This document shows positions 1-64,000 of a stretch of 64,000 nt of DNA, one piece after another. The translations under genes were made by a program, and so were the position numbers. Positions within the stretch are counted from its first letter, which is position 1, and every line of letters begins with the position of its first letter. The notes beneath the pieces were generated by a model. That model saw only the letters and a program-made list of their open reading frames with translations, was not told the DNA's origin and made no database searches. Source of the stretch: an uncultured Alphaproteobacteria bacterium (lineage in GTDB: Bacteria; Pseudomonadota; Alphaproteobacteria; RF32; CAG-239); assembly GCA_910577095.1 (NCBI GenBank), contig CAJTLY010000002.1, forward strand, positions 957-64,956. The letters run 5' to 3'.

Positions 1-2
1 GT

Positions 3-143
3 AAACTAATAGATACCTTTTATATGTGGCTTTATACAGAATTACAAATTTATCATAAAAAGGATTTTGAAGAAAGGGAAAAACTGATTAAAGAGAGTGG
101 TATGGAAATTCCATATATACCCCTTAATCAGCCTATGTCTTAA
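3..143 (+). CDS. 3' end of a CDS cut by the window edge (hypothetical)
   Basis: The frame is open from the edge (KLIDTFYMWLYTELQIYHKKDFEEREKLIKESGMEIPYIPLNQPMS) to TAA at 141-143. No domain recognised. Confidence 0.3.
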   Translation, partial: KLIDTFYMWLYTELQIYHKKDFEEREKLIKESGMEIPYIPLNQPMS

Positions 144-339
144 TAAATTCGTGGCATTTGTTGGGGTGTGGGCTGTAAGGACATTTTCCACCATGGGGCT
201 TTGGGGCTTGTTTACCGCAGTAACGGCAGACATAGCCCTTTTTGTTCAACTGTTCCCTGAGCTTTTTCATCTCCAATCGGAAAACCGCCAACAAATTTGC
301 AAGTTCTATTTTTTCGTTCGGGTCTGTTAATTTTTTCAT
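133..339 (-). CDS. small Cys/His-rich hypothetical protein (68 aa)
   Basis: ATG start. C-terminal CRYCGKQAPKPHGGKCPYSPHPNKCH looks like a zinc-knuckle-type cluster. No family recognised. Confidence 0.45.
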   Translation of the reverse strand: MKKLTDPNEKIELANLLAVFRLEMKKLREQLNKKGYVCRYCGKQAPKPHGGKCPYSPHPNKCHEFIKT

Positions 340-401
340 CGGTAATAAACTCCCTATATTATGTTTTTATACAACTAAATCATTTAACTAATTGTCTGAT
401 T

Positions 402-431
402 TTGCATAATATTTTACTTGCAATTTATAAT
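402..431 (+). promoter_or_regulatory. sigma70-like promoter candidate (TTGCAT-N18-TATAAT)
   Basis: TTGCAT at 402-407 and TATAAT at 426-431. It faces the DUF3768 operon. The AT-rich context makes chance matches likely. Confidence 0.3.
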
Positions 432-640
432 AGAATATGTTATATTTAACCATAATAAAAATTGATTCGATTCGTTTTTATTATAAATCACAAAATATAC
501 GAAACCGTGTACAAAGCTGTTTTTTAGCAAGGGCAGCAAAGGTTTTGTATGTTTGAAAGTGAGGTGTAATAATGTGGCTCTATACTAATGAACTGAAAAT
601 AAGTTGGTTAGAGTCGATTACATCTCAATCCAACAATCGG

Positions 641-671
641 AGCTTCGACCCAGTGTCGAGGCTCTTTTTTT
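641..671 (+). terminator. intrinsic-terminator-like hairpin in the leader just upstream of the DUF3768 domain start
   Basis: GAGCTTCGAC-ccagt-GTCGAGGCTC forms a 10-bp stem with one G.U pair, followed by T7 at 665-671. Confidence 0.5.
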
Positions 672-688
672 ATTTTAAAGGTAAGAAA

Positions 689-1012
689 ATGAATATTGAA
701 AAAATAAGGCAATTAAATGATACGTTTCGCGAGTCATTTAATGGTGGACGGGTAGTTATTACCCCTTGCGTGCAATCACTAACCGATGATGACAGAAAAG
801 AACTTTTGAAACAAGTTCAGGAGTTTGATAATTTTACCGAGGACAACGACCCCTACGGAGAACACGACTTCGGTGCAATAAATTTCAAAAATGATACGTA
901 TTTCTGGAAAATTGACTATTACGACACCGATTATAATTATTTCAGTCCTGACCCCAGCGATTCAAATGTCACAATCAGAGTGCTTACCATAATGCGGGGA
1001 GATGAATATTGA
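689..1012 (+). CDS. DUF3768-family protein
   Basis: NDPYGEHDFG ... YFWKIDYYD ... VTIRVLTIM matches the DUF3768 signature as I remember it. I preferred the ATG at 689. The in-frame ATG at 572, with GAGGTG at 561-566, is an alternative start. Confidence 0.7.
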   Translation: MNIEKIRQLNDTFRESFNGGRVVITPCVQSLTDDDRKELLKQVQEFDNFTEDNDPYGEHDFGAINFKNDTYFWKIDYYDTDYNYFSPDPSDSNVTIRVLTIMRGDEY

Positions 1013-1533
1013 CAGCAGTTATAAATCAGGGATTTACCTATTTATGCGGCTGTTTTGCAAGCGTTATCTCTACAACGAAAGCCATAAATGGAATAAAGCA
1101 CCTCAAAACCGATTACCAAAGGGAACTCCTGCATACCCTTTATGAACATTTAGACAATTGCCGAGAATTGCTTGATGTTCACAAAACAGGCACAACCAAT
1201 GCACAACTAGAAGACTATCTTTTTTGCATTGGTGAAAAGTTAAAGATTGATTTCGGTATATCCATTAAGGTTTCCCGCCCTCTGTTAAGAAAGAAAATAT
1301 CGGTTGATGAAGTGATAAACCAGATTAAACAATACTCGGAAATGCCTGACACTGCCGTTTTAATCGGTCTAGAGGGCAAATATTCACATTGGACAACCGT
1401 TGACAAGGTTAGGAGTTCAATCAAACTCCTTGACAGCGGCAGTATAAAACAAATCCCAATCCGCAACATTCCGCAAATTCACCAAATCAGCAAGAATGAC
1501 GTATATGTTATCAAAGCGAGGGTATGCAAATGA
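1009..1533 (+). CDS. hypothetical protein with a papain-fold (C39-like) Cys-peptidase motif pattern
   Basis: TTG start overlaps the DUF3768 stop by 4 nt, with GGGGAG 8 nt upstream. Q6-x5-C12-G (INQGFTYLCG), then YSHWTTV with an Asp 15 residues later (LLDSG). This is the same Q/C/H/D order and spacing as C39 peptidases. Confidence 0.5.
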   Translation: MTAVINQGFTYLCGCFASVISTTKAINGIKHLKTDYQRELLHTLYEHLDNCRELLDVHKTGTTNAQLEDYLFCIGEKLKIDFGISIKVSRPLLRKKISVDEVINQIKQYSEMPDTAVLIGLEGKYSHWTTVDKVRSSIKLLDSGSIKQIPIRNIPQIHQISKNDVYVIKARVCK

Positions 1534-1677
1534 ATAACAATATACAAACTTATTCATTAAACATTCAACCTATTGAAAATAAACATTTTTCAAGCTGCTA
1601 CAATTCTGCAACATTAAAAATATGCGAATATTTATTTAAATATACAAGAAATTTATTCATTATCGAGGAGATAAAAA

Positions 1678-2256
1678 ATGATAAACCGTGCAATTATTGA
1701 TGACAAAAAACTAAAGCAAATCTTTCAATATATTGAAACCTTACAGAACCACCGACAGATAAAAATGATGTTTCAGCTTAGCTTTATGGGATTACGCTGT
1801 ATAAATTTTTGTTATTTACAAGTCAAAGATATTCAAAATGACGACTTATCCATCAAAAACATCATAGAGCTTTCTGCTAATAAAAACAAAGGTCAGAAAA
1901 AAGCCCGCTACTACTTAAACTCCAAATTACGGTCAGAATTAAAGGAATACATACAATGGCTCTCATCAAAAAAGAAAATCACATTTGACACATATTTATT
2001 TACATCGCAAAAAACAGGAAAGCCCTATCTTAGAAATTCTCTCAGCCGAATTTTCAGTAATATTTATAATATCTTCGGTTTAGAGTGTTCAACGCACTAT
2101 GGACGGCGGCATTTTATCACTGAGAATTTGACTGCTGGGGTTGATATTACGACCGTTAAAACTCTTGTCAACCATAGTAATATCCAAACTATTGCCCTTT
2201 ATTACAATACTAATGATAAGTTACTGAGCAATGTTGTCGAGCGGATAAAAATATAG
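1678..2256 (+). CDS. short tyrosine recombinase (catalytic domain only, 192 aa)
   Basis: GLR ... HYGRRHF ... VNHSNIQTIALYY gives the R, HxxR, H and Y signature. No N-terminal SAM-like domain. GAGGAG RBS. Confidence 0.8.
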   Translation: MINRAIIDDKKLKQIFQYIETLQNHRQIKMMFQLSFMGLRCINFCYLQVKDIQNDDLSIKNIIELSANKNKGQKKARYYLNSKLRSELKEYIQWLSSKKKITFDTYLFTSQKTGKPYLRNSLSRIFSNIYNIFGLECSTHYGRRHFITENLTAGVDITTVKTLVNHSNIQTIALYYNTNDKLLSNVVERIKI

Positions 2257-2285
2257 GCGGTCAGCCGAAACTAACCGCCAAATAA

Positions 2286-3038
2286 TTAATTCCCATTTTC
2301 AATGTCACTAATAATATTGCGTAAAACCTCCTTTCCTTTACCTCCCGCAAAAGCCAAATCGTATATTTTGAAGCGTTTTAGATGAGTGAAGTTTGTATAA
2401 ATTGCCTTATACGTCATACTCGTATTTTTTAGTCCGACGGTTAAATCTCTTCTCGTAAATGTTCTTTTCCCGCCAAATAAGGCTTTAAAGCTGTATTGAA
2501 TAGCAGACTCTAAATCATACTGAGGTCTAACAACGAAAGGTCTGATACGACTTTGAAGAAAGTATTTTTTTATTCGTTTTGATAATTTTGATTTCTCCCA
2601 ACGTGTCAAAGCTCGAAAAAATATTCCGTGAATATGCGGTGTCATCAAAGTACCGTCTTGTTGAAAAGATAGCCGTGGAAATTCATCTAAAGCGACATTG
2701 GCAATATAATCATAACCTTTGAAAATCTTTTTTATTTTCTTCTGAAATGGCTTATATTGAAAATCCCAGTTATTCTGCCCAAAGTTATACTCATCGACAA
2801 CAATCGTAAACATTGAGATATTACTGTTTCCAGTAATTGGTTCTATGTATGAAAAAGCAACGTCTGAAAAGTTTTTAAGAGAAAGAGGTTGCATCATTCC
2901 AAAACCGTTTGGGCGATTAACATATCTTATTGATTGGCATTTACGGTAAACATCCTTAACGTATAAATCGATAGCTCTTGTTACTTTTCTGAGTTGTAAA
3001 TTTGCATTATGTTCAAATTTTTCGGAGAAAGTTTTCAT
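2286..3038 (-). CDS. HUH-endonuclease-like replication initiator/relaxase candidate
   Basis: Three ordered motifs: FTIVVDE (motif I-like), TPHIHGIFF (HUH) and AIQYSFKAL (YxxK). Confidence 0.5.
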   Translation of the reverse strand: MKTFSEKFEHNANLQLRKVTRAIDLYVKDVYRKCQSIRYVNRPNGFGMMQPLSLKNFSDVAFSYIEPITGNSNISMFTIVVDEYNFGQNNWDFQYKPFQKKIKKIFKGYDYIANVALDEFPRLSFQQDGTLMTPHIHGIFFRALTRWEKSKLSKRIKKYFLQSRIRPFVVRPQYDLESAIQYSFKALFGGKRTFTRRDLTVGLKNTSMTYKAIYTNFTHLKRFKIYDLAFAGGKGKEVLRNIISDIENGN

Positions 3039-3116
3039 TTAACATTCCTTTACTTCATTGATTTAACTGCATTATATTTGAGTTATGTTTGTATACATAT
3101 ATTTGCAGTTTTCACT

Positions 3117-3168
3117 AAAAACGTTGTAATACAACGTTTTGAAAAATAGGAGGAAGCCTTGGGCTTCC
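3117..3168 (-). terminator. two tandem hairpins with T-runs downstream of the acidic-protein gene and upstream of the Rep-like gene
   Basis: GGAAGCC-ttg-GGCTTCC (3152-3168) and ACGTTGTA-at-ACAACGT (3121-3137). Each is followed by a T-run on the minus strand. Confidence 0.45.
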
Positions 3169-3177
3169 CCCAAAGTT

Positions 3178-3915
3178 TTACAATTTCTTAAATTTGGATA
3201 CACTAAGCTTTTGGAGTAAAAAAATATCTGTGCTTTTGTACACATTATTCCCGTTTACCCAAATAACATAATTTTTATCCTTGATGTTATTCGACTGAAA
3301 GAATTTGACGGTTTTATCTCCCAAAGACTGTTTTTGATATTCGGAAGCCGACGTCTTGGCATCAGCATTATTATTGTCATCCTCGGCAATATCATCATCT
3401 GCCTCATCTTCATCCTCATCGTCTTCTTCAGTATTTTCGTCATCATCCCCAAAGGGCAGCTCAGGCTGTTTGTCATCTTCATCGTCATTATCTTCTTCAT
3501 TTTCCCCTGTATCGTTTTGATTGCTTAAGCGAAAATTAGCAAAATAATCAATTCCATATTGACTTAAGTTTTTTTCAGCCGTGTCCAAATCAAAGCTCAA
3601 ACTGTCAAACCGTTTCAAAACCCTAACATACGTTCTGATTCTTGCTTTAACACGTTCGTCATTGCATTTATCAGATACCCCTAGTGCTAGCATTAAAATC
3701 ATTTTCATCGGTTTTTTCACCTTGTATTTAATACCTGCCTTTGTACATCTTTTTTTGATTAGCTTCGGGTTGTAATGAAGATAAATGTCATAACAACCAA
3801 GAATAGCTTTTTGTATATGTTTTCGTCCTTTTAACTCAATTTTATCAAAAGCTTCAAAAGCCTTTTTAATATTTGTGAACTTTTCTTTGAGTTCTTCTTT
3901 AGTAAATTCTGTCAT
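3178..3915 (-). CDS. hyper-acidic hypothetical protein
   Basis: ATG at 3915 has a GGGAGA RBS, and ATG at 3945 is also possible. It has a central run of about 50 residues that is almost entirely D/E/N (ENEEDNDDEDDKQPELPFGDDDENTEEDDEDEDEADDDIAEDDNNN). Confidence 0.6.
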   Translation of the reverse strand: MTEFTKEELKEKFTNIKKAFEAFDKIELKGRKHIQKAILGCYDIYLHYNPKLIKKRCTKAGIKYKVKKPMKMILMLALGVSDKCNDERVKARIRTYVRVLKRFDSLSFDLDTAEKNLSQYGIDYFANFRLSNQNDTGENEEDNDDEDDKQPELPFGDDDENTEEDDEDEDEADDDIAEDDNNNADAKTSASEYQKQSLGDKTVKFFQSNNIKDKNYVIWVNGNNVYKSTDIFLLQKLSVSKFKKL

Positions 3916-4313
3916 CAGAATTCTCCCTATTTTCTTTATCCGCATAGTAGAGAGTGAGGTAAAGTTTTAATAAACGGTCATAGATAGCCAGAGCTTCGTC
4001 GTCAGACAAAACTTCATTAGGATACCACGATTTTATTATATCAACTTTTTTCATCTCTACCATTTAGACAAAATTAAAACACAGTCGCTTGACTGGAAAG
4101 ACAACTCATTTGCCTTACAAGATGAACACTAAATTAAACATTATTAGCTGAAAACTTGTTTGTTTCCAACGATTTTACCTGATTATTAGAATTATCTAAC
4201 GATATTAAAACAATTATTGAATAAATCTTATAATCATTATTAGAAACAAATAAATTGCTTGTTTTGTCTAAAATTGCATAATATTATTGTTTTTAACAAT
4301 TGGAGTTTTGAAA

Positions 4314-5921
4314 ATGATAACAGCGGCTATCCTATGTCGAAGGGTTTCGACGGTTATGCAAGAGCGCGAAGGAACATCCCTTCTGAATCAGTTAGAAATA
4401 CTGACAGAATATTGTCAAAGAAAGGGGCTGACTATAATTAAAGATGCAGAAATAGTTGAAAGCAGCACCAAAGGGGAACGCAAAAAATTTATGGAAGTAA
4501 TAAAATTCTGCCAACAACAACGTGGTGGTGTTGCTTTGGTATGTTTGAAGACTGACAGACTGTTTCGCAACTTTAAGAATTACACAATGATTGATGAAAT
4601 GCGAAAAAGCGGGCAGCTTGAACTTCATCTAATCCAAGAAAATTTGATACTGAATAAAGATTCTAAAGCCGGAGACTTAACCATACTCGGTTTAAATGTC
4701 GTTATGGCTCAAAACTATGCACTTAGTCTACGAGATAATGTAGTCTATGGGATGGACTACTCAGTCAATCAAGGACGGTGTATGTCGAAAGCTCCGGCGG
4801 GCTATTTAAATATAAGGACATCAGACGGGAAAGCCGCCGTCATTATCGATGACGAACGGGCACCGATTATTCAGAAGCTTTTTGAACAATATGCAACGGG
4901 GCTTTATTCGGTTAAGGATATGATGAAAAAATGTAAAGAATGGGGGCTTATCAGCCGTTTTTCAGGAAAGCCGTTTGATACAAGTACGATTCACCGCATA
5001 CTAAACAACAGATTTTACATTGGGGAAATGTTATATAAAAACCAGTGGTACAAACATAATTACGAAACTTTAATCGCTCCCGCTCTGTTTAAAACGTGTC
5101 AGGACATTATGCACGGTCGTAAACCGGAAGAACCAAAACATTTCAAAACCACCGAAAAGCCCTTTATTTTTCGGGGATTAATAACTTGCGGAGAATGTGG
5201 TTGTATGATTAGTAGTGACCGTAAAATAAAACCCAGCGGCAAAGAATACGTTTACCTCAAATGTTCGCATTTCAAAGGGAACTGCAAAAATCCGCAGGTT
5301 AACGAAAATGTCGTTTTGAAACAAATCGAAGACGAATTGAAAAACTTGTCCGCACCGCAAGAGATAATGAGCTATCTCAGGTCAGATATGGAGAAAATTA
5401 TAAACCGACAGAATGAAATTCATAACCGAGAAGTAAAAGCCATTCGCAAGAAATACGATGACTGTCAGGAACAAATTAAATACTTGCGGTCACTACTGCT
5501 TAAAAAGGAAATTACACCGGAAGAATACCGTGATATGAATGAAGACCTCAAAAAAGAACAATACGAACTCGAGGGAAAGTCGGAACTGCTGACCGAAGCC
5601 GATGAAAAATTTTCAATCGCAGTCGCCACCATACTTTCCTTGGGTAATAATGCGTACCAAATCTTCCAGAGTTCGAAAGTAGAAACAAAAAGAGAGATTT
5701 TACACATCTTACTTTCGAACTTGAAATTGCAAGACCGCAAAATCTCTTATACCCTTAGAAAACCTTACGATTACATCAGGTCTTTAAACAAAAAAACACC
5801 CTCCAAATCGGAAGGTGTTGCAATTGGTGATCCCAACGAGGTTCGAACTCGTGTTACCGCCGTGAGAGGGCGATGTCCTAGACCACTAGACGATGGGACC
5901 GTGTTTTGTTTGTGCTTTTAA
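4314..5921 (+). CDS. large serine recombinase (integrase)
   Basis: Resolvase core (RRVSTVMQ..S..NQ), recombinase domain, zinc ribbon (CGECGCMISS...LKCSHFKGNC) and a coiled-coil tail. GGAG RBS before the ATG at 4314. The 3' end overlaps tRNA-Glu antisense. Confidence 0.9.
   Translation: MITAAILCRRVSTVMQEREGTSLLNQLEILTEYCQRKGLTIIKDAEIVESSTKGERKKFMEVIKFCQQQRGGVALVCLKTDRLFRNFKNYTMIDEMRKSGQLELHLIQENLILNKDSKAGDLTILGLNVVMAQNYALSLRDNVVYGMDYSVNQGRCMSKAPAGYLNIRTSDGKAAVIIDDERAPIIQKLFEQYATGLYSVKDMMKKCKEWGLISRFSGKPFDTSTIHRILNNRFYIGEMLYKNQWYKHNYETLIAPALFKTCQDIMHGRKPEEPKHFKTTEKPFIFRGLITCGECGCMISSDRKIKPSGKEYVYLKCSHFKGNCKNPQVNENVVLKQIEDELKNLSAPQEIMSYLRSDMEKIINRQNEIHNREVKAIRKKYDDCQEQIKYLRSLLLKKEITPEEYRDMNEDLKKEQYELEGKSELLTEADEKFSIAVATILSLGNNAYQIFQSSKVETKREILHILLSNLKLQDRKISYTLRKPYDYIRSLNKKTPSKSEGVAIGDPNEVRTRVTAVRGRCPRPLDDGTVFCLCF
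5790..5819 (-). terminator. intrinsic terminator of tRNA-Glu
   Basis: AACACCTTCC-gattt-GGAGGGTGTT hairpin followed by T7 on the minus strand, directly 3' of the tRNA. Confidence 0.6.
5825..5900 (-). tRNA. tRNA-Glu (anticodon CUC), CCA encoded
   Basis: GGTCCCATCGTCTAGTGGTCTAGGACATCGCCCTCTCACGGCGGTAACACGAGTTCGAACCTCGTTGGGATCACCA. The cloverleaf folds by hand, the anticodon loop is CTCTCAC, and it closely resembles E. coli tRNA-Glu. Confidence 0.9.
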
Positions 5922-6069
5922 CCCATATTTTCGTTTTTGGCAAGCTTTTTTATTAAATTTGCATCACTATCGGCAAAAGATTTTAATCAAAAACCTCTTT
6001 CTACAGCAACATGGCAACCCTTCAAACATTCGCCGCAGCCTTATCCGCCCTGCCGAGACAACGGCATGA

Positions 6070-6516
6070 TTATCTTTCCGCTTGGTTCTCAATTACATTT
6101 GCGATTTTTTTAAACAGGCCGGCTTCAGACATTTGATCCACAGCGGCATTTTTTTCTTTAATGCTCTTAATATTCTTGGCGCGATTGATGGCTATTTTGC
6201 GCTGAAGCATCTGCTCACTGTTAAGATACCGTTTTTCTTCACATGCTCCGACTTTAAAATCGACAAAATCAATTGCCCATTTTCTAAGCGCTCTCTTACA
6301 TGGTTCATAGGCGGCGGCTTGTTCAACCAGTGCTGCCTGCTCCTTGCTCAACAAATGGCTTTCACTGTGTTCGCCCAACTTTACAGAATCGACGTCGCAA
6401 CCCGACCAACTTTCCGTATCCGCCCTGATGCACGCAGCATCGCCCTCATTTAAATATGTATATTTGGTAAATGAATCGGCGCTGTCCCTGGTTCCCAAAA
6501 AATGTTGTCTTGACAT
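6070..6516 (-). CDS. hypothetical protein (third gene of a 3-gene operon)
   Basis: ATG at 6516 is preceded by AAGGAGG. No domain recognised. Confidence 0.6.
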   Translation of the reverse strand: MSRQHFLGTRDSADSFTKYTYLNEGDAACIRADTESWSGCDVDSVKLGEHSESHLLSKEQAALVEQAAAYEPCKRALRKWAIDFVDFKVGACEEKRYLNSEQMLQRKIAINRAKNIKSIKEKNAAVDQMSEAGLFKKIANVIENQAER

Positions 6517-6545
6517 ATGGCACCTCCTTATAAAACGCTTCTGTT

Positions 6546-6908
6546 TCACGCGCCTGCCGTATCAGCCAACGCTTTTTCCCAAGTGGTCAATCCGATCAGA
6601 CTCCAATCGACAGGAATTTTTTCCACCATTTTTATATCGGCGAAATAACTGTCCTTGATGTTATCGTCGAGAAGCGTCTCCACCATCACCACTTCTCTGG
6701 CTTTTTTCAATTTCTCGCGAATATCGGGATGAATATAATCCAAAATGATTTTCTGTTCTCTGTTACGCAAAAACACCGCATGGTCGCGCCCGTCATAAAT
6801 AATCTGCGGCGCACAAGGCGCGTCTTTCTTTGCGGTTAAAAAAATATAAAGCTCCCCGGCATCGCCCTCGGCCACCACGAATTTTTTTTCAGTCGTATAG
6901 TCACTCAT
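6546..6908 (-). CDS. hypothetical protein (second gene of the operon)
   Basis: ATG with a GGGAGG RBS. No domain recognised. Confidence 0.6.
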   Translation of the reverse strand: MSDYTTEKKFVVAEGDAGELYIFLTAKKDAPCAPQIIYDGRDHAVFLRNREQKIILDYIHPDIREKLKKAREVVMVETLLDDNIKDSYFADIKMVEKIPVDWSLIGLTTWEKALADTAGA

Positions 6909-6920
6909 GGCCGCCTCCCG

Positions 6921-7448
6921 TTATCCGTTTTGACGCTTTCTGTTCATCAACAGGTTACGGACATCATGCGAAATCTGACCGGCTTTTTCCCTAATGCCTT
7001 CTTTGACCTGGTAAACGGGAACCGAGGCAATCACCTTGCCGTTTTCGTCATAACGGTTAACGACCGTTCCCAAATATTTACCGTCTTTGTTATACAGTTT
7101 TTCACCGTTTTCCACTTGAGAAACCATGAAATGAGCGGCGGAACCGACAAGCGCGTTCAGAGTTGTGCGCTCGCTGTCGGCACGACCGCCGGTGTTTTTT
7201 TCGCTCACCATTCCAAACGCGCCGCCCATCGACACAAACGCTTGAAGACCGCCGGCATAAATCTGGGCGGTAGTTTCGGCATTTTCTACTTTGCCGAACC
7301 CCTGCAGCATCTTAAAGGTGCAAAACGCCGCAACCACATGTTTAACTTTGACCTTTCCCATAATTTTACGATTAAGGATATGTTGGTCCAAATTATCCAT
7401 AAACTGCTGCATGTTTTTTATGACATTTCTGCTTTCGGCCGCTCTCAT
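6921..7448 (-). CDS. hypothetical protein with a Gly-rich hydrophobic segment (first gene of the operon)
   Basis: ATG with a GGGAG RBS. AQIYAGGLQAFVSMGGAFGMV looks glycine-zipper-like. No family recognised. Confidence 0.6.
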   Translation of the reverse strand: MRAAESRNVIKNMQQFMDNLDQHILNRKIMGKVKVKHVVAAFCTFKMLQGFGKVENAETTAQIYAGGLQAFVSMGGAFGMVSEKNTGGRADSERTTLNALVGSAAHFMVSQVENGEKLYNKDGKYLGTVVNRYDENGKVIASVPVYQVKEGIREKAGQISHDVRNLLMNRKRQNG

Positions 7449-7518
7449 CTCGAGGTACTCCCAAGTTTCCTATAACTGCTACCATAGCATATTAGACAAA
7501 AAAGTCAAACATTATTGC

Positions 7519-8088
7519 TTACCAGTTGACCAAATGTTCCAGATAGGCATCGGCAAAAGACGGTCTCAGGTTTTGATAATCGAGATAATAGGCGTGTTCC
7601 CATACGTCAAGTGTCAGAAGCGGGATCAAACCGTGAGCAAGCGGCGTATCGGCGTTGGAGGTTTTAATCACTTTCAGCGTACCGTTGTCATCCGCCAGCC
7701 AGGCCCATCCGCTGCCAAATTGCGAAACCGCGGCATTTTTGAATTCCTGCTTAAAATTTTCAACCGAGCCGAAATCGCGTTCAATCCTTTCCTTCAGAGC
7801 GGCTGCGGGCTCTCCGCCGCCGTTCGGACGCATCGATTTCCAGAAAAAGTCGTGGTTCCATGCCTGAGCGGCATTGTTAAAAATTGCGACGGCTTCGGGT
7901 TTGTCAACGGTGGCACGAACAATCTCCTCCAAAGACATATTTTCGTACGGCGTGCCGGCAATCAGACGGTTCAGATTATCCACATAGGTTTTGTGATGCT
8001 TACCATAGTGAAACTCCATCGTTCGCTGAGAAATATAAGGTTCCAACGCATTGAGCGCATAGGGAAGCGCCGGTAATTCAAAAGCCAT
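7519..8088 (-). CDS. sodB: Fe-type superoxide dismutase
   Basis: MAFELPALPYALNALEPYIS..HYGKHH, then FNNAAQAWNHDFFW (Fe-type Gln position), then DVWEHAYYLDYQN. AGGAGG RBS. Confidence 0.9.
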   Translation of the reverse strand: MAFELPALPYALNALEPYISQRTMEFHYGKHHKTYVDNLNRLIAGTPYENMSLEEIVRATVDKPEAVAIFNNAAQAWNHDFFWKSMRPNGGGEPAAALKERIERDFGSVENFKQEFKNAAVSQFGSGWAWLADDNGTLKVIKTSNADTPLAHGLIPLLTLDVWEHAYYLDYQNLRPSFADAYLEHLVNW

Positions 8089-8193
8089 TTCGACCTCCTT
8101 AAACAAAAAATTAATCCGTCTTATATATAAGCACTTTCCGCTCCGTTTCATCAAGACAATTCTGCAAGATGTCCCGAAGCACGAAAAATATTG

Positions 8194-8228
8194 TTAATAA
8201 TTGTTAAAATTTCCACAAAAAAGTTAAC
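8194..8228. promoter_or_regulatory. phased TTAA motifs in the sodB/ctrA divergent intergenic region (possible CtrA or other regulator site)
   Basis: TTAA at 8194 and 8204, and TTAAC at 8224. The unit attgttaa is repeated directly with a 10-bp period. Confidence 0.2.
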
Positions 8229-8294
8229 ATTTATAATTTTGTCATATATGATGTCATCAAATAAGATAATATTGATCACCATGGAGGCTCAGTT

Positions 8295-8981
8295 ATGCGT
8301 GTTTTACTTGTTGAAGATGATTATGCGGTTTCTCAAAGCATTGAAACCATGCTGAAAAAAGAAGGCATGATTATCGACACCACCGATTTGGGCGAAGACG
8401 GTCTGGAGATCGGCAAGCTTTATGACTACGACATCATTATTCTCGACCTGATGCTTCCCGACATGAACGGTTATGAAGTTTTGAAACGGTTGCGTTCGGC
8501 CAAAATCGAAACGCCGGTCCTGATTCTTTCCGGCCTTACCGAACCTGACAAAAAAGTCAAAGGGCTGGGTTTCGGCGCCGACGACTATCTGACCAAACCG
8601 TTTGACCGCGCCGAACTTCTGGCCCGCATCCAGGCGGTGGTACGCCGTTCCAAAGGACATGCCAACTCGGTAATTCGGACCGGCGACGTCGAAGTCAACC
8701 TCGATACCCAAACCGTCAGCGTCAACGGCGAAACGCTGCATCTCACCGGCAAGGAATACGGAATTATGGAATTGTTGTCGCTGCGCAAAGGTTCGACACT
8801 CAATAAAGATCAGTTTCTCAATCACCTGTACGGCGGGATTGACGAGCCGGAATTGAAAATTATCGACGTTTTTATCTGCAAACTGCGTAAAAAGCTCGAA
8901 AAAGCTTCGGGCGGCAAAAACTATATCGAAACGGTATGGGGTCGCGGATACGTGTTACGGGATCCTGACGAAAAGCTCTGA
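8295..8981 (+). CDS. ctrA: cell-cycle response regulator CtrA (OmpR family)
   Basis: Long stretches match Caulobacter CtrA as remembered ([65 protein letters not shown]). Confidence 0.9.
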
Positions 8982-9002
8982 GTTTTTGCCTGACAACTTA
9001 TG

Positions 9003-9030
9003 CCCCTTTTTGTTTTGAAAGGGGTATTTT
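9003..9030 (+). terminator. intrinsic terminator after ctrA
   Basis: CCCCTTT-ttgttttg-AAAGGGG followed by tatttt. Confidence 0.55.
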
Positions 9031-9169
9031 CATATCTATTATTTTTCCCGAATCTTAAACCTGTTCTTCAGCTCAAAAAGCAATTGTCCAACAAATGTTT
9101 TTTGATATTGACCGAACAAAAATTCATGTTAAATTTGCCACGAAAAGTTAATACAATAAGGAATATATC

Positions 9170-12100
9170 ATGATTAAAATTTCTCGATACGCTTTATTAT
9201 TAACCCTTTCCTGTCTGACACCGGTCACAGCCGGCGCCGCTTCTCCTACAGAAGGGGAAACGTATGAAGGACTTTCGGGCAATACTGGTCCTGCCGGTAT
9301 GAGTGCTTACGGAAATCTTATCAGCAAAGACAACACATTCAAAAACAATACTGCAACCAGTGGTGAAATTGGATCATGGCCAGGTGGCGGCGGTGCATTA
9401 TATGCATTGGAAAGCAGTAATGTTACAATTGAGAACGGCACTTTTGAAAGCAATAAGAGTACCGGAACCGGCAATGCCGGCGGCGGCGCGGTTTTGCTTT
9501 ATAAGATCAACGCCGGTTCCGTTACCGATTCTCATTTTACATCTAATAACGCTGCGCAAAACGGCGGTGCCATTCTTATGGATTCGGTTAAGGAAGGCTT
9601 TACCGTTTCCGGCTCCGATTTTACGTCCAACGAAGCATTAAACGGCGGTGCCGTTTATGTTACCGGCAGTCTGCCCGTCTTCGACAACGTAACCTTCAAA
9701 CAAAACCACGCTTCCGAAAACGGCGGTGCCGTCAACGTATGGCCGACCAACGGCGGTCTCGGAAGATCGGTAAAGATAAATAACGGCACTTTTGAAGGAA
9801 ATACGGCCGGTTCTCGCGGCGGCGGCATTTATGCCTGGGGTACGATCAACGCCGAAAACACTTCTTTCAGCGGCAACAGCGCGGCCCAAGGCGGCGGTAT
9901 ATATCTTGCCGACGACAGCGCCAACACTCTGACCAACGTTACATTTAAAGAAAACACGGCAGAAACGCTGGGCGGCGGTCTGGCAATTTCCAACGGTGCG
10001 GTTCAGATCAACAACGGCACCTTTGACAACAATACGGCTCAAACCCGCGGCGGTGCCATCTCTGTTTTGACCAACGGCGGCAGCGCTTCTTCGATGCATA
10101 CCGTTTTTATCATCAACAGCGATTTTACCGACAACAAAGCCGAACAGGACGGCGGCGCCATTCATGTTAACGTTTCTCCCACCGCGCCGGGACTGAACAT
10201 GTTTCACATTACTTCCAACGACGGTACCACCCATAAGTTCAGCGGCAATCGTCATCGGACCAATACTTTCGGGCAAAAGGAAGAATCCAATGCCATTTTC
10301 ATTGAAAACGGCGAAGTGGCGTTAATAACCGCCAACGAAGGCAGCCGGCTGCTGTTCAACGACGGTATCGCCGGCAGCAACATCAGCAAAGCCAAGGTCT
10401 CGGCAAACGGCAACATTACTTTTAACGACAAGGTTAAAAACGTCGATTTGACCCTTGCCGGCGGCGAACTGATGCTGAATGATGTTGAAACCCGTCTTAC
10501 TTCAACCGACAATATTCTAGACAATGTCAAGCTTTCCTTAAACAAAGGAACGCTTAACATGCAAAACGGCGAACTGGATACTCTCAACATCACTGATTTC
10601 TCTGCCAAAGAAGACGTTTCGATCGCTTTTGACGCCGACTTGGCTACCGGCAAAAGCGATTACTTCAATGTTTCCGGCACCATGAGCGGCGGTTTGAAAT
10701 TTGACGCCGAACATTTCAATGTCAACTTCACCGACGGCGATGCCGCCGGTTTCCAGCTGTTTAACAAGCTGAGCAACGGTTTTTCCCTGGCCGGCGATGC
10801 GATCGTTCGTTTCACCGACGACGTCAAATACACCATGACCTTGGGTGAAAACGGATTTGTCAACGTCGAACGCGACACTTCCCGCGGCCTGTCCGACGCC
10901 GTAGCTGCCGAAGGTGTCCGGGAATTTCGTCCCGAAACGCCCAAAGACATTAAACTGTCCGCCGACCTCGGTCAGATGAACGGCGAATATCTGAAAGTTC
11001 AGCTCGACAATATGGGATTGGACGGTAACGGTCACAGCGGTTTGACTGTCGGTGCCGACCAACGGCTCGAACTGGTCGATATCGGCTCTGAAGAAGACGA
11101 CAAAGCCGTTACCGGTTTCAATTCGCTGAACGGCGGCGCCGTCCGCGGCGATGCCGGAAGTGAAATGACGATTGTCAATTCTTCGTTTGTCAATAACCAT
11201 GCCGAAGAAAACGGCGGCGCCGTCTGGTCGGACGGAATCGTCAATATTTCGGCAACCGACGGCAATTTTTCCCGTTTTGCCGGAAACACGGCCGGTGACA
11301 ACTCCAACGCCGTTTATATGGCAAACGCCGAGGGCAAGCTGAACATTAAAGCCGACGACGGAACCGTCACCTTCAACGATGCCGTCAACGGTGTCAAAGG
11401 CTATGAAATTAACATTGCCGGAACCGAAGCCGGAAAGGTTAATTTTAACAATGACGTCGAAAATGTCGGCAAAGTAAACATCAACGGCGCTCAGGTCCGT
11501 CTGAACACCGACAGCCGCATGAACGGCGCCGAGATCGCGCTTAACGGCGGCGCTTTGCATCTGGACAACGATATGATCAGCAACAAGGCTTCTTTCAAAA
11601 GCCTGAGCGGCGGCAACGGCGTTTTGCACATTGACGTTGACGAAGCCAACCGCAATGCGGATCAAATCGCAGTCGAAAATCTGCACGGAACCGTAAACGT
11701 TATCGGTCACAACATCTCGGTTGAACAAGCCCGGGCAATCCCGCAGGTCGGCACCAATGAAAAAACCGATACGGAAAATGCTTCCGACGATCAAATCAAG
11801 TTTGCAGAAGTTGCAACGTCCGGCGACGGCCGCTTCAACGTCTTGCGGGTTGAAAACAGCGCTTATGAATGGAACACCGTTTCTTCTGAAAATCAGGACG
11901 GTTCAACCGACTGGCTGATGGCAATCAAAAAAGATCCTCAAGGCCAAAAGACCGTGGTAGCGGAAGTTCCCGCCTATATGAGCCTGACCGGCGCCGGTTT
12001 TGAACAAACCCGTAACCTGGTCCGTCATATTGAAGATCAGACCGCGGCTGCCAAAACATACAGCCCGGTATGCAACGGATATTATGATTACGCCTATAAC

Positions 12101-12898
12101 GGCAAACCGCTTTACAATGTATGGGTATCCCCGACATACAACAGTGCTTCCGTAGACTCTCCGGCCAAATTCGACGCCGATGTTTACGGCGTGGAAGCCG
12201 GCGGCGACGTTCAACAGGATGCCAACAACCGTTTGGGCGTTTTTGCTTCGTATCGTCACGGCAAATATGACGTCGACGGCAAAAACAAATTCTTTGCGGC
12301 CGAAAAATCCAGCGACATCGACATTGACAGTTATCTGGCCGGTTTGTATTACCGCCATGACCGTCAAAACCTGTGGGCAATGGCAACCGTCTTCGGCGGC
12401 ATTCAAAAAGCCGACCTCAAAACGTCCGACGGCATCAAAGCCGATTCCGACGCGACCGAACTGGGTGCGGCATTACGCGGCGGTTACAGTTTCAAACTGT
12501 CCGACACCTTAGTACTGGAACCTCAGGTCGGTGCCGCCTATACGATGATCGACTGGGATGACATTAACGACGGTTATAAAAACGCCCGTTACGGTGCCGC
12601 TTCCTTATGGGAACTGGAAGCCGGAGTCAAACTTGAAAAAACAATGTCTCTGCGCGGCGAAACCGCCAAATGGTACATCAAACCGAGTATCATTAAAACT
12701 TTTGCCGACAATGACAAAGTTGACATCAGCGGTTTGAACTCAATCCGTACCATGGACGACAACACGTTGGGAAGAATTGCCGGCGGTGTGGTCTATCAGC
12801 TCAACAACCGGTTGAACGTTTACGGAAACGCCGGATATACTTTCGGTGACGATTACGAAAACGTTTCGGCTGATATCGGTCTGAGCTACGCTTTCTAA
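9170..12898 (+). CDS. autotransporter with a Pmp-repeat (FxxN / GGA[ILV]) passenger and a C-terminal beta-barrel
   Basis: Signal peptide. At least 10 units of the F-x-x-N ... GGA(I/V/L) type (FTSNNAAQNGGAILM, FKQNHASENGGAVNV, FDNNTAQTRGGAISV and others). C-terminal barrel ending in GLSYAF. Confidence 0.85.
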   Translation: MIKISRYALLLTLSCLTPVTAGAASPTEGETYEGLSGNTGPAGMSAYGNLISKDNTFKNNTATSGEIGSWPGGGGALYALESSNVTIENGTFESNKSTGTGNAGGGAVLLYKINAGSVTDSHFTSNNAAQNGGAILMDSVKEGFTVSGSDFTSNEALNGGAVYVTGSLPVFDNVTFKQNHASENGGAVNVWPTNGGLGRSVKINNGTFEGNTAGSRGGGIYAWGTINAENTSFSGNSAAQGGGIYLADDSANTLTNVTFKENTAETLGGGLAISNGAVQINNGTFDNNTAQTRGGAISVLTNGGSASSMHTVFIINSDFTDNKAEQDGGAIHVNVSPTAPGLNMFHITSNDGTTHKFSGNRHRTNTFGQKEESNAIFIENGEVALITANEGSRLLFNDGIAGSNISKAKVSANGNITFNDKVKNVDLTLAGGELMLNDVETRLTSTDNILDNVKLSLNKGTLNMQNGELDTLNITDFSAKEDVSIAFDADLATGKSDYFNVSGTMSGGLKFDAEHFNVNFTDGDAAGFQLFNKLSNGFSLAGDAIVRFTDDVKYTMTLGENGFVNVERDTSRGLSDAVAAEGVREFRPETPKDIKLSADLGQMNGEYLKVQLDNMGLDGNGHSGLTVGADQRLELVDIGSEEDDKAVTGFNSLNGGAVRGDAGSEMTIVNSSFVNNHAEENGGAVWSDGIVNISATDGNFSRFAGNTAGDNSNAVYMANAEGKLNIKADDGTVTFNDAVNGVKGYEINIAGTEAGKVNFNNDVENVGKVNINGAQVRLNTDSRMNGAEIALNGGALHLDNDMISNKASFKSLSGGNGVLHIDVDEANRNADQIAVENLHGTVNVIGHNISVEQARAIPQVGTNEKTDTENASDDQIKFAEVATSGDGRFNVLRVENSAYEWNTVSSENQDGSTDWLMAIKKDPQGQKTVVAEVPAYMSLTGAGFEQTRNLVRHIEDQTAAAKTYSPVCNGYYDYAYNGKPLYNVWVSPTYNSASVDSPAKFDADVYGVEAGGDVQQDANNRLGVFASYRHGKYDVDGKNKFFAAEKSSDIDIDSYLAGLYYRHDRQNLWAMATVFGGIQKADLKTSDGIKADSDATELGAALRGGYSFKLSDTLVLEPQVGAAYTMIDWDDINDGYKNARYGAASLWELEAGVKLEKTMSLRGETAKWYIKPSIIKTFADNDKVDISGLNSIRTMDDNTLGRIAGGVVYQLNNRLNVYGNAGYTFGDDYENVSADIGLSYAF

Positions 12899-12911
12899 AG
12901 AGACGAAGCAA

Positions 12912-12943
12912 AAGAAAAAGGCGGATGACATCCGCCTTTTTTT
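12912..12943. terminator. bidirectional intrinsic terminator
   Basis: GGCGGATG-a-CATCCGCC is flanked by an A-run and a T-run, between convergent genes. Confidence 0.65.
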
Positions 12944-13016
12944 GTATCAAATTCCGTTCGCTTCGCAAATAACCGACGTTTTCTTCCCCTTCCCGGTTTC
13001 CGAACCTTGCCGCTGT

Positions 13017-13583
13017 TTAAGCGCAGCCGGTTCGCATACAAATGCGGTTAACGTCAAATCCCAGTTCATCGATAGCCCGCTGCCATTTCAGATCATCCCG
13101 GGTCTTGAACAACAGTTCCGGGGTCGGGTCGACCACCAGCCAGTTATTATAAATTATCTCGCTTTCCAGCTGTTTCGGACTCCAACTGCTGTAACCGAGC
13201 GCAATCAGATTGTAGCGCGGCCCCTTGCCGAAAGCGATATCGTTCAAAACGCCCAACGACGACGACACTGCAAACTGATCGTCAATCGGCAGCGTTCCCT
13301 CCTTGTCATAATCGCGGCTGTGCAGGACAAAACCGCGGATTTTTTCAAGCGGGCCGCCCTGATGCAAAATCACCGGCTCGGGCGGAGAAACCCGGGCGAC
13401 GTTAAACTGTCCCATCAAATCGGAAAAATAAAATTCTTTAAGCTGCTTGTTAACCATAAAGCCCATCGCGCCTTCCTGATTATGCATACAGATGTAGACA
13501 ACCGACTGCGCAAACAGGTCGTCGTCTACCTGAGGCATTGAAACCAGACACTTTCCGGTTAGATAATTATTGACCATTTTCAT
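13017..13583 (-). CDS. YqgE/AlgH family protein (UPF0301)
   Basis: LFAQSVVYICMHNQEGAMGFMVNK ... GGPLE ... FVLHS is a typical AlgH pattern. The start is ambiguous (13583 or 13577). Confidence 0.75.
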   Translation of the reverse strand: MKMVNNYLTGKCLVSMPQVDDDLFAQSVVYICMHNQEGAMGFMVNKQLKEFYFSDLMGQFNVARVSPPEPVILHQGGPLEKIRGFVLHSRDYDKEGTLPIDDQFAVSSSLGVLNDIAFGKGPRYNLIALGYSSWSPKQLESEIIYNNWLVVDPTPELLFKTRDDLKWQRAIDELGFDVNRICMRTGCA

Positions 13584-13666
13584 ACGCACTATTACTATTT
13601 GTTAAACCATATTATATATAATAACATGAACTATAGTGTTTTTAAACAGTCAAATAAGCGGAACCG

Positions 13667-16360
13667 ATGAAAAAATTTTTTAATCTGATTTTACTGCTGG
13701 CGTTTTTTTTCCCGCTCTGCTCCGCCGGAGCCGAAGAAAAATCGGCTGTCATCCTGGAGTTGGACGAGCGTCCGCCGCTTCAGCCGCTTGAGACGGAGGA
13801 AATCGTCAACCGTTTTATCGACACCGCCAAATATTTTGACAGTCAGTATCCCGGAGACAAAATCGAACAAGACTTTCGCGAAGACGTTGCCCGCCAGTTT
13901 CCCGCCCTCAGCGCGCAAGAAGTCTATGACTACGAAGATTATATCCGCAGCGGGATGAGAATTTACCGTTATTTTAAAGGCATTTACGACCGTTATGTCG
14001 AAGCCGCCCTCACCCCCGAAGAACCGCCGCTGATCGCCGAAGATCACGAATATGACCTCTCCGGCCCCAAAAGTGACTATATTGATGCCGACGGAACCGT
14101 CGTCATTCAGGATTTTAAAAAAATCATTTCTTACAGCCAAAATCCGCGCGAAATTAAAGCATACCGAGCCAAGTTTGCCCGTGACGCCGAAAAAGGAAGC
14201 AAAAAAGACGACTTTGCCGAACTTGGCTATATCTTTTCCAAACTGGAATTCAAAAAACTTTTATTTTACGACGTTTTGTACGAAAATCCTTTCACCGGCC
14301 AACGCGGAATCGGCGACTGGGAGAAACAAGACAACTTTAAAATCCGTCTGATCAGCGAACAGAGCGGAATCCCCGCCAACAATCAAATTCGGGGCCTTAT
14401 TCACCTGCTGATTCCTTCCCGGCAACTGGTTACCGCGGTTGACGGCGGTCTTCACTTCAAGCCGAAGATCGGTTTTGAGCGCTCGCAAAATTTGGGACAA
14501 ATCGAATATACGATGCCGCTGCCGACCCGGCGTGCCAACGCTTCCGAAGACCACGGCGTTTATGTCGGAGAAATTGCGGTTCCCTTCAGCGCCGAAGCCG
14601 CCGATCCGCAAAAGGAAATGATTTTGCAGGCCGATATTGAACTTGAGCTCTGCGATCTGTCCGATCAATGTGAAAAGACCGCCTTTTCACCCGCCTTAAA
14701 GCTCCTTCCCGGCTATGAAAGAGACAGTTCCGTTGCAACCTATGTGCGGATGATGTTTAACTTTTTGTCTCCCCGGCCGCAAAGCGAAGTCAAATTGCTT
14801 TCTTTTAACCGCGAAACCACACCCGACGGCAAAGAAACGCTGTTGTTGCGGTTTGAAAGCCCTGAGGAAATCGAATCGTTCAATATTTTTGCCGGCAACC
14901 GCGACGGCATAAGCTTTGAGCGACCGCGCGTCAGCATTGACGGCAAAAAAGCGCTGATACGTTTGCTTCCGCTTGAAAACAGCGTCAGTACCGCCGGACG
15001 GGAATTTGAAATCACCGGCGAAGTCAATCGCAAATATGCTTTCCGCCAAACGCTGATTCCTGTTGACGGTCCGGTTCCGCTTTCCGATCACAACGGTTTT
15101 TCGTGGCTGATTTTATTCGCTGCCGTTGCAGGCGGTTTGCTGTTGAACTTCATGCCGTGCGTTTTTCCGGTTCTGTCGCTTAAACTGTTGTCGCTTACCA
15201 AGTTTGGTGCCCGTAACGCCGCGGCGGTTCGTCGCAACTTTTTCTGCACTTTGATCGGCATATGGAGTGCTTTCGTCCTGTTGGCTCTGTTTTTGGCGGC
15301 TTTGAAATGGTCCGGTTATGTTATCGGTTGGGGAATGCAATTTCAGAATCCCTGGTTTATCAGTCTGATCTTTTTCGCCGTTTTGCTGTTTATCGCCCAA
15401 ATTTGGGGAATTGTCGAAATCAAAATGCCGCTCCGGCTCAACTGCCCGGCAAGCAACGGCCGTGAAAACAGTCTGCTGCATTTTATGACCGGAAGTTTCG
15501 TCGTATTGATGTCCACCCCCTGCACTGCTCCTTATCTCGGCACGGCAATCGGTTTTGCTCTGGCCGGAAGTTATTTTGACCTTTTTACCGTTTTGGCCGG
15601 GGTGGCGTTCGGCTTATCGTTGCCTTATCTTCTGGTTTATCTGCTGCCGGGGCTGGCAATTATGATCCCGCCGCCGGGACCGTGGATGAAAAAAGTGAGC
15701 CGCTTTATGCTGCTGATGTTGTTTCTCACGCTGGCATGGCTGCTGCACGTGGTTTATGTGCAATCGGGAACCGGCTTTACCGTACGCTTGATTTTCTACG
15801 CGCTGCTGTTTTGGCTTATTCTGTGGCTGCGCGATTTCAGCAGTCATCTAGAATACGAACAGTTGTCCGTACAGTCACGCGCCCGGGCCATCCGGTGGTT
15901 CAACGTCTTTTTTGCCGCTTTGGCCGTACTCCTGTTTATCGGTGCTTCCGTCGACGGTTATTATGCCGCCCGCCGCCGTCACCGACAAAACCCAAACACT
16001 GCTTCCGTATCGGTTATCAACCGGCAAATAAACGCTTATGTACAACAGGGAAAAACCGTTATCGTCGCCGTTGACGCCGACTGGTGCCTAACCTGCCGTT
16101 ATAACGACGTCATGGTTTTCAAAAACCCCGCCGTCGTTCAGAAATTAAAATCACATCAGGTCGCCGTCATCAACGTCGACTGGACAATCAGCAATCCGGA
16201 AACGGCGGAATTTATGAAAAAATACGGACGCAGCGGTTTGCCGTTTTATATTCTGTTCAGCCCGCTGGTCCCCGACGGCATGGTGCTGCCGGAACTTTTG
16301 AACGAACAGGATTTAAACCAACTGATCGACAATATGAGCCTGTCTATGCCAACGCTTTGA
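13667..16360 (+). CDS. DsbD/ScsB-family thiol:disulfide reductase (large N-terminal periplasmic domain, DsbD membrane core, C-terminal thioredoxin)
   Basis: Signal peptide, a multi-TM core with Cys ([22 protein letters not shown]), and a C-terminal WCLTCRYN thioredoxin motif. Confidence 0.8.
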
Positions 16361-16781
16361 TCGCGTTGCGCGCCAACTCGTCCACACGTTCGTTTTCGCA
16401 GTGGCCGGCGTGTCCTTTCACCCATACCCAGCGAATTTCGTGATCAGCAATCATCTGATCCAGCTGCTGCCACAAATCGATATTTTTGACCGGCGTTTTC
16501 TTGTTGCTGGTTTTCCAACCGTTGTTTTTCCAGTTGGGCAGCCAGCGCGTTACGCCGTCCATGACATATTTGCTGTCGGTGTACAAAGTGATGTTACAGG
16601 AAGTTTTTAAGGCTTGCAGGGCCCTGATAACCGCAGTCAGTTCCATGCGGTTGTTGGTGGTTTCCTTCTCGCCGCCGGACAATTCTTTTTCGACCTCACG
16701 GCAACGCAGCAACGCGCCCCATCCGCCCGGTCCCGGATTGCCGGAACAGGCGCCGTCGGTAAAAATCTCGACCCGTACCAT
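16344..16781 (-). CDS. rnhA: ribonuclease HI
   Basis: [17 protein letters not shown] ... TNNRMEL ... YTDSKYV ... [13 protein letters not shown]. Confidence 0.9.
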
Positions 16782-16782
16782 T

Positions 16783-17850
16783 TCAAAGTTCTCCGCTTAA
16801 AAATTCGCTGAAAAACTCATTGAGCAGCAAATGCGCGCTGCCGTCCTCGCGGATTGCCCGCGCGACAAACGAGCGCAGACGGTTTTTCGGCACATAAATA
16901 CGGAAGTTGCGCGGTGCCGTACCGTCGGCGCCGATAACGCCGTCAAGCAGAAAGTCTTCTTCAATATACGGCGAAAGAATAATTTCCATGTTGGCAAAGC
17001 GGACAATACTGCGCGGCGGTACCCGCAGCTCGGGACGGGTAATAATATTCAACTGCCCTTCCAGCCCCGGAATGCTGTCCATCTGGTTATAATTGAGAAA
17101 ACGCACCTTGTTATATTCGCCGCCGTCCGAACTGACGGTACAGGACAAATAAAGCTCGCGGGCAATCACGTTGCTCTGATTATGGCCGCGTACCGCAAAA
17201 CTGATTTTCAGATATTTTTCCGGAGGCGAATCAATGCTGCTGGGATACAGAATATCGGCTTCGCTGTTTTCCAGAACCGCCAGCTGTTTGTCGGTCAGCA
17301 TCAAATCGATCTCCGCCTGCGGCCGGCGACCGAACATCCCTGCCAGCACCGAATAAGGCGCCGGAACATTGTTGGAGCCTGAACGAATATAAAAATTGTT
17401 GCCGATGGTGGTCATCAGCGGCGCCACTTCCGACTTCGGAATATAAGTGGCGACAAAACCGTCCCCGTTCTCGTCAACACTGACAATATGGTTGCGTACC
17501 CGGTTGTGGCTGGGGATTGTGCAACCGGAAATTGCATTTTCCAGCCAGCTTAAAAAACGATGCACGTTTTGCACTTTCATTTTGGCACGCGCAACGTCTC
17601 CGACCTCAATATTGCGAGAGCATTCCACTCCCCATATCAGCACCCCGCCCTCGGAATTTCCGAATCCCGAAATCGCTTTGGCCAGATTGCGGCGATCGTC
17701 TTTATGAAGCGCCGTTCCGTTTTTGCCCGAAGAATCGGCGCGTTTAAAGTCGAGGAACAATTCTTCCGTCTGCGAATTGACAATATATTCGTCAATCGCT
17801 TCCTCTCCGAAATAAATCAGTTTTTGAAAAATATCCTCGGCGCGCGACAT
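16783..17850 (-). CDS. AlbA_2/Schlafen-type DNA-binding-domain protein with an unknown C-terminal half
   Basis: EELFLDFKR ... [20 protein letters not shown] is the AlbA_2 (formerly AAA_4) signature. ATG at 17850 with a GGAGGA RBS. Confidence 0.65.
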
Positions 17851-17918
17851 GGCCTTCCTCCGTTGCCTGTTATCTTTTCCCGGACAGTATAGCGGGGAAA
17901 TCTTAATTTTGATATAAT

Positions 17919-19184
17919 TTATTTTGCTTTCAGCATTGCGCAAAGTTCCTCATACCCGCAGTGGCCGCCGATATTGCCGACCAGAGCGTAAGTCGGCCGC
18001 GAAGAAAAGATATCAGTCGCACTGTTACGAATATCCTCAATCCCCACCTCGTCGATTTTGCGGATTGTTTCGGCAATCGGAATCGAACGGTTAAACAACA
18101 ACAACTGGCGCGCCAACTTTTCCGACACCGCCGACGAACTTTCCAACGACATCATGATCGCCGACTTCACCTGAGCCTTGGCACGTTTCAGTTCGGTTTC
18201 GCTGACCGGATGTTCGGCAATCTTTTTAATCTCGTCGGCAATCACCGGCAGCATTTTGTTAACCTGCTCGTTATCGGTCGCGGCAGCAATTCCGGTAAAA
18301 CCGGCACCGGTATAGAAAGTCGGAAAACTGTAAATCGAATAAACCAAACCACGCTTTTCACGAATTTCCTGAAACAACCGCGACGACATCCCGCCGCCCA
18401 AAATCGTTGACATCAGCATTGCCGCATAATAACGGTCATCAACATACGAATAGCCGTCAAAACCCAAAACCACCTGAGCTTGTTCCGTATCACGCATTTC
18501 GGCAAAATACCCCCCGGTATAAAGCTGCCGGTCCGCCACAAACGACGTTTTGGGCTGAAGACCGCCCAGCCTTTTTTTCACCATCTCGACCAACGACCGG
18601 TGATCAATGTTGCCGACCGCGCAAAAAACCATATTTTCGGCAGCATAATTGGTACTCATATACTGCCGCAGCTCTCGGGCACCGAAACTGCGCACCCGTT
18701 CCGCGGTTCCGAGAATCGGACGTCCCATCGCCTGTCCGGCAAAGGCCTGCGCCTGCATATAATCAAAAACAATATCTCCCGGGTCATCATAAGTCTGTTT
18801 GATTTCCTGCACCACCACTTCACGCTCTTTAAGCAGTTCGTCTTCGGCAAATTGCGGCGAAGTAATCAACTCACACAGCACATCGACCGCCAACTCGGCA
18901 TCGTCTTTCAGCATTTTGGCATAAAAAGCAGTAAATTCGCGGGAAGTGTAAGCGTTGGTCTGACCGCCGACGTTTTCGATATCTTCGGAAATTTCCGCCG
19001 CCGTACGGCTGGCGGTTCCCTTAAACACCATATGCTCCAAAAAATGGGAAACGCCGTTATTGTCTTCCTGTTCACAGGCAGACCCGGTTTTGACCCAAAT
19101 GCCGAGTGATACGGTTTCGTATTGAGGATATTTGAGACTGACCACTCTTAATCCGTTTTGAAGAACGCTGATTTCCGGCTTCAT
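17919..19184 (-). CDS. M16-family zinc peptidase
   Basis: HFLEHMVFKGT is an inverted zincin HxxEH motif. The length is typical for the family. Confidence 0.85.
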   Translation of the reverse strand: MKPEISVLQNGLRVVSLKYPQYETVSLGIWVKTGSACEQEDNNGVSHFLEHMVFKGTASRTAAEISEDIENVGGQTNAYTSREFTAFYAKMLKDDAELAVDVLCELITSPQFAEDELLKEREVVVQEIKQTYDDPGDIVFDYMQAQAFAGQAMGRPILGTAERVRSFGARELRQYMSTNYAAENMVFCAVGNIDHRSLVEMVKKRLGGLQPKTSFVADRQLYTGGYFAEMRDTEQAQVVLGFDGYSYVDDRYYAAMLMSTILGGGMSSRLFQEIREKRGLVYSIYSFPTFYTGAGFTGIAAATDNEQVNKMLPVIADEIKKIAEHPVSETELKRAKAQVKSAIMMSLESSSAVSEKLARQLLLFNRSIPIAETIRKIDEVGIEDIRNSATDIFSSRPTYALVGNIGGHCGYEELCAMLKAK

Positions 19185-19458
19185 ATGTTTTTCCCTTTTC
19201 GGTTAGTTATAAGTATTATGTGGTGTAACACATATTTGACAACCCCGTCAAGCCCTGCAACTGTTTATTGTCGCTTTGACTTTTTCATTACAGCCAACGG
19301 CGGGAACTCGGACGGCTCGAACCGGAATCGGCCTCCCCTGCTTTTGGACAGGCGCCTGAACCGACATCCGGCTTACTATACTATTTTTATCCCGTCACGA
19401 TAAGCTTCAACATCTTCGTTAGTATAGTATTTGGCCCCACGGGCGGGAAAATGCAGAC

Positions 19459-20451
19459 CTACTTGTTCTTAATTCGAAATATTGGGATAAAGCCGAACAG
19501 ATAAAAACGAAAATCGCCGTTGGTGCAGCGTTTTCTTTTCCACAAAGGCACACAACCGAACAAATTGTAACTGGTGATGCCGCCCTGAGGACGGATGCCG
19601 GCCGTCCGACTGCGGTTGAGAGAAATATCCCGATACGGAGACTGCCGGTAATAAGCATCCCACAAATCGCCGAAAGTTCCGTTGACCACTTTCCAGGGGC
19701 GGGTTCCGCTTTCTCCGGCAAAATGAATAATCGCCGCATCGTTTTGCATTTCGTTTTCATCATCATATTCCACACCGTAAAAACGATTAATTTCGCTTTG
19801 TGAAAAACGATGCATCCGGTATTGCGGGATCATTGCGTTATATCTTACGTCAAGCCACTTGACCCGGTCTTTGAAAACGAAGTTGAAGGCATCCTGATCC
19901 ATACATTTCCACTGCGGATTTTCTCTTTTGGCCTTTTCCAGTTTTACCGGATAATCACCGCGCCGCAACCCGGCAAGATCCAGCAGCATGACGCCGGAAT
20001 TGAAATAATTTTCGGTACCGAGAATATCGTTGAAATGAAGCTTCATCTCACCGCCCATGTCACGCACCGCCGCAATCAGGCAGCCTTCCATGTCAACATT
20101 AAACAGTTCTTCCAGATCCTCGCGCACCAGAATATCGCCGTCTATGTACAAAATCCGGTCACAATCAATAATGTTGGGAACATCAAACTTCAGCGCCGCC
20201 GCCTGAGAAACATGCGTTTTAACCATAATAGATTCATATTTCGCAATATCCGTTTCGATAAAGTCGATCACAACCCGCTCTCCGGCCAGCTTCTCCAACT
20301 GTCTGCGGTTAAAATTGCTGATATTGTTAACCAGCAGATAAAAATGGTAAACTGACGTAGCTTTTTTATGACAAATCGCCGATGTAATTGCAACCGCCGT
20401 CGGAATTACATAGTTATTATCCGTAATCATGCAAATATTAATTTCTGCCAT
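19459..20451 (-). CDS. family-8 glycosyltransferase (LPS/lipooligosaccharide type)
   Basis: INICMITDNNYVIPTAVAI ... ILYIDGDILV (DxD) ... NSGVMLLDL. Confidence 0.8.
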   Translation of the reverse strand: MAEINICMITDNNYVIPTAVAITSAICHKKATSVYHFYLLVNNISNFNRRQLEKLAGERVVIDFIETDIAKYESIMVKTHVSQAAALKFDVPNIIDCDRILYIDGDILVREDLEELFNVDMEGCLIAAVRDMGGEMKLHFNDILGTENYFNSGVMLLDLAGLRRGDYPVKLEKAKRENPQWKCMDQDAFNFVFKDRVKWLDVRYNAMIPQYRMHRFSQSEINRFYGVEYDDENEMQNDAAIIHFAGESGTRPWKVVNGTFGDLWDAYYRQSPYRDISLNRSRTAGIRPQGGITSYNLFGCVPLWKRKRCTNGDFRFYLFGFIPIFRIKNK

Positions 20452-20577
20452 TTGTATTCCTATCCTAATATTAGTAAAAGGTACTTTAATACAGTACACC
20501 GACAAATTCAAGCTGTTTTCGCTTAACGGCACAGACTATCCTTGCCGAGACCGAGGCTTTTCCCGGTTTCTATAAAT

Positions 20578-20606
20578 AAAAACGCCTTTTGCAAAAGGCG
20601 TTTTTA
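20578..20606 (-). terminator. intrinsic terminator after glyQS
   Basis: AACGCCTTTT-gc-AAAAGGCGTT is flanked by A/T runs. Confidence 0.6.
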
Positions 20607-20616
20607 TTTTTGATAT

Positions 20617-21981
20617 TTACAAAAAGTATTCACGCAGATAATTCGGCAGATCAGCAATATTGACCCGATGCTGTTCCATGGTATCGCGGTCCCGAACCGT
20701 TACCGATTCCGGTTGATTTTCTATCGTCTCAAAATCCACCGTCAGACACAACGGCGTGCCGATTTCGTCATGGCGGCGATAGGCTTTGCCGATATTGCCG
20801 GTATTTTCCAACGCAACGCGGCCGATACCCAGTTTAAGCAGATTTTGTTTAATCTGATGACATTTGGCCATAATCTGCTCATTGTTCTTTTTAAGCGGAA
20901 TAACCGCAACCTTAATCGGCGCCAGATGTTTTTTCAGCTTCAGAACAATGCGGCTGTTGCCGTCGCCCAGATCCTCTTCGGTATAAGCTTCGGTCATCAC
21001 CGCCAGCACGCCGCGGTCTACCCCCATGGAAGGCTCAATCACAAACGGGACCACCCAACGGTTGCTTTCGTCATCACGAATACACAGCTTTTGCGTCGAT
21101 TCCGGATTCTCGTGGCAATGAGACGTTAAATTCAGTTCATCCTGGCCTTTGGTATGGTTGCCGAGGTCATAATCGGTGCGGTTGGCAATCCCCTCCAACT
21201 CTTCCATACCGTGAGGAAAACGGTATTCGATATCATAGGTGGCTTTAGAGTAATGGGCCAGATCTTCTTTCGGCGTGGTGTAAATATTCATGTTTTCGCG
21301 CACCAGCCCCTGATCCAACCACCATTTTATGCGGTTTTCTTTCCAAATTTCGTGCCATTTTTCATCTTCGCCGGGCATAACAAAATATTCCAGTTCCGCC
21401 TGCTCAAATTCACGCACCCGAAAGATGAAATTGCGCGGCGTGATTTCGTTGCGAAAAGATTTTCCGATCTGGGCAATCCCAAACGGCAGCTTGCGCGACG
21501 TCGCGTCGACAACGTTCTTAAACTGAGTAAAAATCGCCTGAGCTGTTTCCGGACGCAGATATCCGAACGACGAACCGTCGTCAACCGGCCCGATTGCGGT
21601 TTTAAACATCAGGTTAAACGGACGCGGTTCCGTCAGATCGGTCGAACCGCAGTTCGGACATTTTCCGTCCTTGATATGGTCGGCGCGAAAACGTCCCTTG
21701 CACTTACGACAGTCGGTCATCGGATCGGAAAAAGTGTCTTCATGCCCCGAATAGTGCAGCACCTTTTGATTAGTCAGAACAGCAGCATCAAGTCCTTCGA
21801 CATCGTCACGTTCGTAAACCATTGCTTTCCACCAGGCGGCCTTAAGATTGTTTTTCAGTTCAACCCCCAGCGGACCGTAATCGTATACCCCCTGCAAACC
21901 GCCGTAAATATCGGCGTTCTGAAAAATAAAACCGCGGCGTTTGCATAAGGATACCAACTGATCCATCGATGTTGCAGGCAT
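20617..21981 (-). CDS. glyQS: glycine--tRNA ligase (dimeric class II type)
   Basis: [34 protein letters not shown] and [25 protein letters not shown]. Confidence 0.9.
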
Positions 21982-22080
21982 TGCTTTTGTCCTTCCGATA
22001 AAGATAAATGTTATTGATTAATTACTTTCTTTGTCTTATAAAATATCTCTGTAAAAATAGCAAGCGGAGATAATAGAAAG

Positions 22081-22935
22081 ATGGCAAAAAAAGTTAAAGT
22101 AGCCCTGATTTACGACTTTGACGGAACCTTGAGCACCACCGATATGCAAAACTACGGACTGATTCCCACGTTCGGAATGTCCTGCAAAACATTTTGGAAC
22201 AAAGCCAACACTTTCGGCGACCAAAACATGATGGAACAAATCACCAGTTCAATGTATTATGTTTACAAAACGGCCAAAGACAAAAAAATTCCTCTGACAC
22301 GGGAGCTTTTCTACGAATGCGGCCGGAGCATCCGCTTTTTTGAAGGGGTCGAAAACTGGTTTGAACGCATCAACCATTACGGCGATATGCTGGAACTGGA
22401 CATTGAACACTATGTCATCTCCGCCGGATACGAAGAGATTATCGAAGGTTGTTCCATTCGCAAATTCTTTAAGGAAGTATACGGATGCGCTTATGCTTAC
22501 GATGAAAAAGGCGAGGCGGTCTGGCCGGCCCGGGTGGTTAACTATTCCACCAAAACGCAATATCTTTCCAAAATTAACAAGGGGCTTGGGAAACTGGACG
22601 ATCGCGGCGTTAACGAATTTATGCCGGATCACGAGCGCCCGATACCGCTGTCACGCATGATTTATTTCGGCGACGGAATGACGGATATCCCTTCGATGCG
22701 ACTGGTCAAAAAAGGCGGCGGCTATTCGATCGCGGTCTATAAACCCAAAAGCCAGGACAAGAGAAAAGCCATTCAGATTTTGAAAGACGACCGGGTTAAT
22801 TTTGCCCTGCCGGCAGACTATCGCGAAGACAGCCAGATTGATACCGTTATCAAAACTATCTTAGTCAAACTTGCGACCGAACGCGACCTGGAAATTCTGC
22901 AAGAAAAAGAAGAAAAGAAGAAGTTGGGCAACTGA
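22081..22935 (+). CDS. HAD-superfamily hydrolase
   Basis: YDFDGTLS (DxDxT) and FGDGMTDIP motifs. Confidence 0.7.
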   Translation: MAKKVKVALIYDFDGTLSTTDMQNYGLIPTFGMSCKTFWNKANTFGDQNMMEQITSSMYYVYKTAKDKKIPLTRELFYECGRSIRFFEGVENWFERINHYGDMLELDIEHYVISAGYEEIIEGCSIRKFFKEVYGCAYAYDEKGEAVWPARVVNYSTKTQYLSKINKGLGKLDDRGVNEFMPDHERPIPLSRMIYFGDGMTDIPSMRLVKKGGGYSIAVYKPKSQDKRKAIQILKDDRVNFALPADYREDSQIDTVIKTILVKLATERDLEILQEKEEKKKLGN

Positions 22936-23175
22936 CATTCTTTTCTTCAAAACAAAACCTTATAAAATCAAAATGCTTAGGAATAAGGGAAAACCCGAAT
23001 ATTCGGTTTTAACCTGCATATCAAAAAGATTTAGTCGTATTGAAAGAGAGCATTTCATGACTAAATTAAACGTATCCAAGGACAGGAACCTGTATTTTAG
23101 AATATAAGTTGCTGTTATGCGGATACTTTTCAACAGCAGCTGATATTTGTATACAGGTGTTGTTTTAAAGGGAGA

Positions 23176-23203
23176 GAGCCGGTTTCGACCGGCTCTTTTT
23201 TTA
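23176..23203 (+). terminator. strong intrinsic terminator with no CDS in front of it
   Basis: AGAGCCGG-tttcga-CCGGCTCT followed by T7. It lies about 240 nt after the HAD stop codon. Confidence 0.6.
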
Positions 23204-23533
23204 GACTTGAACTGACCGACACGATAACCACCAAACAAATTTAACATGCTCAGCCCCGGATTTTCAAGACACCCGCCAGGCGCCGTTGGTGAATTTTTTT
23301 TAGCGATCTGACAAAAGCTTACGGTCGTCCGTTTGGAGCCGCAGGCGTCTTTAGTTATATTCAGCGCGGTTAACAATTGATACCAGCGGTTATATTTTAC
23401 CCTGAAACAAAATATGTTCAAAATATCAAAATTTTTTACTTTTTTACAAAAAACTCTTGCCAACAAAAAAAATTTAGCATAAATATAGCACAGAATTTGT
23501 GTTTTCTAAACAGAATACCCAAATCCCTTTCGT

Positions 23534-23608
23534 TGGGGTGTAGCCAAGTGGTAAGGCAACGGTTTTTGGTATCGTCATTCGTTGGTTCGAATCCAGCCAC
23601 CCCAGCCA
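23534..23608 (+). tRNA. tRNA-Gln (anticodon UUG), CCA encoded
   Basis: TGGGGTGTAGCCAAGTGGTAAGGCAACGGTTTTTGGTATCGTCATTCGTTGGTTCGAATCCAGCCACCCCAGCCA. It aligns with E. coli tRNA-Gln1. Confidence 0.9.
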
Positions 23609-23614
23609 CAACTT

Positions 23615-23647
23615 CCCTAAATACTTGTATTTAGGGATTATTTTTTT
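23615..23647 (+). terminator. intrinsic terminator after tRNA-Gln
   Basis: CCCTAAATA-cttg-TATTTAGGG followed by a T-run. Confidence 0.6.
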
Positions 23648-23945
23648 GGGATTTTTGCAAAAATGCACTGTTTTTCCGACTGTGACACAAGGGGGTGACA
23701 CAGGTTTTGATGGAAAGAGTCGCAAATTACGCACAATCACACCTACCTTATTAAACGAAACTCCACCTACTATATCAGGATAAGAATTCCCTCTTCTCTG
23801 CAATATCTGATTGCTCAAAAGCAGTTCTGCCATTCCCTTTGCTTTGATTTATACTTGATTGTCATTTCATTGCCCTGCGTTAATGTTTATAAAATAGCAA
23901 AAACCGTTTTCCTTTCAAAGTCAAATCATTAGAAATATTTCTCAC

Positions 23946-23981
23946 AAAAAAACAGCCCCGAATAAAAAATATCCGGGGCTG
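23946..23981 (-). terminator. intrinsic terminator after the second autotransporter
   Basis: CAGCCCCGG-loop-CGGGGCTG followed by T7 on the minus strand. Confidence 0.55.
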
Positions 23982-24003
23982 CTTCGTTTGGATGATTTAA
24001 CGC

Positions 24004-26769
24004 TTAAAATTTATACTTGGCGTTAATCAAGCCTGTATGGTCTTGGTAATCCTGACGGAATTTGCCTTCATAACCAAGCGAGAGTTCGACACTATCATTG
24101 ACTTCCGCTGTTACACCGGCACCAAATTCCATACCGAAACGGTCAAGAGCTTCTCCATTTACGGTATAAGCAGAACCGTTTGCCAAAGTTACAACCGAAT
24201 TAACATCATCGTTCATCAGGTCATAAGTGGCGGCAATGCGTGCTTCCGGTTTGATATTCATACCGTTAGACAACTCCCAAGATTTGCTGACTTTCGCTCC
24301 GATGACACCGGTTAAAATATCGCTGTCATTGGCAGAAACACGCTGATCGGCAGAATCTTTGTAAGCATCTTGTTTGATGTGAACATAACGCAATCCGGCT
24401 TCCGGTGTAATACCCAAGCCGTTGATGTTCATATCATAACCGGTCATTGCCTGCAAACCAAAGGTTTCGACATCATAGTCAGCTTTGACACCAACTCCGG
24501 CAACACTCTTCTTTTCTTCATAGTCAGACCAGCCGTAGGTTGCGATACCGTTTACATACCAATTAGACGGTTTGTACTCACCATACAGGATGGCCGTATG
24601 TGTATCAACATCCGTATCACGCATGAAACCATCTATATCGGTGTGGGTATAAGCATAACCAATACCAACTTTGGTATCATCGGTTACAAACTTCTCAGCA
24701 CCGAAGGCAATACCGTTAGAATCTGCATCAAAGCCCTTCGCCTTGGATGTATCGTCCAGTTTGGATTTATTAAACAAGCCCTGAACCCACATCGCACCAC
24801 GTTTGAAAATATTGTCGCCGGAAGCCATACCTTCGCCACCGGTTGAGATTGAACCGCCGGTTAAACGGGTGCTGACTGCACCAAAGACCTGATTAGCTGT
24901 TTCAGTCTGGGTTTTCTGAACCATCGGAGCAACTTCCGGAGCAACGGCAGTCAAAGCGTCAACATAAGCTTTCTGCCCAGCAGCACTGGTGCTGTTGGAA
25001 AGCTGTGCCAGTTTTTCCGTAACGGCGGCAGCAACCGGGGAGCTGTTTGAAGCATTGACGCTGTCCCATGCCTCGGCTGTTCCGGCATTATTGGCAGAAC
25101 CACCGGCATCAACAACAGCATCCGTGGCAGAACCGACAGAAGTAACTTCAAAAGTTCCGTCGCCATTGTCCGTAAATTCATAACGGGAATTTTGGCTTAG
25201 ATTTGCAAATTTGCCTTCAACCTCTGCTTCGGCAGCATCGGCACCGTTAAATAATTTAAAAGTAGCTGTTTCGCCTTTAGCCAAAGCGGCACTGTTTAAG
25301 GTCATATTCAAATTTGTGCCGTTTTCGCTGATTTTGATATAATTGGCTTTGATTTTGCCATAGGTATCTTTATCGGTTACGGTAAAGGCTAAAGTTGAAT
25401 TATCGGCAAAAATGACACCTTCGCCATCGGCTTTATCACCGCTTGAATACAGTGTTTTGTCGCCAATATCCAGCGTTGCACCATTGCCGACCTGAACTGT
25501 CGTAATTGTATCAGTGGGCTCTTTGTCAAATGTCAGAGTTCCCTTGTTGATGGCTAAAATGTCTAAAGCTCCGATATCGCCGCTGATTGCATTATTTAAA
25601 GAGTGGCTGTTTTCAAAAATCAAGCTGACGTCTTCAACATTACCGTCAATTTTGGCGTTTGAGTTCTGAAAATGAATCTTGCCACGGTCATCACCGTTAA
25701 TATTGGCAACTAACTTGCCGCCCAAATTAATTCTGGTATTGTTATCATAAACATTAAGCGTGGCTTTCTGAGCCTGGCTCATATCTTCTGTAAACGCTTT
25801 GGCAAACAATGTAGAACCTGAAGCAATATTAAGCTCTGTCCCGTTAGCAATTTTTATATTGCCTACGGAAGATATTTCCGCAGAAGAGCCACTGACATTT
25901 ACCGTCCCGCCAGTAATATTTATGTTGCCGCTTGCCGGTTTGCCGTCCTCGCTTTGATAATCACCGCCTCTTATTATTGACGAATCTTTAAGAGAGATTG
26001 TGCCGCCGCTGATATTTATATCACCAGTTTCTCCGTCATGGAATATTGCGGAACCGTTTTCCAACATAAACTCTCCACCGCTAATATCCAAATCTCCAGA
26101 ATTTTCGCGTCCCAAAGAACTTTCATTCATTTTAAACGTACCGCCAGAAACAGTCATTGCAGCACCTTTCTGGGAATTGTCTCCGTCTGACATAGCCGGA
26201 TAGGTACTGATATTGGAATCATTCATTTCAAATGTTCCGCCCGAAATATTAAATTGGCTGCCGTCATCAGCATTGCCATATATAAAGATTTCGCCAGTAT
26301 CCAGCTTTATCGTGCCGCTGCTGATATCTGCTTCTTTAGCGTTCAGCGTTGAGCGCCATCCGGCTCCGTTCTCTTGTTTTAGCGTCAATTCTCCGCCCGT
26401 TTGGGTATATTTGCCGTCAACAAACATAAAAGGCTTTTCAGTCTCATCTGTCGCATCTGAATTGATTACCGACAAAGAGGCATTATCTGCCAGAGAGACA
26501 TTTCCGCTAACATTCAAGGTTTTGGAAACATCGACCTCATCGGCTTCTTCTTCCACGATTGCCTGAGTTTTTACATCTAATGAGGCTGTTCCTGATAAAT
26601 TTATGTCTCCCGAGTGTGAAAGCTGAGTATCCGAGCGCTCTACAACATAGCTTCCCGATGTTAGATTGGTTGCATCCGCCGGAAGATTTTCCGCATAAGC
26701 ATTATGGCCGCAAGTCAGCGCCACCAATGCCATTGTCATTAATAAAGTTTTTTTCATACGATTAAACAT
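24004..26769 (-). CDS. autotransporter outer-membrane protein (beta-helical passenger plus C-terminal barrel)
   Basis: Signal peptide. Repeated I(S/T)GGTF.(M/L)N.S units. Barrel ending in INAKYKF. Confidence 0.85.
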   Translation of the reverse strand: MFNRMKKTLLMTMALVALTCGHNAYAENLPADATNLTSGSYVVERSDTQLSHSGDINLSGTASLDVKTQAIVEEEADEVDVSKTLNVSGNVSLADNASLSVINSDATDETEKPFMFVDGKYTQTGGELTLKQENGAGWRSTLNAKEADISSGTIKLDTGEIFIYGNADDGSQFNISGGTFEMNDSNISTYPAMSDGDNSQKGAAMTVSGGTFKMNESSLGRENSGDLDISGGEFMLENGSAIFHDGETGDINISGGTISLKDSSIIRGGDYQSEDGKPASGNINITGGTVNVSGSSAEISSVGNIKIANGTELNIASGSTLFAKAFTEDMSQAQKATLNVYDNNTRINLGGKLVANINGDDRGKIHFQNSNAKIDGNVEDVSLIFENSHSLNNAISGDIGALDILAINKGTLTFDKEPTDTITTVQVGNGATLDIGDKTLYSSGDKADGEGVIFADNSTLAFTVTDKDTYGKIKANYIKISENGTNLNMTLNSAALAKGETATFKLFNGADAAEAEVEGKFANLSQNSRYEFTDNGDGTFEVTSVGSATDAVVDAGGSANNAGTAEAWDSVNASNSSPVAAAVTEKLAQLSNSTSAAGQKAYVDALTAVAPEVAPMVQKTQTETANQVFGAVSTRLTGGSISTGGEGMASGDNIFKRGAMWVQGLFNKSKLDDTSKAKGFDADSNGIAFGAEKFVTDDTKVGIGYAYTHTDIDGFMRDTDVDTHTAILYGEYKPSNWYVNGIATYGWSDYEEKKSVAGVGVKADYDVETFGLQAMTGYDMNINGLGITPEAGLRYVHIKQDAYKDSADQRVSANDSDILTGVIGAKVSKSWELSNGMNIKPEARIAATYDLMNDDVNSVVTLANGSAYTVNGEALDRFGMEFGAGVTAEVNDSVELSLGYEGKFRQDYQDHTGLINAKYKF

Positions 26770-26920
26770 CCTTGTTAACTAGTTAAACAAAACCCACCGT
26801 TCATAAAGAAAGGCGGGCGGATGTTCAGAAACCGTATAAAGCTAAACGGCTCGGCTTATTTGGCTGAGCCTTATTCACCGACATCCGTCCAAGTAGAATC
26901 AGAAGTCGGCACAAGTTAAA

Positions 26921-26936
26921 GTCGTGTGCACACGAC
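26921..26936. promoter_or_regulatory. perfect 16-bp palindrome in a divergent promoter region
   Basis: GTCGTGTGCACACGAC lies between the autotransporter start (26769) and the lipoprotein start (27088). Confidence 0.2.
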
Positions 26937-27087
26937 TGAGTATATAAAAGGGTTTTCGACGCCCTAAGCAGCGAACTGCTCGGATTTATATTATAAAGCC
27001 TTTTGAAGACAATCAAGCTAAAAGTCAAAAACCCTCTGGAATTTTTATAAATAAGCCGATATAATCCTTTTATAAGGGGCTTAACGT

Positions 27088-27837
27088 ATGATAAAAGCAT
27101 TAATAACACTGCTGTTTTTAGCCGGATGCACAGCAATCAAGGTGCCAGCTGATTTTGTGTATAAAGAGGTTGAAACACGGGATTTTACCCTTGCCAGCTG
27201 GCAAAAGGTTACAAATCCGGCTGCTCCTTATAAAATATATACAGAAGGTGATGGTTATGCCTTTAATGCCCGAGGCCAAGCAACACAAGACCCGACACCT
27301 CACGGCACCTTAGTCCGTGAATTGGCTTTTGGTGACAAAAGTCCGAATGTCATATATTTGGCAAGGCCGTGCCAATATGTTAAAAGTCCGGTTTGTTCCA
27401 AACGTCATTGGACAACTGCCCGTTTTGCACCTGAAGTTATTAATGCTGAATATGAGGCAATTAAAAATATTGTCGGCAACAATCCAGTCATTTTGGTAGG
27501 ATTTTCCGGTGGTGCACAGGTTGCCGGATTGGTGGCGACTGCCAAACCGGGGCTGAATGTCAAAAAAATTATCACCATTGCCGGAAATCTCGACCACTTG
27601 GCATGGACACAATATCATAATCTGCCGCCGCTTAATGAATCAATGAATTTGGAAAGCTACCGTAAACAGTTCGCCAAAATTCCGCAAATCCACTATGTCG
27701 GCAGTAACGATGAAGTCATGCCGCCGGTATTGGCACGTGAATTTGTCGGAAAGGACTATTTAATTATCGAAGTTGACGGAGCAAGCCATAATGAAGGTTG
27801 GGGGAAAATTTATAATAAAGTCTGGAGCGAAAGATGA
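27088..27837 (+). CDS. alpha/beta-hydrolase lipoprotein
   Basis: Lipobox LLFLAGC and nucleophile elbow GFSGG. Confidence 0.65.
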   Translation: MIKALITLLFLAGCTAIKVPADFVYKEVETRDFTLASWQKVTNPAAPYKIYTEGDGYAFNARGQATQDPTPHGTLVRELAFGDKSPNVIYLARPCQYVKSPVCSKRHWTTARFAPEVINAEYEAIKNIVGNNPVILVGFSGGAQVAGLVATAKPGLNVKKIITIAGNLDHLAWTQYHNLPPLNESMNLESYRKQFAKIPQIHYVGSNDEVMPPVLAREFVGKDYLIIEVDGASHNEGWGKIYNKVWSER

Positions 27838-28046
27838 AAAGAACCTTATGCTTATTAATTTTCCTGCTTTTATCCGCACCTGTTTTGGCTTCCGACAGTT
27901 CAACCGTGGTTATGAATACCAAGACTTATATTTATCATAGCCCAACCTGTAAATGGGCAAAACGTTGTACCAAAAACTGTATAAAAACCTCCAAAGACAA
28001 CGCAAAATCACAAGGTGCCAGACCTTGCAAAGTCTGCGGCGGGTAG
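27834..28046 (+). CDS. small secreted protein with an Ada-type Zn-binding-like Cys motif
   Basis: Signal peptide. YHSPTCKWAKRC...AKSQGARPCKVC resembles the ...GxRPCKxC end of the Ada Zn-binding domain. 4-nt overlap with the upstream gene. Confidence 0.55.
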   Translation: MKRTLCLLIFLLLSAPVLASDSSTVVMNTKTYIYHSPTCKWAKRCTKNCIKTSKDNAKSQGARPCKVCGG

Positions 28047-28049
28047 TTT

Positions 28050-30281
28050 TTACTTTGTTATTGTATCAAATATTTCCTTAAATTCTACATATTCATTATA
28101 TAATTTTTCAATATTTTCTTGTTTTTTAAGAAAATTAATTAATTTTTCAATATCGTGTTTTTTTGTATTCGTGTATGTTTCAATATCTCCCAATTTTAAA
28201 ATAAAAATATACCGTTTTCTCAATGCATTCATTTCACCAATAATCTTATCATAAACAGATGTTTTATTTTTCTTTAGAGATTCCATCACTTGGTTACATT
28301 TTACTTTAGAATACAGGATGAATTCTAAAGTCTTTACTAACTCATTAATATTACTTTTTAAATTTTCATTATTTTGTTCTAAGTCACTCTTTATCCGAGG
28401 TAATAAAGATATAACATTCTTTTTACCATTTACATCATCATATTTCAGGCTAACCTGTTTAGATAAAAATTGCTTTTCTTCAGCTAGCAATTGTTTATTA
28501 CTACTACTTAAAAACTCCTCTATATTATCTAGATCACCAATAAAATAGTTATCAATTTTAAACTTATTTAAGAAGTTGTGCCATATTTGGTAGTTCCTTT
28601 TTCCATTGATTTGCAGTATTTCTATATTACTTACATCAATATTATTTATTTTAGAATAAATGTTTAAATAGCTTCTAAAAACATATTCATCAGCAATTCC
28701 CTCAACAAGAATGACTTTATCGGCAAAGAAAATTCTGGATGAATTTGTTGTTTCTAATATTTTCATTAAATCTTTATCATTTAGTGTATTTGTATTGATC
28801 GATGTCGCTACCTTTGTAAAACATCCCTGATAAGTATAAAATCTATTTATGCTTTTAACATTTTCATTGGAAATAAAATAAGGTGAATGTGTCGCAATAA
28901 TTATTTGAGTTCCGTAAGATTTTTTAATATCTAATAATAATTCCACAAAAGCTTTTTGCATTTTAGGATGCATATGCAATTCGGGTTCATCAATAAGTAT
29001 TACTGCTCCCTCACTAATTGTATCACTACAAAACAATAAAATAAAATATATAAAAACCCTTTCTCCCGAACTCAAAGCATCAAAAGAAACTTCATTATTA
29101 TTTTTTACAAAAATAAAATATACTTCACTACCGTTTTCTCCTGACTTTGATAGCTTAAGCTTTAGATTTAGATAATTTTCCAAATATGGACTTATTTTCT
29201 TAAATATTTTATTTTTACTATAATCTGTATCTTTTACAAATTCAGCTTTTAACTTTCCCAAACACAGATCAAAAAGAGTAACAATATAAGATCCTGTAGA
29301 AATGTTTACCTTATAATCTTCATTAAAGGCCATAGAAATAGCAACATTATAATCATGAAAATCTTTTGATGATATTCCATAATTAGACTTTTCTGGAAAT
29401 GAAGTTTCATTTCCTCTTCGAATATCTAAAGATAAAAAATGAGGTTTATATGGAAAATTTTTAATATACTTACTTTTAGGAACTTTCCTGAATTTACTGG
29501 TCAAGCTATGATTATGAAAAAACACCAATGCATGAATTAACTGGTAGTTTTTTAAATATTTTATTACAGTTTCTGCGATAAATTTTCTACTTTTTTCTCT
29601 TTCTGAATTTTTTGGAAAATATTCGAATAAAACTTTCTTATTTATTAAAGAAAGAGGAATAAAAATATTCTGTGTTTTATTAAAATTTTCACATAAAATC
29701 TCAAGAGATCGGAAGAAATCCTTATTAATATCTTTAGAGTTCTCTTTTGAATAGTTTTGAGCTAAACATTTAATATCATCTTTATTTTTTAGAATATTTC
29801 GAATATATTTTCTATCTGTTGCATCCAAAGCTATAACTAGAAAAACAACACTATCAAAATTTTCATTTTCTACCGAGATTCTTTCATTTACTTTGAAAAC
29901 TGGGTTGATAATATTATTCATTGAATATTCAGCTTCTGAAAAATTTTTTTTGATTCTTTTATAATTTACATCAATTTTTTTTCCTAAATGCCCTTTTTTG
30001 TCTTCTAAAATTTTCTCATACCTTTCTAGCATTCTTTTTTGTCTGGTATAATTTGATAATGTATGTTCATAGTTTGTTGAAATTTCATAATGTTTTATAA
30101 GAATATACTTGAATATATAAGTTATTACTTTTAACAGATTTGTTTTTCCAGTCCCATTGGCCCCGACATTAATGCTAATTTCATTGTTTCCATATAAGTT
30201 AATATATGAATCTTTTAATTTCTTCTCTTCTATATAAGGAAATGAATATGCATTAGAGATTGCTATACATTTTAATTTCAT
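28050..30281 (-). CDS. OLD-family nuclease (ABC/AAA_15-type ATPase fused to Toprim)
   Basis: Walker A GANGTGKTN. Signature and Walker B LSSGERVFIYF...VILIDEPELHMHP, and H-loop ATHSP. C-terminal Toprim FFADKVILVEGIADE ... FIGDLDN. Confidence 0.8.
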   Translation of the reverse strand: MKLKCIAISNAYSFPYIEEKKLKDSYINLYGNNEISINVGANGTGKTNLLKVITYIFKYILIKHYEISTNYEHTLSNYTRQKRMLERYEKILEDKKGHLGKKIDVNYKRIKKNFSEAEYSMNNIINPVFKVNERISVENENFDSVVFLVIALDATDRKYIRNILKNKDDIKCLAQNYSKENSKDINKDFFRSLEILCENFNKTQNIFIPLSLINKKVLFEYFPKNSEREKSRKFIAETVIKYLKNYQLIHALVFFHNHSLTSKFRKVPKSKYIKNFPYKPHFLSLDIRRGNETSFPEKSNYGISSKDFHDYNVAISMAFNEDYKVNISTGSYIVTLFDLCLGKLKAEFVKDTDYSKNKIFKKISPYLENYLNLKLKLSKSGENGSEVYFIFVKNNNEVSFDALSSGERVFIYFILLFCSDTISEGAVILIDEPELHMHPKMQKAFVELLLDIKKSYGTQIIIATHSPYFISNENVKSINRFYTYQGCFTKVATSINTNTLNDKDLMKILETTNSSRIFFADKVILVEGIADEYVFRSYLNIYSKINNIDVSNIEILQINGKRNYQIWHNFLNKFKIDNYFIGDLDNIEEFLSSSNKQLLAEEKQFLSKQVSLKYDDVNGKKNVISLLPRIKSDLEQNNENLKSNINELVKTLEFILYSKVKCNQVMESLKKNKTSVYDKIIGEMNALRKRYIFILKLGDIETYTNTKKHDIEKLINFLKKQENIEKLYNEYVEFKEIFDTITK

Positions 30282-30539
30282 AGAACTTACCTTTACAATA
30301 AATAATAGAATGTTGTATATTATTACAAAAAAAAGTTATAATGTATACACGATTTTCCGTCCATGCTCTCATAAAAAATATAAAAATAAAATCACATATT
30401 GCTCCGCCGAAAAAATTAAAAGCCTTTATAACCGTTAGAACGGAAAGAAGTTTCAAATCAATTCTTCGAATCTAATTATTTACATTACATCGGATTTGGA
30501 TATCATAGAGAGCAGGAAACAGAAACAACGGCGGGAGAT

Positions 30540-31064
30540 ATGGCTGTGAAAATTGAACTTAAACCTGTCAAAGAAGAGGACGCTGCGGATCTTTATGATT
30601 TGTTTCAATCGATGCCGCTTAACGAAAACGGTGCCGCCAACTCTTCTTACGGGCTGTCCGAAACCGAATTTTCAGCATGGCTGAAAAAACAGGAAGACGC
30701 CTCTAAAGGCATCGGATTAAAAGAAGGCTGGGTTCCGGCCACATTATACGTGCTGTGGATTGACGATATTCCGGTCGCAAGAAGCAGCTTACGTCATTGG
30801 CTGACCCCGGCATTGGAACAACAAGGCGGACATATCGGCTTTTCCGTCGGTCCGAAGTTTCGCGGCAACGGTTACAGCAACATACTGTTGGCGGAAACGC
30901 TAAAAAAAGCCAAGGCGATGAACATCGAAAGGGTTCTTATTACGAACCATGATGACAACGAACCGGCATGGAAATGCGTTGAGCATAACGGCGGGCTATT
31001 GGTCAAAAAAGCGCCTGATCCCGCGGACGGGCATACTCTGCGCTATTACCAGATCACTTTATAA
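30540..31064 (+). CDS. GNAT-family N-acetyltransferase
   Basis: GGHIGFSVGPKFRGNGYSNILL is an acetyl-CoA pocket-like motif. GGGAG RBS. Confidence 0.7.
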   Translation: MAVKIELKPVKEEDAADLYDLFQSMPLNENGAANSSYGLSETEFSAWLKKQEDASKGIGLKEGWVPATLYVLWIDDIPVARSSLRHWLTPALEQQGGHIGFSVGPKFRGNGYSNILLAETLKKAKAMNIERVLITNHDDNEPAWKCVEHNGGLLVKKAPDPADGHTLRYYQITL

Positions 31065-31140
31065 GCCGGACGTTTTTCTGCAGTTCAATATTTTGTCGGT
31101 ACTTCATCCGATCTTACTCCGATGAGGCCGACGGCGGCGG

Positions 31141-32808
31141 TTACTTAAATTCCGTTCCAACGCCTTTTTTAAAATCCAGCCGGCGCGTTATGTGGTTCAG
31201 CAAATCTTTTTCATGAGAAACCGCAATGATCGTTTTGTCGGCATATTCGGAGAAAATATAATTCCAGATATGCTGAGTTGTGACCGGATCCAGATTGGCG
31301 GTGATCTCATCCAAAACCAAAACATCCCGGTCTAACAAAAGACCGCGAGCCAAAGAAATGCGCTGTTTTTCGCCGGCAGAAACCTTGACGCCTTTCTCAC
31401 CGATGTCGGTATGAAGATTGCCCTTCATTCTCTCAATCAATTCGTTTAAGCAACAACCGTCGATAATTTTCTGCAGCTTTTGGGGGGAGATTCGTTTGCC
31501 CATGACAATGTTGTCGTACAGGCTCATGTCAAAGAGTTCGACGTCTTGGGATATATAAGTCATATGATCGTCAAAGAAGGCCGGCGGCAACTCTTTATAA
31601 TCAATACCGTCCACACAGACTTTTCCCTTTGTGACATGAAATTGATTGGTAAACAAATTTAAAAAGGTGGTTTTTCCTTCACCCGATTTGCCGGTAACCG
31701 CAATATGGTCACCCGGGCAGATACTGAAATCTGCCACCTGATGCGTAAAAACGCTGCCGTCCTTAACATATTCAAAACAGGTATTCGTAAATTCAATCCG
31801 ATGCCATTTTCGAATATTTGGTTTCTTTTCGGTTGTGACGGCATCGTTCCCCAAATATTCCGCCAGAATTTTATAATCGGCTCCCGTACGCGCCAATTCC
31901 GTCATTAAACCCATCATTTGTCGGCCGAGTTCGGCGATTTTTCCCTGAATGGCCGCAATCATGACAATGACTTCGACACCCTGCCCGGTTCTTATAAACC
32001 GAAAAACGTAATAACCGATCGGAAACAGAAACAATGCGTTAATAAAAATCTCGGTAAAACCGTATTGAAAAGAATTGTAATGCATCATTTTGATGCCCGA
32101 AGCAAAAACCTTTGAACCCCGTTCATCAAGTTTCTTGTTTACGAAATTGAGCAGGTTCATTTTTTTGACCGAGCGAATATTGTATAAAAAGTCGATAAAG
32201 ACTTTGCCGTAAGCCACAAAGCTTTTGCTGTAATTTTCAATATATTTGATCCGGCGGTTATATAAAATGCGCGTGATCCAAAGCATCAAAACGAGAGAAA
32301 TTCCAAAATACAAAAACAAATAAAAAGAAAGCGTCCAAGTGTAAATCAGAAAACAAACGGCCGTCACCAGACTGCCGACGTAATCATAAGGCATTTTCCA
32401 CAACCAGCCTTCCATCATCTTGCAGACGTTGGTTAATACGGTGGAAAAGTAGCCGACACTGTTTTGCAAATGCCAGTCATAAGATTTGTCGAAAATCTTT
32501 GTGTAATATATGCGGCGCAGATTGATCGGTAAAATCCGGGTAATTTGTTCACAGCAAAAACGCCAGACAAAACGGGAAACGATCACGGCAACGGCTAAAG
32601 CAATCATCAGGTAAAAATAAAATAATGTTCCCTCAACGTTTTTTTGCGAAATTTGTTTGATCATTTCCGAAAGCGCAAACGGACTGAAAAAGGCAATCAC
32701 ACCCTGCGAAACGCCAAAAACATAGCTGAATATCAATCGGATTTTGGTATCTTTGTCGGTGGCTGAAATCCAAATTAAACGAAGAGCCGTCAATAGCGTT
32801 TGAAACAT
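31141..32808 (-). CDS. ABC exporter, fused permease and ATPase
   Basis: An N-terminal region with about 6 TM segments. GKSGEGKTT, VSAGEKQRISLARG and LVLDEITANLD. Confidence 0.85.
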   Translation of the reverse strand: MFQTLLTALRLIWISATDKDTKIRLIFSYVFGVSQGVIAFFSPFALSEMIKQISQKNVEGTLFYFYLMIALAVAVIVSRFVWRFCCEQITRILPINLRRIYYTKIFDKSYDWHLQNSVGYFSTVLTNVCKMMEGWLWKMPYDYVGSLVTAVCFLIYTWTLSFYLFLYFGISLVLMLWITRILYNRRIKYIENYSKSFVAYGKVFIDFLYNIRSVKKMNLLNFVNKKLDERGSKVFASGIKMMHYNSFQYGFTEIFINALFLFPIGYYVFRFIRTGQGVEVIVMIAAIQGKIAELGRQMMGLMTELARTGADYKILAEYLGNDAVTTEKKPNIRKWHRIEFTNTCFEYVKDGSVFTHQVADFSICPGDHIAVTGKSGEGKTTFLNLFTNQFHVTKGKVCVDGIDYKELPPAFFDDHMTYISQDVELFDMSLYDNIVMGKRISPQKLQKIIDGCCLNELIERMKGNLHTDIGEKGVKVSAGEKQRISLARGLLLDRDVLVLDEITANLDPVTTQHIWNYIFSEYADKTIIAVSHEKDLLNHITRRLDFKKGVGTEFK

Positions 32809-32992
32809 GGGAAATCCTTCATATCTTTGAGGGAAAAAGCATAGCCAACAAAAGTAAAAAAACGGCTAACAATTTGCATTTTCCGCATAAAACCAAGCAG
32901 ACAAAAAATGCTATTTACAAAAATCATATTGTCTGATATAAATTTTATCGTAAAAAAACATTTAGATATTATTAACTTAAAAACAACTTCAG

Positions 32993-33403
32993 ATGAAACA
33001 TTTTAATTGTGTTATCAGCGGAGGCTCAAAAGTCATTGTTAACGGCAAGGCTTACAAAGGCAACAATTTATCCATCATCAACGGCAAGGTCTTTGTTGAC
33101 GGAGAAGAACAATCCGGAGAGGACACCACGCACTTTGAGATCAAGGTTATCGGCAAAGTGGAAAACGTAAACGTCACCCACGGCGACCTGTCAATCGAAG
33201 GCGACGTTACCGGCAAAGTCGATTGCGGCGGAAGCACCAGCATCGTCGGAAAGGTCGAGGGCGACATCGACTGCGGCGGCAGCGCCCAGATTAACGGAAA
33301 TGTGATCGGAAACATTGATTCCGGCGGCAGTTCGGCTGTTTCGGGGAACGTTTCCGGTGACATTGACGCCGGCGGCAGCGTATGTGTCGGCAGTCGGCAT
33401 TAG
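32993..33403 (+). CDS. small Gly-rich beta-helix-type repeat protein (bactofilin-like appearance)
   Basis: 16-residue repeats: GKVEGDIDCGGSAQIN, GNVIGNIDSGGSSAVS, GNVSGDIDAGGSVCVG. Confidence 0.45.
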   Translation: MKHFNCVISGGSKVIVNGKAYKGNNLSIINGKVFVDGEEQSGEDTTHFEIKVIGKVENVNVTHGDLSIEGDVTGKVDCGGSTSIVGKVEGDIDCGGSAQINGNVIGNIDSGGSSAVSGNVSGDIDAGGSVCVGSRH

Positions 33404-33443
33404 GGCCAAAAGGCTGTACCGTCTTTTAGAAGTTATTTTTATA

Positions 33444-33480
33444 AAAAACAGTCTCGGCTTTATCCCGGGACTGTTTTTTA
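33444..33480. terminator. bidirectional intrinsic terminator
   Basis: AAAAACAGTC-loop-GACTGTTTTT lies between convergent genes. Confidence 0.55.
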
Positions 33481-33566
33481 TTTCATCCCGCACCGTCCGA
33501 AGTTCATCTCTCTGCACAAACGGCCTGTGGCCCGTCCAAACGACCGAACGGCAGAAAGACGCCCGG

Positions 33567-34397
33567 CTATTTTAATTCTTTTATTTGAACCGTCATCGCG
33601 ATCTGATGTTTTTCTTTCGGTTGCAAACGGACAAAACTGTCTCCCTGGTTTGCCGGTTCCACACAAACAAATTTTTTATACTGGCCTTCGCTCATTTCCG
33701 CTAGATCTTTATCCGGGTTCCAAACCACCGTGATGTCGGAACCGCTTTTTTCGACCGATATGATCCGATTTAACACCGGATCGACAATTTCCACCGTTCC
33801 GCGGTGATTTAGAAAAGCGGCGTCAAACTCTTCCCGAATTCTCAAGTTTCCTTCCTGCGTATAGATTTTTCCGTCCAACGAGCTTTTGTAGCGGTAACCC
33901 GACAATCCCCTTATCTCGGCTTCGTCACGGCAACCGAGATTAAAATACGCATGCAAAGCCTCGCTGAACTCAAAGACTTCGTCACCGTGATTTATTGTTT
34001 CGAGGCGGTATTCCAACTTATCGGTAAGACGGATCCGCAAGTTTGCAGCGGCGTTGACGCCGTATTTCTCATCGGGAACCAAAGACAATTCCGCTTCCGC
34101 CGAATTTTTACCGGCACACACATTTTTGACCGTCCAACCGGAAAGTCGGGCAAAACCGTGACGGGGAAGTTCGCCGTTTAGTTTTTCTTCCGCAAATCGG
34201 GGCCAACAGACGGGAACGCCGCCGCGGATGGCGTGAATATTGTCAAATTTATTAAGATCTCCGAGCCAGAAAACATCATGATCCTGACTTTTGGGACGAT
34301 AGGATATCAGGTTGGCACTCCAAAGAGAAATTTTGCATTCGGCCAAATCGTTGCTTAAATTTATAAAACCGCCATTTTTCATCGTCATACCTTTCAT
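33567..34397 (-). CDS. D-hexose-6-phosphate mutarotase (YeaD/aldose-1-epimerase family)
   Basis: IRGGVPVCWPRFA and LPRHGFAR motifs. The start is ambiguous (ATGs at 34397, 34388 and 34382). Confidence 0.75.
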   Translation of the reverse strand: MKGMTMKNGGFINLSNDLAECKISLWSANLISYRPKSQDHDVFWLGDLNKFDNIHAIRGGVPVCWPRFAEEKLNGELPRHGFARLSGWTVKNVCAGKNSAEAELSLVPDEKYGVNAAANLRIRLTDKLEYRLETINHGDEVFEFSEALHAYFNLGCRDEAEIRGLSGYRYKSSLDGKIYTQEGNLRIREEFDAAFLNHRGTVEIVDPVLNRIISVEKSGSDITVVWNPDKDLAEMSEGQYKKFVCVEPANQGDSFVRLQPKEKHQIAMTVQIKELK

Positions 34398-34501
34398 CGC
34401 GGCCGTCTTCCGACCGTCCCCCGTTTTCAAATCCGTTTACCGGCCAACCGCCGACGGTTTGCATTTTAGTTCTTTTTAATCGCAAGAGCAAACGAATTTT
34501 T

Positions 34502-35605
34502 CTATTCTGCCGGCCGCTCTTGCCACCACGGAGAGGTGATACTGTCCATATTTATCTTTTCGCCGATCATCGGCGTCAGAACCAGAACATTGTTCCTCTG
34601 CGCTTCCTCCAACAGCATGTCGATTGACTCGTGCCAGGGATGGAGGGCAAGGTCAAACACCGCCCAATGGACGGGTATGATCCGGGCGGCATGCAGTTCG
34701 CGCGCCGCTTTCACAACCTGATGCGGAAACATATGGGTGTTCGGCCAACCGGTGTTCCAGCCGTCAATTTCGATCGCTGCCAAATCAAAAGAACCGTATT
34801 TGCGACCGATTTCCGCAAAATGAGCACCGTAACCGCTGTCCCCGGCCCAATAGATTTTATCATCGGCAGAACGTATTACATACGAATTCCACAACGTTTT
34901 ATTGCGATCCCCCAACCCGCGTCCGGAATAATGAACCGCCGTCTCGGCGATTATTTGCAAGGTTTCGTCCTCAAAAACGTCGCCCCAGCCGAGCTCAATA
35001 ATGCGGCTGTCGTCAATTCCCCAGCCGCGCAAAGCCGCACCGACCCCCAGCGGAACCACAAAGTGCCCTTCCCCGAACGCTTGCACCGTCTTGCGCTCCA
35101 AATGATCATAATGATTGTGCGTAATGACAATATAATCGGCTGGGGGCAGTTCTTTTCTGTTCAGCGGCGCTTCATCATAGCGGGAAACGACAAACGGCAC
35201 CGGCGCCGCATTTTCGAGCACCGGATCAAAAACAATCCTTTTACCGCCGGTTTCGATGATTGCCGAAGAATGCCCCAGCCAGTAAAAAGCAAAATCGGCG
35301 GAAACCGGACCGAAATCTTGACGGGACAAATGCTTTTTGGGCAGCTTTCGAGCGGGGGCAAAACGGGAACGCGTCAGAAAAAAACGCCAGTCTATCGGAC
35401 CGTTGCGAACATTTTCAAAGTCGTGAAAAATCGGTTCCGGACTTTGAAATTCGCCGTCTTTAAAATAAGCCAGCTTTTGATATGAGTTCAGTTCTTCCGC
35501 CGAAGGAGAAGCGCCCTTTTCCCGCAGCACCCATGCACCGCCAAACCCCGTCAGCATCACTGAGATCGCTAAAAAAAACAAAAACATTTTTACACCTTTT
35601 TTCAT
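34502..35605 (-). CDS. MBL-fold metallo-hydrolase (NAPE-PLD-like), N-terminal membrane anchor or signal
   Basis: ITHNHYDHLE metal-binding motif and a hydrophobic N-terminus. Confidence 0.7.
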   Translation of the reverse strand: MKKGVKMFLFFLAISVMLTGFGGAWVLREKGASPSAEELNSYQKLAYFKDGEFQSPEPIFHDFENVRNGPIDWRFFLTRSRFAPARKLPKKHLSRQDFGPVSADFAFYWLGHSSAIIETGGKRIVFDPVLENAAPVPFVVSRYDEAPLNRKELPPADYIVITHNHYDHLERKTVQAFGEGHFVVPLGVGAALRGWGIDDSRIIELGWGDVFEDETLQIIAETAVHYSGRGLGDRNKTLWNSYVIRSADDKIYWAGDSGYGAHFAEIGRKYGSFDLAAIEIDGWNTGWPNTHMFPHQVVKAARELHAARIIPVHWAVFDLALHPWHESIDMLLEEAQRNNVLVLTPMIGEKINMDSITSPWWQERPAE

Positions 35606-35769
35606 CACCAGTCTCCGTTTTTTATCCGCGCGCAACCGCCGTCGAATTTGTTTTTTTCAGTTAATATAACGTTTTTTTAAAAAATAGCAAATGCTTATCC
35701 GCTACATCTTGCCATGCTTGACAGGCATGGCACAACACAATACAATAGCACAACAAAGGAGATTTTGGC

Positions 35770-36663
35770 ATGGAACTCAGAGTACTGCGTTATTTTCTGG
35801 CAATTGCGCGCGAAGGAAGCATTACCGGCGCCGCCAATGTTTTGAACGTCACTCAGCCGACACTTTCACGGCAGATCAAAGAATTGGAACAGGAACTCGG
35901 GCAGCAGTTGCTGATCCGCGGCAGTCACAACGTTTCGCTGACCGCCGAAGGAATGATTTTGCGGAAACGTGCCGAAGAAATTGTTGAAATGGTCGGCAAG
36001 ACCAAAGCAGAACTCCGCTCGGCCGAAGACACGATCAGCGGCGATATTTATATCGGCGGCGGCGAAACCGAAGGTATGCGTTTGATCGCCGAGGTTATCA
36101 AAGAACTGCAATCGCAATATCCGCAAATACGCTGTCATCTGTACAGCGGCAACGCCGAAGACGTTACCGAACGGCTGGACAAAGGACTGCTTGATTTCGG
36201 CATTTTGATTCAGCCGACCGATTTGTCAAAATATGATTTTCTCTCTCTGCCGGTCAAAGACGTCTGGGGCGCCATTATGCCCAAGACCTGTCCGCTGGCC
36301 CGGAAAAATGCGGTAACCCGGCAAGATCTGGTCAAACTGCCGCTGATTTGTTCCCGTCAGGTTTTGCAGCAAACCGCCGTTCATAACGAATTTGCCGCTT
36401 GGTTCGGCGAAGATTTTACCGCACTGAACATTGTCGCCACCTATAACCTGCTTTTTAATGCCGCTTTGCTGGCGGAACAGGGAGTGGGATATGTCTTGAG
36501 TTTGGACAAATTGATCGATACGCGAAACAGCACCCGCTTGTGCTTTCGTCCTTTTGAGCCCGCTTTGGAATCGGGGCTCGACATTGTATGGAAAAAATAT
36601 CAGATTTTTTCACCCGCCGCCCGCATTTTTCTTGAAAAACTGCAAAAAAAACTGAAGGTCTGA
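35770..36663 (+). CDS. LysR-family transcriptional regulator
   Basis: MELRVLRYFLAIAREGSITGAANVLNVTQPTLSRQIKELE helix-turn-helix region. Confidence 0.9.
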   Translation: MELRVLRYFLAIAREGSITGAANVLNVTQPTLSRQIKELEQELGQQLLIRGSHNVSLTAEGMILRKRAEEIVEMVGKTKAELRSAEDTISGDIYIGGGETEGMRLIAEVIKELQSQYPQIRCHLYSGNAEDVTERLDKGLLDFGILIQPTDLSKYDFLSLPVKDVWGAIMPKTCPLARKNAVTRQDLVKLPLICSRQVLQQTAVHNEFAAWFGEDFTALNIVATYNLLFNAALLAEQGVGYVLSLDKLIDTRNSTRLCFRPFEPALESGLDIVWKKYQIFSPAARIFLEKLQKKLKV

Positions 36664-36674
36664 TTGATATGAAA

Positions 36675-36698
36675 AGCGCCGGAATTAATTCCGGCGCT
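36675..36698. terminator. bidirectional terminator (perfect 24-nt palindrome)
   Basis: AGCGCCGGAATT/AATTCCGGCGCT lies between convergent lysR and the decarboxylase gene. Confidence 0.55.
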
Positions 36699-36708
36699 TT
36701 GAGTTCGC

Positions 36709-39003
36709 TTAAGATTTGATACACAGAATATAGTAAGTACCGTCTTTAACTTCGACCCCGTGAGTATCATGCCCGAACCCGGGGAAACTGCGGTCAAAGT
36801 TTTGCAGAGCTTTAAGATAGCCGAGCAGCGGGCCGTCGGCAGGACCGGCGTTTTCACCCGGCATCATCAACGGAATTCCGGGCGGATACGGAACCACGCC
36901 GGTGGCCAAAGTCTTTCCGGCAATTTCATCCAAATTCAGTGAAACCACATTATTGTGCACCAGATTTTCATACGCTTCCACCGGCGTCATATCGGGATGC
37001 GGAAGCACGGAAAACGCCGAAGCAAGCGCTTGGGTGGTTCCCAGCTCCTTCATCGCCGCAAACATCTTGTCGGCCAGGTCTTTTAAACCCATATCCCGAT
37101 AAGTGTCGCCGTACCGGTTGACCAGTCCGGGAAGCACGCGGCTCAACGGCGCATTGTCGTCATAGTCGCTTTTAAACTCAAACAAAGCGTTAAGCAAAGT
37201 TCCCCATTTGCCGTTGGTTACTCCGAGCGAGAAAAGGAACAGAATCGTAAAGTCGGTCGTTTTCTCGACAATGATTCCCTTATTGTCAAGATATGCGCTG
37301 ACAATTGCCGCCGGCAAACCTTGTTTTTCCAGTTTGCCGTCCGGCCCCACGCCCGGCGTCACGATCGACACCTTGATCGGATCCAGCATGCAGAAGCCCG
37401 GTTCGACATCGCCGAAACCGTGCCATTCCTCGTTGGGACGCAACAGCCAGTAGTCGGGATCGGTTGCCAGATCTTCTTCCGCAATTTCCAAAAACGGTAT
37501 TTTCTTACCGCTGTCCTTGTCAATTGCAAAATCCGGCTGCCAAGCTTTGAAAAACCAGTCCTTTTTACCGCTGAATTCGGCATTGAGCCGCGCCAACGTA
37601 CGGCGGAAGGAAACCGCCTCACGGATCGAAACGTCGGTCAGCGCCCGGCCGCCCGGACCGTCCATCATCGCCGCACTGATGTCGTTGGACGCGATAATCG
37701 GATAAAACGGCGAAGTGGAGGCCTGCATCATAAAAGCTTCGTTAAAACGCTGATGATCAATCGGATTACGGCCTTCGCGGATATGAATCATCGATGCCTG
37801 AGAGAAAGCCGCCAGCAATTTATGAGTGGACTGAGTTGCAAACATGGTCGGTCCCTTGCGGTCGTCGTCTTTGGGATCGCAACACATCGCAAAACGCCCT
37901 TTATACATCGGATTAAAACGTGCATAGCCGTACCATGCCTCGTCAAAATGAAGGCGGTCGACACTCTGCCCCAGCAGCTCTTTGACCTTGTTGACATTGT
38001 AACAAAGCCCGTCATAGGTCGAGTTGGTGATAATGGCATGAACCGGCGTGGTATCCATTCCGTCTTTCACCAGCGGATTATCGGCAATTGCCTGACGCAC
38101 CGCATCCGGCGTCATCCGGTCGGGCGTAATCGGGCCGATAATACCGTAACGGTTGCGGGTGGGCACCATATAAGTCGGAACGGCGCCTGACATGGTAATG
38201 GCGTGTTCAACCGACTTGTGACAATTGCGGTCGCAAAGGGCAATCTGGTTACGGGTCACACTCGCCATCAGCACCACCCGGTTGGAAGTTGAAGTTCCGT
38301 TAGTCACATGATAGGTGCGGTCGGCGCCGAAAACCCGTGCCGTATACCGTTCGCTTTCGCCGATCGGTCCCGAATGATCCAGCAGAGAGCCCAAAGCTCC
38401 CACCGAAATCGAAAGATCGGAACGGAAAATCGGTTCACGGAAAAAGTTGAAAAAAGCGCGGCCGGCCGGCGAACGCAAAAAACCGGTGCCGCCGGTATGC
38501 CCCGGCGTATGCCACGAATATTCGTGCACTTTGGAAAAGTCGGCCAACGCACTGAACATCGGCGGCAGAATAAACCGACGATAACGGTCCGCCGCCGCCA
38601 AAATGCGGCCGCCGATAAAATCGGGCGTATCTTCCAAAACCCAGATAAAATCGTTGACATTCTCCAAAATTTCGGTCGGAACTTCCGAAGCGTCGGTCCG
38701 TCCCGCCAACAAAAATACCGGCAGTTCGCGGTTGTGTTCGCGCAAAACTTTCAGCACTTCGATCGTATGGCGATAATCCTCGTCGTTGCGGCGGCTCAAC
38801 CGTAACAGCACGCACTGAATGGCCGGGTCGGTCGACAAGATAGCCTTGGCATCGCCGCAGCTTTCGGAAACTTCGACTTTGACGTCTTTGGCTTCCAATT
38901 CGTTTTTAATTCCGCGCACCGTCCGCGCAGCGGCGGTATTATCGTTTATTCCGTCATAAATTATCAGGACTTTTATTCCCAATGGATCGTTATGGTCTTT
39001 CAT
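36709..39003 (-). CDS. adiA: biodegradative Orn/Lys/Arg decarboxylase, closest by eye to arginine decarboxylase AdiA
   Basis: Wing domain plus PLP core. DRLHFDEAWYGYARFNP, QSTHKLLAAFSQASMIH (PLP Lys), FLFSLGVTNGKWGTL and PYPPGIP. ATG at 39003 after AAGGAGA. Substrate is assigned from remembered AdiA/CadA alignments only. Confidence 0.6.
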   Translation of the reverse strand: MKDHNDPLGIKVLIIYDGINDNTAAARTVRGIKNELEAKDVKVEVSESCGDAKAILSTDPAIQCVLLRLSRRNDEDYRHTIEVLKVLREHNRELPVFLLAGRTDASEVPTEILENVNDFIWVLEDTPDFIGGRILAAADRYRRFILPPMFSALADFSKVHEYSWHTPGHTGGTGFLRSPAGRAFFNFFREPIFRSDLSISVGALGSLLDHSGPIGESERYTARVFGADRTYHVTNGTSTSNRVVLMASVTRNQIALCDRNCHKSVEHAITMSGAVPTYMVPTRNRYGIIGPITPDRMTPDAVRQAIADNPLVKDGMDTTPVHAIITNSTYDGLCYNVNKVKELLGQSVDRLHFDEAWYGYARFNPMYKGRFAMCCDPKDDDRKGPTMFATQSTHKLLAAFSQASMIHIREGRNPIDHQRFNEAFMMQASTSPFYPIIASNDISAAMMDGPGGRALTDVSIREAVSFRRTLARLNAEFSGKKDWFFKAWQPDFAIDKDSGKKIPFLEIAEEDLATDPDYWLLRPNEEWHGFGDVEPGFCMLDPIKVSIVTPGVGPDGKLEKQGLPAAIVSAYLDNKGIIVEKTTDFTILFLFSLGVTNGKWGTLLNALFEFKSDYDDNAPLSRVLPGLVNRYGDTYRDMGLKDLADKMFAAMKELGTTQALASAFSVLPHPDMTPVEAYENLVHNNVVSLNLDEIAGKTLATGVVPYPPGIPLMMPGENAGPADGPLLGYLKALQNFDRSFPGFGHDTHGVEVKDGTYYILCIKS

Positions 39004-39018
39004 TTTCAATTCTCCTTG

Positions 39019-40500
39019 TTAATTTTGCCAGGCGGGGCTGGAAACCGTAGAGGTGTTGATATATTCGTTGAGCCGCTGCGAGCTGTATTCGCCCAACGAA
39101 ACCCAAAACATGGCAATCAATGCCGCAATCGTAATCGCCAGGGTCATATAACGCACCCAAACCGGAACACAGCAGCCGCCCGGCTTGATCCCCGTATCCT
39201 TAATTTCCAGTTTGCGATTGACCGAAAGTTCGTAGAAAATAATCGTCGAGATAACAAAAATCAGCGCCCAACGCGTTTGTCCGCTGTCCGAACCGATCAT
39301 TGCCGCCATGCTGTACAGGGCGCCGATCAGACCGACAATCGTATAGAACAATCCCTGACTGTCCGACATTTTCTCATGGCCGAGGATTTTGATCGCCACA
39401 CAGGAATAAATATACGGCAACAACGTCATGATAACGGCAATCGAGGCAATTTTGCCAAACTGTTCGGAAGCGGTCGGAGACATCGTTGCCAAAACCTGCA
39501 GCGTCATGATCCCTGCCACGATGGCCAACCCGGCCGCCGGCACGCCGCGTCGGTTGACCCGCGCAAATATGTTGGCAAACAATCCGTCCTTGGCTGCCGC
39601 TTGAGCGGTCTGACCGACCAAAAGCGTCCATCCGGCCAGCGAACCCAGACAACCGATCGCTGCACAAACCGCGACGATTTTTCCGGCTGTGCTGCCCAAC
39701 GCAATGCTCACGGCCTCGGAAAACGGCGCCGACGAAGTGATCAGTTCTTTGTTGGGAATAATCCCCATAATTGCCGATGAACTGAGAACGTAACATACGG
39801 CCGCCAAGAGAACGCCGACCACGGTTGCAATCGGCACATTGCGCGCCGGATCTTTTACGACCGCCGTCGAAACCGAGGCGCTTTCAACGCCGATAAAAGC
39901 CCACAGCGTGAAATTCAACGTCATGCCGACAGCGGTAAAGTCACTTTCTCCGGTCACGTTCCAGCCTTCCATGTAAGTTTCGCCGCTAAACCAAAACCAA
40001 CCCAGCAGCGCCACGCCGACAATCGGAAACAGAGCCACGGTTGTCGTAATTCCCTGCATCCGGCCCACCACTTTCGGACCGAGAATGTTGGCGTAAGTAA
40101 AAAACCAAATGACCGAAATCTGTGCCAAGGCCATGACCAGAGGATCTTTCAACGAAGGGAAAAACGGTGTCAGGTACCCCAATCCGGCCACGGCCAGACC
40201 AACGTTGCCGATCACATTTGCCAACCAATAAACAAGGTTGGTCTGATAACCCATATAATCGCCGAACGCCCTGCGTGCATAAGCATAAGGCCCGCCGGCG
40301 GCGGTGTTGATTTCGGTTAATTTGGCAAACACCAAACCTAATGCAACGGCGCCCACAACCGTAATCAACCAGCCGATGATGGCAATACTGCCGATACCGG
40401 CAAGGTTGGCCGGCAACATAAAGACGCCGGAACCCATCATATTTCCGGCAACCATCAAAATGGCCGGAATCAGTCCGATTTTATTGCTTTCGCGTACCAT
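39019..40500 (-). CDS. adiC: APC-family amino-acid/polyamine antiporter (AdiC-like)
   Basis: KIGLIPAILMVAGNMMGSGVFMLPANLA closely resembles the E. coli AdiC N-terminus. 12 or more TM segments. It lies directly upstream of the decarboxylase. Confidence 0.6.
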   Translation of the reverse strand: MVRESNKIGLIPAILMVAGNMMGSGVFMLPANLAGIGSIAIIGWLITVVGAVALGLVFAKLTEINTAAGGPYAYARRAFGDYMGYQTNLVYWLANVIGNVGLAVAGLGYLTPFFPSLKDPLVMALAQISVIWFFTYANILGPKVVGRMQGITTTVALFPIVGVALLGWFWFSGETYMEGWNVTGESDFTAVGMTLNFTLWAFIGVESASVSTAVVKDPARNVPIATVVGVLLAAVCYVLSSSAIMGIIPNKELITSSAPFSEAVSIALGSTAGKIVAVCAAIGCLGSLAGWTLLVGQTAQAAAKDGLFANIFARVNRRGVPAAGLAIVAGIMTLQVLATMSPTASEQFGKIASIAVIMTLLPYIYSCVAIKILGHEKMSDSQGLFYTIVGLIGALYSMAAMIGSDSGQTRWALIFVISTIIFYELSVNRKLEIKDTGIKPGGCCVPVWVRYMTLAITIAALIAMFWVSLGEYSSQRLNEYINTSTVSSPAWQN

Positions 40501-40680
40501 ATTTTTCTTCCCGATTAAAAAATTTGTATATTTCACCACTCTTAAATAATCGGCTTTTACAAAGTTACAATTCCCTGTACCGGTTTTTTATTTTTCGGAT
40601 AAAGCCTTTATAATCAAAGTTTTATTTAAAGTAAGACCGCAATGATTATGTTGAAAAAGTAATCTTTTAAGGAGGTTTTT

Positions 40681-41439
40681 ATGAAAACAACATACAAATA
40701 TGCCTTTGCCGCCGCGTTGACCGCCGCTTTTTGCATGACGGGAAACGTTTTGCAAAACGGAAACGCAAACGCCGGTGAAGACAACGGAAACTTAAATCTT
40801 ACCACCACCCGCAACCCAAACCGGGTCAATATTAACACAACACAAGGAGAACGAAACATGTCCGAAGATAATTACAATCAAAACAACCGCGATGCCGTTC
40901 GTAACGACAACAACAATAACAACAACAACGCATCGTTTGACAACAACAACAACAATAACGACAACGCATCGTTTGACGGCAACAATAACAACAGTCAAAA
41001 CCGCGGCGAAGACAAAAGCGCTTGGGAAAAAACCAAAGAAGGCGCTGCTCTGATCGGTGACGCCATCGCCGAAAAATCCGGCGACGCTTGGGACGCCACC
41101 AAAGAAGGCGCTGCCAAGGTATGGGACAAGACCAAAGAAGTGAGCGGCAACGCTTGGGAAGCAACCAAAGACGGTGCAGCCAAAGCCGGCAATGCCATTT
41201 CCGAAAAGTCGAGCGACGCCTGGGAAGCAACCAAAGACGGCGCGGCCAGAGCCGGTGACGCCATTTCCGAAAAGTCGAGCGACGCCTGGGAAGCCACCAA
41301 AGACGGTGCGGCCAGAGCCGGTGACGCCATTTCCGAAAAATCGAGCGACGCCTGGGAAGCCACCAAAGACGGTGCGGCCAGAGTAAACAATGCCAACCGT
41401 GAAAACGTCAGAAACACCAACAACGGAATGTATGAATAA
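40681..41439 (+). CDS. secreted low-complexity/tandem-repeat protein
   Basis: Signal peptide, Asn-rich tract (NDNNNNNNNASFDNNNNNNDNASFDGNNNN), then 22-residue repeats SEKSSDAWEATKDGAARAGDAI. Confidence 0.7.
   Translation: MKTTYKYAFAAALTAAFCMTGNVLQNGNANAGEDNGNLNLTTTRNPNRVNINTTQGERNMSEDNYNQNNRDAVRNDNNNNNNNASFDNNNNNNDNASFDGNNNNSQNRGEDKSAWEKTKEGAALIGDAIAEKSGDAWDATKEGAAKVWDKTKEVSGNAWEATKDGAAKAGNAISEKSSDAWEATKDGAARAGDAISEKSSDAWEATKDGAARAGDAISEKSSDAWEATKDGAARVNNANRENVRNTNNGMYE
41200..41390 (+). repeat. 66-bp tandem coding repeat, about 3 near-identical copies, with degenerate copies back to about 41068
   Basis: The unit tccgaaaagtcgagcgacgcctgggaagc.accaaagacgg.gcggccagagccggtgacgccatt starts at 41200, 41266 and 41332. 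Confidence 0.85.
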
Positions 41440-41456
41440 ACCGAAACTTTTGCCAA

Positions 41457-41492
41457 ACGCCTTCCGTTTAAATCCGGAAGGCGTTCGCATTT
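41457..41492 (+). terminator. intrinsic terminator
   Basis: ACGCCTTCCG-loop-CGGAAGGCGT followed by cgcatttt. Confidence 0.5.
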
Positions 41493-41625
41493 TAAAGCTC
41501 GGCCGCCATTATCGCAATTGCATATTTTTTACGTGTCTCCCCTTGGATTATATAACTCATATCCCCATATCCACAAGAAGCGATATGAGGAAATGCTGAT
41601 AAAAATATAATATGGGGACATCCTG

Positions 41626-44049
41626 ATGAAAAAAATTGCCATCCTGCTTTTGCTGTTGTTTCAGTCGGTATCGGTTTATGCCCAGACAACACCGGACGCC
41701 GCCGCTGCCTTCGATCCCGCCAAAACCGGCAAACAGCTCGACAACATGACCGCGACCCTCAACAGCGGCAAAGCCACCCGTGAGCAGACGGCCGCTTTTT
41801 TGCAAACGCTGACCCAAACTCAGGAAACTTTGTCGCAGGTACGGCAACAACATACAACCGAACTTGATTCGGTACAAAGAAAGCTCAATGCCCTCGGTCC
41901 AGCACCGGAAAAGGACGACAGCGAACCGGCGACGATTTCGCGCCAGCGTAAAGATTTTACCAAAACCGCCAACAGCCACAAAGCGCAAATTGCCCAGATT
42001 GATTTGCTCTCAGCCAAAATCGACGACATCAACAATCTGATTCTCAAGGTGCGCAACCGGCAGCTTTTGGACAGCATTTTGGTTAAACAAAGTTCCATCT
42101 TTCATCCTCAGCAATTTTGGGAATCGCTTACCAGTTTTGCCGGTTTTTTGTTCGAACTGGTGAAGTCGCCGCTTAACTGGTATCAAAAACTTTCGTCCGA
42201 ACGTCAAACCACGGTCAAAAATAATATTCTCGCGGTCGTTCTGGCGATGCTGGCCGCGTTGGCCACCGCTTATTTGCTCAGCCGCTACATCAAACACTGG
42301 TTCGGTTATCGCGAAAACATCGAATATCCCGACTATTCGCAAAAAGTACGGGCAGCCGTATGGATGCTGATTGCCCGCGGCGCGATTCCGGCGGCCGTGA
42401 TCGGGGCATTTTTGTTTTGGCTCAGAAACAACGATCTGGTCAACACCGACGCTTTCGGACTGTTGTTAAATACGGCGGCGCTTTACGTGCTTTCCTATTA
42501 TCTGGTCAAAGCGGCAGTTAAGGTTATCTTTACCCCGTTTAACGGCAAATGGCGAATTATCGAAGTCGGTGACGGCTGCGCCAAATCCATCAGTTCGGCA
42601 TTGATTGTTTCGGCCGCGGCCATTTGCATCGTTTCTTTCTTTCAAAGCGTGGCCGATCAAATGGCTTATGACAACTCAATCATTTATTCGTTAAAGATTT
42701 TTGCCAACGCGGTCAAGGCCTTTTGCGTGGTTTGGGTTACCCGGACCGCCCTCTATGACAACAAAACCCTTTCCGACACAGACATCAGCGGCGATACCCC
42801 TATAGCCGAATTGAGCACTTCTTCAAAGATCAGCCTCGCCGTTACCTTTGTCATGATCGTCGCCTTCTCCTTTTCTTTGTTCGGCTACATCCGCCTGTCC
42901 GAATACATTATCAACCGTTTTATCATTTCCGCGGTGGCGGTGGGCATTCTCTATATCATTGACAAACTGCTGCGCGGCCTGTTTCATCGCATATTGCAGT
43001 TTCGGTTCTGGGTATTGACGTTTCGGATCAGCCGGCGCACGCTGATTAAGAGCGAATTTTGGTTCGGACTGTTGTTAACGCCGGTCATGTGGGTTGTCGG
43101 AATTATTCTCCTGCTGGGCATCTGGGGCGTTTCGGTCGATCTGTTGCTGGCCCGCATCAAGGGCTTTTTGGTCGGCTTTAACATCGGCGGCGTTCATATC
43201 TCGATCACCTCCATTTTGCTTGGCATTGTCAGCTTTTTTGTTTTGCTGTCGCTTTTCAAAATGCTTAAAAACAGTTTTCTCAGCGGCAGCCTCAGCAAAA
43301 TCGAGATGAACGACGGCCTGCGCAATTCGGTCGTTTCGTCAATCGGCTTTTTGGGTTTCATTATTTCGGGACTGCTGGCGATCGCGGTCATGGGCGGCAG
43401 TCTCAGCAGTATTACCATTATTGCCGGGGCGTTGTCGTTCGGGGTCGGTCTCGGGCTGCAGAACATGGTCAGCAACCTGGCGGCAGGTATGACGATTTTG
43501 TGGGAACGGCCGATTAAAATCGGCGACTGGGTCAATATCGGCGGTCAGGAAGGCATCGTCAAAAGAATCAATATGCGCTCGACCGAAATTGAAACCTGGG
43601 ACAAGGCAACCGTCATTGTCCCGAATTCGGACATTCTGTCAAAGAGCCTGATCAACTACACCTACGGCAACAAGACCGGACGGGTGGTCGTTAAGGTCGG
43701 CGTCGGTTACGACAGCAACGTCGAACAAGTTAAACAGACGCTGCTTGAAATTGCCGCTTCCAACCCTAATGTTCTGGCAACGCCGGCGCCGTCGGTGGTT
43801 TTTACCAACCTCGGCGACAGCAGCCTCGATTTTCAACTCAACTGTTTCACCGCCAACGTATTCAACCGTTCTTCCATCGGTGACGATCTGCGCGACAAAA
43901 TCATCAAACGTTTTCGGGAGCTGGATATAAACATCCCTTTTCCGCAACAGACGGTGCATTATGAAGCCGCGGCACCGGATCAAAACACGGCGGCTGCTCA
44001 GGTACAGGCGGACCGTTCGGAAGCCGAACCGACCAACGCCGAAAGCTGA
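41626..44049 (+). CDS. large mechanosensitive channel of the MscS superfamily (MscK/KefA-like)
   Basis: Signal peptide, periplasmic coiled coil, and about 10 TM segments. MscS core GLGLQNMVSNLAAGMTILWERPIKIGDWV ... TVIVPNS. Confidence 0.85.
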   Translation: MKKIAILLLLLFQSVSVYAQTTPDAAAAFDPAKTGKQLDNMTATLNSGKATREQTAAFLQTLTQTQETLSQVRQQHTTELDSVQRKLNALGPAPEKDDSEPATISRQRKDFTKTANSHKAQIAQIDLLSAKIDDINNLILKVRNRQLLDSILVKQSSIFHPQQFWESLTSFAGFLFELVKSPLNWYQKLSSERQTTVKNNILAVVLAMLAALATAYLLSRYIKHWFGYRENIEYPDYSQKVRAAVWMLIARGAIPAAVIGAFLFWLRNNDLVNTDAFGLLLNTAALYVLSYYLVKAAVKVIFTPFNGKWRIIEVGDGCAKSISSALIVSAAAICIVSFFQSVADQMAYDNSIIYSLKIFANAVKAFCVVWVTRTALYDNKTLSDTDISGDTPIAELSTSSKISLAVTFVMIVAFSFSLFGYIRLSEYIINRFIISAVAVGILYIIDKLLRGLFHRILQFRFWVLTFRISRRTLIKSEFWFGLLLTPVMWVVGIILLLGIWGVSVDLLLARIKGFLVGFNIGGVHISITSILLGIVSFFVLLSLFKMLKNSFLSGSLSKIEMNDGLRNSVVSSIGFLGFIISGLLAIAVMGGSLSSITIIAGALSFGVGLGLQNMVSNLAAGMTILWERPIKIGDWVNIGGQEGIVKRINMRSTEIETWDKATVIVPNSDILSKSLINYTYGNKTGRVVVKVGVGYDSNVEQVKQTLLEIAASNPNVLATPAPSVVFTNLGDSSLDFQLNCFTANVFNRSSIGDDLRDKIIKRFRELDINIPFPQQTVHYEAAAPDQNTAAAQVQADRSEAEPTNAES

Positions 44050-44086
44050 AAAGGCATCCGATCCCGGCTTTTTCTGTGGCCGCCTT

Positions 44087-44938
44087 TTATTCGGTCCTCG
44101 GACAGGGGAAGTTTTCGACCAGAATTTCGGCCATCAGCGAAATCATGTCCTGAGGCTGAATGTCTGCCGGCAAATCACGCAGTTTTTTCGCGGCTTTTTC
44201 GTTAACGGCCTCTGCCAATTCCAACAGCCGGGCGACTTCTTCATCGTTATAATTCTGATCCTGAGGTTTGGCCCAACTGCCGATTTCGCAGGCATGGCCG
44301 CCCTGCTTTAATTCATAACCGATCCGGCTGAGCAGGACGATATATTGAGTATAATATTCGCTTTCCTGATCCGAAATGGCGAGCGGCCACAGCAAGATCG
44401 TCTTCATAAGGCCTTCTTTGCGGTGATGAACTTTGGAAGACACCAACGAATCATGATATTTTATTTTTTGCCCCAACCTGATGACATTTTCCATTCCCGG
44501 GCGGCTCAAAAGGGGCTGGCTGACGTCGCATTTATAATAGAATTTAACCCCGATCAGCCCGACAATGAAAAGCAATAAAACAATCAGCCACACATATCTT
44601 TCAAAACGGCGGCGGACGGCCGACTTTCCGCTTTCTTTTTTCAGTCTTTCCTGCAACGCTTTTTCCAGATAACCGGCGCTTTCGTTACCGCCGGTTTGAC
44701 GAACGGCCTGCACGTAGCCGGCAATCCGCCGGTCGGCTTCTTCCGGATCCGGGCGGTCTTGCAAAACCTGATAAACAAAATCGGCAACAAACTGTTTGAC
44801 CGTTTCGCAACTTTGACCTATCAGTTCTTCGACTTTGCTTTGTTCCAGATTGGGATCTTCACGCAGCTGTTTTTGATGAAGGATAACGTCAATTCGCTCG
44901 GTCAGCTGAATCATTTCTTCCATTTCATCATTTCTCAT
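44087..44938 (-). CDS. hypothetical membrane protein
   Basis: ATG at 44938 after GGAGAAGGA. One central TM (YVWLIVLLLFIVGLIGV). No family recognised. Confidence 0.55.
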   Translation of the reverse strand: MRNDEMEEMIQLTERIDVILHQKQLREDPNLEQSKVEELIGQSCETVKQFVADFVYQVLQDRPDPEEADRRIAGYVQAVRQTGGNESAGYLEKALQERLKKESGKSAVRRRFERYVWLIVLLLFIVGLIGVKFYYKCDVSQPLLSRPGMENVIRLGQKIKYHDSLVSSKVHHRKEGLMKTILLWPLAISDQESEYYTQYIVLLSRIGYELKQGGHACEIGSWAKPQDQNYNDEEVARLLELAEAVNEKAAKKLRDLPADIQPQDMISLMAEILVENFPCPRTE

Positions 44939-45128
44939 TTTCCTTCTCCGTTTTGCAGTTCCCGCCTCGTGCACAGTGTTCTTTCGTTATCACTAACAAT
45001 TCGCCTTTAAATAGTCAATATTTTGTTGCAGCAGCCTTATTTATAATTAAAACCGTATCTTGACTTTTTGAAAAAAAGCGTTTTGTATGGAACAAACCGA
45101 CACAATTGTGCCAAAGGGAGAAAACAAC

Positions 45129-45668
45129 ATGAACCGAAGACTGATTGCAGCAACCGCCGCCGCCCTTTTTTTAATCGTTATGACCGCCGGCTTTTGGCTC
45201 GCGCTGCCCAAACTCCGCGCTCCCGCGGCCGCACCGACCGAAGAACGCGCCGATAAAATCAAAATTGAAAAAGGAGAGCGAAAACTCTATCTGTTAAAAC
45301 AGGGAAAAGTAATCAGAGAATATCAAATTGCCCTCGGTTTTGCGCCCAAAGGCCACAAACAACGCGAAGGCGACGGCAAAACCCCCGAAGGACTGTATCG
45401 AATTTCCGGTCGCAATCCCCACAGCAAGTTCCATTTGTCGCTGAGAGTTTCGTACCCCAACGCCGAAGATCGTAAACAAGCCGCGGCCAAAGGCGTCAGT
45501 CCCGGCGGTGACATCATGATTCACGGCCTGCCCAACGCCACCCCCTTTCTCGGCAGTCTCCACCGGTTGAAAGACTGGACGGCCGGCTGCATTGCGGTCA
45601 CCAACGACGAAATTGAAGAGATATGGGCCCTTACTCCCGACGGAACGCCGATTGAAATTTTGCCCTAA
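45129..45668 (+). CDS. L,D-transpeptidase-fold protein (YkuD domain, YafK-like)
   Basis: GDGKTPEG ... SYPN ... IMIHG ... DWTAGCIAVTN is the catalytic His/Cys motif. Confidence 0.8.
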   Translation: MNRRLIAATAAALFLIVMTAGFWLALPKLRAPAAAPTEERADKIKIEKGERKLYLLKQGKVIREYQIALGFAPKGHKQREGDGKTPEGLYRISGRNPHSKFHLSLRVSYPNAEDRKQAAAKGVSPGGDIMIHGLPNATPFLGSLHRLKDWTAGCIAVTNDEIEEIWALTPDGTPIEILP

Positions 45669-45775
45669 ACAACTGATTTAATCGTTTTTTCGCATTAAAT
45701 CCTATTGACAAGCGACGGCACTGCCTGTAGCATACGGCGAGTTTTAATAAAATGAGGTCAAAAAATTAACCTGTC

Positions 45776-47110
45776 ATGAGTCCCGCATACGTTTATGTAT
45801 TTAATCTGGTACTGGTGCTGCTGCTGGTATTTGCCAACGCTTTTTTTGTTGTTTCCGAATTTGCAATCGTCAAGATTCGCCGCACCAAACTGGAAGAACT
45901 GGCTCATTTCGGTAACAAACGAGCCGAAACCGCTCTCAAAATTACCGAAAATCTCAATACCTATTTAAGCGCCATCCAACTCGGCATTACCCTTGCTTCG
46001 CTCGGGTTGGGCTGGATCGGCGAACCGGCGGTTTCAAAATTGCTCGAAGACCTGTTCGGCAACTTTTTTGCCGGCAATCCCGTTCTGCTGCACTCGGTCA
46101 GCTTCGGCGCCGCTTTCGGCTTTATCACCCTGTTGCACGTCGTGCTCGGAGAACTGGTTCCGAAGTCGCTGGCCATTCAAAATACCGAAAATTATGCGCT
46201 GCTGATTGCCAAGCCGCTGTATGTTTTCAAGCACGTTTTTTCTCCGTTCATTTGGATCTTTGACAATGTAACCGCCGGGATTCTGCGCCTGATGGGGGTT
46301 CAGCCGTCCAACGAAAACGATGATGCCCATTCGGAAGAAGAGATCAAACTGATCATTGACGCTTCGCAAAAAGGCGGCGTGATTGACGATACCGAAGGCG
46401 AAATCATTCAAAACGCGATTGATTTTTCGGAAATCTATGCCCACGAGATCATGATCCCGCGGCAGGACATGAAATGCCTTTATAAAGATTATACGCTTGC
46501 CGAAGCCATGAACTTCATAAAAACCCACAACCATACCCGTTTTCCGTTATGCGACCGTGACAAAGACCACATCATCGGCATGCTGCATATCCGCGATTTG
46601 CTCGAGTATGAGGGCGACGGCAACGACACCGACATTCTGACCCAGCTGGCGCGCAAGATATTGTTTGTTCCCGAAAACAAGTCGATTTCGGAAATTCTGC
46701 ACCAAATGATGCTGCGTCATATTCATTTGGCCATTGTCGTCGACGAATACGGCGGAACCGCCGGACTGTTGTCGATGGAAGACATTTTGGAAGAACTGGT
46801 CGGAGATATCATGGACGAGCATGACGACATTACGGACGAACCGATCAAAAAAATCAACGATTCTGTCTGCGAATTTGACGGCGTGGTGCTGGTGGAAGAC
46901 GCTTTTGACTGTATGGGACTGCCGGAATGCGAACACGAGGAAAGCACGATCGGCGGCTATGTCTTCGGCCTGCTCGGCCGACTGCCGAAAATCGGTGACA
47001 AAGTTGAAGACGTTTACTGCCATTATGAAGTGATCGGAGTTGACAATATGAGGATCACCCGCGTTAAAGTTCTGATCAAGTCCACCGGCGAATCCGGCCA
47101 TGAGGCCTAA
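45776..47110 (+). CDS. CNNM/DUF21-CBS-CorC_HlyC family protein (TlyC/CorC-like)
   Basis: N-terminal 4-TM DUF21, a CBS pair, and a C-terminal CorC_HlyC-like region (GGYVFGLLGRLPKIGD). Confidence 0.8.
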   Translation: MSPAYVYVFNLVLVLLLVFANAFFVVSEFAIVKIRRTKLEELAHFGNKRAETALKITENLNTYLSAIQLGITLASLGLGWIGEPAVSKLLEDLFGNFFAGNPVLLHSVSFGAAFGFITLLHVVLGELVPKSLAIQNTENYALLIAKPLYVFKHVFSPFIWIFDNVTAGILRLMGVQPSNENDDAHSEEEIKLIIDASQKGGVIDDTEGEIIQNAIDFSEIYAHEIMIPRQDMKCLYKDYTLAEAMNFIKTHNHTRFPLCDRDKDHIIGMLHIRDLLEYEGDGNDTDILTQLARKILFVPENKSISEILHQMMLRHIHLAIVVDEYGGTAGLLSMEDILEELVGDIMDEHDDITDEPIKKINDSVCEFDGVVLVEDAFDCMGLPECEHEESTIGGYVFGLLGRLPKIGDKVEDVYCHYEVIGVDNMRITRVKVLIKSTGESGHEA

Positions 47111-47282
47111 AAACATCCTCATTTGTCAAATCTTTATTTATGCCCTGTCCTTGTCGGCGGGGCATAAAATTTTTTGCATAAAGGGCGCCTTTTAAAATTT
47201 AATTAACAAAAGCAGTTGTCTTTTTTAGAAAAAGATTATATAAAATAAGGAATTATAATCATTCAGTCAGGACAATAAAATC

Positions 47283-48032
47283 ATGAAAAAAATACTAGAT
47301 TACATCCGTTACGGCGAAGGCTTGGGTATCAAATTCCTGTTGCCGTTTTCTCTGATTGTCGCTCTTTTTCTGGCCGCAACCATAAAAATCGAAGGAAACG
47401 ACGTTTTGGTACCGGCCGCCCAAAAGGTTGCCGACGAATTTTTGCCGATTAAAATCGAAAACGGCGCCATTGTAGAACCGGCAGATACGGTAAAGACCTA
47501 TTCTATCGCCTTTGATGACGAAAATAACGATGCTAACAGCAATATCAATGTTGTGTTGGACACCAAAGTTGACTATTTCGAACCGTCCGAACTCAAGCAG
47601 GGAATTTATATCAGCCGCCGCGCTTTGTACTCGGTTACCAAACGCGAAACCAAAATGTACAATTTTGAAGAATCTTTATACATTCCCCGGGAAGACTACA
47701 CCGACCTTTTCAGAACCATGCTTAACTGGAGTGTCTTGTTTGTCGGCATTTTCGGTTTTATCGGCGTAGCGATCGCCTTTTTTATCGCAATCATTTTTTA
47801 TGCCGTCTGTTCTTATGCGGTTTCGGCGTTTTTCGGTAAAAGTTTTCTCTTTGACCTCAGAATGCGCTTAAGTACGCTGGCCTTCATAACCACGTACGTT
47901 GTCTTCACCGTCTTGGGCTGGTTCGGCTTCAGCAGCTTTATAATTTTCTTCGTCGCCGTCCTGGCCTTGCAAGGGGTTATCTTTAAAGAAATTCCGGCAC
48001 AGGAAACACCGGCGGCTCCTCAGCAAAACTGA
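47283..48032 (+). CDS. hypothetical polytopic membrane protein
   Basis: One N-terminal TM segment and three C-terminal TM segments. Possibly DUF1189-like, but that is a weak impression. Confidence 0.55.
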   Translation: MKKILDYIRYGEGLGIKFLLPFSLIVALFLAATIKIEGNDVLVPAAQKVADEFLPIKIENGAIVEPADTVKTYSIAFDDENNDANSNINVVLDTKVDYFEPSELKQGIYISRRALYSVTKRETKMYNFEESLYIPREDYTDLFRTMLNWSVLFVGIFGFIGVAIAFFIAIIFYAVCSYAVSAFFGKSFLFDLRMRLSTLAFITTYVVFTVLGWFGFSSFIIFFVAVLALQGVIFKEIPAQETPAAPQQN

Positions 48033-48242
48033 CAAACTTAGCGGTTTTGGCCATAACAAACATCCCCCGCACATCCGGGGGATATTTTTCAGCCGATAAT
48101 GCGCCTTATTAAGCAAGTATCGGCCGCTGAACAATCGGATAGCAGCAGAAGCTTCCAAACGAATTATGGTTTACAAATCGCAATTGATATGCTAAAATAG
48201 ACAAAAGAAGACAAATTGAAGCACATAAATGAGGTGAGTTGA

Positions 48243-49259
48243 ATGGAAACAACCGCAGAAAAAATCAAACGTTTAGGCAAAAAAAGCTGGGACTGGCTCT
48301 CAAAAACCGCCAGACACGGTCCTATTAAGCTGGCGTTTCTGATGTCGACAGTGATCGGCAACGGCGGTTCTTCGACCGCGGCAACCATGACCGGAACCAA
48401 CAATAATACAAACGTCCCTCAAAACCCGATTGAACTTTCAGAAACTCCGGGACAAAACAAAGTAAACACGGTCGATTGTGATGCCGCAACCGAAAAACTT
48501 GAAGAACTGATGGCAGAAAACCTGGTTGTGCAGAATCAAAACCTGATCGGAAATTTCGATCTTGAAGGCCGTACCTTTACCGCCGAAGAACTGCAAATGA
48601 TTCAGCAAAGCGATCTGAGCGAAGAAATTCAGTCGATTGCCAAGAAAAAAGCTAAACCCGGTGCGCCGAAAAAAGGACAGCAGACTTATTGTTTGGGCGC
48701 AGTCAAAAATGTTTATGCCGCAAAAGGCATTATGATTGACGCCCAGCGTTTTGCCTATCATGCCGTTGACGGATTTAAGAAAAATGAACATTTTGTCGAA
48801 ATTGACACCAACATGGAAAATTTCCATTCGCTGCCCGACGCCACCGTCATCGCCTGGGAAAAAGGCACAACCCGCTACGGCCACGTGGCGATGAAAATCG
48901 GCAACAAAGAATACTGCGACTTTGTCTACAATCTGCGCACTCACAACCGCCGCGGCAGCAGCGGGCAGCGTTACGGCAAAGCGCATACCTACATTCTCAA
49001 AGATATGCCAGTTGAAAAACAGTTAGCCCAAAAACTGATTGCCGAAGGCCGGTTGAAAGAGCCTGTCAGAAAACAGATGTTGGCAATGGCTAAAATCAAC
49101 AATATGAAAATGCTTTTAAATACTGCAGATCTGGCACAAATGAGCCAGAACTTTCGCCAAGACGACATTTCGGAGATCAAGCTCCAACCTCAACCGCTGG
49201 CAATGGGAAAAAAGCAGCAGAAAACGATGGCCAGAATGCTGCAAAGAGAAAGAGACTGA
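48243..49259 (+). CDS. hypothetical protein with a CHAP/papain-like Cys...His pattern
   Basis: QTYCLGAVKNV, then about 60 residues later RYGHVAMKIGN. GAGGTGAG RBS. No clear signal peptide. Confidence 0.45.
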   Translation: METTAEKIKRLGKKSWDWLSKTARHGPIKLAFLMSTVIGNGGSSTAATMTGTNNNTNVPQNPIELSETPGQNKVNTVDCDAATEKLEELMAENLVVQNQNLIGNFDLEGRTFTAEELQMIQQSDLSEEIQSIAKKKAKPGAPKKGQQTYCLGAVKNVYAAKGIMIDAQRFAYHAVDGFKKNEHFVEIDTNMENFHSLPDATVIAWEKGTTRYGHVAMKIGNKEYCDFVYNLRTHNRRGSSGQRYGKAHTYILKDMPVEKQLAQKLIAEGRLKEPVRKQMLAMAKINNMKMLLNTADLAQMSQNFRQDDISEIKLQPQPLAMGKKQQKTMARMLQRERD

Positions 49260-49265
49260 AATACG

Positions 49266-49297
49266 GAAACCCCGGTAATCCGGGGTTTCTGCTTTTT
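49266..49297 (+). terminator. intrinsic terminator
   Basis: GAAACCCCGG-taat-CCGGGGTTTC followed by tgcttttt. Confidence 0.6.
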
Positions 49298-49308
49298 AGC
49301 CGTAAAAA

Positions 49309-49881
49309 TTATTTTTCGCGATAATTCTCTTGAACCGTAACGGTTTGATGAGGCGTGTAGATATATTCGGCAATAGCAAAAGCACCATACAATATAATGT
49401 ACAAACCCATCAAAGTGGTGATGGTAATGGCGCCGATCGCCGGATAAACCAGGATCAGAAAGGCGAACAAAATGCCGAGAATTCCGATCCCCATCGTCCA
49501 GCCCCAGGCATAACCATCCCTTCTGAGCTCAAACGAATTCGCCAGTTGGACTACGCCGACCGCCAAACACCACAAAGCAAAGATGATCGGCAGCGTTGCG
49601 GCGCTGACACCAAGGTTGCTGACGAAAATAACGCCGACAAAAATATCCAGCAGCCCAACCACCAGATACCAGCCGGACCGGTAAGAAAACGAAGCCAGAA
49701 AATATCCGGCGCCGACAACAATAAAGGCAATCCCCAGATAAAGCGCCAGGCCGAGCAAACTGGCCACCGGGTTAAACCAAACGTACAAGCCGAGGATAAT
49801 CATAATAATGCCGGCAATCAAATGCCAGAATCCGGCCGTTTGAAAAGTGGCAATGCCGGAATGATTTACGGTTTCAGCCAT
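49309..49881 (-). CDS. HdeD-family (DUF308) membrane protein
   Basis: Repeated GxxxxxxG TM hairpins. WHLIAGIIMIILGLYVWFNP is typical of DUF308. AAGGAGAAA RBS. Confidence 0.7.
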   Translation of the reverse strand: MAETVNHSGIATFQTAGFWHLIAGIIMIILGLYVWFNPVASLLGLALYLGIAFIVVGAGYFLASFSYRSGWYLVVGLLDIFVGVIFVSNLGVSAATLPIIFALWCLAVGVVQLANSFELRRDGYAWGWTMGIGILGILFAFLILVYPAIGAITITTLMGLYIILYGAFAIAEYIYTPHQTVTVQENYREK

Positions 49882-49957
49882 GATTTTTCTCCTTTTACAA
49901 ATGTAATTCAGTAGAGTATATAACCATGGCGACGCATTTTTCAAAGATGCGACGACA

Positions 49958-50965
49958 TTATAATTTGCCGTAATCCGAAAATTTGGCTGCCCGGCAGCGA
50001 CTGAGCAGATCGGAACTCTTGGCGACGCCGCCGAGAGCGCGGATCATCCGCACGCCCTCCAGGCGTCCGCAGCTGATTTCTTCGAGACTCTTGCCCTGAT
50101 CGGTTTCATATTTTGCCATGCCGCATTCGACGCACCATACCGGCGTCACTCCGGCATTGAGAGCACCGACAATATCGGTGCGGTACGTATCGCCGATCAT
50201 CGCCACTTTGGGCGATGCCTCGATTCCGAGTTGACGAAACGCATATTTGAAAATGCCGGGATGCGGTTTGCCGAATTCGATCACGCGGCCGCCCATTTTC
50301 CGGTAAGCTTCCGCCACCAACCCCTGACGAACCACCGGTAATGCAATGTCACCGTTTTTCGGCTTTTCGAAAGCACGAAAATCGGGGTTGGCACAAATTG
50401 CCGGAAGCCCCATTTTTTGCAAAGCGCGCAACTGCGGCAAAAACGGATCAATCACCATACTGTCCCACCACGCCGGTCCGTCGTCGCCGCTCATCCGCGA
50501 AAGATAAAAGTGCTGATGCAGAGCCGGCAATTTTTCGTATTGCTCATCGGTCAACTGGGGAATCGAAATATAAAAAGCATCGGCATCGTTCGGATCATCG
50601 ACCGTTACATATGGCGTTTGTTCAAAAATCTGCTTGCGCGGGTTCCCGAAAACAAAAATGCGGTTGCCGTCAATATCCAGACCGCCGGCGGCAAAAGTTT
50701 CCCGTGCCGCATCACCGGAAGTTACCATATCCGTAAAATGGCGCTGCGGTTCCAAACCGCGTTTGCGATAAGAATTTATCGCCGCATCGGCCAGTTGGGT
50801 CGTATTGGAAACGATACAGACCGGTTTGCCGCATTTTACCATTTTTTCCATAATTTCACGGCTGCCTTCATAAAAAGCGCTCCCGTTCCAAAAAACACCG
50901 TAAGCATCGACCAGAAGAACGTCAAAATCATCCGCTATGTCGGCAAATCCATCATATATCTTCAT
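49958..50965 (-). CDS. HAD-superfamily subfamily IIA hydrolase
   Basis: VLLVDAYGVFWNG and GDTYRTDIVGA motifs. ATG at 50965 after GGAG. Confidence 0.7.
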   Translation of the reverse strand: MKIYDGFADIADDFDVLLVDAYGVFWNGSAFYEGSREIMEKMVKCGKPVCIVSNTTQLADAAINSYRKRGLEPQRHFTDMVTSGDAARETFAAGGLDIDGNRIFVFGNPRKQIFEQTPYVTVDDPNDADAFYISIPQLTDEQYEKLPALHQHFYLSRMSGDDGPAWWDSMVIDPFLPQLRALQKMGLPAICANPDFRAFEKPKNGDIALPVVRQGLVAEAYRKMGGRVIEFGKPHPGIFKYAFRQLGIEASPKVAMIGDTYRTDIVGALNAGVTPVWCVECGMAKYETDQGKSLEEISCGRLEGVRMIRALGGVAKSSDLLSRCRAAKFSDYGKL

Positions 50966-51103
50966 TTTCAATCTCCGTTTTATACAACCCCGTTTTCACT
51001 ATAACAAAAAATAAGCACAGCGCAATTTTTTTTTAAAATTCACTGGATTTTAGACAACCTTGTGTTATAATAGACAGAAAATGGACTGATAAAGGTAAAA
51101 GCT

Positions 51104-52477
51104 ATGGGTAAATTTTCGTTTGACAGAGACTATTCAAAACGCGTTTCCATGCACCGCGACAACGAGCAGCATAAAAAACGGGGCGAAAATCTCAGTGCCC
51201 GCAAAAATCAGATTTTCCAAAAGGAAAAACAAGATACACTCAAGGCCGAAGCGGAAAAACTTACAACGCCGGAGATAAAAACTTCCGCTGCCGCGGTTCC
51301 CGGTCTCAGCGACGAAGAGATTATCCAACAGCTCAACATGCTGACCGAAGCTTTTCGCGCCACCAACGGTCGGGAAGAAGAAAAAGCCCTGCGCGAATTT
51401 GCCGCTCAATATCATCTCAATCTGCGTGTCGAAGCGGCAGTTTCCAAAACCGACAAGAGCGCAATCGCCCGCATGGTTTTTAACGGCGGCGTTGAAAAAC
51501 CTTTCGGCGGTTATTCGGAAAAATTTGCCGATCTGGCCAACTACCCGTATAAGTATTCAATTCATCCCGGCAAAGCGGAAGATTATAAACTGGAAGACTC
51601 GCCGATTTGGCAGATGATGTCAGAAGAACCGCGGCTGGCAGAGATGAAGGGCAAAATGCTCGAAGCGCTGGCCAAAGCCGGAGTACGCCCGGAGATGCTG
51701 CCGGAAATGAATCTGAACGACTTCAAATATCTGATGTTTAACCATTGTGCCGTTCAAAAAGGCATGGGCTTTGCCAAACTGTTTCAGGCCAAGGACGAAA
51801 ACGGCAACCCTCTGACCTATCGTGATATCCGCGCTGCCAAGGACGTTCCGGTCGCAACCAGCGCCAAACAGGAAAACGTCAAACGTTTTATTAAAGAGAA
51901 TCCGCAATTCAAAGATATGCTCCTGAAGGTCCCCGGCGCCAAGAAAGAATATGTCGAAGCTCTGGTCAAAAAGATGGAAACCAGCGGCCTGACCGATATG
52001 TCCAAAGAACTGGAACGGCATCCCGACTGGGCAAACCAACCGGCCATTGACGTCCATCATATCATCAACATCAAAGACTGCCGCCTGTTTGAAGCACAAG
52101 GAAAATCGTATGCCGCCGTCAACGATTATGAAAACATGTGTATTGTCAGCAACGGCACCCTGCTCGACGCATTAGAACGTTCCAACGGCAACAGCGGTGA
52201 AAAAGCCCACTCAATTCACGGCAGCATTCACGCCGCCGACATGGTATTCAAAGACAGAGCCGAAGACGGCAGCACCAAGCGCACCATGGTTCGCCTTGAA
52301 CCGCAGCCGGGTGTTCGCTGTATGCTTGGTTTCAGTCCCGACATGATGATCATCGACCAACAAAACCAACAACAAAATGACAATCGCGGATTGAGTGCCG
52401 AGGCAGAAAAAGCCGCCGCCAATTCGCAGGCCGTCATGCGCAACATCCAACAAAACAGCGGAGCAATGTCAGCATGA
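51104..52477 (+). CDS. putative toxin: unknown N-terminal region plus a C-terminal His-His (AHH-like HNH/EndoVII-fold) nuclease motif
   Basis: IDVHHIINIKD ... NDYEN ... SN ... AHSIHGSIH has the order and spacing of a beta-beta-alpha-Me finger. It is followed by an overlapping SUKH gene. Confidence 0.5.
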   Translation: MGKFSFDRDYSKRVSMHRDNEQHKKRGENLSARKNQIFQKEKQDTLKAEAEKLTTPEIKTSAAAVPGLSDEEIIQQLNMLTEAFRATNGREEEKALREFAAQYHLNLRVEAAVSKTDKSAIARMVFNGGVEKPFGGYSEKFADLANYPYKYSIHPGKAEDYKLEDSPIWQMMSEEPRLAEMKGKMLEALAKAGVRPEMLPEMNLNDFKYLMFNHCAVQKGMGFAKLFQAKDENGNPLTYRDIRAAKDVPVATSAKQENVKRFIKENPQFKDMLLKVPGAKKEYVEALVKKMETSGLTDMSKELERHPDWANQPAIDVHHIINIKDCRLFEAQGKSYAAVNDYENMCIVSNGTLLDALERSNGNSGEKAHSIHGSIHAADMVFKDRAEDGSTKRTMVRLEPQPGVRCMLGFSPDMMIIDQQNQQQNDNRGLSAEAEKAAANSQAVMRNIQQNSGAMSA

Positions 52478-52887
52478 ACATCCAGGAACTGATCGATTTT
52501 TTGCAACAAAACGATGAAGTGGGCCGCAACAAGCCCTCTACCGAAGTTAAAATCGCGATGGGCACACTCAAGCTCAAACAAGAAGGCTTTGCTCAGCCGC
52601 TGCCAGACTTTTACAAGCTGCTGCGCAAGTTCAACGGCCTTTCCAACAACGGTTGTTTTATCTTGGGAATTAATACCGAAAGCACCATGTTTCCCGAGCT
52701 GCTGGACTATAACCTCCGTCACCGACCGGATCTGCCGGAAGCGGTGATTCTGGGTTATAACGACGCTTTTCAGTTGGTTTACAGCGCCAACGACGAAAAA
52801 TATCACATTGTTGATAAAGACGACGGCAGCGAAGAAGGCAGTTCGGACAATCTGGCCGATGTTATTCCGTATATTTTGCATATATAA
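52474..52887 (+). CDS. SMI1/KNR4 (SUKH-1) family immunity-type protein
   Basis: PLPDFYKLLRKFNGLSNNGCFILG is the characteristic SMI1_KNR4 motif. 137 aa. ATGA overlap with the upstream gene. Confidence 0.7.
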   Translation: MNIQELIDFLQQNDEVGRNKPSTEVKIAMGTLKLKQEGFAQPLPDFYKLLRKFNGLSNNGCFILGINTESTMFPELLDYNLRHRPDLPEAVILGYNDAFQLVYSANDEKYHIVDKDDGSEEGSSDNLADVIPYILHI

Positions 52888-52912
52888 CTTTAAATAAACG
52901 GAATAATAAACC

Positions 52913-53098
52913 ATGATGGAATATATAAAAAGAAAACTGACCAAAACGAAAGATGATCAGGCTTGGAAAGACCAAATCGGCTATCCGCGCTATTATCAGG
53001 AAAACGGGCTTTTTATCAAAGAAACCGAAGACGGCGAAAAATTTGTCGTCACTTTGGATGAACAACACCAAGAGATTATCGTAGGAAAAGCAAAATGA
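52913..53098 (+). CDS. small protein, presumed antitoxin partner of the zeta-like kinase
   Basis: 61 aa, with an ATGA overlap with the downstream P-loop gene. No family recognised. Confidence 0.5.
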   Translation: MMEYIKRKLTKTKDDQAWKDQIGYPRYYQENGLFIKETEDGEKFVVTLDEQHQEIIVGKAK

Positions 53099-53967
53099 CA
53101 AGAAAGCGTCCCTGGATGGTAATTATCGCCGGTCCCAACGGCGCCGGAAAATCTACCTTTTACGATAAGGTTATCAAAGACGATCCGTTAATGAAAAATG
53201 CGCCGTTTATCAATTTGGACAACATTGCCAAAGATTTGTCCGCTCCGGATCAAGATCCGAACGACAACATGCTCAGCGCCGGCAAAATCACTTATGAAGA
53301 AGTGGAAAAGCACATTGAAAACCGCAGCAGTTTTGTGTACGAGACCACATCTTCGGGCAAAGTACATCTGCGTTTTATGGACGAAGCCCGCAAACAAGGT
53401 TTTAAAATCGCCACCGTGTTTATCGGCCTTTCGGATCCGCTGCTGTCTTATTATCGCGTCAAATCACGCGTGATCAACGGCGGTCACGACGTTCCGTATG
53501 AAGATATTATTCGCCGTTATCCCAAAATTATGAAGAACTTTCCGGAAATGCTGAAACGCAGCGACATTGCCGCCGTATTTGACAACTCTTCCCACGAACC
53601 ATACAAATTGATCTTTTTGATGGATGATAAAGCCTTTCGTATTTTTTATCAATACCCTTCCTGGCTGAAAGAATCCATCAGGGAACGCAAAACGCGCAAA
53701 GATATGGTTTTTGCCGCCGATGCTGTAGACGTCCATCGTTTAAACGATACTGAGTTACGTTTGATATCCGATCTGGCGTTTACTCCGTCTCTTGAAGAGC
53801 ATGCTTTTGACAATTATGTGAAAAAAATAATAGGTCCGTTACCGCTTGCCGAGAAAACAGCTTCATCTTTCCCCGGAGAAGGGGATATCTCGCCGGTTAC
53901 CAAGGAACAAATCAGGGAACAGGTCTCTAAATTATTTAACCAAGGAAAAAAGAGAGATCGGTTTTAA
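53095..53967 (+). CDS. zeta-toxin/COG4185-type P-loop kinase with a C-terminal extension
   Basis: VIIAGPNGAGKST Walker A and VINGGHDVPYEDIIRRY, typical of the COG4185/zeta family. Confidence 0.7.
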   Translation: MTRKRPWMVIIAGPNGAGKSTFYDKVIKDDPLMKNAPFINLDNIAKDLSAPDQDPNDNMLSAGKITYEEVEKHIENRSSFVYETTSSGKVHLRFMDEARKQGFKIATVFIGLSDPLLSYYRVKSRVINGGHDVPYEDIIRRYPKIMKNFPEMLKRSDIAAVFDNSSHEPYKLIFLMDDKAFRIFYQYPSWLKESIRERKTRKDMVFAADAVDVHRLNDTELRLISDLAFTPSLEEHAFDNYVKKIIGPLPLAEKTASSFPGEGDISPVTKEQIREQVSKLFNQGKKRDRF

Positions 53968-54060
53968 TCCGGTAAGACAAGAGTTTACCAAAAAGCTTCT
54001 CCGTTTCAGCCGGTTTTTCCGGATGTTCCCCGCGTTAAACGCGTTTTTCGGGTGACACGT

Positions 54061-54087
54061 AAAAAGGCGCCGCAGCGCCTTTTTTTA
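54061..54087. terminator. bidirectional intrinsic terminator
   Basis: AAAAAGGCGC-cgca-GCGCCTTTTTTT lies between convergent genes. Confidence 0.65.
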
Positions 54088-54098
54088 ATTATTACAGA

Positions 54099-55262
54099 CT
54101 ACATACAAGCCAAAAATACGCCGCGGACAAAATCCTCCGGCAGCCCGGGCGTTTTGCGAATCGCTGCCCCTTTAACCGTCAGCCGGGTCAGTTCTTCAAT
54201 ATCCGGTTCAGCAATACCGGCTTCGGCAAAACTAAGCGGCGCACCGATTTCGCGATACCAGTTTTTCAGAGAAGCTATCCCGGCAAGGGCGGCCTGCCGG
54301 TCATTTTCTTCTTGCACGGCAAATATTTCGCGGGCGAACCGGGCGATCTTAGGCGCCTTTTCCTCCGCTTTGGCCGTCAGCCACGCCGGCGTAACGATGG
54401 CCAGACCGGCACCGTGAGCAATGTCATACAATGCACTGATCGGATGTTCCAATGCATGACACGGCATTGAGAAAGCACCGACACCGGCCACATTTAAGCC
54501 GTTCCACCCCAAAGTTGCACTCCACATCAACGTCGACCGCGCTTCAATGTCCTCGGGATTTTGCAAAATACGAGAGGCCGCGGCCATCACTGTTTTCACC
54601 ATTCCCTCCACATAATATTCCTGCAACGGAGTCCAACCGCCGTCGTTGGTAAAATAGCTTTCGGTAAGATGCGAAACGATGTCCACTGCCGAAGCTGCGG
54701 TATAACGCTGCGGCACCGTTACCGTCAACAACGGATCAAGGATCGACACCTGCGGATAGAAATACGGACTGGCCAGCCCCAGTTTATCGTTGGTTTCGTC
54801 GTTGGTGATAACCGCGTTGCCGTTCATTTCCGACCCGGTTGCCGGCAAAGTGAGCACGGTGACCAACGGCAGTGCCTTTTCGATTTTGGTCTCGCCGAGA
54901 TAAAAACGCCACACGTCATCTTTCGCCACCGTACCAGCCGCAATCGACTTGGCTTCGTCAATCACGCTGCCGCCGCCGACGGCAATCACAAAATCAACTT
55001 TTTCCGCCCGGGCTTTGGCAATCCCTTCACGGGCATGGGTGAGTGACGGATTTGATTTAACGCCGCCGTGCTCAACAAACGCGATCCCCGCTTCTTGCAG
55101 TTGGGAAACAATTTTATCATAGAGTCCGGATCTCTTGATGCTGTTCTGCCCGTAGACCAACAAGGCCTTACGACCTAAAGCGGTGACGTGCGCCGACAAT
55201 TGTGAACTGCTTCCGTTCCCAAAAACAATTTTGGTCGGATTGTGAAAAACAAACCCCTGCAT
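54099..55262 (-). CDS. iron-containing (group III) alcohol dehydrogenase, YqhD/BdhA-like
   Basis: FHNPTKIVFG ... AVGGGSVID ... His-rich metal site (HALEHPISALYDIAHG). Confidence 0.85.
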   Translation of the reverse strand: MQGFVFHNPTKIVFGNGSSSQLSAHVTALGRKALLVYGQNSIKRSGLYDKIVSQLQEAGIAFVEHGGVKSNPSLTHAREGIAKARAEKVDFVIAVGGGSVIDEAKSIAAGTVAKDDVWRFYLGETKIEKALPLVTVLTLPATGSEMNGNAVITNDETNDKLGLASPYFYPQVSILDPLLTVTVPQRYTAASAVDIVSHLTESYFTNDGGWTPLQEYYVEGMVKTVMAAASRILQNPEDIEARSTLMWSATLGWNGLNVAGVGAFSMPCHALEHPISALYDIAHGAGLAIVTPAWLTAKAEEKAPKIARFAREIFAVQEENDRQAALAGIASLKNWYREIGAPLSFAEAGIAEPDIEELTRLTVKGAAIRKTPGLPEDFVRGVFLACM

Positions 55263-55291
55263 TACTTTTCTCCGTTGAAATACCGATGCAC

Positions 55292-55900
55292 TCAGTAATT
55301 GTTGTAGTCATGCCCCGAATAATCGTTATATTCGTTTTGCTGTTGTTCAAAGCGGCGCTGCTGCTGTTCATAATAGCGCTGTTGGCGCGAGCGCGCTTCC
55401 TGCTCGGCCGCCGCTTCGTAAATGGCAGAAATAATGGTATCGCGGAACTCGCGCGGGTGGGCGATATCCTGAATCACCATGCTGCTTTCGTCGTTACCCA
55501 CCTGAACAATCGCATCACCGGCACCGAACAGGCGTTGGACCAGGCTTTGTACGATCTGCACGTCGTTAATTTTGGCTAACGGAATATCCTTTTCCTTGAT
55601 ATTGACAATGCCCCGACGGACATAAACCCGCTGGTTGGTCACCGCATATATCTTGAGTTTGTTGTCGACCCGTTTATAAATGTAAGGAACAAACAAAAGG
55701 CCGCCGATTATCATCATAATCGCGGCAACAGAATAAATATGGCCGATAAAACGGAATCTTTCGCCTTGCCCGACACCGCTCCACACCGCCAAAAACATCA
55801 AAATGCCGATTGACATCAACAATGTCGGCAGCACAAATACCTTATAACTGAAATGAACTTCAATTTTAACGTATTCGTTGGGGCGTAGTTCTAATGTCAT
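55292..55900 (-). CDS. membrane protein with a bacterial PH domain (bPH_2/YdbT-like) and a Q-rich tail
   Basis: Two TM segments, then YAVTNQRVYVRRGIVNIKEKDIPLAKINDVQIVQSL..RLFGAGD. Confidence 0.7.
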   Translation of the reverse strand: MTLELRPNEYVKIEVHFSYKVFVLPTLLMSIGILMFLAVWSGVGQGERFRFIGHIYSVAAIMMIIGGLLFVPYIYKRVDNKLKIYAVTNQRVYVRRGIVNIKEKDIPLAKINDVQIVQSLVQRLFGAGDAIVQVGNDESSMVIQDIAHPREFRDTIISAIYEAAAEQEARSRQQRYYEQQQRRFEQQQNEYNDYSGHDYNNY

Positions 55901-56106
55901 GTCGCGACTCCTTAATCTTTATCTGAGGCGATTATAATTTAAATTTTCATTAAAGACAACAAAGATATTTGTGTTGCAAATCGTTTGCAGACAAGCTAGC
56001 CTGAACAGGATCAACAAAAGTTTTGTTCCGACGACCGGCCAAAAATAAAAAAATAAATGAACCTTGTTGCACAAACTCTCGTTTTAGCTGATGTATGGAG
56101 GTTAAA

Positions 56107-56379
56107 ATGGACGATATTTCAAAACTGCTGCAGGAAGCGAAACCGCTTTATTTCGCCCGCAAAAAACGTCGCCGACGCATCACGGCCGTTTTCAGCATGC
56201 TGCTGGTTGCCGCCGGGCTCAGCCTCTCCGGACTGCGGCCCCCGGAAAGTGAAAACATATACTGGGCCGAAGCAATGTTAACGGCGGCCGACAGCCAAAT
56301 AACGGTGGCACAACGGGAATCCCTGATTGAAGACATGGGCTTGCCGGTGGATGAATTCGGGCTTTTGATGGCAGGATAG
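56107..56379 (+). CDS. small single-pass membrane protein (possible anti-sigma or accessory factor)
   Basis: GGAGG RBS before the ATG at 56107. RKKRRRR followed by a TM segment. Its stop abuts the sigma-factor start. Confidence 0.5.
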   Translation: MDDISKLLQEAKPLYFARKKRRRRITAVFSMLLVAAGLSLSGLRPPESENIYWAEAMLTAADSQITVAQRESLIEDMGLPVDEFGLLMAG

Positions 56380-56874
56380 ATGAAAGACATAATCAATAAA
56401 AACAAAGGGCTGATCAGAGCCGTCATCCGCAAGTTTACCGGTTCTTACAACGAGGACATTGAACAGGAAGTGTATATAAAAACCTGGCGCAACCTTGATA
56501 ATTATCACGAAGAAGGTAAATTTAAACAATGGATCGGAACCCTGACCGCCAATGTCTGCCGCGACTATTTCAAATCAAGGCAGTACGGCCAAAACAATGC
56601 AGAAGTCCGCGATCCGGAAATTCTCGAAACAATGCCGACCGGGAGTTCTCAAGAAGAGGCCGTGGACGCCAAGATACGGCAAAAACTGATTCTGAAAGCG
56701 GTGGACGAACTGCCGCCTAAAATGCGCAAAGTAATTATTTTGTACGAGTTTGAAGAATTGAGCCTGGAACAAATTGCGCAAAAAACCGGCGTTCCGGCAG
56801 GTACCGTTAAATCGCGCCTGTTTAACGCCAGACAAATTTTAAAACAAAAACTCAGTTATTTAAAAGGAGAGTAA
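56380..56874 (+). CDS. ECF (group IV) sigma-70 factor
   Basis: Region 2 (EDIEQEVYIKTWRNL) and region 4 (LSLEQIAQKTGVPAGTVKSRLFNAR). Confidence 0.85.
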   Translation: MKDIINKNKGLIRAVIRKFTGSYNEDIEQEVYIKTWRNLDNYHEEGKFKQWIGTLTANVCRDYFKSRQYGQNNAEVRDPEILETMPTGSSQEEAVDAKIRQKLILKAVDELPPKMRKVIILYEFEELSLEQIAQKTGVPAGTVKSRLFNARQILKQKLSYLKGE

Positions 56875-56877
56875 AAC

Positions 56878-57438
56878 ATGAAAAACAAATTTTTAACCAT
56901 TGCCTGCGCCGCCATGCTGATCACCGGCGTTGCAGCCAACGCCGCCGATAACGAACCGATGCCGATCCGCGACCGCCCGACTCCGGAAATGATGGAAGCA
57001 AAACTGGCAGACCGTTTGCAATTGAACAGCGACCAAAGAAAAGTCATACGGGAACGCCGTGAACAGGACCAGGCGGAAATGCGCCAGCTGATGGAAAAAA
57101 TGAAAGAAATCCGCAACGAAATGAATCGCATCCGTCAGGCAAACATGGAAGCTTTTGAAGCTCAGCTTACTCCGGAACAGAAAGCCGAATTTGACAAGAT
57201 TAAGGCCGAGCGCAAAGCTCATCATACGGAAAGAATGGGAAAAAGAAAAATGCGTCATATGAGAGAAATGCCGCATATGAAAGACATGCCGCATGACATG
57301 CCGCCGATGGCCGGGGAAATGAGAATGCCGGAACCTCCGGAAGAACCCAACCCGGTATTGACCGGCGATACGCCCTCCCCGGTTGACGCGACCGTAATGC
57401 CGGACGTTTCTGCAGTGACAGAACCCGAAAGCAAATAA
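56878..57438 (+). CDS. Spy/CpxP/ZraP-family periplasmic protein with a Met/His-rich tail
   Basis: Signal peptide, LTxxQ-type motifs (LQLNSDQRK, LTPEQKAEF), and the tail HMREMPHMKDMPHDMPPMAGEMRMPEP. Confidence 0.7.
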   Translation: MKNKFLTIACAAMLITGVAANAADNEPMPIRDRPTPEMMEAKLADRLQLNSDQRKVIRERREQDQAEMRQLMEKMKEIRNEMNRIRQANMEAFEAQLTPEQKAEFDKIKAERKAHHTERMGKRKMRHMREMPHMKDMPHDMPPMAGEMRMPEPPEEPNPVLTGDTPSPVDATVMPDVSAVTEPESK

Positions 57439-57450
57439 CTCTGTGTCCAC

Positions 57451-57482
57451 AAAAAATCCCGGTTTTTACCGGGATTTTTTTT
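57451..57482. terminator. bidirectional intrinsic terminator
   Basis: AAAAAATCCCGG-ttttta-CCGGGATTTTTTTT. Confidence 0.65.
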
Positions 57483-57504
57483 ATCCGTTATCGTTGCCGC
57501 GGCA

Positions 57505-58743
57505 TTACTTGCGCCGGCGTTTCGGCGCTGCCGTCAGTTTGGAAAACAGATAAACAATCCCCGATACCAGGGTTTTGCGTTCCCTAACCTTCAACGAACT
57601 CCACCAATTGAGCAAACGCCGGAAAATACCGGGCTCTTTTTGCGGCGCCGGATGCTTCTTTTCTTTTTCGAAAACCGGGGATTCTTCCAACGACAATTTC
57701 TCGACCTTGCCGCGGAAAGGTTCCAAAATTTCACGAATATCGTTATCGGCAACATAGGCACCGTGTATTCGTTTTAATCCGCCTGCCGCATCCAAAAACA
57801 AGGCGTCGCCGCGGCCGAGCAGCTTTTCGGCGCCGGTCGTGTCCAAAACAGTACGGGAATCGGCAGAGGCTGCCGTTTTATAAGCCAGACGGGAAGGAAA
57901 ATTCGCTTTCAACACACCGGTTACCACATCAACCGACGGCCGCTGGGTGGCCAGAATCAGATGAATCCCGCACGCCCGGGCTTTTTGCGCCAACAAACGG
58001 ATATATTTTTCAACTTCGGGACTGACGGTGACCAAATCGGCAAATTCATCGATAACGCAAACAATATAGGGCATCAGGCCGACCCGTAAATGATATTCGT
58101 CAATATTGCGGCAATGGCTTTCCTCCAACTGCCGGTAGCGCCGCTCCATTTCGTCGACCAGATAAGCCAAAACCGCCACGGCATCCTTATTTTCGGTAAC
58201 CACCGGCGTTAACATGTATTGCTGATCGTTATAAATCGAAAATTCAATGCGCTTGGGGTCAATCAGAACCAGTTTGAGTTCGGAAGTTTCTTTGGCCAAA
58301 ATCAGCGACAAGATAAAGGTATTGAGCCCGACCGACTTCCCGGACCCGGTCGTACCCGCGACCAACAAATGCGGCATTTTCGACAAGTCGGCAATCACCG
58401 GTTTGCCGGCAACGTCGGTACCTAGGCAAAGCGGCAGTTTTCCTTTAAAATTTTTAAAAGCCTCACTGTCAACCAAGGTTTTAAAATCAACCGTCCGCGG
58501 CTGCCGGTCCGGTATTTCGAACCAAACATTTCCCGAATCCGGCACTTTTTCAACGTCAACCGAAGAAACGCCCAGCTCACGGGCAATGTCTTCCCGCGCG
58601 CTCATAATGTTTTTTATTTTCGTACCCGGCGCCGGCGCAAACTCAATCAAACGCAGCAACGGCCCGTTTTTTTCGCCGACGATGTTACCGCCGATTCCGT
58701 AATGGGTTAAAATTTCTTCCAAAGCGGCACTCATTTTTTCCAT
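57505..58743 (-). CDS. FtsK/SpoIIIE-family ATPase, motor (alpha/beta) domains only
   Basis: PHLLVAGTTGSGKS, VIDEFADL and ILATQRPSVDVVTGVLKANFPSRLAYK...DSRTVLD..GAEKLLGRGD. No N-terminal TM segments, and no winged-helix gamma domain is recognisable. The tail is basic and hydrophobic. Confidence 0.8.
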   Translation of the reverse strand: MEKMSAALEEILTHYGIGGNIVGEKNGPLLRLIEFAPAPGTKIKNIMSAREDIARELGVSSVDVEKVPDSGNVWFEIPDRQPRTVDFKTLVDSEAFKNFKGKLPLCLGTDVAGKPVIADLSKMPHLLVAGTTGSGKSVGLNTFILSLILAKETSELKLVLIDPKRIEFSIYNDQQYMLTPVVTENKDAVAVLAYLVDEMERRYRQLEESHCRNIDEYHLRVGLMPYIVCVIDEFADLVTVSPEVEKYIRLLAQKARACGIHLILATQRPSVDVVTGVLKANFPSRLAYKTAASADSRTVLDTTGAEKLLGRGDALFLDAAGGLKRIHGAYVADNDIREILEPFRGKVEKLSLEESPVFEKEKKHPAPQKEPGIFRRLLNWWSSLKVRERKTLVSGIVYLFSKLTAAPKRRRK

Positions 58744-58745
58744 CC

Positions 58746-59312
58746 TTACAATTTTGACAGTTTCACGGCAATTTCACGTGACAATTCGCCGATCAGGGCG
58801 CTTTCTTTCTCCGCCAGATCTTCATAGCTTTCGGTCAACGGGGCGGTGAGACGGCTGCGTTCGCGGGCAGCGACACGGCCGTTTTTATATACGGTCCACC
58901 AAGCGTCAATTTCTATTTTCTGTCCTAAAACGGCATCCATTTTATTGACTTCGACCGTCACCGTATAAGTGAAGTTTTCGCTGACCAGGGTTTTGAACTT
59001 AACCACCGACTTGGGCAGATAAACGGAAATGTCATCGGCCAACACTCGTGAAAACGAACTCGACAACGGTTCTCCCCAACGATAAAACTCCGACATTTTC
59101 AATTCCGAAGAGCCGGCTTCCATCGTCACGATCTGCGGCCGATCAAGATATCTCGGAATAAACACTTCCTCCACCCCGATGTCCATCCGTCGCTGCGAAA
59201 CCGGGCGCACATCGCCTTCCAGGGCTTTGAGCTGATAAAAACGCGACGGGCTGCTGGTTCCGACACAGGCGGCAACCAACAACAACAGGACTGACAAAAA
59301 CAAATTTTTCAT
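58746..59312 (-). CDS. PqiC/YmbA-type (DUF330) transport-auxiliary lipoprotein
   Basis: Lipobox LLLVAAC followed by SPSRFYQL, typical of the family. Confidence 0.75.
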   Translation of the reverse strand: MKNLFLSVLLLLVAACVGTSSPSRFYQLKALEGDVRPVSQRRMDIGVEEVFIPRYLDRPQIVTMEAGSSELKMSEFYRWGEPLSSSFSRVLADDISVYLPKSVVKFKTLVSENFTYTVTVEVNKMDAVLGQKIEIDAWWTVYKNGRVAARERSRLTAPLTESYEDLAEKESALIGELSREIAVKLSKL

Positions 59313-59314
59313 GA

Positions 59315-60082
59315 CTAATACCTTCCTTTTCCTCTTAATAACGATTCCGGATGTCTTTCTATATAATCAGCAAAATTGTTTAATGACTTGGCGGCACCGG
59401 AAATATTTAACATTGCCCGGTTAAAATTGCGCAAAGTTTCCGGCACGTTCTGGGTTTGCTGCGGAATTTTGGAAAACTGCTGCAAAACGCCGGCAAGCTG
59501 CGGAACAATCTCATTATTCAGCGAATCGAGAAATTTATTCATTTTGGTAACCGTTTGCTTGAGCGGTATTTCCTGAAATCCCTGTGACAATTCTGCCAAC
59601 GGCGACAACACGGTCGGAATTTCGGGGACGCGTTCTCCCCTGCTGCGGTAAACAGCCGGGGTTCCCGCCGGCATCATTTCAAGTTCGATCATCAGCTGTC
59701 CGGTCAGGTAGTTGAGGTTATTGAGCCGCGCGCGCAATCCTTTCTCCACCAGTTCGTTCAATATTTGGCGACGGGTCTCGTTAGGCAATGTCGGGTTAAA
59801 GTTTTGACTGTTAAACGCCACATATACCGGAATACTGAATTCGGTATCTTCCATATCGGTAATCAGATCGATTTTATAAACCTTTCCGATATTCACGCCC
59901 TTGAAGACCACCGGCGATCCGACATCCAGACCTTTTATCGACTCTGAAAAGTACATCACCACCATGCTGCGGGTGTCACCGCGGACTTTGTCTGCCACAA
60001 ACATGCCGATCGTGGCGACAAACAAAATAATTCCGCAGATGAGAAACAAACCGATTAATTTGCTTTTTGGTTTTTTACGCAT
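59315..60082 (-). CDS. MCE-domain protein (MlaD/PqiB-like, single MCE)
   Basis: N-terminal TM, then SIKGLDVGSPVVFKGVNIGKV. Confidence 0.8.
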   Translation of the reverse strand: MRKKPKSKLIGLFLICGIILFVATIGMFVADKVRGDTRSMVVMYFSESIKGLDVGSPVVFKGVNIGKVYKIDLITDMEDTEFSIPVYVAFNSQNFNPTLPNETRRQILNELVEKGLRARLNNLNYLTGQLMIELEMMPAGTPAVYRSRGERVPEIPTVLSPLAELSQGFQEIPLKQTVTKMNKFLDSLNNEIVPQLAGVLQQFSKIPQQTQNVPETLRNFNRAMLNISGAAKSLNNFADYIERHPESLLRGKGRY

Positions 60083-60836
60083 TTTCTTTGGCACCTCTGG
60101 TTAAAAAATTATAAACTTTTTGGTTAGGCGGGTCTTTCAACAGTTGGTTGGGGTTGCCGTAACCCTGAATTGATTTGGTTTCGCCGTCAAGAAAAATCGA
60201 ATTGCTGCCGACGGCAAAAATCGACGCCAATTCGTGAGTCACGATCACAATCGTGGTTCCGAGGCTGTGATTGATGTCCAAAATCAGATCATCCAACAAT
60301 TTGGAACTGATCGGATCCAAACCGGCCGACGGTTCGTCAAAATAGACGATTTCCGGATCCAGCGCCAACGCCCGCGCCAAACCGGCGCGTTTTTTCATTC
60401 CGCCGCTGATTTCCGAAGGATAAAAATCCTCAAAACCGGCCAAACCGACCAACGCCAGTTTCAGTGACACCAACTCGCTTACCTCGCGCTCGGAATAGTC
60501 CGTATATTGTTGCAACGGCAAGGCAATGTTTTCGGCCAGCGTCATTGAACTGAACAAAGCGCCGCTTTGATACAAAATGCCGCAACGCTGCATAATTTCG
60601 TCGCGCACCGGCGGCGCGGCTTTGGTAAAATCGACACCGTCAATAAAAAAATTTCCCCGCTGCGGCGGCACCAACCCGGTCAATACGCGCAGTAACGAAC
60701 TTTTGCCGCACCCCGAGCCGCCCATGATAATGAAGACGTCCCCTTTATTGACATTAAAACTGATATCTTTCAGCAGCACAAAATCACCGTATCCGACGGT
60801 AAGGTTTTTAACCGCAATTTGCACTTCCGCCGTCAT
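60075..60836 (-). CDS. ABC ATPase of the Mla type (MlaF-like)
   Basis: GGSGCGKSS, SGGMKKRAGLARAL and VYFDEPSAGLDP. ATGA overlap with the permease gene. Confidence 0.85.
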   Translation of the reverse strand: MTAEVQIAVKNLTVGYGDFVLLKDISFNVNKGDVFIIMGGSGCGKSSLLRVLTGLVPPQRGNFFIDGVDFTKAAPPVRDEIMQRCGILYQSGALFSSMTLAENIALPLQQYTDYSEREVSELVSLKLALVGLAGFEDFYPSEISGGMKKRAGLARALALDPEIVYFDEPSAGLDPISSKLLDDLILDINHSLGTTIVIVTHELASIFAVGSNSIFLDGETKSIQGYGNPNQLLKDPPNQKVYNFLTRGAKENA

Positions 60837-61951
60837 ATTCCCAACACCTCGCAAACAACGGTAATAATTCCGGTCATCACAATCATCCAGACAATCGCCG
60901 AAACCACCGCTTTGGTGGTGGCCACACCGACGCTGTCGGCATTGCGCCCGCAATAAACGCCGTAATAACAACCGCACACCGCTATGACGACGCCAAAAAC
61001 CAGACCGTGAAAAATACCGACCAGAAAATTATTGAGACTGATGGCGTTGACCGACAGTTCCCAATATTTCTGAAACGGAATTCCGAGCATCGTCACCCCG
61101 ACAAAGCCGCCGCCGAACATCCCCATAAAATCGGCCCACATCACCAAAATCGGCATCGTCAGCACCAGCGCCATCAGCCGCGGCAACACCAGAAAATCGA
61201 CCGGTGCAATTCCCATTGTTTTGAGAGCGTCAATTTCCTCGTTGACCTGCATGGTACCGATGGTGGCGGCATAGGAAGCGCCGGTACGCCCGGCCATGAT
61301 AATGCCGGTCATGATGGCGCCCATAATCCGGGTCATGCCGATGGTTACCAAACTGGCAACATAAATTTCGGCACCGAAAGTCTTGAGCTGGACCGCACCG
61401 ACAAACGCCAGAATCAGCCCGACCATAAAACTGATCAGCGACACGATCGGCAACGCCTTGTAGCCGCAATCCTCGAGAGCAAACAGGAAGTCGACCCGAC
61501 GCATCACCGACATGCCGTTAACAAAATTCCAAAAAGAAACCACCGTTTTCCACAAAAATCCGCCGCCTTTGCGGATGCCTTCCGCGGTCGCAAGCCCCCA
61601 ATTGCCGACTCTTTCCAACAATCCGACGGTTTCATCGCTTTCGGCAACCGGTTTGCGGTCAACCGAAAAAGCCAATTCCAGCAATTGTTTCAAACCGGGC
61701 GGTAATTGTTGCAGTCGCAACGGTATTTGCCGTCTGCGACTGATTTTTTGCAACTGAAACAAAATGACCAGCAGCGTCGAATCCCATTCGCCGAGACCGG
61801 CCGCCTGCACTTCGACGCTCTCTGTATTTTTACGGCTTGCCGCCTCATACAGGCCGCTGATCGCCGCATTGTCGTCATATTTCAGATAATCGCCGTTCAG
61901 TTCCAGTTTGAGAACGGTTCCGTCGACGGTATATTTCAATTTTGTTTCCAT
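60833..61951 (-). CDS. MlaE-family permease with an N-terminal STAS-like domain
   Basis: About 110-aa N-terminal soluble domain, then an MlaE core (GAEIYVASLVTIGMTRIMGAIMTGIIMAGRTGASYAA.IGTMQVNEEIDAL). Confidence 0.8.
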   Translation of the reverse strand: METKLKYTVDGTVLKLELNGDYLKYDDNAAISGLYEAASRKNTESVEVQAAGLGEWDSTLLVILFQLQKISRRRQIPLRLQQLPPGLKQLLELAFSVDRKPVAESDETVGLLERVGNWGLATAEGIRKGGGFLWKTVVSFWNFVNGMSVMRRVDFLFALEDCGYKALPIVSLISFMVGLILAFVGAVQLKTFGAEIYVASLVTIGMTRIMGAIMTGIIMAGRTGASYAATIGTMQVNEEIDALKTMGIAPVDFLVLPRLMALVLTMPILVMWADFMGMFGGGFVGVTMLGIPFQKYWELSVNAISLNNFLVGIFHGLVFGVVIAVCGCYYGVYCGRNADSVGVATTKAVVSAIVWMIVMTGIITVVCEVLGI

Positions 61952-61997
61952 TTTTTTATCCTACCGACAATTTATTCACAATCCGTATTTCCGTCAA

Positions 61998-63314
61998 CTA
62001 AAATATCAAACGCCGCTTTTGCAGGTATCGGAGCGAAATAACCAGCAACATCAGATTGTAAAAATATTCGGTACTCCAGCACCAAGCCAACGACGAACGG
62101 AGCCAGACCACCACATACCAGACGTTGACGACATAAATGACGGTCGCGGCCAGTTCAATATACATCGCCTGACGGGTCCGCCCGGATCCGATCACCACAT
62201 TAAAAACAATGATTGCCGGAACAATGGTGACATAGCTGCCGAGCATCACGTAATAAGCTTCGACGCTGTCGGCAATCAAATGCGGATCGTCGGTATAAAT
62301 CCGCATCACCGCTTCGGGGAAAAAGGCCAGCGCCGTGCATAACAGCGCTTCTATCGCAAAACCGAGGCGGACGATTCGATACAGGGTCGGCGCAATCTGT
62401 TTTTGCCGGCTTTGGCCGATCAGGTTGGCCGTCAGTGAAGAAGCGGTGGCGCCGAGGGCCCCCACAACCATGTACAACATGGTCGAAATCGAGCGCAGCA
62501 CGTTGGAGGACGCCAGTTCAAATTCTCCCAAATGCTCAATGGCCACAAAAAAGAAAAACCAGGTGGCAAAGGAAATAAACAACTGAATGGTCGTCCAAAT
62601 CGAAACCGAAAAAATCTGCCGAATCAGCCGCGGATTATAGCCGCTGAAACAATCCAGCCCGTAACGTCGAACATCAATGCGAAAACGGGTATAAAACACA
62701 AAAAACAAAGCCGAAACCGCTTCCGCAATCACGGATGCCAGCGCTGCGCCGCCGATACCCATTTGCGGAAAACCGAATTTGCCGAAAATCAGCAAATAGT
62801 TGCCGACTACATTAATCGCCAGCATCACCACCGCACTCCAGGTCAGCACCCGGGTATTGACCGTTCCCACATAAAAGGCACGAAACACAATAACCGCAAA
62901 AGAAAACACAAATCCCCAGACCCGAAAACCCAGATACTGCTGTGCGGCCGCCAACACCCGCGGGGAACTGATCAACAGCGGCAGCACCGACGGCGTCAAA
63001 AGATAAGAAACCGCAACCGCTGCGACCGCAAAACCAGACATCAGCCCCAAAGCCTGATAAAAAAGCGGCGCAATCTGCTTATAATGCCCGCTGCCGTTTA
63101 AACGCGCAATCAATATTTGCACCCCGATGCCAAACCCTACCCCGAGCATATAGACGGTAATATAGTAAAGCCCGGCAATTGCGGAAGCGCCGAGTTCCGT
63201 CTGGCCGACCCGACCGAGAAAAACAACGTCGGTTACGCCGATCAATTGCTGAATAACCATGCCCACCAAAATCGGGCTGGCGATTTTCCATATGTTTTTA
63301 TATCCGTAAACCAT
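61998..63314 (-). CDS. MATE-family efflux transporter
   Basis: 12 TM segments. The N-terminus KNIWKIASPILVGMVIQQL is typical of MATE. ATG at 63314 (the track start is TTG). Confidence 0.8.
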   Translation of the reverse strand: MVYGYKNIWKIASPILVGMVIQQLIGVTDVVFLGRVGQTELGASAIAGLYYITVYMLGVGFGIGVQILIARLNGSGHYKQIAPLFYQALGLMSGFAVAAVAVSYLLTPSVLPLLISSPRVLAAAQQYLGFRVWGFVFSFAVIVFRAFYVGTVNTRVLTWSAVVMLAINVVGNYLLIFGKFGFPQMGIGGAALASVIAEAVSALFFVFYTRFRIDVRRYGLDCFSGYNPRLIRQIFSVSIWTTIQLFISFATWFFFFVAIEHLGEFELASSNVLRSISTMLYMVVGALGATASSLTANLIGQSRQKQIAPTLYRIVRLGFAIEALLCTALAFFPEAVMRIYTDDPHLIADSVEAYYVMLGSYVTIVPAIIVFNVVIGSGRTRQAMYIELAATVIYVVNVWYVVVWLRSSLAWCWSTEYFYNLMLLVISLRYLQKRRLIF

Positions 63315-63437
63315 TTTTTCCAACTGCAAACTATTATTTGTTATCTGGCTATTACAACCGTCAAAATCAAGCAAATACTATCCAAAAACCAAAAAACTCC
63401 CTTATGCCGGCAGGGCTTAAGGGAGTCGTGAGTGAAA

Positions 63438-63809
63438 TCAGCAGCCGAAACGGCGGCTCAGTTCTTGCATAATCAGGGCATACGCTCTGTTTTGCATTTC
63501 ATCATTGCTTCGGGTCAGTTTTTGCCAAACCGACTCATACAACCGCAACGCCTCCTCCGGAGAAAGCGAAAGCAAGATGCCATCAAAGACATTTTGGATT
63601 TCGACAATATTCATCCAATTCAGGTCGGGGCGCGGCCGTTGGTAGAGAAACATCCAGATTTCGTTGCAGGCGGCCGTCAAAATCCAGAGATGGCTTTTCG
63701 CGGTTTGAGCGTCAATGTCTTCGGCATCGTTTTTCCGCCTATGGCAGAAAAACAATTCTATCAGAATTAAAATCAGCACAACCGCGCAAATCAACAATTT
63801 CATATTCAT
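63438..63809 (-). CDS. hypothetical N-terminally anchored protein
   Basis: ATG at 63809 or 63803 (the track start at 63839 is TTG and overlaps the upstream stop). One TM segment. Confidence 0.5.
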   Translation of the reverse strand: MNMKLLICAVVLILILIELFFCHRRKNDAEDIDAQTAKSHLWILTAACNEIWMFLYQRPRPDLNWMNIVEIQNVFDGILLSLSPEEALRLYESVWQKLTRSNDEMQNRAYALIMQELSRRFGC

Positions 63810-63819
63810 GGCAAAAAAA

Positions 63820-63999
63820 TTAAATTTCCTCTTTTGCAAGAATATCCGTCAGGCACTTGTTGCAGATGCGGCAAATACGCGTATTTTCTGCCACCAAAGG
63901 GTCAAGGCCCTTCATCTTCGCGATCGTTTCCAGCGCTTCTTTCTGTTCCGCTGTCAAATTTTTCAACTTCGGCAGATTGTGCTCGTCGCTGAACTTGAC
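63820..63999 (-). CDS. 3' end of a CDS cut by the window edge (hypothetical)
   Basis: The frame is open from the edge (...LTAEQKEALETIAKMKGLDPLVAENTRICRICNKCLTDILAKEEI) to TAA at 63820-63822. Confidence 0.35.
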   Translation of the reverse strand, partial: VKFSDEHNLPKLKNLTAEQKEALETIAKMKGLDPLVAENTRICRICNKCLTDILAKEEI

Positions 64000-64000
64000 C

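Follow-up and report, generated by a model that had tools for sequence, protein, structure and literature searches.

We propose, with a probability that we put at about 85%, that a 14-kb island has been inserted by a large serine recombinase (LSR) at the 3' end of a tRNA-Glu(CUC) gene, that the attP site of this island lies inside the reading frame of its own integrase, and that the C-terminal tail of the enzyme is exchanged on integration and excision. The analysis began from a 64,000-nucleotide stretch of alphaproteobacterial DNA, which we term the window. In the scheme that we suggest, the LSR would place the island at the very 3' terminus of the tRNA gene. The left half of attP (the P arm) would be formed by integrase codons ~494-505, and the right half (the P' arm) by the other end of the element. 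Crossover would take place in the sequence TTGGTGA, probably at the GA that starts codon 506. On integration a P'-encoded tail, a helical peptide of 36-53 amino acids (DSSATNFELWLTREYYQATMETYQLAKVFLQNNQEY...), would be replaced by an antisense reading of the tRNA, and excision would restore the P'-encoded tail. The tRNA would remain whole, since its last six nucleotides (TCACCA) are provided by the 7-bp core, and the island would carry a replacement terminator for it, encoded antisense within integrase codons 494-503. Table 1 lists the features.

Table 1. Coordinates of the element, its integrase and the attachment site, numbered from the first nucleotide of the window.
Feature	Position	Strand	Remarks
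Right-hand 5.8 kb of the 14.08-kb integrative element	1-5823	+	element continues to window coordinate -8259 (L143:1170)
Element cargo, left to right			Dam-type methylase, 889-aa autotransporter, DUF3768 protein, small tyrosine-recombinase-like protein, two ~250-aa proteins, integrase
Tyrosine-recombinase-like protein, 192 aa	1678-2256		Phage_integrase domain
Integrase ORF	4314-5921	+	ATG 4314, stop 5919-5921, 535 aa; folded part predicted to ~residue 493
P arm of the att site, with putative terminator hairpin 5795-5819 and T-run	5788-5823	-	overprints integrase codons 494-503
TTGCAA motif	5818-5823		-11 to -6 from the proposed central dinucleotide; mirrored at +6 to +11 in type-1 P' arms
Common core TTGGTGA	5824-5830		tRNA nucleotides 71-76 (TCACCA) plus one base
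tRNA-Glu(CUC), intact, 3' end toward the element	5825-5900	-	ARAGORN; Rfam RF00005, 57.5 bits
Host-specified integrase tail	5829-5921	+	codons 506-535 (DPNEVRTRVTAVRGRCPRPLDDGTVFCLCF) and stop
Putative B' half-site: antisense acceptor stem and T arm of the tRNA	5831-5853		CGAAC at +14 to +18 (5844-5848)

The preliminary description of this DNA reported an integrase frame with no stop codon before the junction of element and host, running antisense through the whole of tRNA-Glu(CUC), and this is what we find. There is an alternative TTG start at 4287, and a GGAG sequence lies 8 nt 5' to the ATG. The Pfam domains are Resolvase (residues 6-155; PF00239, E = 4e-15), Recombinase (181-268; PF07508) and Zn_ribbon_recom (285-343; PF13408), in the order of Recombinase followed by zinc ribbon required of an LSR. 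R10-V11-S12 is near-invariant across 54 homologues, as required for a nucleophilic serine. A profile search with the integrase family matched the catalytic domain of TP901-1 (E = 7e-16) and the C-terminal domain of the A118/LI integrase (E = 2.5e-10), and the homology to the LI integrase profile stops at about position 482. A search of the PDB with the single integrase sequence gave no match, whereas the profile and fold searches did. The AlphaFold2 (AF2) model calculated using the alignment of 54 homologues has a mean pLDDT of 80.5. It contains an antiparallel coiled coil at residues 349-453 (helices 349-396 and 402-453), and the last folded helix comprises residues 485-493. In Foldseek the model matches the SPbeta, Bxb1, PhiC31 and LI integrases best (E = 1e-13 to 3e-20). 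By domains and predicted fold we therefore assign the product as an LSR. That it is catalytically active, and that it carried out this particular insertion, are inferred.

A homologue search yielded about 50 integrases of 70-97% identity. These share the C-terminus as far as ...SLNKKxPSKxEG[IV]AIG and then divide into 16 classes of tail, 2-80 amino acids in length. At the DNA level we assembled 28 junctions, from genomes and metagenomes of more than 10 alphaproteobacterial species of gut or rumen. All 28 have the A-run, the hairpin and TTGGTGA in common, and the partner sequence differs right after these. TTGGTGA is invariant, with divergence directly after GA, and is the sole sequence common to every type of junction. 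The partner is tRNA-Glu(CUC) in six cases (the window, L006, L007, L012, L014 and L026), tRNA-Glu(UUC) in another six (L008, L009, L011, L016, L018 and L019) and tRNA-Lys(UUU) in two (L020 and L025). The remaining partners are non-tRNA sequences, including the P' arms (left ends) of neighboring elements. One tail, beginning ERNEKK, was considered as a known RNA or tRNA and rejected, since neither ARAGORN nor Rfam returned anything; the P' arm of a neighboring element accounts for it best. At a locus in a related strain (L078/L113) the tRNA and 1.1 kb of right flank align with 90.6% identity, and the sequences diverge directly to the left of TTGGTGA.

The integrase frame crosses the core as ...GCA ATT GGT GA/x, the stroke marking the point of divergence, and codon 506 encodes Asp or Glu in every homologue. 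An in-frame stop before the core is found in none of the 28 junctions, a family-wide absence that exceeds chance. Beyond the core the position is different. The chance that a random stretch of 30 codons stays open is (61/64)^30 = 0.24, and where the partner is tRNA-Glu(UUC) the integrase frame meets a stop after 14-19 codons, within the tRNA. Because the frame closes there, we judge from these sequences that read-through of the entire tRNA in the window is not a selected feature. The swapping of tails throughout the family is observed directly, and the earlier proposal of an attachment site inside the 3' end of the integrase gene, with exchange of the C-terminus, is supported by the 28 junctions, the 16 tail classes and the left junction presented below. 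Two details of the preliminary description need revision. It placed the junction near 5790, and we locate it at the core, at the CCA end of the tRNA. It also ascribed about 40 codons to the tRNA locus, but only the last 30 (506-535, from 5829) derive from it, codons 494-505 being element DNA.

TTGCAA can be read directly in the window, L001, L143 and L019. GA is proposed as the center of the site because TTGCAA is disposed symmetrically at ±6 to 11 in the type-1 attP. The crossover dinucleotide is thus probably the GA at 5829-5830 with which codon 506 begins, inferred from this symmetry and unmapped. Counting outward from GA, the T-arm sequence CGAAC occurs at +14 to +18 in the tRNA-Glu(CUC), tRNA-Glu(UUC) and tRNA-Lys arms, and at +19 to +23 in the P' arms of type 1, type 2 and P0029, i.e. 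5 bp farther out than in the tRNA arms. In LSR sites the motif bound by DBD2 (the zinc ribbon) lies 4-5 bp farther out in attP than in attB, which is an accepted discriminator between the two (bioRxiv 10.1101/2025.01.03.631226). The register shift that we observe matches this signature and so meets the DBD2 criterion. The 7-bp core is the sole identity among P-O-B', B-O-P' and P-O-P', in keeping with the short att sites sharing few base pairs that characterize LSRs. The enzyme appears to recognize the conserved T-arm and acceptor end of tRNA genes. This would explain the presence of near-identical integrases at tRNA-Glu(CUC), tRNA-Glu(UUC) and tRNA-Lys(UUU), together with the tandem pile-up of elements.

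The tRNA-Glu(CUC) gene encodes its own CCA at 5825-5827. In a terminator scan of 4000-6600 the sole strong terminator-like site is the hairpin at 5795-5819 with its T-run, on the minus strand. In the RNA of that strand it has a stem of 10-11 bp with a predicted stability of -14 to -17 kcal/mol, whereas the plus-strand hairpin has a C.A mismatch. Three variants of the hairpin exist, each with a perfect stem on the minus strand only. Across 14 P arms the pairing on the tRNA strand holds in 140 of 140 cells, with double compensatory changes at two pairs and G.U in 13 cells. The G.U cells are tolerable only on the tRNA strand. Codons 494-505, including the hairpin, accompany the integrase to other tRNA genes, and the hairpin is thus element DNA. 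It had been described as the terminator of the tRNA gene; its terminator-like character on the tRNA strand stands, but it is not host DNA, as it moves with the element. The element would displace the native terminator of the tRNA and bring its own hairpin, which is terminator-like by sequence. A single DNA stretch would then serve three roles, as protein coding sequence, att half-site and opposite-strand RNA terminator, making it a compact example of such overprinting. In ordinary tRNA-Glu genes of unrelated bacteria (L039, L104 and L109) native terminators adjoin the CCA at the same position.

The anatomy of the island and both its junctions are shown computationally rather than inferred. G+C content is 0.30-0.40 in the element part of the window, against 0.45-0.55 in the flanking host DNA. 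Contig ERR3199555_294 (L143) matches the window 1:1 (window N = L143 N + 9429). The other junction was expected to the left of the window, and lies at L143:1163-1169 (window coordinate -8266), where the same TTGGTGA core is followed by a type-1 P' arm, cagttctgcaacgaatttcgaactttgg.... On the window's own contig the left core is 14.08 kb from the right core, and the element is bounded by a 7-bp direct repeat. A duplicated 3' segment of tRNA-Glu had also been named as a feature to look for. Only the 7-bp core is repeated; there is no longer tRNA fragment. A search for a duplicated tRNA segment inside the window itself found none, the left end being outside it. When the two ends are joined, the integrase tail of the attP form reads DSSATNFELWLTREYYQATMETYQLAKVFLQNNQEYQHLCQPRNLPFSSNLHL, its P' part coming from L143:1170 on.

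Further left junctions are present at L001:1860, L018:8835 and L019:462. Related elements have the type-1 P' arm as their left end at L001:1867 and L019:469, and in L021, a tandem array, this arm comes after an integrase remnant. Immediately left of the window's element there is a 55-bp remnant of another integrase 3' end, and not the native sequence downstream of a tRNA. Because this remnant of an older element flanks the left end, the original insertion cannot be exactly reconstructed. An element of ~6.4 kb, truncated at its left, was considered on the basis of L022 and L024 and rejected; L140-142 place the autotransporter within the element, and L143 shows the left end.

An empty attB for the locus of the window was not found, all of the 23 contigs read for this species being occupied. 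The nearest related locus (L078/L113) is not empty either, and holds a different element. In a metagenome scan for empty sites most of the matches have a second conserved arm, which was considered as a second integrase family. This was discarded, the upstream in-frame ORF being no longer than 80 codons and the arm having no adjacent integrase. Apparent empty sites with convergent tRNA genes in the same scan were rejected also, as ARAGORN supported no second tRNA. A circular form was not observed; the P-O-P' junctions are all within long chromosomal contigs, and presumably represent tandem arrays. Viral collections searched with the attP pattern and the integrase protein yielded nothing useful, and no recombination directionality factor was identified.

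The arrangement extends to more distant relatives. Twenty of 67 homologues of 29-43% identity end in peptides of the type W-x(3-5)-DSN, which correspond to an antisense T arm with CCA read as TGG. Two of the distant LSRs, at 33-37% identity, were checked at the DNA level. P0056 overlaps tRNA-Pro(CGG) (L150:2847-2923) and P0075 overlaps tRNA-Ser(GCU) (L151:5531-5622). Overlap of the integrase gene with a tRNA gene is a property of a clade, as judged from sequence.

The window alone cannot exclude that a single copy of the integrase has lost its stop codon by accident, and now reads into native host DNA that has nothing to do with an attachment site, given that around one quarter of random 30-codon stretches are open. 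This is already contradicted by the family. None of the 28 junctions has a stop before the core, the same P arm adjoins three different tRNAs and several P' arms, and distant relatives are likewise placed at tRNA-Pro and tRNA-Ser; we regard an accident as scarcely credible. Only marginally less improbable is that insertion into the tRNA gene was mediated by the 192-aa tyrosine-recombinase-like protein, with the serine recombinase having some other role. The element does encode a Phage_integrase domain, and tRNA genes are what tyrosine integrases classically target (PMC4383910). Yet the protein is a bare catalytic domain, and its place is taken by a small serine resolvase in other copies of the element. 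Moreover, the flanking repeat is 7 bp and not a tRNA fragment of at least 15 bp, it is the LSR gene that spans the junction in every locus, and the half-site register shift is specific to LSRs.

A more serious alternative accepts the geometry in full and denies that it has any purpose. The functional integrase would end at about residue 493 and all the tails would be tolerated junk; no stop codon fits into a stretch constrained as terminator and att site, so that translation continues into whatever adjoins. The fold ends at helix 485-493 and the LI integrase homology profile at ~482. The tRNA-encoded tail (residues 496-535) has pLDDT values of 28-37 and no secondary structure in the AF2 model, and is predicted to be disordered. 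Among close relatives the P' tails have lengths of 2, 10, 17, 22, 41 and 42-53 amino acids, the shortest being GDA*, and integrases of at least 85% identity differ in this way over a range of 2-80. A second long tail type (ERNEKK..., L001 versus L149) is under weak constraint, with pN/pS = 0.63. The type-1 P' tails do not fit this explanation. In the four type-1 arms (L143, L021, L019 and L132) the integrase frame is the only one open in all, and we calculate pN/pS = 0.05-0.33 in that frame against 0.4-2.8 in the others (Fisher p = 3e-5 to 1e-2). The differences cluster at third codon positions (e.g. 6/5/15), also past the first 27 nt. The test comprises only four sequences and 35 codons. Within that limit the type-1 tail shows clear purifying selection in the integrase frame only. 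About 30 of its residues are predicted to be helical by AF2 (pLDDT ~75), without alignment support in the tail columns. Finally, the extreme C-terminus of the SPbeta integrase repositions to contact its directionality factor (bioRxiv 10.1101/2025.01.03.631226), and the tail of an LSR can therefore matter for the direction of the reaction. We consider tails without function to be a real possibility, though not the one we would choose.

We regard the geometry as established. That the swap has a function is plausible without being proven, and any effect on activity is inferred; the selection on the P' tail and the contrast between a helical and a disordered prediction are indirect hints only. The swap might act as a sensor in cis of the state of the element. 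A helical tail of ~36-53 amino acids would tune the direction of recombination when the element is excised, and the disordered tRNA-antisense peptide would change this preference on integration, in a clade of LSRs dedicated to tRNA 3' ends and reading the T arm in two registers. We think this unlikely as it stands, while not ruling it out. On such a reading the P' tail would tune the coiled coil or the control of directionality, in the manner of a directionality factor or anti-factor and without a separate regulator.

Serine integrases are the main enzymes for the insertion of large DNA, and the way in which they select a direction is under active structural study. The preliminary description knew of no serine integrase overlapping a tRNA in this manner. 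Our literature search likewise found no description of a serine integrase that inserts at the 3' end of a tRNA gene or has attP in its own gene; mention in large-scale catalogs is possible and not excluded. A 2017 review describes serine-recombinase sites within genes (PMC5704250), the word tRNA is absent from the main text of a large LSR survey (PMC10083194), and a study of Prochlorococcus mentions only that LSRs occur in 27 of 937 elements. Under the LSR insertion that we favor, two features would be new to the LSR repertoire, namely a natural clade targeting the highly conserved 3' end of tRNA genes and a gene that spans its own crossover site. With a repeat of 7 bp only, islands of this kind would be missed by tools that detect displaced tRNA fragments. 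If the exchanged tail does affect activity, this would be a recombinase whose reaction rewrites its own regulatory domain.

The target of phage Mx8 is a tRNA-Asp gene. Its IntP has attP within the 3' coding part of the gene, and integration gives a new 3' end with the enzyme still active (PMC6070905; PMC4383910). The island shares this location of attP, and the requirement that crossover fall within the integrase ORF and alter the C-terminus is met, as codon 506 spans the crossover. The comparison with Mx8 drawn in the preliminary description is thus valid for the geometry but not for the class of enzyme. The Mx8 enzyme belongs to the tyrosine recombinases and has a longer segment of identity, whereas here an LSR acts on a 7-bp core, with a tRNA terminator supplied by the element and at least three tRNA species used. 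Known integrase genes that extend over attP are those of Mx8 and SSV, both tyrosine recombinases (PMC4383910; PMC6070905; PMC8371274). In the suicidal integrases of the SSV type, found in archaeal viruses and plasmids, integration splits and inactivates the gene. The island does not conform to this, as folded residues 1-493 all lie on one side of the crossover; only the last 30-53 codons, unstructured or accessory, are exchanged and the folded domains remain intact.

With the canonical LSRs (PhiC31, Bxb1, SPbeta, A118/LI and TP901-1) the integrase has in common its domain order and predicted fold, as well as short att sites, minimal identity between attP and attB, and the 4-5 bp shift of DBD2. 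The distinction from SPbeta is that there the tail is constant and the directionality factor is a separate protein, while here the tail is exchanged by recombination; a functional link between the two remains speculative. Islands of the Islander type resemble this one in their insertion at tRNA 3' ends, restoration of the gene, tandem accretion and a cargo of defense-like or other genes. They differ in having tyrosine integrases and a displaced tRNA fragment as direct repeat. The present island does not meet that definition, since its repeat is only 7 bp and the enzyme whose gene spans the junction is a serine recombinase.

The segment on the left of the TTGGTGA core varies even between nearly identical copies of the integrase region. 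Locus L024 comes from the window's own species and locus and matches the window at 99.8% identity in that region, yet its P-arm hairpin is the alternative variant ATACCCTCA...TGAGGGTAT in place of the ACACCCTCC...GGAAGGTGT of the window (reverse-complement position 5953). Judged from the sequences, this difference is a local patch exchange that is limited to the att arm. Palindromic arrangements of TCACCAAT, a bidirectional terminator and ATTGGTGA lie left of the core among L051, L088, L027, L087, L099 and L017; on that side of tRNA-Glu they come with a decayed tRNA-like fragment in inverted orientation. In L017 and L099 the intact tRNA is preceded, at a distance of about 120-230 nt, by an integrase remnant and a short tRNA fragment.

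Another conserved arm, ~150 nt long, also directly adjoins the same TTGGTGA/tRNA-Glu junction on the left, comprising ...ttcgaactcgctgaaagccttggaaaataaagaaaaa, a variable hairpin and ttgca. It is present in dozens of gut metagenome contigs, among them the related strain's locus that is homologous to the window. No integrase ORF runs into this arm. The array in L019 is bounded by it on the left, and the genes beside it in L102 encode Fic, a rolling-circle Rep, MT-A70 and Dcm.

Another TTGGTGA lies inside the element at window 1229-1235, preceded by TTTTTTGCA and within a 174-aa ORF (peptide ...FCIGEK...). It is kept across element copies, and occurs also at L001:6924, L006:6923 and L025:7003. 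With TTTTTTGCA it resembles the att core and its left context; the likeness could be fortuitous or could mark a secondary site.

The element encodes a tyrosine-recombinase domain, and in other copies the equivalent position is taken by a small serine resolvase (180-182 aa; Resolvase+HTH_7). On sequence grounds it looks as though an accessory recombinase, which may serve in dimer resolution, has been exchanged as a cassette. The acidic protein that adjoins the integrase is kept in all element copies. Its coding DNA has 12-nt periodic repeats (window 3392-3499), and it matched no Pfam family.

Features of the element and of homologous loci (L numbers; L143 is the contig onto which the window maps 1:1)
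Feature	Location	Strand	Remarks
Tyrosine-recombinase catalytic domain alone	window 1678-2256	+	192 aa; element-encoded
Small serine resolvase, other element copies	L021:16311-16853, L025:7423-7971, L026:6353-6895, L140:7461-8009		
Acidic protein	window 3178-3945	-	255 aa; centre very acidic, Asp/Glu-rich
Autotransporter gene, window's element	L143:6101-8770 (window about -3328 to -659)		889 aa
ttcgaactcgctgaaagccttggaaaataaagaaaaa arm left of core	L029, L037, L038, L045, L050, L064, L065, L078, L102, L113 and many more		

The DNA adjoining the P' arms carries variable, defense-like cargo (L001:11842-18000, L139-L142:11750-21600, L144:2493-4724). One set is HATPase_c_3, Dcm and Vsr, another SNF2 helicase, Abi_C and N6_N4 methylase; DUF3800 and an OLD-family TOPRIM/AAA nuclease also occur. 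The elements appear to be carriers of exchangeable cargo and to form tandem stacks at tRNA genes. The autotransporter, found as versions of 768-921 aa in related copies (L140, L144), is unusual cargo given the small size of the integrative element.

The genes of distant serine integrases (33-37% identity) overlap, in antisense, tRNA-Pro(CGG) (L150:2847-2923) and tRNA-Ser(GCU) (L151:5531-5622). Neither tRNA has a terminator hairpin in front, and in both cases the integrase frame reads the CCA end of the tRNA as a Trp codon.

Follow-up and report, generated by a model that had tools for sequence, protein, structure and literature searches.

A vertically inherited gene pair for a predicted HNH nuclease and a SUKH-fold partner in gut Alphaproteobacteria

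When a gene for a putative nuclease is overlapped by a gene of the immunity type, and the nuclease is joined to an N-terminal region of no recognized kind, is the pair a polymorphic toxin system with an undescribed route of delivery, or has the cassette been put to some other use? This question is raised by two adjacent genes in a 64,000-nucleotide stretch of DNA from an uncultured alphaproteobacterium (the window, by which we mean the whole of this stretch). The first-pass annotation had treated them as an orphan polymorphic-toxin-like pair, in which a protein ending in a His-His nuclease motif is followed by an overlapping SUKH immunity gene.

Both open reading frames were recovered at the coordinates first given for them. 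The putative nuclease gene (457 amino acids), present in the ORF list, occupies 51104..52477, and the gene for its SUKH-fold, YrhA-family partner (137 amino acids), a predicted cognate inhibitor or immunity protein, occupies 52474..52887, both on the plus strand. These are genuine genes rather than chance ORFs, as the nuclease has 77 full-length homologues at 30-98% identity, and its family comprises 174 representative clusters. The ATGA overlap between the stop codon of the first gene and the start codon of the second was likewise borne out, the sequence there reading GCA ATG TCA GCATGAAC. Upstream of the nuclease gene we read a Shine-Dalgarno-like AAGG (51092..51095, plus strand), 8 nt 5' of the ATG, and a candidate extended -10 element, TGTTATAAT (TGnTATAAT; 51063..51071, plus strand), approximately 33 nt 5' of the start codon, which a consensus promoter scan left unreported because it has no good -35. 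The Shine-Dalgarno sequence of the SUKH gene, GGAG (52460..52463, plus strand), lies within the 3' end of the nuclease gene, pointing to translational coupling. Orthologous loci have equivalent purine-rich sites before the SUKH gene, and the gap between the two genes falls between -26 and +19 nt in 36 of 36 loci. A scan of the plus strand found no terminator-like site between 51104 and 53967. The strongest intrinsic-terminator-like hairpin, a 10-bp stem followed by a T-run (54061..54084, plus strand), stands 3' of four genes, and a second, weaker site of 5 pairs is at 54031-54043.

In the final ~125 residues before the C-terminal tail, the HNH/His-Me catalytic motif is complete and conserved superfamily-wide, and we assigned an HNH/His-Me-type nuclease domain to residues 301-425 (52004..52378, plus strand) on the basis of this motif, the order of secondary-structure elements, and profile matches. 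All three strings on which the original call was made are present, namely IDVHHIINIKD (with HH at residues 318-319), NDYEN (340-344), and AHSIHGSIH (368-376); their spacings had been miscounted, as IKD and NDYEN are separated by 14 residues rather than 20, and NDYEN and SN by 4 rather than 5. The family alignment shows no variation at H318, H319, D325, H372, or H376 and very little at N344, and the pattern HH...D...N...H-x3-H is conserved over the superfamily of 174 representative clusters. H318 and H319, invariant in alignments A1, A3, A5, and A6, fall at the C-terminal end of a predicted strand (313-319); in the AlphaFold2 (AF2) model N340 and N344 precede a second strand (345-352), and H372 and H376 are on a helix (371-377), with an extra helix (353-360) that in this clade separates the strand from the catalytic helix. 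The modeled order, beta(HH)-beta-alpha(H-x3-H), is compatible with a His-Me finger.

Profile searches gave weak but consistent matches that bear out the AHH/HNH-type toxin pattern proposed at first. Pfam AHH (PF14412) scored 15.4 bits against the full protein and 18.1 bits (E = 0.0027) against the domain alone, in both cases under its gathering cutoff of 22.3. Among 29 family members, AHH matched 6, HNH_2 matched 3, and HNH matched 1, all below the gathering score, and these were the only Pfam families to recur. A whole-chain Foldseek search of the 457-residue model against the PDB and BFVD returned nothing at E < 0.2, HNH folds included. Since no HNH fold was retrieved by structure, the nuclease call rests on the motif, secondary-structure, and profile evidence described above.

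What lies in front of this domain had been described as a novel N-terminal region of ~330 residues. It is indeed novel, and it is better divided in two: a basic, poorly conserved tail of residues 1-69 (51104..51310, plus strand; pI 9.75), predicted to be disordered (pLDDT below 50 at residues 1-24 and 41-66), and a folded, mostly helical domain of ~230 amino acids at residues 70-300 (51311..52003, plus strand; pLDDT mostly above 90), which we call the N-domain. The tail falls to 8-20% identity in distant orthologues, while the N-domain is conserved and carries the motifs ARMxFNGxVE.P, Y.L..S..W, and SAK..N..RFI.EN..F. A second poorly conserved tail, rich in Gln and Asn, closes the protein (residues 426-457; 52379..52474, plus strand; pLDDT 35-48), with 0-20% identity to distant orthologues. 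Over the full chain, the AF2 model has a pLDDT of 80 and a pTM of 0.74, and the junction of the N-domain with the HNH domain contains no low-confidence linker (pLDDT 94-98 over residues 281-320).

The N-terminal region was first reported to hold no recognizable module, and this stands: it matched nothing in Pfam, NCBIfam, PHROGs, PADLOC, or the PDB. Residues 1-300 had no Pfam or NCBIfam match in the window protein, nor did the same region in 10 far relatives; the modeled N-domain found no Foldseek match in the PDB or BFVD; and searches of PDB sequences with the full protein and the family profiles gave chance-level matches only. The N terminus is strongly hydrophilic, and the maximum 19-residue Kyte-Doolittle mean of 0.53, a crude test, agrees with the earlier statement that a signal peptide is lacking; by the same crude test, no transmembrane segment was seen in the 457-residue protein. 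In line with the earlier statement on T5, T6, and T7 secretion genes, no T6SS, T7SS, CDI, or Rhs genes were seen beside the pair. No secretion signal, trafficking domain, or neighboring secretion gene turned up, so that an antibacterial role is at most a possibility. Two autotransporters are encoded elsewhere in the 64-kb window; they are self-contained and unrelated to the pair. We also considered a T4SS linkage, as one distant locus (L042) has VirB11- and TrbI-like genes ~5 kb downstream of the pair, and set it aside as a coincidence because unrelated genes, including a restriction enzyme, intervene and the association does not recur in other loci.

The downstream protein has the SUKH fold and belongs to the YrhA family, as judged from its AF2 model (pLDDT 95.6, pTM 0.90), Foldseek, and the NCBIfam model NF038335. 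Foldseek retrieved YobK (2prv) as the best match (E = 1.6e-4, probability 1.0, TM 0.65), followed by 2icg, 3d5p (SMI1/KNR4), 6qbo (Knr4), 2pag, and 3ffv (Syd), and the comparison indicates that the protein is a pure SUKH domain. NF038335 (YPO0640_fam) aligned over model positions 12-146 of 150 with 44.2 bits (E = 1.7e-11), below its curated cutoff of 55 bits, which makes the protein a clear homologue under the naming threshold. The same model matched 30 of 30 partner orthologues at E <= 1e-3 (best, 5e-15), and one relative (P0091) is named a YrhA family protein by NCBI. Assignment to the SUKH-1 subfamily, which the first-pass annotation made from the hallmark string LPDFYKLLRKFNG, was upheld in part. 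The string is present and the fold is SUKH, but the subfamily is not established: the SUKH models of Pfam (SMI1_KNR4/SUKH-1, SUKH_5, and SUKH_6) did not match the window protein, and among the 30 orthologues 12 matched SMI1_KNR4, 11 matched SUKH_6, and 8 matched SUKH_5, about equally weakly, with best E values of only 4e-4 to 1e-3.

Both genes have counterparts in Escherichia coli. In K-12, yhhZ runs to locus position 7042 and yrhA begins at 7039, giving the same 4-bp overlap as in the window, and YrhA falls in the same NCBIfam family, NF038335, as the window partner. YhhZ shares with the window protein an HNH motif of the type VHHK/I..[LIV].D ... N.[FY]EN[LM] ... (P)YH, to which the profile of our C-terminal domain aligned at YhhZ residues 313-356 (19.7 bits, E = 3e-8 as a single comparison); the partner profile matched YrhA with 16.3 bits (E = 3.5e-7), and BLASTP gave values of 0.009 and 2e-4 against YhhZ and YrhA, respectively. 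Judged by these alignments, both genes are homologous to the yhhZ/yrhA cassette. The two loci also differ. YhhZ joins its HNH domain to T6SS_HCP, Hcp being a means of T6SS delivery, whereas the window protein has the novel ~230-residue domain and neither Hcp nor another known delivery domain. At the aligned positions YhhZ has a single helix histidine in place of H372 and H376, and the E. coli cassette is strain variable and disrupted by an insertion sequence in K-12, while the window pair is syntenic and conserved across species. Hcp-ET1, an Hcp-fused HNH DNase of E. coli whose type YhhZ represents, has been reported to act as an antibacterial effector that is delivered by the T6SS and has its own immunity protein (PMC6730261).

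How has the pair been inherited? The SUKH gene lies directly 3' of the nuclease gene in 36 of 36 species found, so the immediate adjacency of an immunity-type gene, noted at first for the window, holds throughout. The pair is distributed over one group of host-associated bacteria, the gut and rumen Alphaproteobacteria, which are known almost only from metagenome-assembled genomes, and the surrounding synteny is conserved across the genomes of gut Alphaproteobacteria, with neighbors that include housekeeping genes (rpoA with ribosomal genes, LpxK, Sua5, and ATP synthase/ClpB). Values of dN/dS were 0.03-0.045 for the nuclease gene and 0.05-0.10 for the SUKH gene, at a dS equal to that of the neighbors, and purifying selection on the pair is as strong as on FtsK or a sigma factor. 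The flanks of two records, L035 (labeled 'Lactobacillaceae') and L015 (labeled 'Bacteroidaceae'), did not confirm their labels; that of L015 is probably a binning error because this record shares the alphaproteobacterial synteny.

The label "polymorphic" was thus not borne out, the pair being single copy, syntenic, vertically inherited, and under strong purifying selection. A survey of homologues for C-terminal domain swapping, as suggested at the outset, was negative: of 144 representative clusters, 122 had both the N-domain and the HNH domain and most of the others were fragments or divergent, as were the 18 that matched the N-domain only, and this HMM survey found no alternative C-terminal domain on the N-domain. 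Across orthologues the identities of the two domains drop in parallel. Six apparent C-terminal variants (P0032, P0033, P0036, P0037, P0050, and P0051) were rejected as frameshifted, deleted, or chimeric assemblies. Orphan cassettes, extra immunity genes, and immunity arrays were absent from the window and from ~50 loci, each of which has one copy of either gene. No relatives were found in IMG/VR or PLSDB, on which ground we rejected a phage or plasmid location, and PADLOC and PHROGs scans matched neither gene, on which ground we rejected a known defense system or a phage origin. One mark of polymorphic toxin systems (Zhang et al. 2012, PMC3482391) is a conserved N-terminal module for trafficking or secretion; a signal peptide, RHS, PAAR, LXG, FHA/CDI, Hcp/VgrG, or MafB was not found here. 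The pair also departs from a type II toxin-antitoxin system in that the toxin has 457 residues and an extra domain, the partner is purely SUKH, PADLOC gave no match, and the locus is syntenic.

Outside this conserved core the association loosens. In a small sample of far relatives, the SUKH gene adjoined the nuclease gene in 4 of the 8 that were informative, and the flanks examined around P0168, P0194, P0240, and P0216 contained no SUKH gene. The catalytic motif is complete in P0168 and P0194, and P0240 keeps HH and H-x3-H without the Asp. These SUKH-less relatives suggest that the nuclease may in some cases do without an inhibitor gene beside it. Conversely, a far clade typified by P0188 has seemingly lost the helix histidines and retains the SUKH partner, a hint that the partnership may go beyond neutralization. 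Some far relatives have Arg/Lys-rich C-terminal tails, and the Lys-rich ones look to us like nucleic-acid-binding segments.

We propose that the locus is a lineage-specific, vertically inherited nuclease-inhibitor pair, an explanation that, taken as a whole, we consider probable. The 457-residue protein would be a metal-dependent HNH/His-Me finger DNase. If its residues work as their counterparts do in classical HNH enzymes, H318 would bind the metal, H319 would act as the general base, N344 would stabilize the hairpin, and H372 and H376 would be the metal ligands of the helix. This catalytic domain would be built onto the conserved helical domain with no flexible linker between them. The SUKH protein, made from the same mRNA through translational coupling, would bind the nuclease and keep it inactive in the producing cell, and the nuclease might act either after export, as an antibacterial effector, or inside the cell. 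Nuclease domain and immunity gene would go back to one ancestral cassette shared with E. coli YhhZ (Hcp-HNH)/YrhA, which is fixed here to a different N-terminal domain and turned into a stable chromosomal pair of gut Alphaproteobacteria rather than a recombining polymorphic toxin. Toxin-immunity pairs do not usually keep their synteny across an order-level lineage, and that this pair does so counts against the explanation.

Three other readings draw on the same evidence. A classical polymorphic toxin, with the N-domain as the delivery module for an undescribed route, the HNH domain as an exchangeable warhead against related bacteria, and the SUKH protein as immunity, would match the domain types and the order of toxin and overlapping immunity gene. 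Disorder at both termini and the Arg/Lys-rich ends of some far relatives would also fit, and the fact that members of both families, toxin and immunity, are found in E. coli with Hcp as the carrier implies that the cassette has changed its N-terminal context at least once in deep time. Nevertheless, we find this reading distinctly unlikely for the window pair, whose N-domain is never joined to another C-terminal domain (122 clusters have both), whose two domains diverge in parallel across a confidently modeled junction (pLDDT 94-98) with no low-confidence linker, and whose loci (the window and ~50 others) show neither orphan cassettes nor additional immunity genes. Single-copy syntenic genes with the dS of their neighbors and a dN/dS of 0.03-0.10, missing from plasmid and viral collections and from the vicinity of secretion genes, also speak against it. 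If the nuclease instead acted within the cell, the pair could form a toxin-antitoxin or abortive-infection module, in which loss or displacement of the SUKH antitoxin (for example, upon phage attack or stress) would free the DNase and cause growth arrest or death. We regard this as unlikely: neither PADLOC nor PHROGs matched, the toxin is large and has a conserved extra domain, the SUKH protein lacks the DNA-binding domain of typical type II antitoxins, and the pair is stable and syntenic over many species and absent from plasmids and phages, rather than patchy and mobile. On the other side stand the lack of a signal peptide or secretion domain, the compact and translationally coupled two-gene operon, and, in the closest relatives, an adjoining and probably cotranscribed pair that resembles a zeta-toxin-type toxin-antitoxin system.

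Vertical inheritance among housekeeping neighbors, under purifying selection that matches FtsK or a sigma factor, raises a further alternative, a domesticated housekeeping enzyme for DNA processing (repair, recombination, or chromosome/nucleoid processing) with the SUKH protein as a regulatory or targeting subunit. An N-domain that is fixed to the nuclease and structurally integrated with it would suit such an enzyme, as would far relatives that keep the catalytic residues without SUKH or have nucleic-acid-binding-like Lys-rich tails, and the clade that retains SUKH though its helix histidines seem lost. However, the cassette to which both halves show homology has a relative in E. coli that has been reported as an antibacterial effector with its immunity protein, no similarity to known repair or recombination proteins was found, and a distribution limited to one host-associated group argues against a general housekeeping function; we consider this alternative quite unlikely.

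Several known systems resemble the proposed nuclease-inhibitor pair. Its basic logic is not new, given that SUKH-guarded HNH toxins are well known, and SUKH proteins adjoining HNH-fold toxins have been described as immunity proteins (PMC3113570). The AHH, LHH, and WHH toxins of that type have, as here, an HH in the first strand, two helix histidines, and a SUKH gene directly downstream (Zhang, Iyer & Aravind 2011, PMC3113570), and AHH gave the best Pfam match of the window protein's nuclease domain. Close members of the window family differ from AHH toxins in having a VHH, IHH, or MHH tripeptide, and the window protein has two insertions in the beta-beta-alpha core. Nor does the window pair share their RHS, CDI, LXG, or other N-terminal modules, their polymorphism, or their immunity arrays. 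Bacillus subtilis YobL-YobK has the same toxin-then-immunity order, and YobK is the best structural match of the 137-residue protein; YobL is an RNase toxin of the T7SS/LXG kind from Firmicutes, whereas the window toxin is of the HNH type, has no LXG domain, and belongs to a Gram-negative lineage. The logic proposed here, coexpression from adjacent genes of a potentially lethal nuclease and a dedicated, tight-binding inhibitor, is also that of barnase-barstar, NucA-NuiA, and the colicin DNase-Im pairs, some of which are stably chromosomal. The inhibitor and the accessory domain of the nuclease have folds unrelated to theirs, and those nucleases have recognizable export signals or release mechanisms, which we did not see in the window protein.

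What sets the locus apart is that a cassette homologous to T6SS-linked yhhZ/yrhA has been firmly fused to an undescribed domain, the fold of which is predicted with confidence, and that it has been kept as a single-copy, syntenic, strongly constrained unit throughout poorly studied gut and rumen Alphaproteobacteria. N-domain and HNH domain together make a new, currently unannotated protein family, whose clusters at 50% identity number at least 174, and this is true whether the protein is exported or intracellular. A bolder reading, which we think less likely than not, is that the N-domain is a new functional module, one that either serves an undescribed delivery of an HNH DNase out of gut alphaproteobacterial cells or from one to another, or marks a former toxin/immunity cassette domesticated as a core nuclease-regulator complex that has a role in the cell. 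Export of the nuclease, and with it an undescribed delivery route, is a possibility only; were the protein an exported weapon, it would point to a delivery mechanism outside current effector-prediction rules. Were it intracellular, it would clearly exemplify how a conflict system can be domesticated, and a cassette shared with E. coli Hcp-ET1 would have been captured and fixed as a vertical pair across a whole host-associated lineage.

Two further genes follow the nuclease and SUKH genes and lie outside their module. Searches of the PDB with the 290-residue product of the second and with a 338-residue neighbor of the pair returned no matches. The first, a 61-amino-acid ORF (52913..53098, plus strand), is probably cotranscribed with the pair, as it begins 25 nt past the SUKH stop codon, and it overlaps the next gene by ATGA. 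That next gene encodes a Zeta-toxin-family P-loop kinase (53095..53967, plus strand; Pfam Zeta_toxin, E = 6.6e-10, above the gathering score), of which the 61-residue protein is a candidate antitoxin. The small ORF is confined to relatives with a nuclease that has 63% identity or more to that of the window, and the zeta-like kinase gene is distributed likewise.

The two open reading frames of the pair lie on the + strand at exactly the positions named in the first-pass annotation, 51104-52477 (the large protein, 457 aa) and 52474-52887 (the small protein, 137 aa), and the sequence bears out their overlap, an ATGA common to the stop of the large gene and the start of the small one. That a nuclease-motif gene is paired here with a SUKH gene is confirmed, and the interpretation placed on the pair was partly right; the peptide strings quoted for it are all present, but two of the spacings given were wrong by a few residues. 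In our reading, the large gene specifies a nuclease of HNH type and the small one its cognate SUKH/YrhA-family partner, which most likely inhibits it; the locus is related to the yhhZ/yrhA cassette of Escherichia coli. A TGnTATAAT element (51063-51071) and an AAGG (51092-51095) can be read ahead of the large gene, as can a GGAG 10 nt upstream of the small-gene start. Scanning the + strand from the gene pair onward, we found no terminator-like hairpin until a weaker one at 54031-54043, with a much stronger one at 54061-54084, both past a 61-aa ORF and a zeta-toxin-family kinase gene, so these two genes and the pair may form a single transcript.

The AlphaFold2 model of the large protein, built on an alignment of 48 sequences, has a pLDDT of 80 and a pTM of 0.74. 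Residues 1-24, 41-66, and 426-457 are disordered in it, and the core (approximately residues 70-425) is mostly above pLDDT 90, with no confidence dip between its N-terminal and C-terminal parts. As the first-pass annotation had it, no signal-peptide-like N terminus was seen in the protein, nor was a transmembrane segment. Searched exhaustively with an HMM, 1.84 billion representatives yielded 174 clusters containing relatives at E ≤ 1e-3, the far ones among them 350 to 1050 aa long. These relatives have in common the motifs ARMxFNGxVE.P, Y.L..S..W, and SAK..N..RFI.EN..F in the N-domain (aa 70-300), which is a new, unannotated family, and [ST]VHHxxx[IVL]xD ... N-x3-N ... (P)YH-x3-H-x2-D in the C-terminal domain (aa 301-425). 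When 29 diverse C-terminal domains were aligned, five residues (H318, H319, D325, H372, and H376) showed no variation and N344 almost none. The predicted elements follow the order strand 313-319 (with HH at its end), strand 345-352, and helix 371-377 (with H372 and H376), and two clade-specific insertions fall between them. The same pattern of a first-strand HH pair and two helix histidines is found in the AHH, LHH, and WHH derivatives of the HNH fold, in which the pair's first His coordinates the metal and its second one activates water (Zhang et al., PMC3113570). AHH (6 domains), HNH_2 (3), and HNH (1) were the only Pfam families to recur among the 29, always below the gathering score. Given this motif, element order, and set of recurring matches, we consider it very probable that the C-terminal domain is a His-Me finger nuclease forming its own clade. 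The AHH/HNH-type assignment made earlier is supported on these grounds but not by fold comparison, as Foldseek of the model against PDB and BFVD gave no match better than E 0.2; profile searches of the family against PDB sequences also gave no match.

The small protein had been assigned to SUKH-1, of which the fold stands and the subfamily is not borne out. Its AlphaFold2 model (alignment of 52 sequences, pLDDT 95.6) best matched Bacillus subtilis YobK in the PDB (2prv; E 1.6e-4, probability 1.0, TM 0.65), with further matches to 2icg, the SMI1/KNR4 protein 3d5p, yeast Knr4, 2pag, and Syd; the predicted structure, taken with these matches, confirms a SUKH fold. A Pfam search of the window protein gave no match, and its 30 tested orthologues matched SMI1_KNR4 (12/30), SUKH_6 (11/30), and SUKH_5 (8/30) only weakly. 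The NCBIfam model NF038335 ("YrhA family") matched all 30 orthologues and the window protein itself at E 1.7e-11 (44 bits, below the cut-off of 55), and one relative is named "YrhA family protein" by NCBI.

In E. coli K-12, yrhA, the namesake of this family, directly follows yhhZ, annotated as a "putative endonuclease," with the same 4-bp overlap as in the window. YhhZ, in which an Hcp domain and a weak match to HNH were found, is listed under His-Me finger group 32 (Jablonska et al., PMC5714182). Our C-terminal-domain profile aligned to YhhZ residues 313-356, NVHHKLSLDDGG-NDFENLVLIENEPYH (19.7 bits, E 3e-8 as a single comparison), and the small-protein profile aligned to a reconstructed YrhA (16.3 bits, E 3.5e-7), in agreement with pairwise BLASTP (E 0.009 and 2e-4, respectively). 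Judged from these alignments, both halves of the window pair are homologous to both halves of the yhhZ/yrhA cassette, which is joined to a T6SS carrier in E. coli. Because the architecture is shared, YhhZ may be the K-12 counterpart of Hcp-ET1, an Hcp-fused HNH DNase. At the K-12 locus (L051; NC_000913.3 3581863-3584309), yhhZ is intact and the overlapping yrhA is split by IS1E, a case of a toxin gene persisting beside a disrupted immunity gene.

The large protein has 77 homologues, none of them named, at 30 to 98% identity over the full length in a 90%-clustered protein collection. When GTDB species were scanned with one genome each, 36 of them proved to contain relatives, and nearly all of these genomes are MAGs from gut or rumen that carry the label "uncultured Azospirillum sp." or "Alphaproteobacteria bacterium"; such gut "Azospirillum" labels, we presume, usually correspond to the GTDB order RF32. 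A small-gene homologue lies directly downstream in 36/36 loci (gap, -26 to +19 nt). Flanking gene order (DUF308 upstream; a PH-like membrane protein, a sigma factor, and FtsK downstream) is kept down to ~36 to 44% identity of the large protein, and other housekeeping genes, e.g., rpoA with S13/S11, S6/S18/L9, or LpxK, surround the pair in species farther removed. Relative to the two closest genomes, dN/dS was 0.03 to 0.045 for the large gene and 0.05 to 0.10 for the small gene, compared to 0.10 to 0.11 for FtsK and 0.07 to 0.09 for the sigma factor, and the dS of the pair was the same as that of its neighbours. By this conservation and these substitution rates, both ORFs are real genes under constraint. 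Two loci came from MAGs with other labels, L035 (Lactobacillaceae) and L015 (Bacteroidaceae). L015 is syntenic with the alphaproteobacterial loci and probably owes its label to a binning error; L035, on an 829-kb contig with 40% G+C in the stretch examined, might indicate horizontal transfer.

The pair had been described as polymorphic-toxin-like, and a survey of homologues for C-terminal domain swapping had been proposed; neither the survey nor the loci favoured that description. The N-domain and this HNH domain occur together in 122/144 representative clusters, and the 18/144 clusters with an N-domain match alone are fragments or divergent copies in which the HH motif is still present. Identities of the two domains fall in parallel (76/75%, 46/42%, and 33/42%), each gene is present in one copy per locus, and neither orphan toxin tips nor immunity arrays were found in the window or ~50 loci, on which grounds we rejected a recombining polymorphic toxin. 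Odd or short homologues were likewise rejected as domain variants, being frameshift, deletion, or chimeric assemblies. Relatives of the pair were absent from IMG/VR viral contigs and PLSDB plasmids, and this absence, together with single copies, synteny, and purifying selection, means that the pair behaves as a stable chromosomal gene pair. In the model, there is no structural break between the N-domain and the nuclease domain, and this is at least as compatible with an accessory or substrate-handling role for the N-domain as with a role in delivery. A reading in which the N-domain would serve as a new module for delivery, or the pair would be a conflict system that has been domesticated into a core complex of this gut alphaproteobacterial lineage, strikes us as less likely than not.

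A housekeeping enzyme with the small protein as its regulatory subunit is a less likely alternative, kept alive by far relatives without a partner gene. Flanking DNA was sufficient for a judgement in eight far relatives: a small-protein homologue lies directly downstream in four (L045, L047, L048, and L049; hmmsearch E 5e-26 to 2e-17) and was not found there in the other four (P0168, P0240, P0194, and P0216). The catalytic motif is complete in P0168 and P0194, and P0240 keeps HH and H-x3-H with Cys at the position of Asp. P0168 and P0222 both lie between Peptidase_M17 on the upstream side and Sua5 on the downstream side, and only the SUKH gene, present at P0222 and absent at P0168, sets them apart. 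A missing partner is not decisive, since K-12 too has an intact toxin gene beside a broken immunity gene. Hard to reconcile with a pure immunity role is the P0188-like clade (L048 4001-6227), which has an HH[DE]xAIxD motif, seems to have lost both helix histidines, and keeps the overlapping partner gene (E 1.6e-25).

Four relatives of ~1000 aa (P0222, at L045 5001-8099, P0238, P0257, and P0264) carry a ~550-aa insertion separating the N-domain from the HNH domain. Numerous helical repeats of ~45 aa, arranged in tandem, appear to make up this insertion; their signature, F[IV]xxNxxxFxxY[LF], occurs once in the window protein, as RFIKENPQFKDML (aa 261-273). At L050 (2535-5296), a 485-aa gene with an N-domain match only (E 3e-13) and no HNH domain lies directly upstream of, and overlaps, a full N-domain and HNH gene; it is a tandem paralogue or a split gene. 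The distant orthologous locus L042 (15038-19281) has VirB11-like (T2SSE) and TrbI/VirB10-like T4SS genes ~5 kb downstream of the pair, with a restriction endonuclease gene in between, and these are probably part of an adjacent conjugative element.

Several neighbouring features of the window were also recorded. The 61-aa ORF begins 25 nt after the SUKH gene and overlaps by ATGA the 290-aa zeta-toxin-family P-loop kinase gene (together 52913-53967; Pfam Zeta_toxin E 6.6e-10), and the two look like an epsilon/zeta-type TA pair. Only relatives with a nuclease of 63% identity or more have them, which dates their insertion later than the nuclease/SUKH pair, and the kinase gene's dS of 1.17 against L001, a related locus, compared to ~0.3 for its neighbours, suggests allele replacement. 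A 338-aa protein (48243-49259), syntenic with the pair in many relatives and the fastest-evolving of the neighbourhood (dN/dS 0.16 to 0.26), had no match in Pfam, NCBIfam, PADLOC, PHROG, or PDB; its ...YCLGAV... / ...GHVAM... Cys/His pair recalls, in our own reading, NlpC/P60- or CHAP-type hydrolases. Two large autotransporters (T5aSS; 9170-12898, 1242 aa with Chlamydia-PMP-type repeats, and 24004-26769, 921 aa) are self-contained and have no link to the nuclease gene. A 743-aa OLD-family nuclease (28050-30281; AAA_15/AAA_21 plus OLD-like TOPRIM; PADLOC Old E 1e-31, also GajA/AriA-like) sits in an islet where G+C drops sharply to 25%, against ~41 to 43% around it and a window mean of 46%, and is probably a horizontally acquired defence gene. 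Positions 1-6000, at 34 to 37% G+C and with a large serine recombinase at 4287-5921 (Resolvase, Recombinase, and Zn_ribbon_recom), are probably the edge of an integrated mobile element.

Follow-up and report, generated by a model that had tools for sequence, protein, structure and literature searches.

The window, i.e. the whole stretch of 64,000 nucleotides that was analysed, contains a chain of five minus-strand genes (57505-61951) joined by overlaps or very short spacers, as confirmed by re-reading the ORF coordinates. Mobile and defence islands are present elsewhere in the window. The features of the locus are:

61969-61997, minus strand: candidate sigma-70-like promoter, TTGACG-17-TAAATT, located in the 46-nt gap that separates mlaE/mpcE from the MATE gene and proposed from a consensus match only (9/12)
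60833-61951, minus strand: MpcE-like ABC permease of the MlaE type, 372 aa, extended at its N-terminus by a STAS-like segment; Pfam MlaE 6.7e-69, TIGR00056
60075-60836, minus strand: MlaF-type ABC ATPase (MpcF-like), 253 aa, overlapping mlaE by ATGA; Pfam/NCBIfam ABC_tran/MlaF
59315-60082, minus strand: single-MCE-domain protein (MpcD-like), 255 aa, with an alternative GTG start at 60094; Pfam MlaD 9.8e-10
58746-59312, minus strand: PqiC-like outer-membrane lipoprotein (ABC_trans_aux, MpcA-like), 188 aa; Pfam PF03886 1.7e-29, NCBIfam pqiC 4e-10
57505-58743, minus strand: mini-FtsK gene, 412 aa as given, or 409 aa if read from 58734, the likelier start; Pfam FtsK_alpha and FtsK_SpoIIIE
57712-58743, minus strand: FtsK alpha-beta motor, residues 1-344, assigned by alignment and structural match to FtsK motors
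57631-57711, minus strand: variable K/E/P-rich linker, residues 345-371, predicted to be disordered (pLDDT below 50 at residues 356-369)
57508-57630, minus strand: conserved C-terminal tail, residues 372-412, a predicted peripheral membrane anchor (family alignment, AF2)
57451-57480, bidirectional: intrinsic terminator hairpin separating the ftsK-like gene from the LTXXQ gene that converges on it, from sequence reading and RNA folding

The initial annotation had described the five chained genes, and all five ORFs are present where it placed them. Its reading of the first three junctions was likewise accurate. The mlaE gene (60833-61951) shares an ATGA with mlaF, which starts at 60836; mlaF ends at 60075 and overlaps the MCE gene by 8 nt from ATG 60082, or by 20 nt from the alternative GTG 60094; and the MCE gene, ending at 59315, is separated by 2 nt from the pqiC-like start at 59312. 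The 2-nt gap proposed between the pqiC-like gene (end at 58746) and the ftsK-like gene holds from ATG 58743 and fails from a second ATG at 58734. The latter has a better-placed Shine-Dalgarno sequence (AAGGA, 8 nt upstream), and homologues that are 94-95% identical (409 aa) begin at the equivalent site. Judged from the sequence, 58734 is the likelier start, and the spacer would then be 11 nt. The terminator hairpin (57480-57451) comprises 13 bp followed by a T-run, and its RNA fold has a free energy of −21.4 kcal/mol (z = −3.3). Contigs from RNA-labelled mouse-gut runs, which are of low depth and only tentatively RNA, span all four gene junctions and likewise the MATE/mlaE junction. Read-through out of the MATE gene is possible because these contigs cross the MATE/mlaE spacer.

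The first four genes form one operon for a MlaE-family permease, a MlaF ATPase, an MCE-domain protein and a lipoprotein of the PqiC type. A Mla-Pqi chimeric (Mpc) system encoded by mpcEFDA has been described in Brucella abortus (EMBO J 2025; PMC12436622); it has its own ATPase and pulls down as a stable four-protein complex. The window shares with it the four components, their order and an alphaproteobacterial host. As in the STAS-fused Brucella permease MpcE, the MlaE-type permease appears to bear an N-terminal STAS domain, although the match (Pfam STAS_2, 8.6e-6, 26.3 bits) falls under the Pfam threshold of 29.2. The MCE protein has an N-terminal transmembrane anchor and, again as in Brucella, a long C-terminal extension resembling the C-terminal part of PqiB (positions 282-502 of the NCBIfam PqiB model, 3e-24). 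In both systems the final gene encodes a PqiC-like lipoprotein, with LVAAC read as the lipobox here. The window differs in its shorter MCE protein (255 aa versus 331 aa in Brucella) and in the fifth, unrelated gene downstream of the lipoprotein gene. That the window proteins are homologous to those of Brucella was deduced via shared families rather than by direct alignment. On this basis, genes 1 to 4 match an mpcE-F-D-A-like envelope lipid-transport operon of the already described Mpc type, and they can now be annotated as such.

Textbook FtsK combines an N-terminal divisome anchor, the alpha-beta motor and, for KOPS-dependent direction and the switching on of XerCD, the gamma domain. The product of the fifth gene contains the complete alpha-beta motor and begins within the alpha domain. 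A motor-only architecture had been proposed at the outset, and the Pfam matches to FtsK_alpha and FtsK_SpoIIIE, with the motor residues in place, bear it out; neither FtsK_4TM (PF13491) nor FtsK_gamma (PF09397) was matched in Pfam, and the tail sequence is unrelated to gamma. The long linker of canonical FtsK is absent as well. By tblastn, no gamma or N-terminal domain was found anywhere in the window, no gamma domain was found in four further loci (L001-L004), and, consistent with the first reading, no split-off N-domain gene is encoded nearby in the window.

The motor is approximately 40-44% identical to those of P. aeruginosa and E. coli FtsK (PDB FtsK, 1.7e-90 by phmmer), and its model superimposes on DNA-bound PaFtsK (6T8B/6T8G) with TM-scores of 0.80-0.84 (Foldseek). 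It retains the entire ordered alpha-beta motor of the E. coli and P. aeruginosa structures (PDB 2IUS, 2IUU, 6T8B), except for a deletion of about 25 residues in a beta-domain loop. Residues mapped through alignments from published work (PMC7321959) include Walker A (G130-S137), Walker B (D232-E233), the arginine finger R256, the alpha-ring residue K42 and the DNA-contact loop residues R268, S270, V271, G276, K279 and R297. Thus, both Walker motifs, the arginine finger R620 and R632, S634, V635, G640, K643, R661 and K377 of PaFtsK are conserved. Across the family, the arginine finger and seven of the nine PaFtsK DNA contacts are invariant. The remaining two, R380 and the loop-I residue K657 (Ser293 in the window protein), are replaced, each with an invariant lysine 1-4 residues away. 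Conjugative coupling and T7SS ATPases (TraB, TcpA, EssC/EccC) were considered as identities and rejected: they scored 55-101 bits versus 301 for FtsK, the protein has a single ATPase domain, and the neighbourhood is of a housekeeping type.

Beyond a linker that differs in length and sequence across the family, mini-FtsK carries a C-terminal tail that canonical FtsK lacks. An amphipathic, Trp-rich helix (IFRRLLNWWSSL) is followed by a basic turn (VRERK), a short hydrophobic helix (TLVSGIVYLFSKL) and a polybasic end (KRRRK). The basic, hydrophobic tail noticed earlier proved to be conserved in 52 family ORFs; W381 is invariant, R375, L384 and K390 are at least 90% conserved, and the motif occurs only once within the window. 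Structure prediction, which the initial annotation had suggested for the tail, gave a helix-turn-helix (AF2 helices 373-383 and 386-404, pLDDT 75-80) whose hydrophobic moment is very high. The first helix has <H> of 0.87 and muH of 0.84; the net charge is +11, and muH ranges from 0.65 to 0.85 across the family. In its C-terminal amphipathic helix behind a flexible linker the tail resembles the membrane-targeting helices of FtsA and MinD, and its hydrophobic moment matches or exceeds that of the E. coli FtsA helix (<H> 0.41, muH 0.61), for FtsA and MinD sequences that were entered by hand and not retrieved from a database. It differs from them in being longer and bipartite: a short hydrophobic helix comes second, and the end is strongly polybasic (+6 to +16). 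The tail is therefore predicted to be a peripheral membrane anchor. Alternatively, such a highly basic, Trp-rich segment could bind DNA or a protein partner.

Mini-FtsK is not an isolated case. More than 120 clusters of homologues of 400-436 aa were found, originating from uncultured gut Alphaproteobacteria sampled in mice, rats, the human gut, ruminants and termites. Among the 52 tail-bearing ORFs in the fetched loci, the 43 full-size complete ones encode 403-459 aa. Every member has a complete alpha-beta dsDNA-pump motor without the 4TM N-domain and without gamma. In the tree these proteins form a monophyletic family, and its long stem branch indicates substantial divergence from canonical FtsK. 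Mini-FtsK is a previously undescribed short form of FtsK that constitutes a clade-specific family and not a truncation. One of two earlier proposals, a radically minimised FtsK, is apt as a description since the family is conserved and the gene is not broken.

The other proposal, a functional pairing of FtsK with the MCE system, fared less well. Conservation of the five-gene linkage in relatives had been named as a check, and mini-ftsK lies behind a pqiC-like gene in only 5 of 24 assessable lineages (95%-identity groups), which belong to two neighbouring clades; the other 19 are unlinked. Elsewhere, the upstream neighbour is bamE (1-2 nt), DUF308 (19 nt) or a U32-peptidase-like gene (9 nt), and the remaining unlinked lineages have no same-strand gene close upstream. 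As the Mpc linkage is restricted to a minority of lineages, and Mpc is a self-sufficient four-gene system, a common MCE-FtsK machine is not supported. An FtsK-like protein is absent from the Brucella Mpc complex and is not a conserved Mpc component, and the literature searches returned no description of an MCE-FtsK pairing. With or without Mpc, the neighbourhood of mini-ftsK is constant (DUF308, MscS, an amino-acid permease and decarboxylase, Fe-ADH), which fits local rearrangement. Probably, the Mpc transporter and mini-FtsK are not one machine.

We consider it reasonably probable that the locus is an Mpc operon with an unrelated mini-FtsK gene at its 3' end, encoding a membrane-tethered DNA translocase with an SftA-like role in division. 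Through the tail, the motor would be held peripherally at the inner membrane, which is anionic, and six tails per hexamer would provide strong avidity. Lacking gamma, the motor would pump dsDNA without sequence-guided direction and, at the division site, might thereby clear chromosomal DNA or segregate it. In the window lineage, the place of mini-ftsK after the pqiC-like gene would entail co-transcription and probably translational coupling; this arrangement probably arose by local rearrangement within part of the family and is not taken to indicate a shared machine. By analogy with SftA, this is the most likely function of mini-FtsK. The Bacillus subtilis protein is an FtsK homologue without transmembrane helices, anchored to the membrane through an amphipathic helix, and acts at the division site (PMC9320952), a role only proposed for mini-FtsK, whose helix is a prediction. 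However, the SftA helix is N-terminal whereas the predicted anchor of mini-FtsK is C-terminal, and SftA is much larger, retains gamma and coexists with SpoIIIE. Their sequences show no specific relationship.

Whether mini-FtsK is the only FtsK of the cell or an accessory paralogue stands at roughly even odds, neither version quite reaching an even chance by itself. As a paralogue, mini-FtsK would act beside canonical FtsK in specialised or back-up DNA clearing, as SftA does beside SpoIIIE. The long stem, the equal distance to all canonical FtsKs and the presence of canonical FtsK in closely related gut alphaproteobacteria are in line with this; co-occurrence of the two forms was seen in none of the indirect tests, but these tests are weak. 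As the sole FtsK, it would have outlived a lost canonical ftsK (4TM plus gamma) as the only chromosome translocase, the tail replacing the N-terminal anchor, with segregation and dimer resolution proceeding without KOPS or gamma-dependent XerD activation.

Several searches for canonical ftsK in mini-FtsK organisms point to the sole-FtsK version. No contig match was found between 120 short-FtsK clusters plus 23 metagenome contigs (~6.8 Mb) and 120 canonical-FtsK plus 120 LolA clusters (~6.8 Mb), whereas the canonical-FtsK and LolA lists have 26 contig matches to each other; yet only about 1-3 co-located matches would be expected, so that the absence is weak evidence. Five short-FtsK protein accessions at NCBI were near none of 15 canonical ones. 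In a mouse-gut run (X2) with the window organism at 37x, no contig of equal depth save one at 33.9x matched canonical gut-alphaproteobacterial ftsK baits, but the baits need at least 80% nucleotide identity and missed even the window's own mini-ftsK. The flank of the 33.9x contig looks Bacteroidales-like. Canonical alpha-type ftsK does occur in these mouse-gut runs, but its depth varies independently of that of the window organism (ratios 1.0, 1.1, 0.2 and 0.36).

A relative with canonical FtsK (L206) has no mini gene at the syntenic DUF308-permease site, which also speaks for the sole-FtsK version. Against this, the mini-FtsK organisms are no closer to one another than L206 roughly is to them (decarboxylase 66-70%, permease 75-79%), and L206 retains canonical ftsK in a conserved hda-ftsK-lolA block. 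Moreover, the mini family is 42-45% identical to related canonical motors, which are 54-81% identical among themselves, and therefore looks like an old paralogy. A sole FtsK without gamma would also deprive XerCD-dif resolution of its usual activator. Tentatively, and with somewhat less assurance than for the window organism itself, mini-FtsK may be the only FtsK of the whole gut Alphaproteobacteria clade, with the anchor moved from the N-terminal 4TM domain to the C-terminal tail, gamma discarded, and chromosomes segregated and dimers resolved with neither KOPS-guided translocation nor XerD activation by gamma. It is less likely that, in addition, the tail serves to dock the pump on envelope machines, e.g. 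Mpc or BamE.

That the hexameric motor was recruited to MCE/Mpc or outer-membrane biogenesis as an energising or positioning subunit, docked by its tail, appears improbable. Mpc already possesses the MlaF ATPase and forms a four-protein complex in Brucella (PMC12436622), and the catalytic and DNA-contact residues of a dsDNA pump are strictly conserved, which adds to the minority linkage and the silence of the literature. What speaks for recruitment, and against our preferred explanation, is that the linkage, where present, is old and tight, judging from its persistence in two clades down to 59% identity for FtsK and 48-49% for PqiC, the junctions measuring −4 to +13 nt, with probable translational coupling. 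The predicted membrane binding of the tail would suit docking, and the separate lineage with bamE, another outer-membrane lipoprotein gene, 1-2 nt before mini-ftsK could hint at an envelope role. Hardly credible is a mobile-element or defence ATPase, be it a conjugative coupling protein (TraB/TcpA) or of the SspH or HerA type, as the domain-level PADLOC matches to SspH (183 bits) and mad8, the far lower-scoring NCBIfam and PDB matches to TraB, TcpA and EssC and the islands elsewhere in the window are set against chromosomal FtsK as by far the best match (301-307 bits), absence of partner genes nearby, ordinary GC content, a chromosomal neighbourhood stable across deep lineages and a vertical-looking family phylogeny.

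With the motor alone retained and a new, conserved, anchor-like tail added, the mini-FtsK family offers a natural test of how far the functions of FtsK are dispensable or can be re-engineered. Should the cells lack any other FtsK, there would be a proteobacterial lineage that divides with neither the N-domain of FtsK nor gamma, which would bear directly on how chromosome dimer resolution is coupled to septal DNA clearance. If it is a paralogue, mini-FtsK is a Gram-negative counterpart of SftA. Current NCBI names hide its difference from canonical FtsK: one member is labelled 'DNA translocase FtsK', while 'hypothetical protein' is the name given to three more.

The fifth gene of the cluster apparently encodes an undescribed FtsK variant that consists of the motor alone, lacks the gamma domain and carries a conserved, anchor-like tail at its C-terminus. 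No account of this mini-FtsK architecture, or of a pairing between FtsK and MCE proteins, was found in a non-exhaustive literature library. The gene is the last of five chained minus-strand genes, an arrangement described in the initial annotation and borne out by the ORF listing and the sequence itself:

60833-61951, minus strand: mlaE-like gene, 372 aa
60075-60836, minus strand: mlaF-like gene, 253 aa from the ATG, ATGA overlap with mlaE
59315-60082, minus strand: MCE gene, overlapping mlaF by 8 nt, or by 20 nt if the start is GTG 60094
58746-59312, minus strand: pqiC-like gene, 2-nt gap from the MCE gene
57505-58743, minus strand: ftsK-like gene, 2-nt gap from the pqiC-like gene

An AAGGA Shine-Dalgarno sequence is better placed for the second ATG of the ftsK-like gene (58734), and homologues with 94-95% identity (409 aa) begin at the equivalent ATG. 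Judged from these sequence features, the true spacer between the pqiC-like and ftsK-like genes is therefore probably 11 nt. A promoter-like TTGACG-17-TAAATT lies within the 46-nt spacer 5′ of mlaE, and the ftsK stop is directly followed by a 13-bp hairpin and its T-run. All four internal junctions are spanned by contigs of RNA-labelled mouse-gut runs (depth 2-6x, the runs being tentatively RNA), as is the spacer between the MATE gene and mlaE. These bridging contigs are consistent with a single transcript, short of proof. In mouse and rat gut strains (runs X2, X6 and X10), the A-run at 57475, on the 5′ side of the terminator hairpin, is one base shorter. The plus strand at 56095-57438 holds a small ORF and the genes of an ECF sigma factor (56380-56874) and of an LTXXQ/Spy-like periplasmic protein (56878-57438), which converge on the operon terminator. 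In the fetched locus L001 the sigma-LTXXQ pair is likewise syntenic; it may represent an envelope-stress module adjoining the lipid-transport operon.

Genes 1-4 are a system of an already known kind, the Mpc type, and include their own ATPase. According to Pfam and NCBIfam, gene 1 encodes an MlaE permease whose N-terminus matches STAS_2 below threshold, gene 2 an MlaF-type ABC ATPase, gene 3 a protein with one MCE domain that matches distal PqiB over its C-terminal two-thirds, and gene 4 an ABC_trans_aux/PqiC-like lipoprotein with a lipobox. In the Mpc system of Brucella, MpcE carries a STAS domain at its N-terminus, MpcA resembles PqiC and MpcD forms an elongated MCE 'needle'; only MpcE, MpcF and MpcD were pulled down with MpcA (PMC12436622).

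The view of gene 5 as a motor-only FtsK holds. Its sole Pfam domains are FtsK_alpha (profile positions 23-100) and FtsK_SpoIIIE, and the best matches among solved structures are the FtsK motors of P. aeruginosa (PaFtsK) and E. coli (E = 1e-90). The AlphaFold model (mean pLDDT 82) superimposes on DNA-bound PaFtsK with a TM score of 0.80-0.84; the alignments span about 365-375 columns, and the ordered target residues number 392-397. The modelled alpha-beta motor is so judged essentially complete, except for a beta-domain loop of about 25 residues that is deleted in mini-FtsK. Functional residues were mapped by combining the roles reported for PaFtsK (PMC7321959) with alignments to solved structures and to the family.

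PaFtsK residues (roles from PMC7321959), their window counterparts and conservation in the mini-FtsK family
R620 (arginine finger): R256, invariant
R632, S634, V635, G640, K643 (loop II, DNA contact): R268, S270, V271, G276, K279, invariant
R661 (loop I, DNA contact): R297, invariant
K657 (loop I, DNA contact): S293, not conserved; K289 nearby invariant
K377 (alpha-ring): K42, invariant
R380 (alpha-ring): N45, not conserved; adjacent K44 invariant

This pattern of conservation would be expected of a working dsDNA pump. A pseudogene is rejected in view of the strict conservation of the motor, and a defence or conjugation ATPase in view of a defence-system search (PADLOC) and the gene context.

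Mini-FtsK is restricted to one clade of uncultured gut Alphaproteobacteria. A homologue search brought up more than 120 clusters of proteins that are 400-436 aa long and 55-95% identical, each having the same pair of Pfam domains. The few named homologues come from 'Alphaproteobacteria bacterium' MAGs and from one termite-gut MAG whose source label is Lactobacillaceae; the window sequence itself is present in mouse and rat gut metagenomes, whereas an exact search of an assembly index with the window protein gave no match. Carriers of mini-FtsK include the MAG that encodes MDR1694074 on an 829-kb contig and assembly GCA_965646365.1. Among the top matches in a library of 1.84 billion representatives, only three were short (402, 425 and 381 aa, with 72%, 57% and 53% identity), nearly all others being full-length FtsKs with about 40-50% identity. 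In a profile scan of genome contigs with the family alignment, the matches listed were all canonical FtsKs (38-48% identity), with no mini-FtsK among them; these matches supplied the baits L029 and L030. A family DNA pattern for YIVC[VI]IDEFADL, which among the fetched loci matched family loci only, identified 120 loci in metagenomes. The family tail was present in 52 ORFs from these loci, of which 43 full-size complete ones measured 403-459 aa. In the alignment, all members begin at the identical point in the alpha domain; therefore no N-terminal exon is missing and no frameshift has intervened. This common start rules out a truncated gene, and the N-terminal domain split off by a frameshift that the initial annotation had considered is absent, as tblastn across the window and the relatives' flanks revealed neither 4TM nor gamma domains.

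The same pattern also fetched separate FtsK-like ORFs of roughly 500-580 aa from metagenomes (L106, L125, L112, L155, L087, L158, L127 and others). With 38-43% identity and an N-terminal extension of just 40-80 aa, they look like another TM-less FtsK-like group. On a single contig, L180, an in-frame fusion (799-3057, minus strand) joins a 391-aa portion of a DsbD-like protein, 59% identical to the product of window 13805-14974, to mini-FtsK from residue 51; it reflects either a chimeric assembly or a genuine deletion or rearrangement.

The basic, hydrophobic C-terminal tail noticed at the outset proved to be a conserved module of the family. The motor ends at about residue 344 and is followed by a K/E/P-rich linker that varies across the family (about 25-35 residues), the module itself (roughly G-[FIW]-[FW]-R-R-x-L-x-W-W-S-S-L-[RK]-x-R-[ED]-[RK]-K-x-I-[IV]-x-G), a hydrophobic stretch of about 12-15 residues and a polybasic C-terminus. 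In the family alignment W381 is invariant, and conservation reaches at least 90% at R375, L384 and K390. AlphaFold predicts helices at 373-383 and 386-404 (pLDDT 75-80). As to whether the tail forms an amphipathic helix or a transmembrane segment, helix 1 is predicted to be amphipathic, and helix 2 is, in most members, neither long nor apolar enough for an ordinary transmembrane span. Across the family, helix 1 has a mean hydrophobicity of 0.7-1.3 and a hydrophobic moment of mostly 0.65-0.85, both higher than in the membrane-targeting helix of E. coli FtsA (0.41 and 0.61, computed here), and the net charge of the tail ranges from +6 to +16. A canonical transmembrane tail anchor is rejected in view of the only 15 or so hydrophobic residues of helix 2, its 19-mer Kyte-Doolittle mean of mostly below 1.6 and the basic clusters on both of its sides. 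We infer that the tail acts as a peripheral anchor, lying in-plane or shallowly inserted on anionic membranes; in a hexamer, anchoring would be multiplied six-fold. Possibly, the tail instead binds DNA or a protein partner. Peripheral membrane anchoring would have a precedent in SftA of B. subtilis, a TM-less FtsK homologue that is held by an amphipathic helix, there N-terminal, and recruited to the Z-ring (PMC9320952).

The functional MCE-FtsK pairing put forward in the initial annotation was not borne out: genes 1-4 are a known system, and most relatives lack the linkage. When complete family ORFs were clustered at 95% identity, a pqiC-like gene lay directly upstream on the same strand, with a junction of -4 to +13 nt, in 5 of the 28 groups (the window type, L172, L097, L001 and L146). 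Another 19 had at least 600 bp of upstream sequence without such a gene, and 4 were not assessable. Relative to the window, identity in the linked groups falls to 59% for FtsK and 48-49% for PqiC. In a neighbour-joining tree they fall into two adjacent clades; most of the crown is unlinked, as is the basal clade. Linkage to the Mpc operon is thus only partly conserved, an outcome that, by the measure set in the initial annotation itself, refutes a dedicated MCE-FtsK system; the adjacency also goes beyond an accident of one genome.

Among the unlinked members, mini-ftsK follows a BamE-like lipoprotein gene by 1-2 nt in one deep lineage (L088, 2052-2504; L143, 1511-1963; L154, 3857-4312; 150 aa, judged by eye), the second outer-membrane lipoprotein gene to which mini-ftsK is appended. 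In L002 it lies 19 nt behind DUF308 and in L138 9 nt behind a U32-peptidase-like gene; in others the only gene upstream is divergently oriented. In linked and unlinked genomes mini-ftsK occupies the same chromosomal district, with DUF308, MscS, an amino-acid permease and Orn/Lys/Arg decarboxylase, and Fe-ADH. Together, the linkage pattern and this shared district point to a local rearrangement by which part of the family would have gained mini-ftsK at the 3′ end of the Mpc operon and would since have retained it there as an operon member.

Mini-FtsK is of moderate interest, and of higher interest if it is the sole FtsK of its genomes; whether it is that or an accessory paralogue is close to an even call. 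Co-occurrence was approached through NCBI accession proximity, contigs common to match lists, a LolA profile search for hda-ftsK-lolA blocks on mini-FtsK contigs, decarboxylase-cassette synteny and depth-signature baiting with L029 and L030. Coexistence with a canonical FtsK, about an evens proposition, is favoured by the abundance of canonical FtsKs (4TM, alpha, beta, gamma) in gut alphaproteobacterial MAGs. In addition, L206, which contains a canonical FtsK, shares DUF308/permease/decarboxylase synteny with the window and L002 and resembles these about as closely as they resemble one another (decarboxylase 66-70%, permease 75-79%, DUF308 34-58%). Moreover, the mini family shares only 42-45% identity with the motors of these gut alphaproteobacterial canonical FtsKs, among which identity is 54-81%.

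Loss of the canonical gene, leaving mini-FtsK as the sole FtsK, has much the same chance. At low power, a comparison of mini-FtsK contigs (about 6.8 Mb) with contigs that carry canonical FtsK or LolA (likewise about 6.8 Mb) revealed none in common; by contrast, the canonical-FtsK and LolA lists have 26 contigs in common. No neighbouring NCBI accessions linked mini-FtsK and canonical-FtsK proteins, again with low power. In the mouse-gut run X2, where the window organism reaches 37x, the ftsK baits retrieved ftsK fragments from many other bacteria and, within the low power of this approach, nothing alphaproteobacterial at 37x. An alpha-type canonical ftsK ('GKDIGG[E/K]NVY') occurs in mouse-gut samples, its depth not tracking that of the window organism, a comparison of low power (9.5 vs 9.5 in X1, 12.5 vs 11.5 in X10, 7.3 vs 37 in X2 and 4.9 vs 13 in X6). 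The depth match in X1 and X10, which suggested a second, canonical-type ftsK in the window genome, is contradicted by X2 and X6.

The canonical ftsK block itself is conserved in L205-L207 (HIT on the minus strand, DUF2066, AI-2E transporter, hda, ftsK, lolA, ankyrin; about 6500-13300). In L206 it adjoins the DUF308/amino-acid-permease/decarboxylase cassette, which also lies near mini-ftsK in L002 and the window.

Elsewhere in the window, a 743-aa OLD-family nuclease (28050-30281, minus strand; AAA_15/AAA_21 and OLD-like TOPRIM, Old/GajA/AriA-like in PADLOC) occupies a markedly AT-rich island (25% GC vs about 46-50% around it) and is probably a horizontally acquired defence gene. Positions 1-6000 are low in GC (34%), hold several ORFs without a family match, a Phage_integrase fragment (1678-2256, 192 aa) and a large serine recombinase (4287-5921, 544 aa), and look like what is left of a mobile element or prophage at the edge of the window. 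Candidate adhesins for the surface of this gut alphaproteobacterium are two large autotransporters, one of 1242 aa with Chlamydia-PMP-type repeats (9170-12898, plus strand) and one of 921 aa (24004-26769, minus strand). The window further encodes a zeta-toxin-like kinase of 290 aa (53095-53967, plus strand) and a Schlafen/AlbA_2-domain protein of 386 aa (16783-17943, minus strand).
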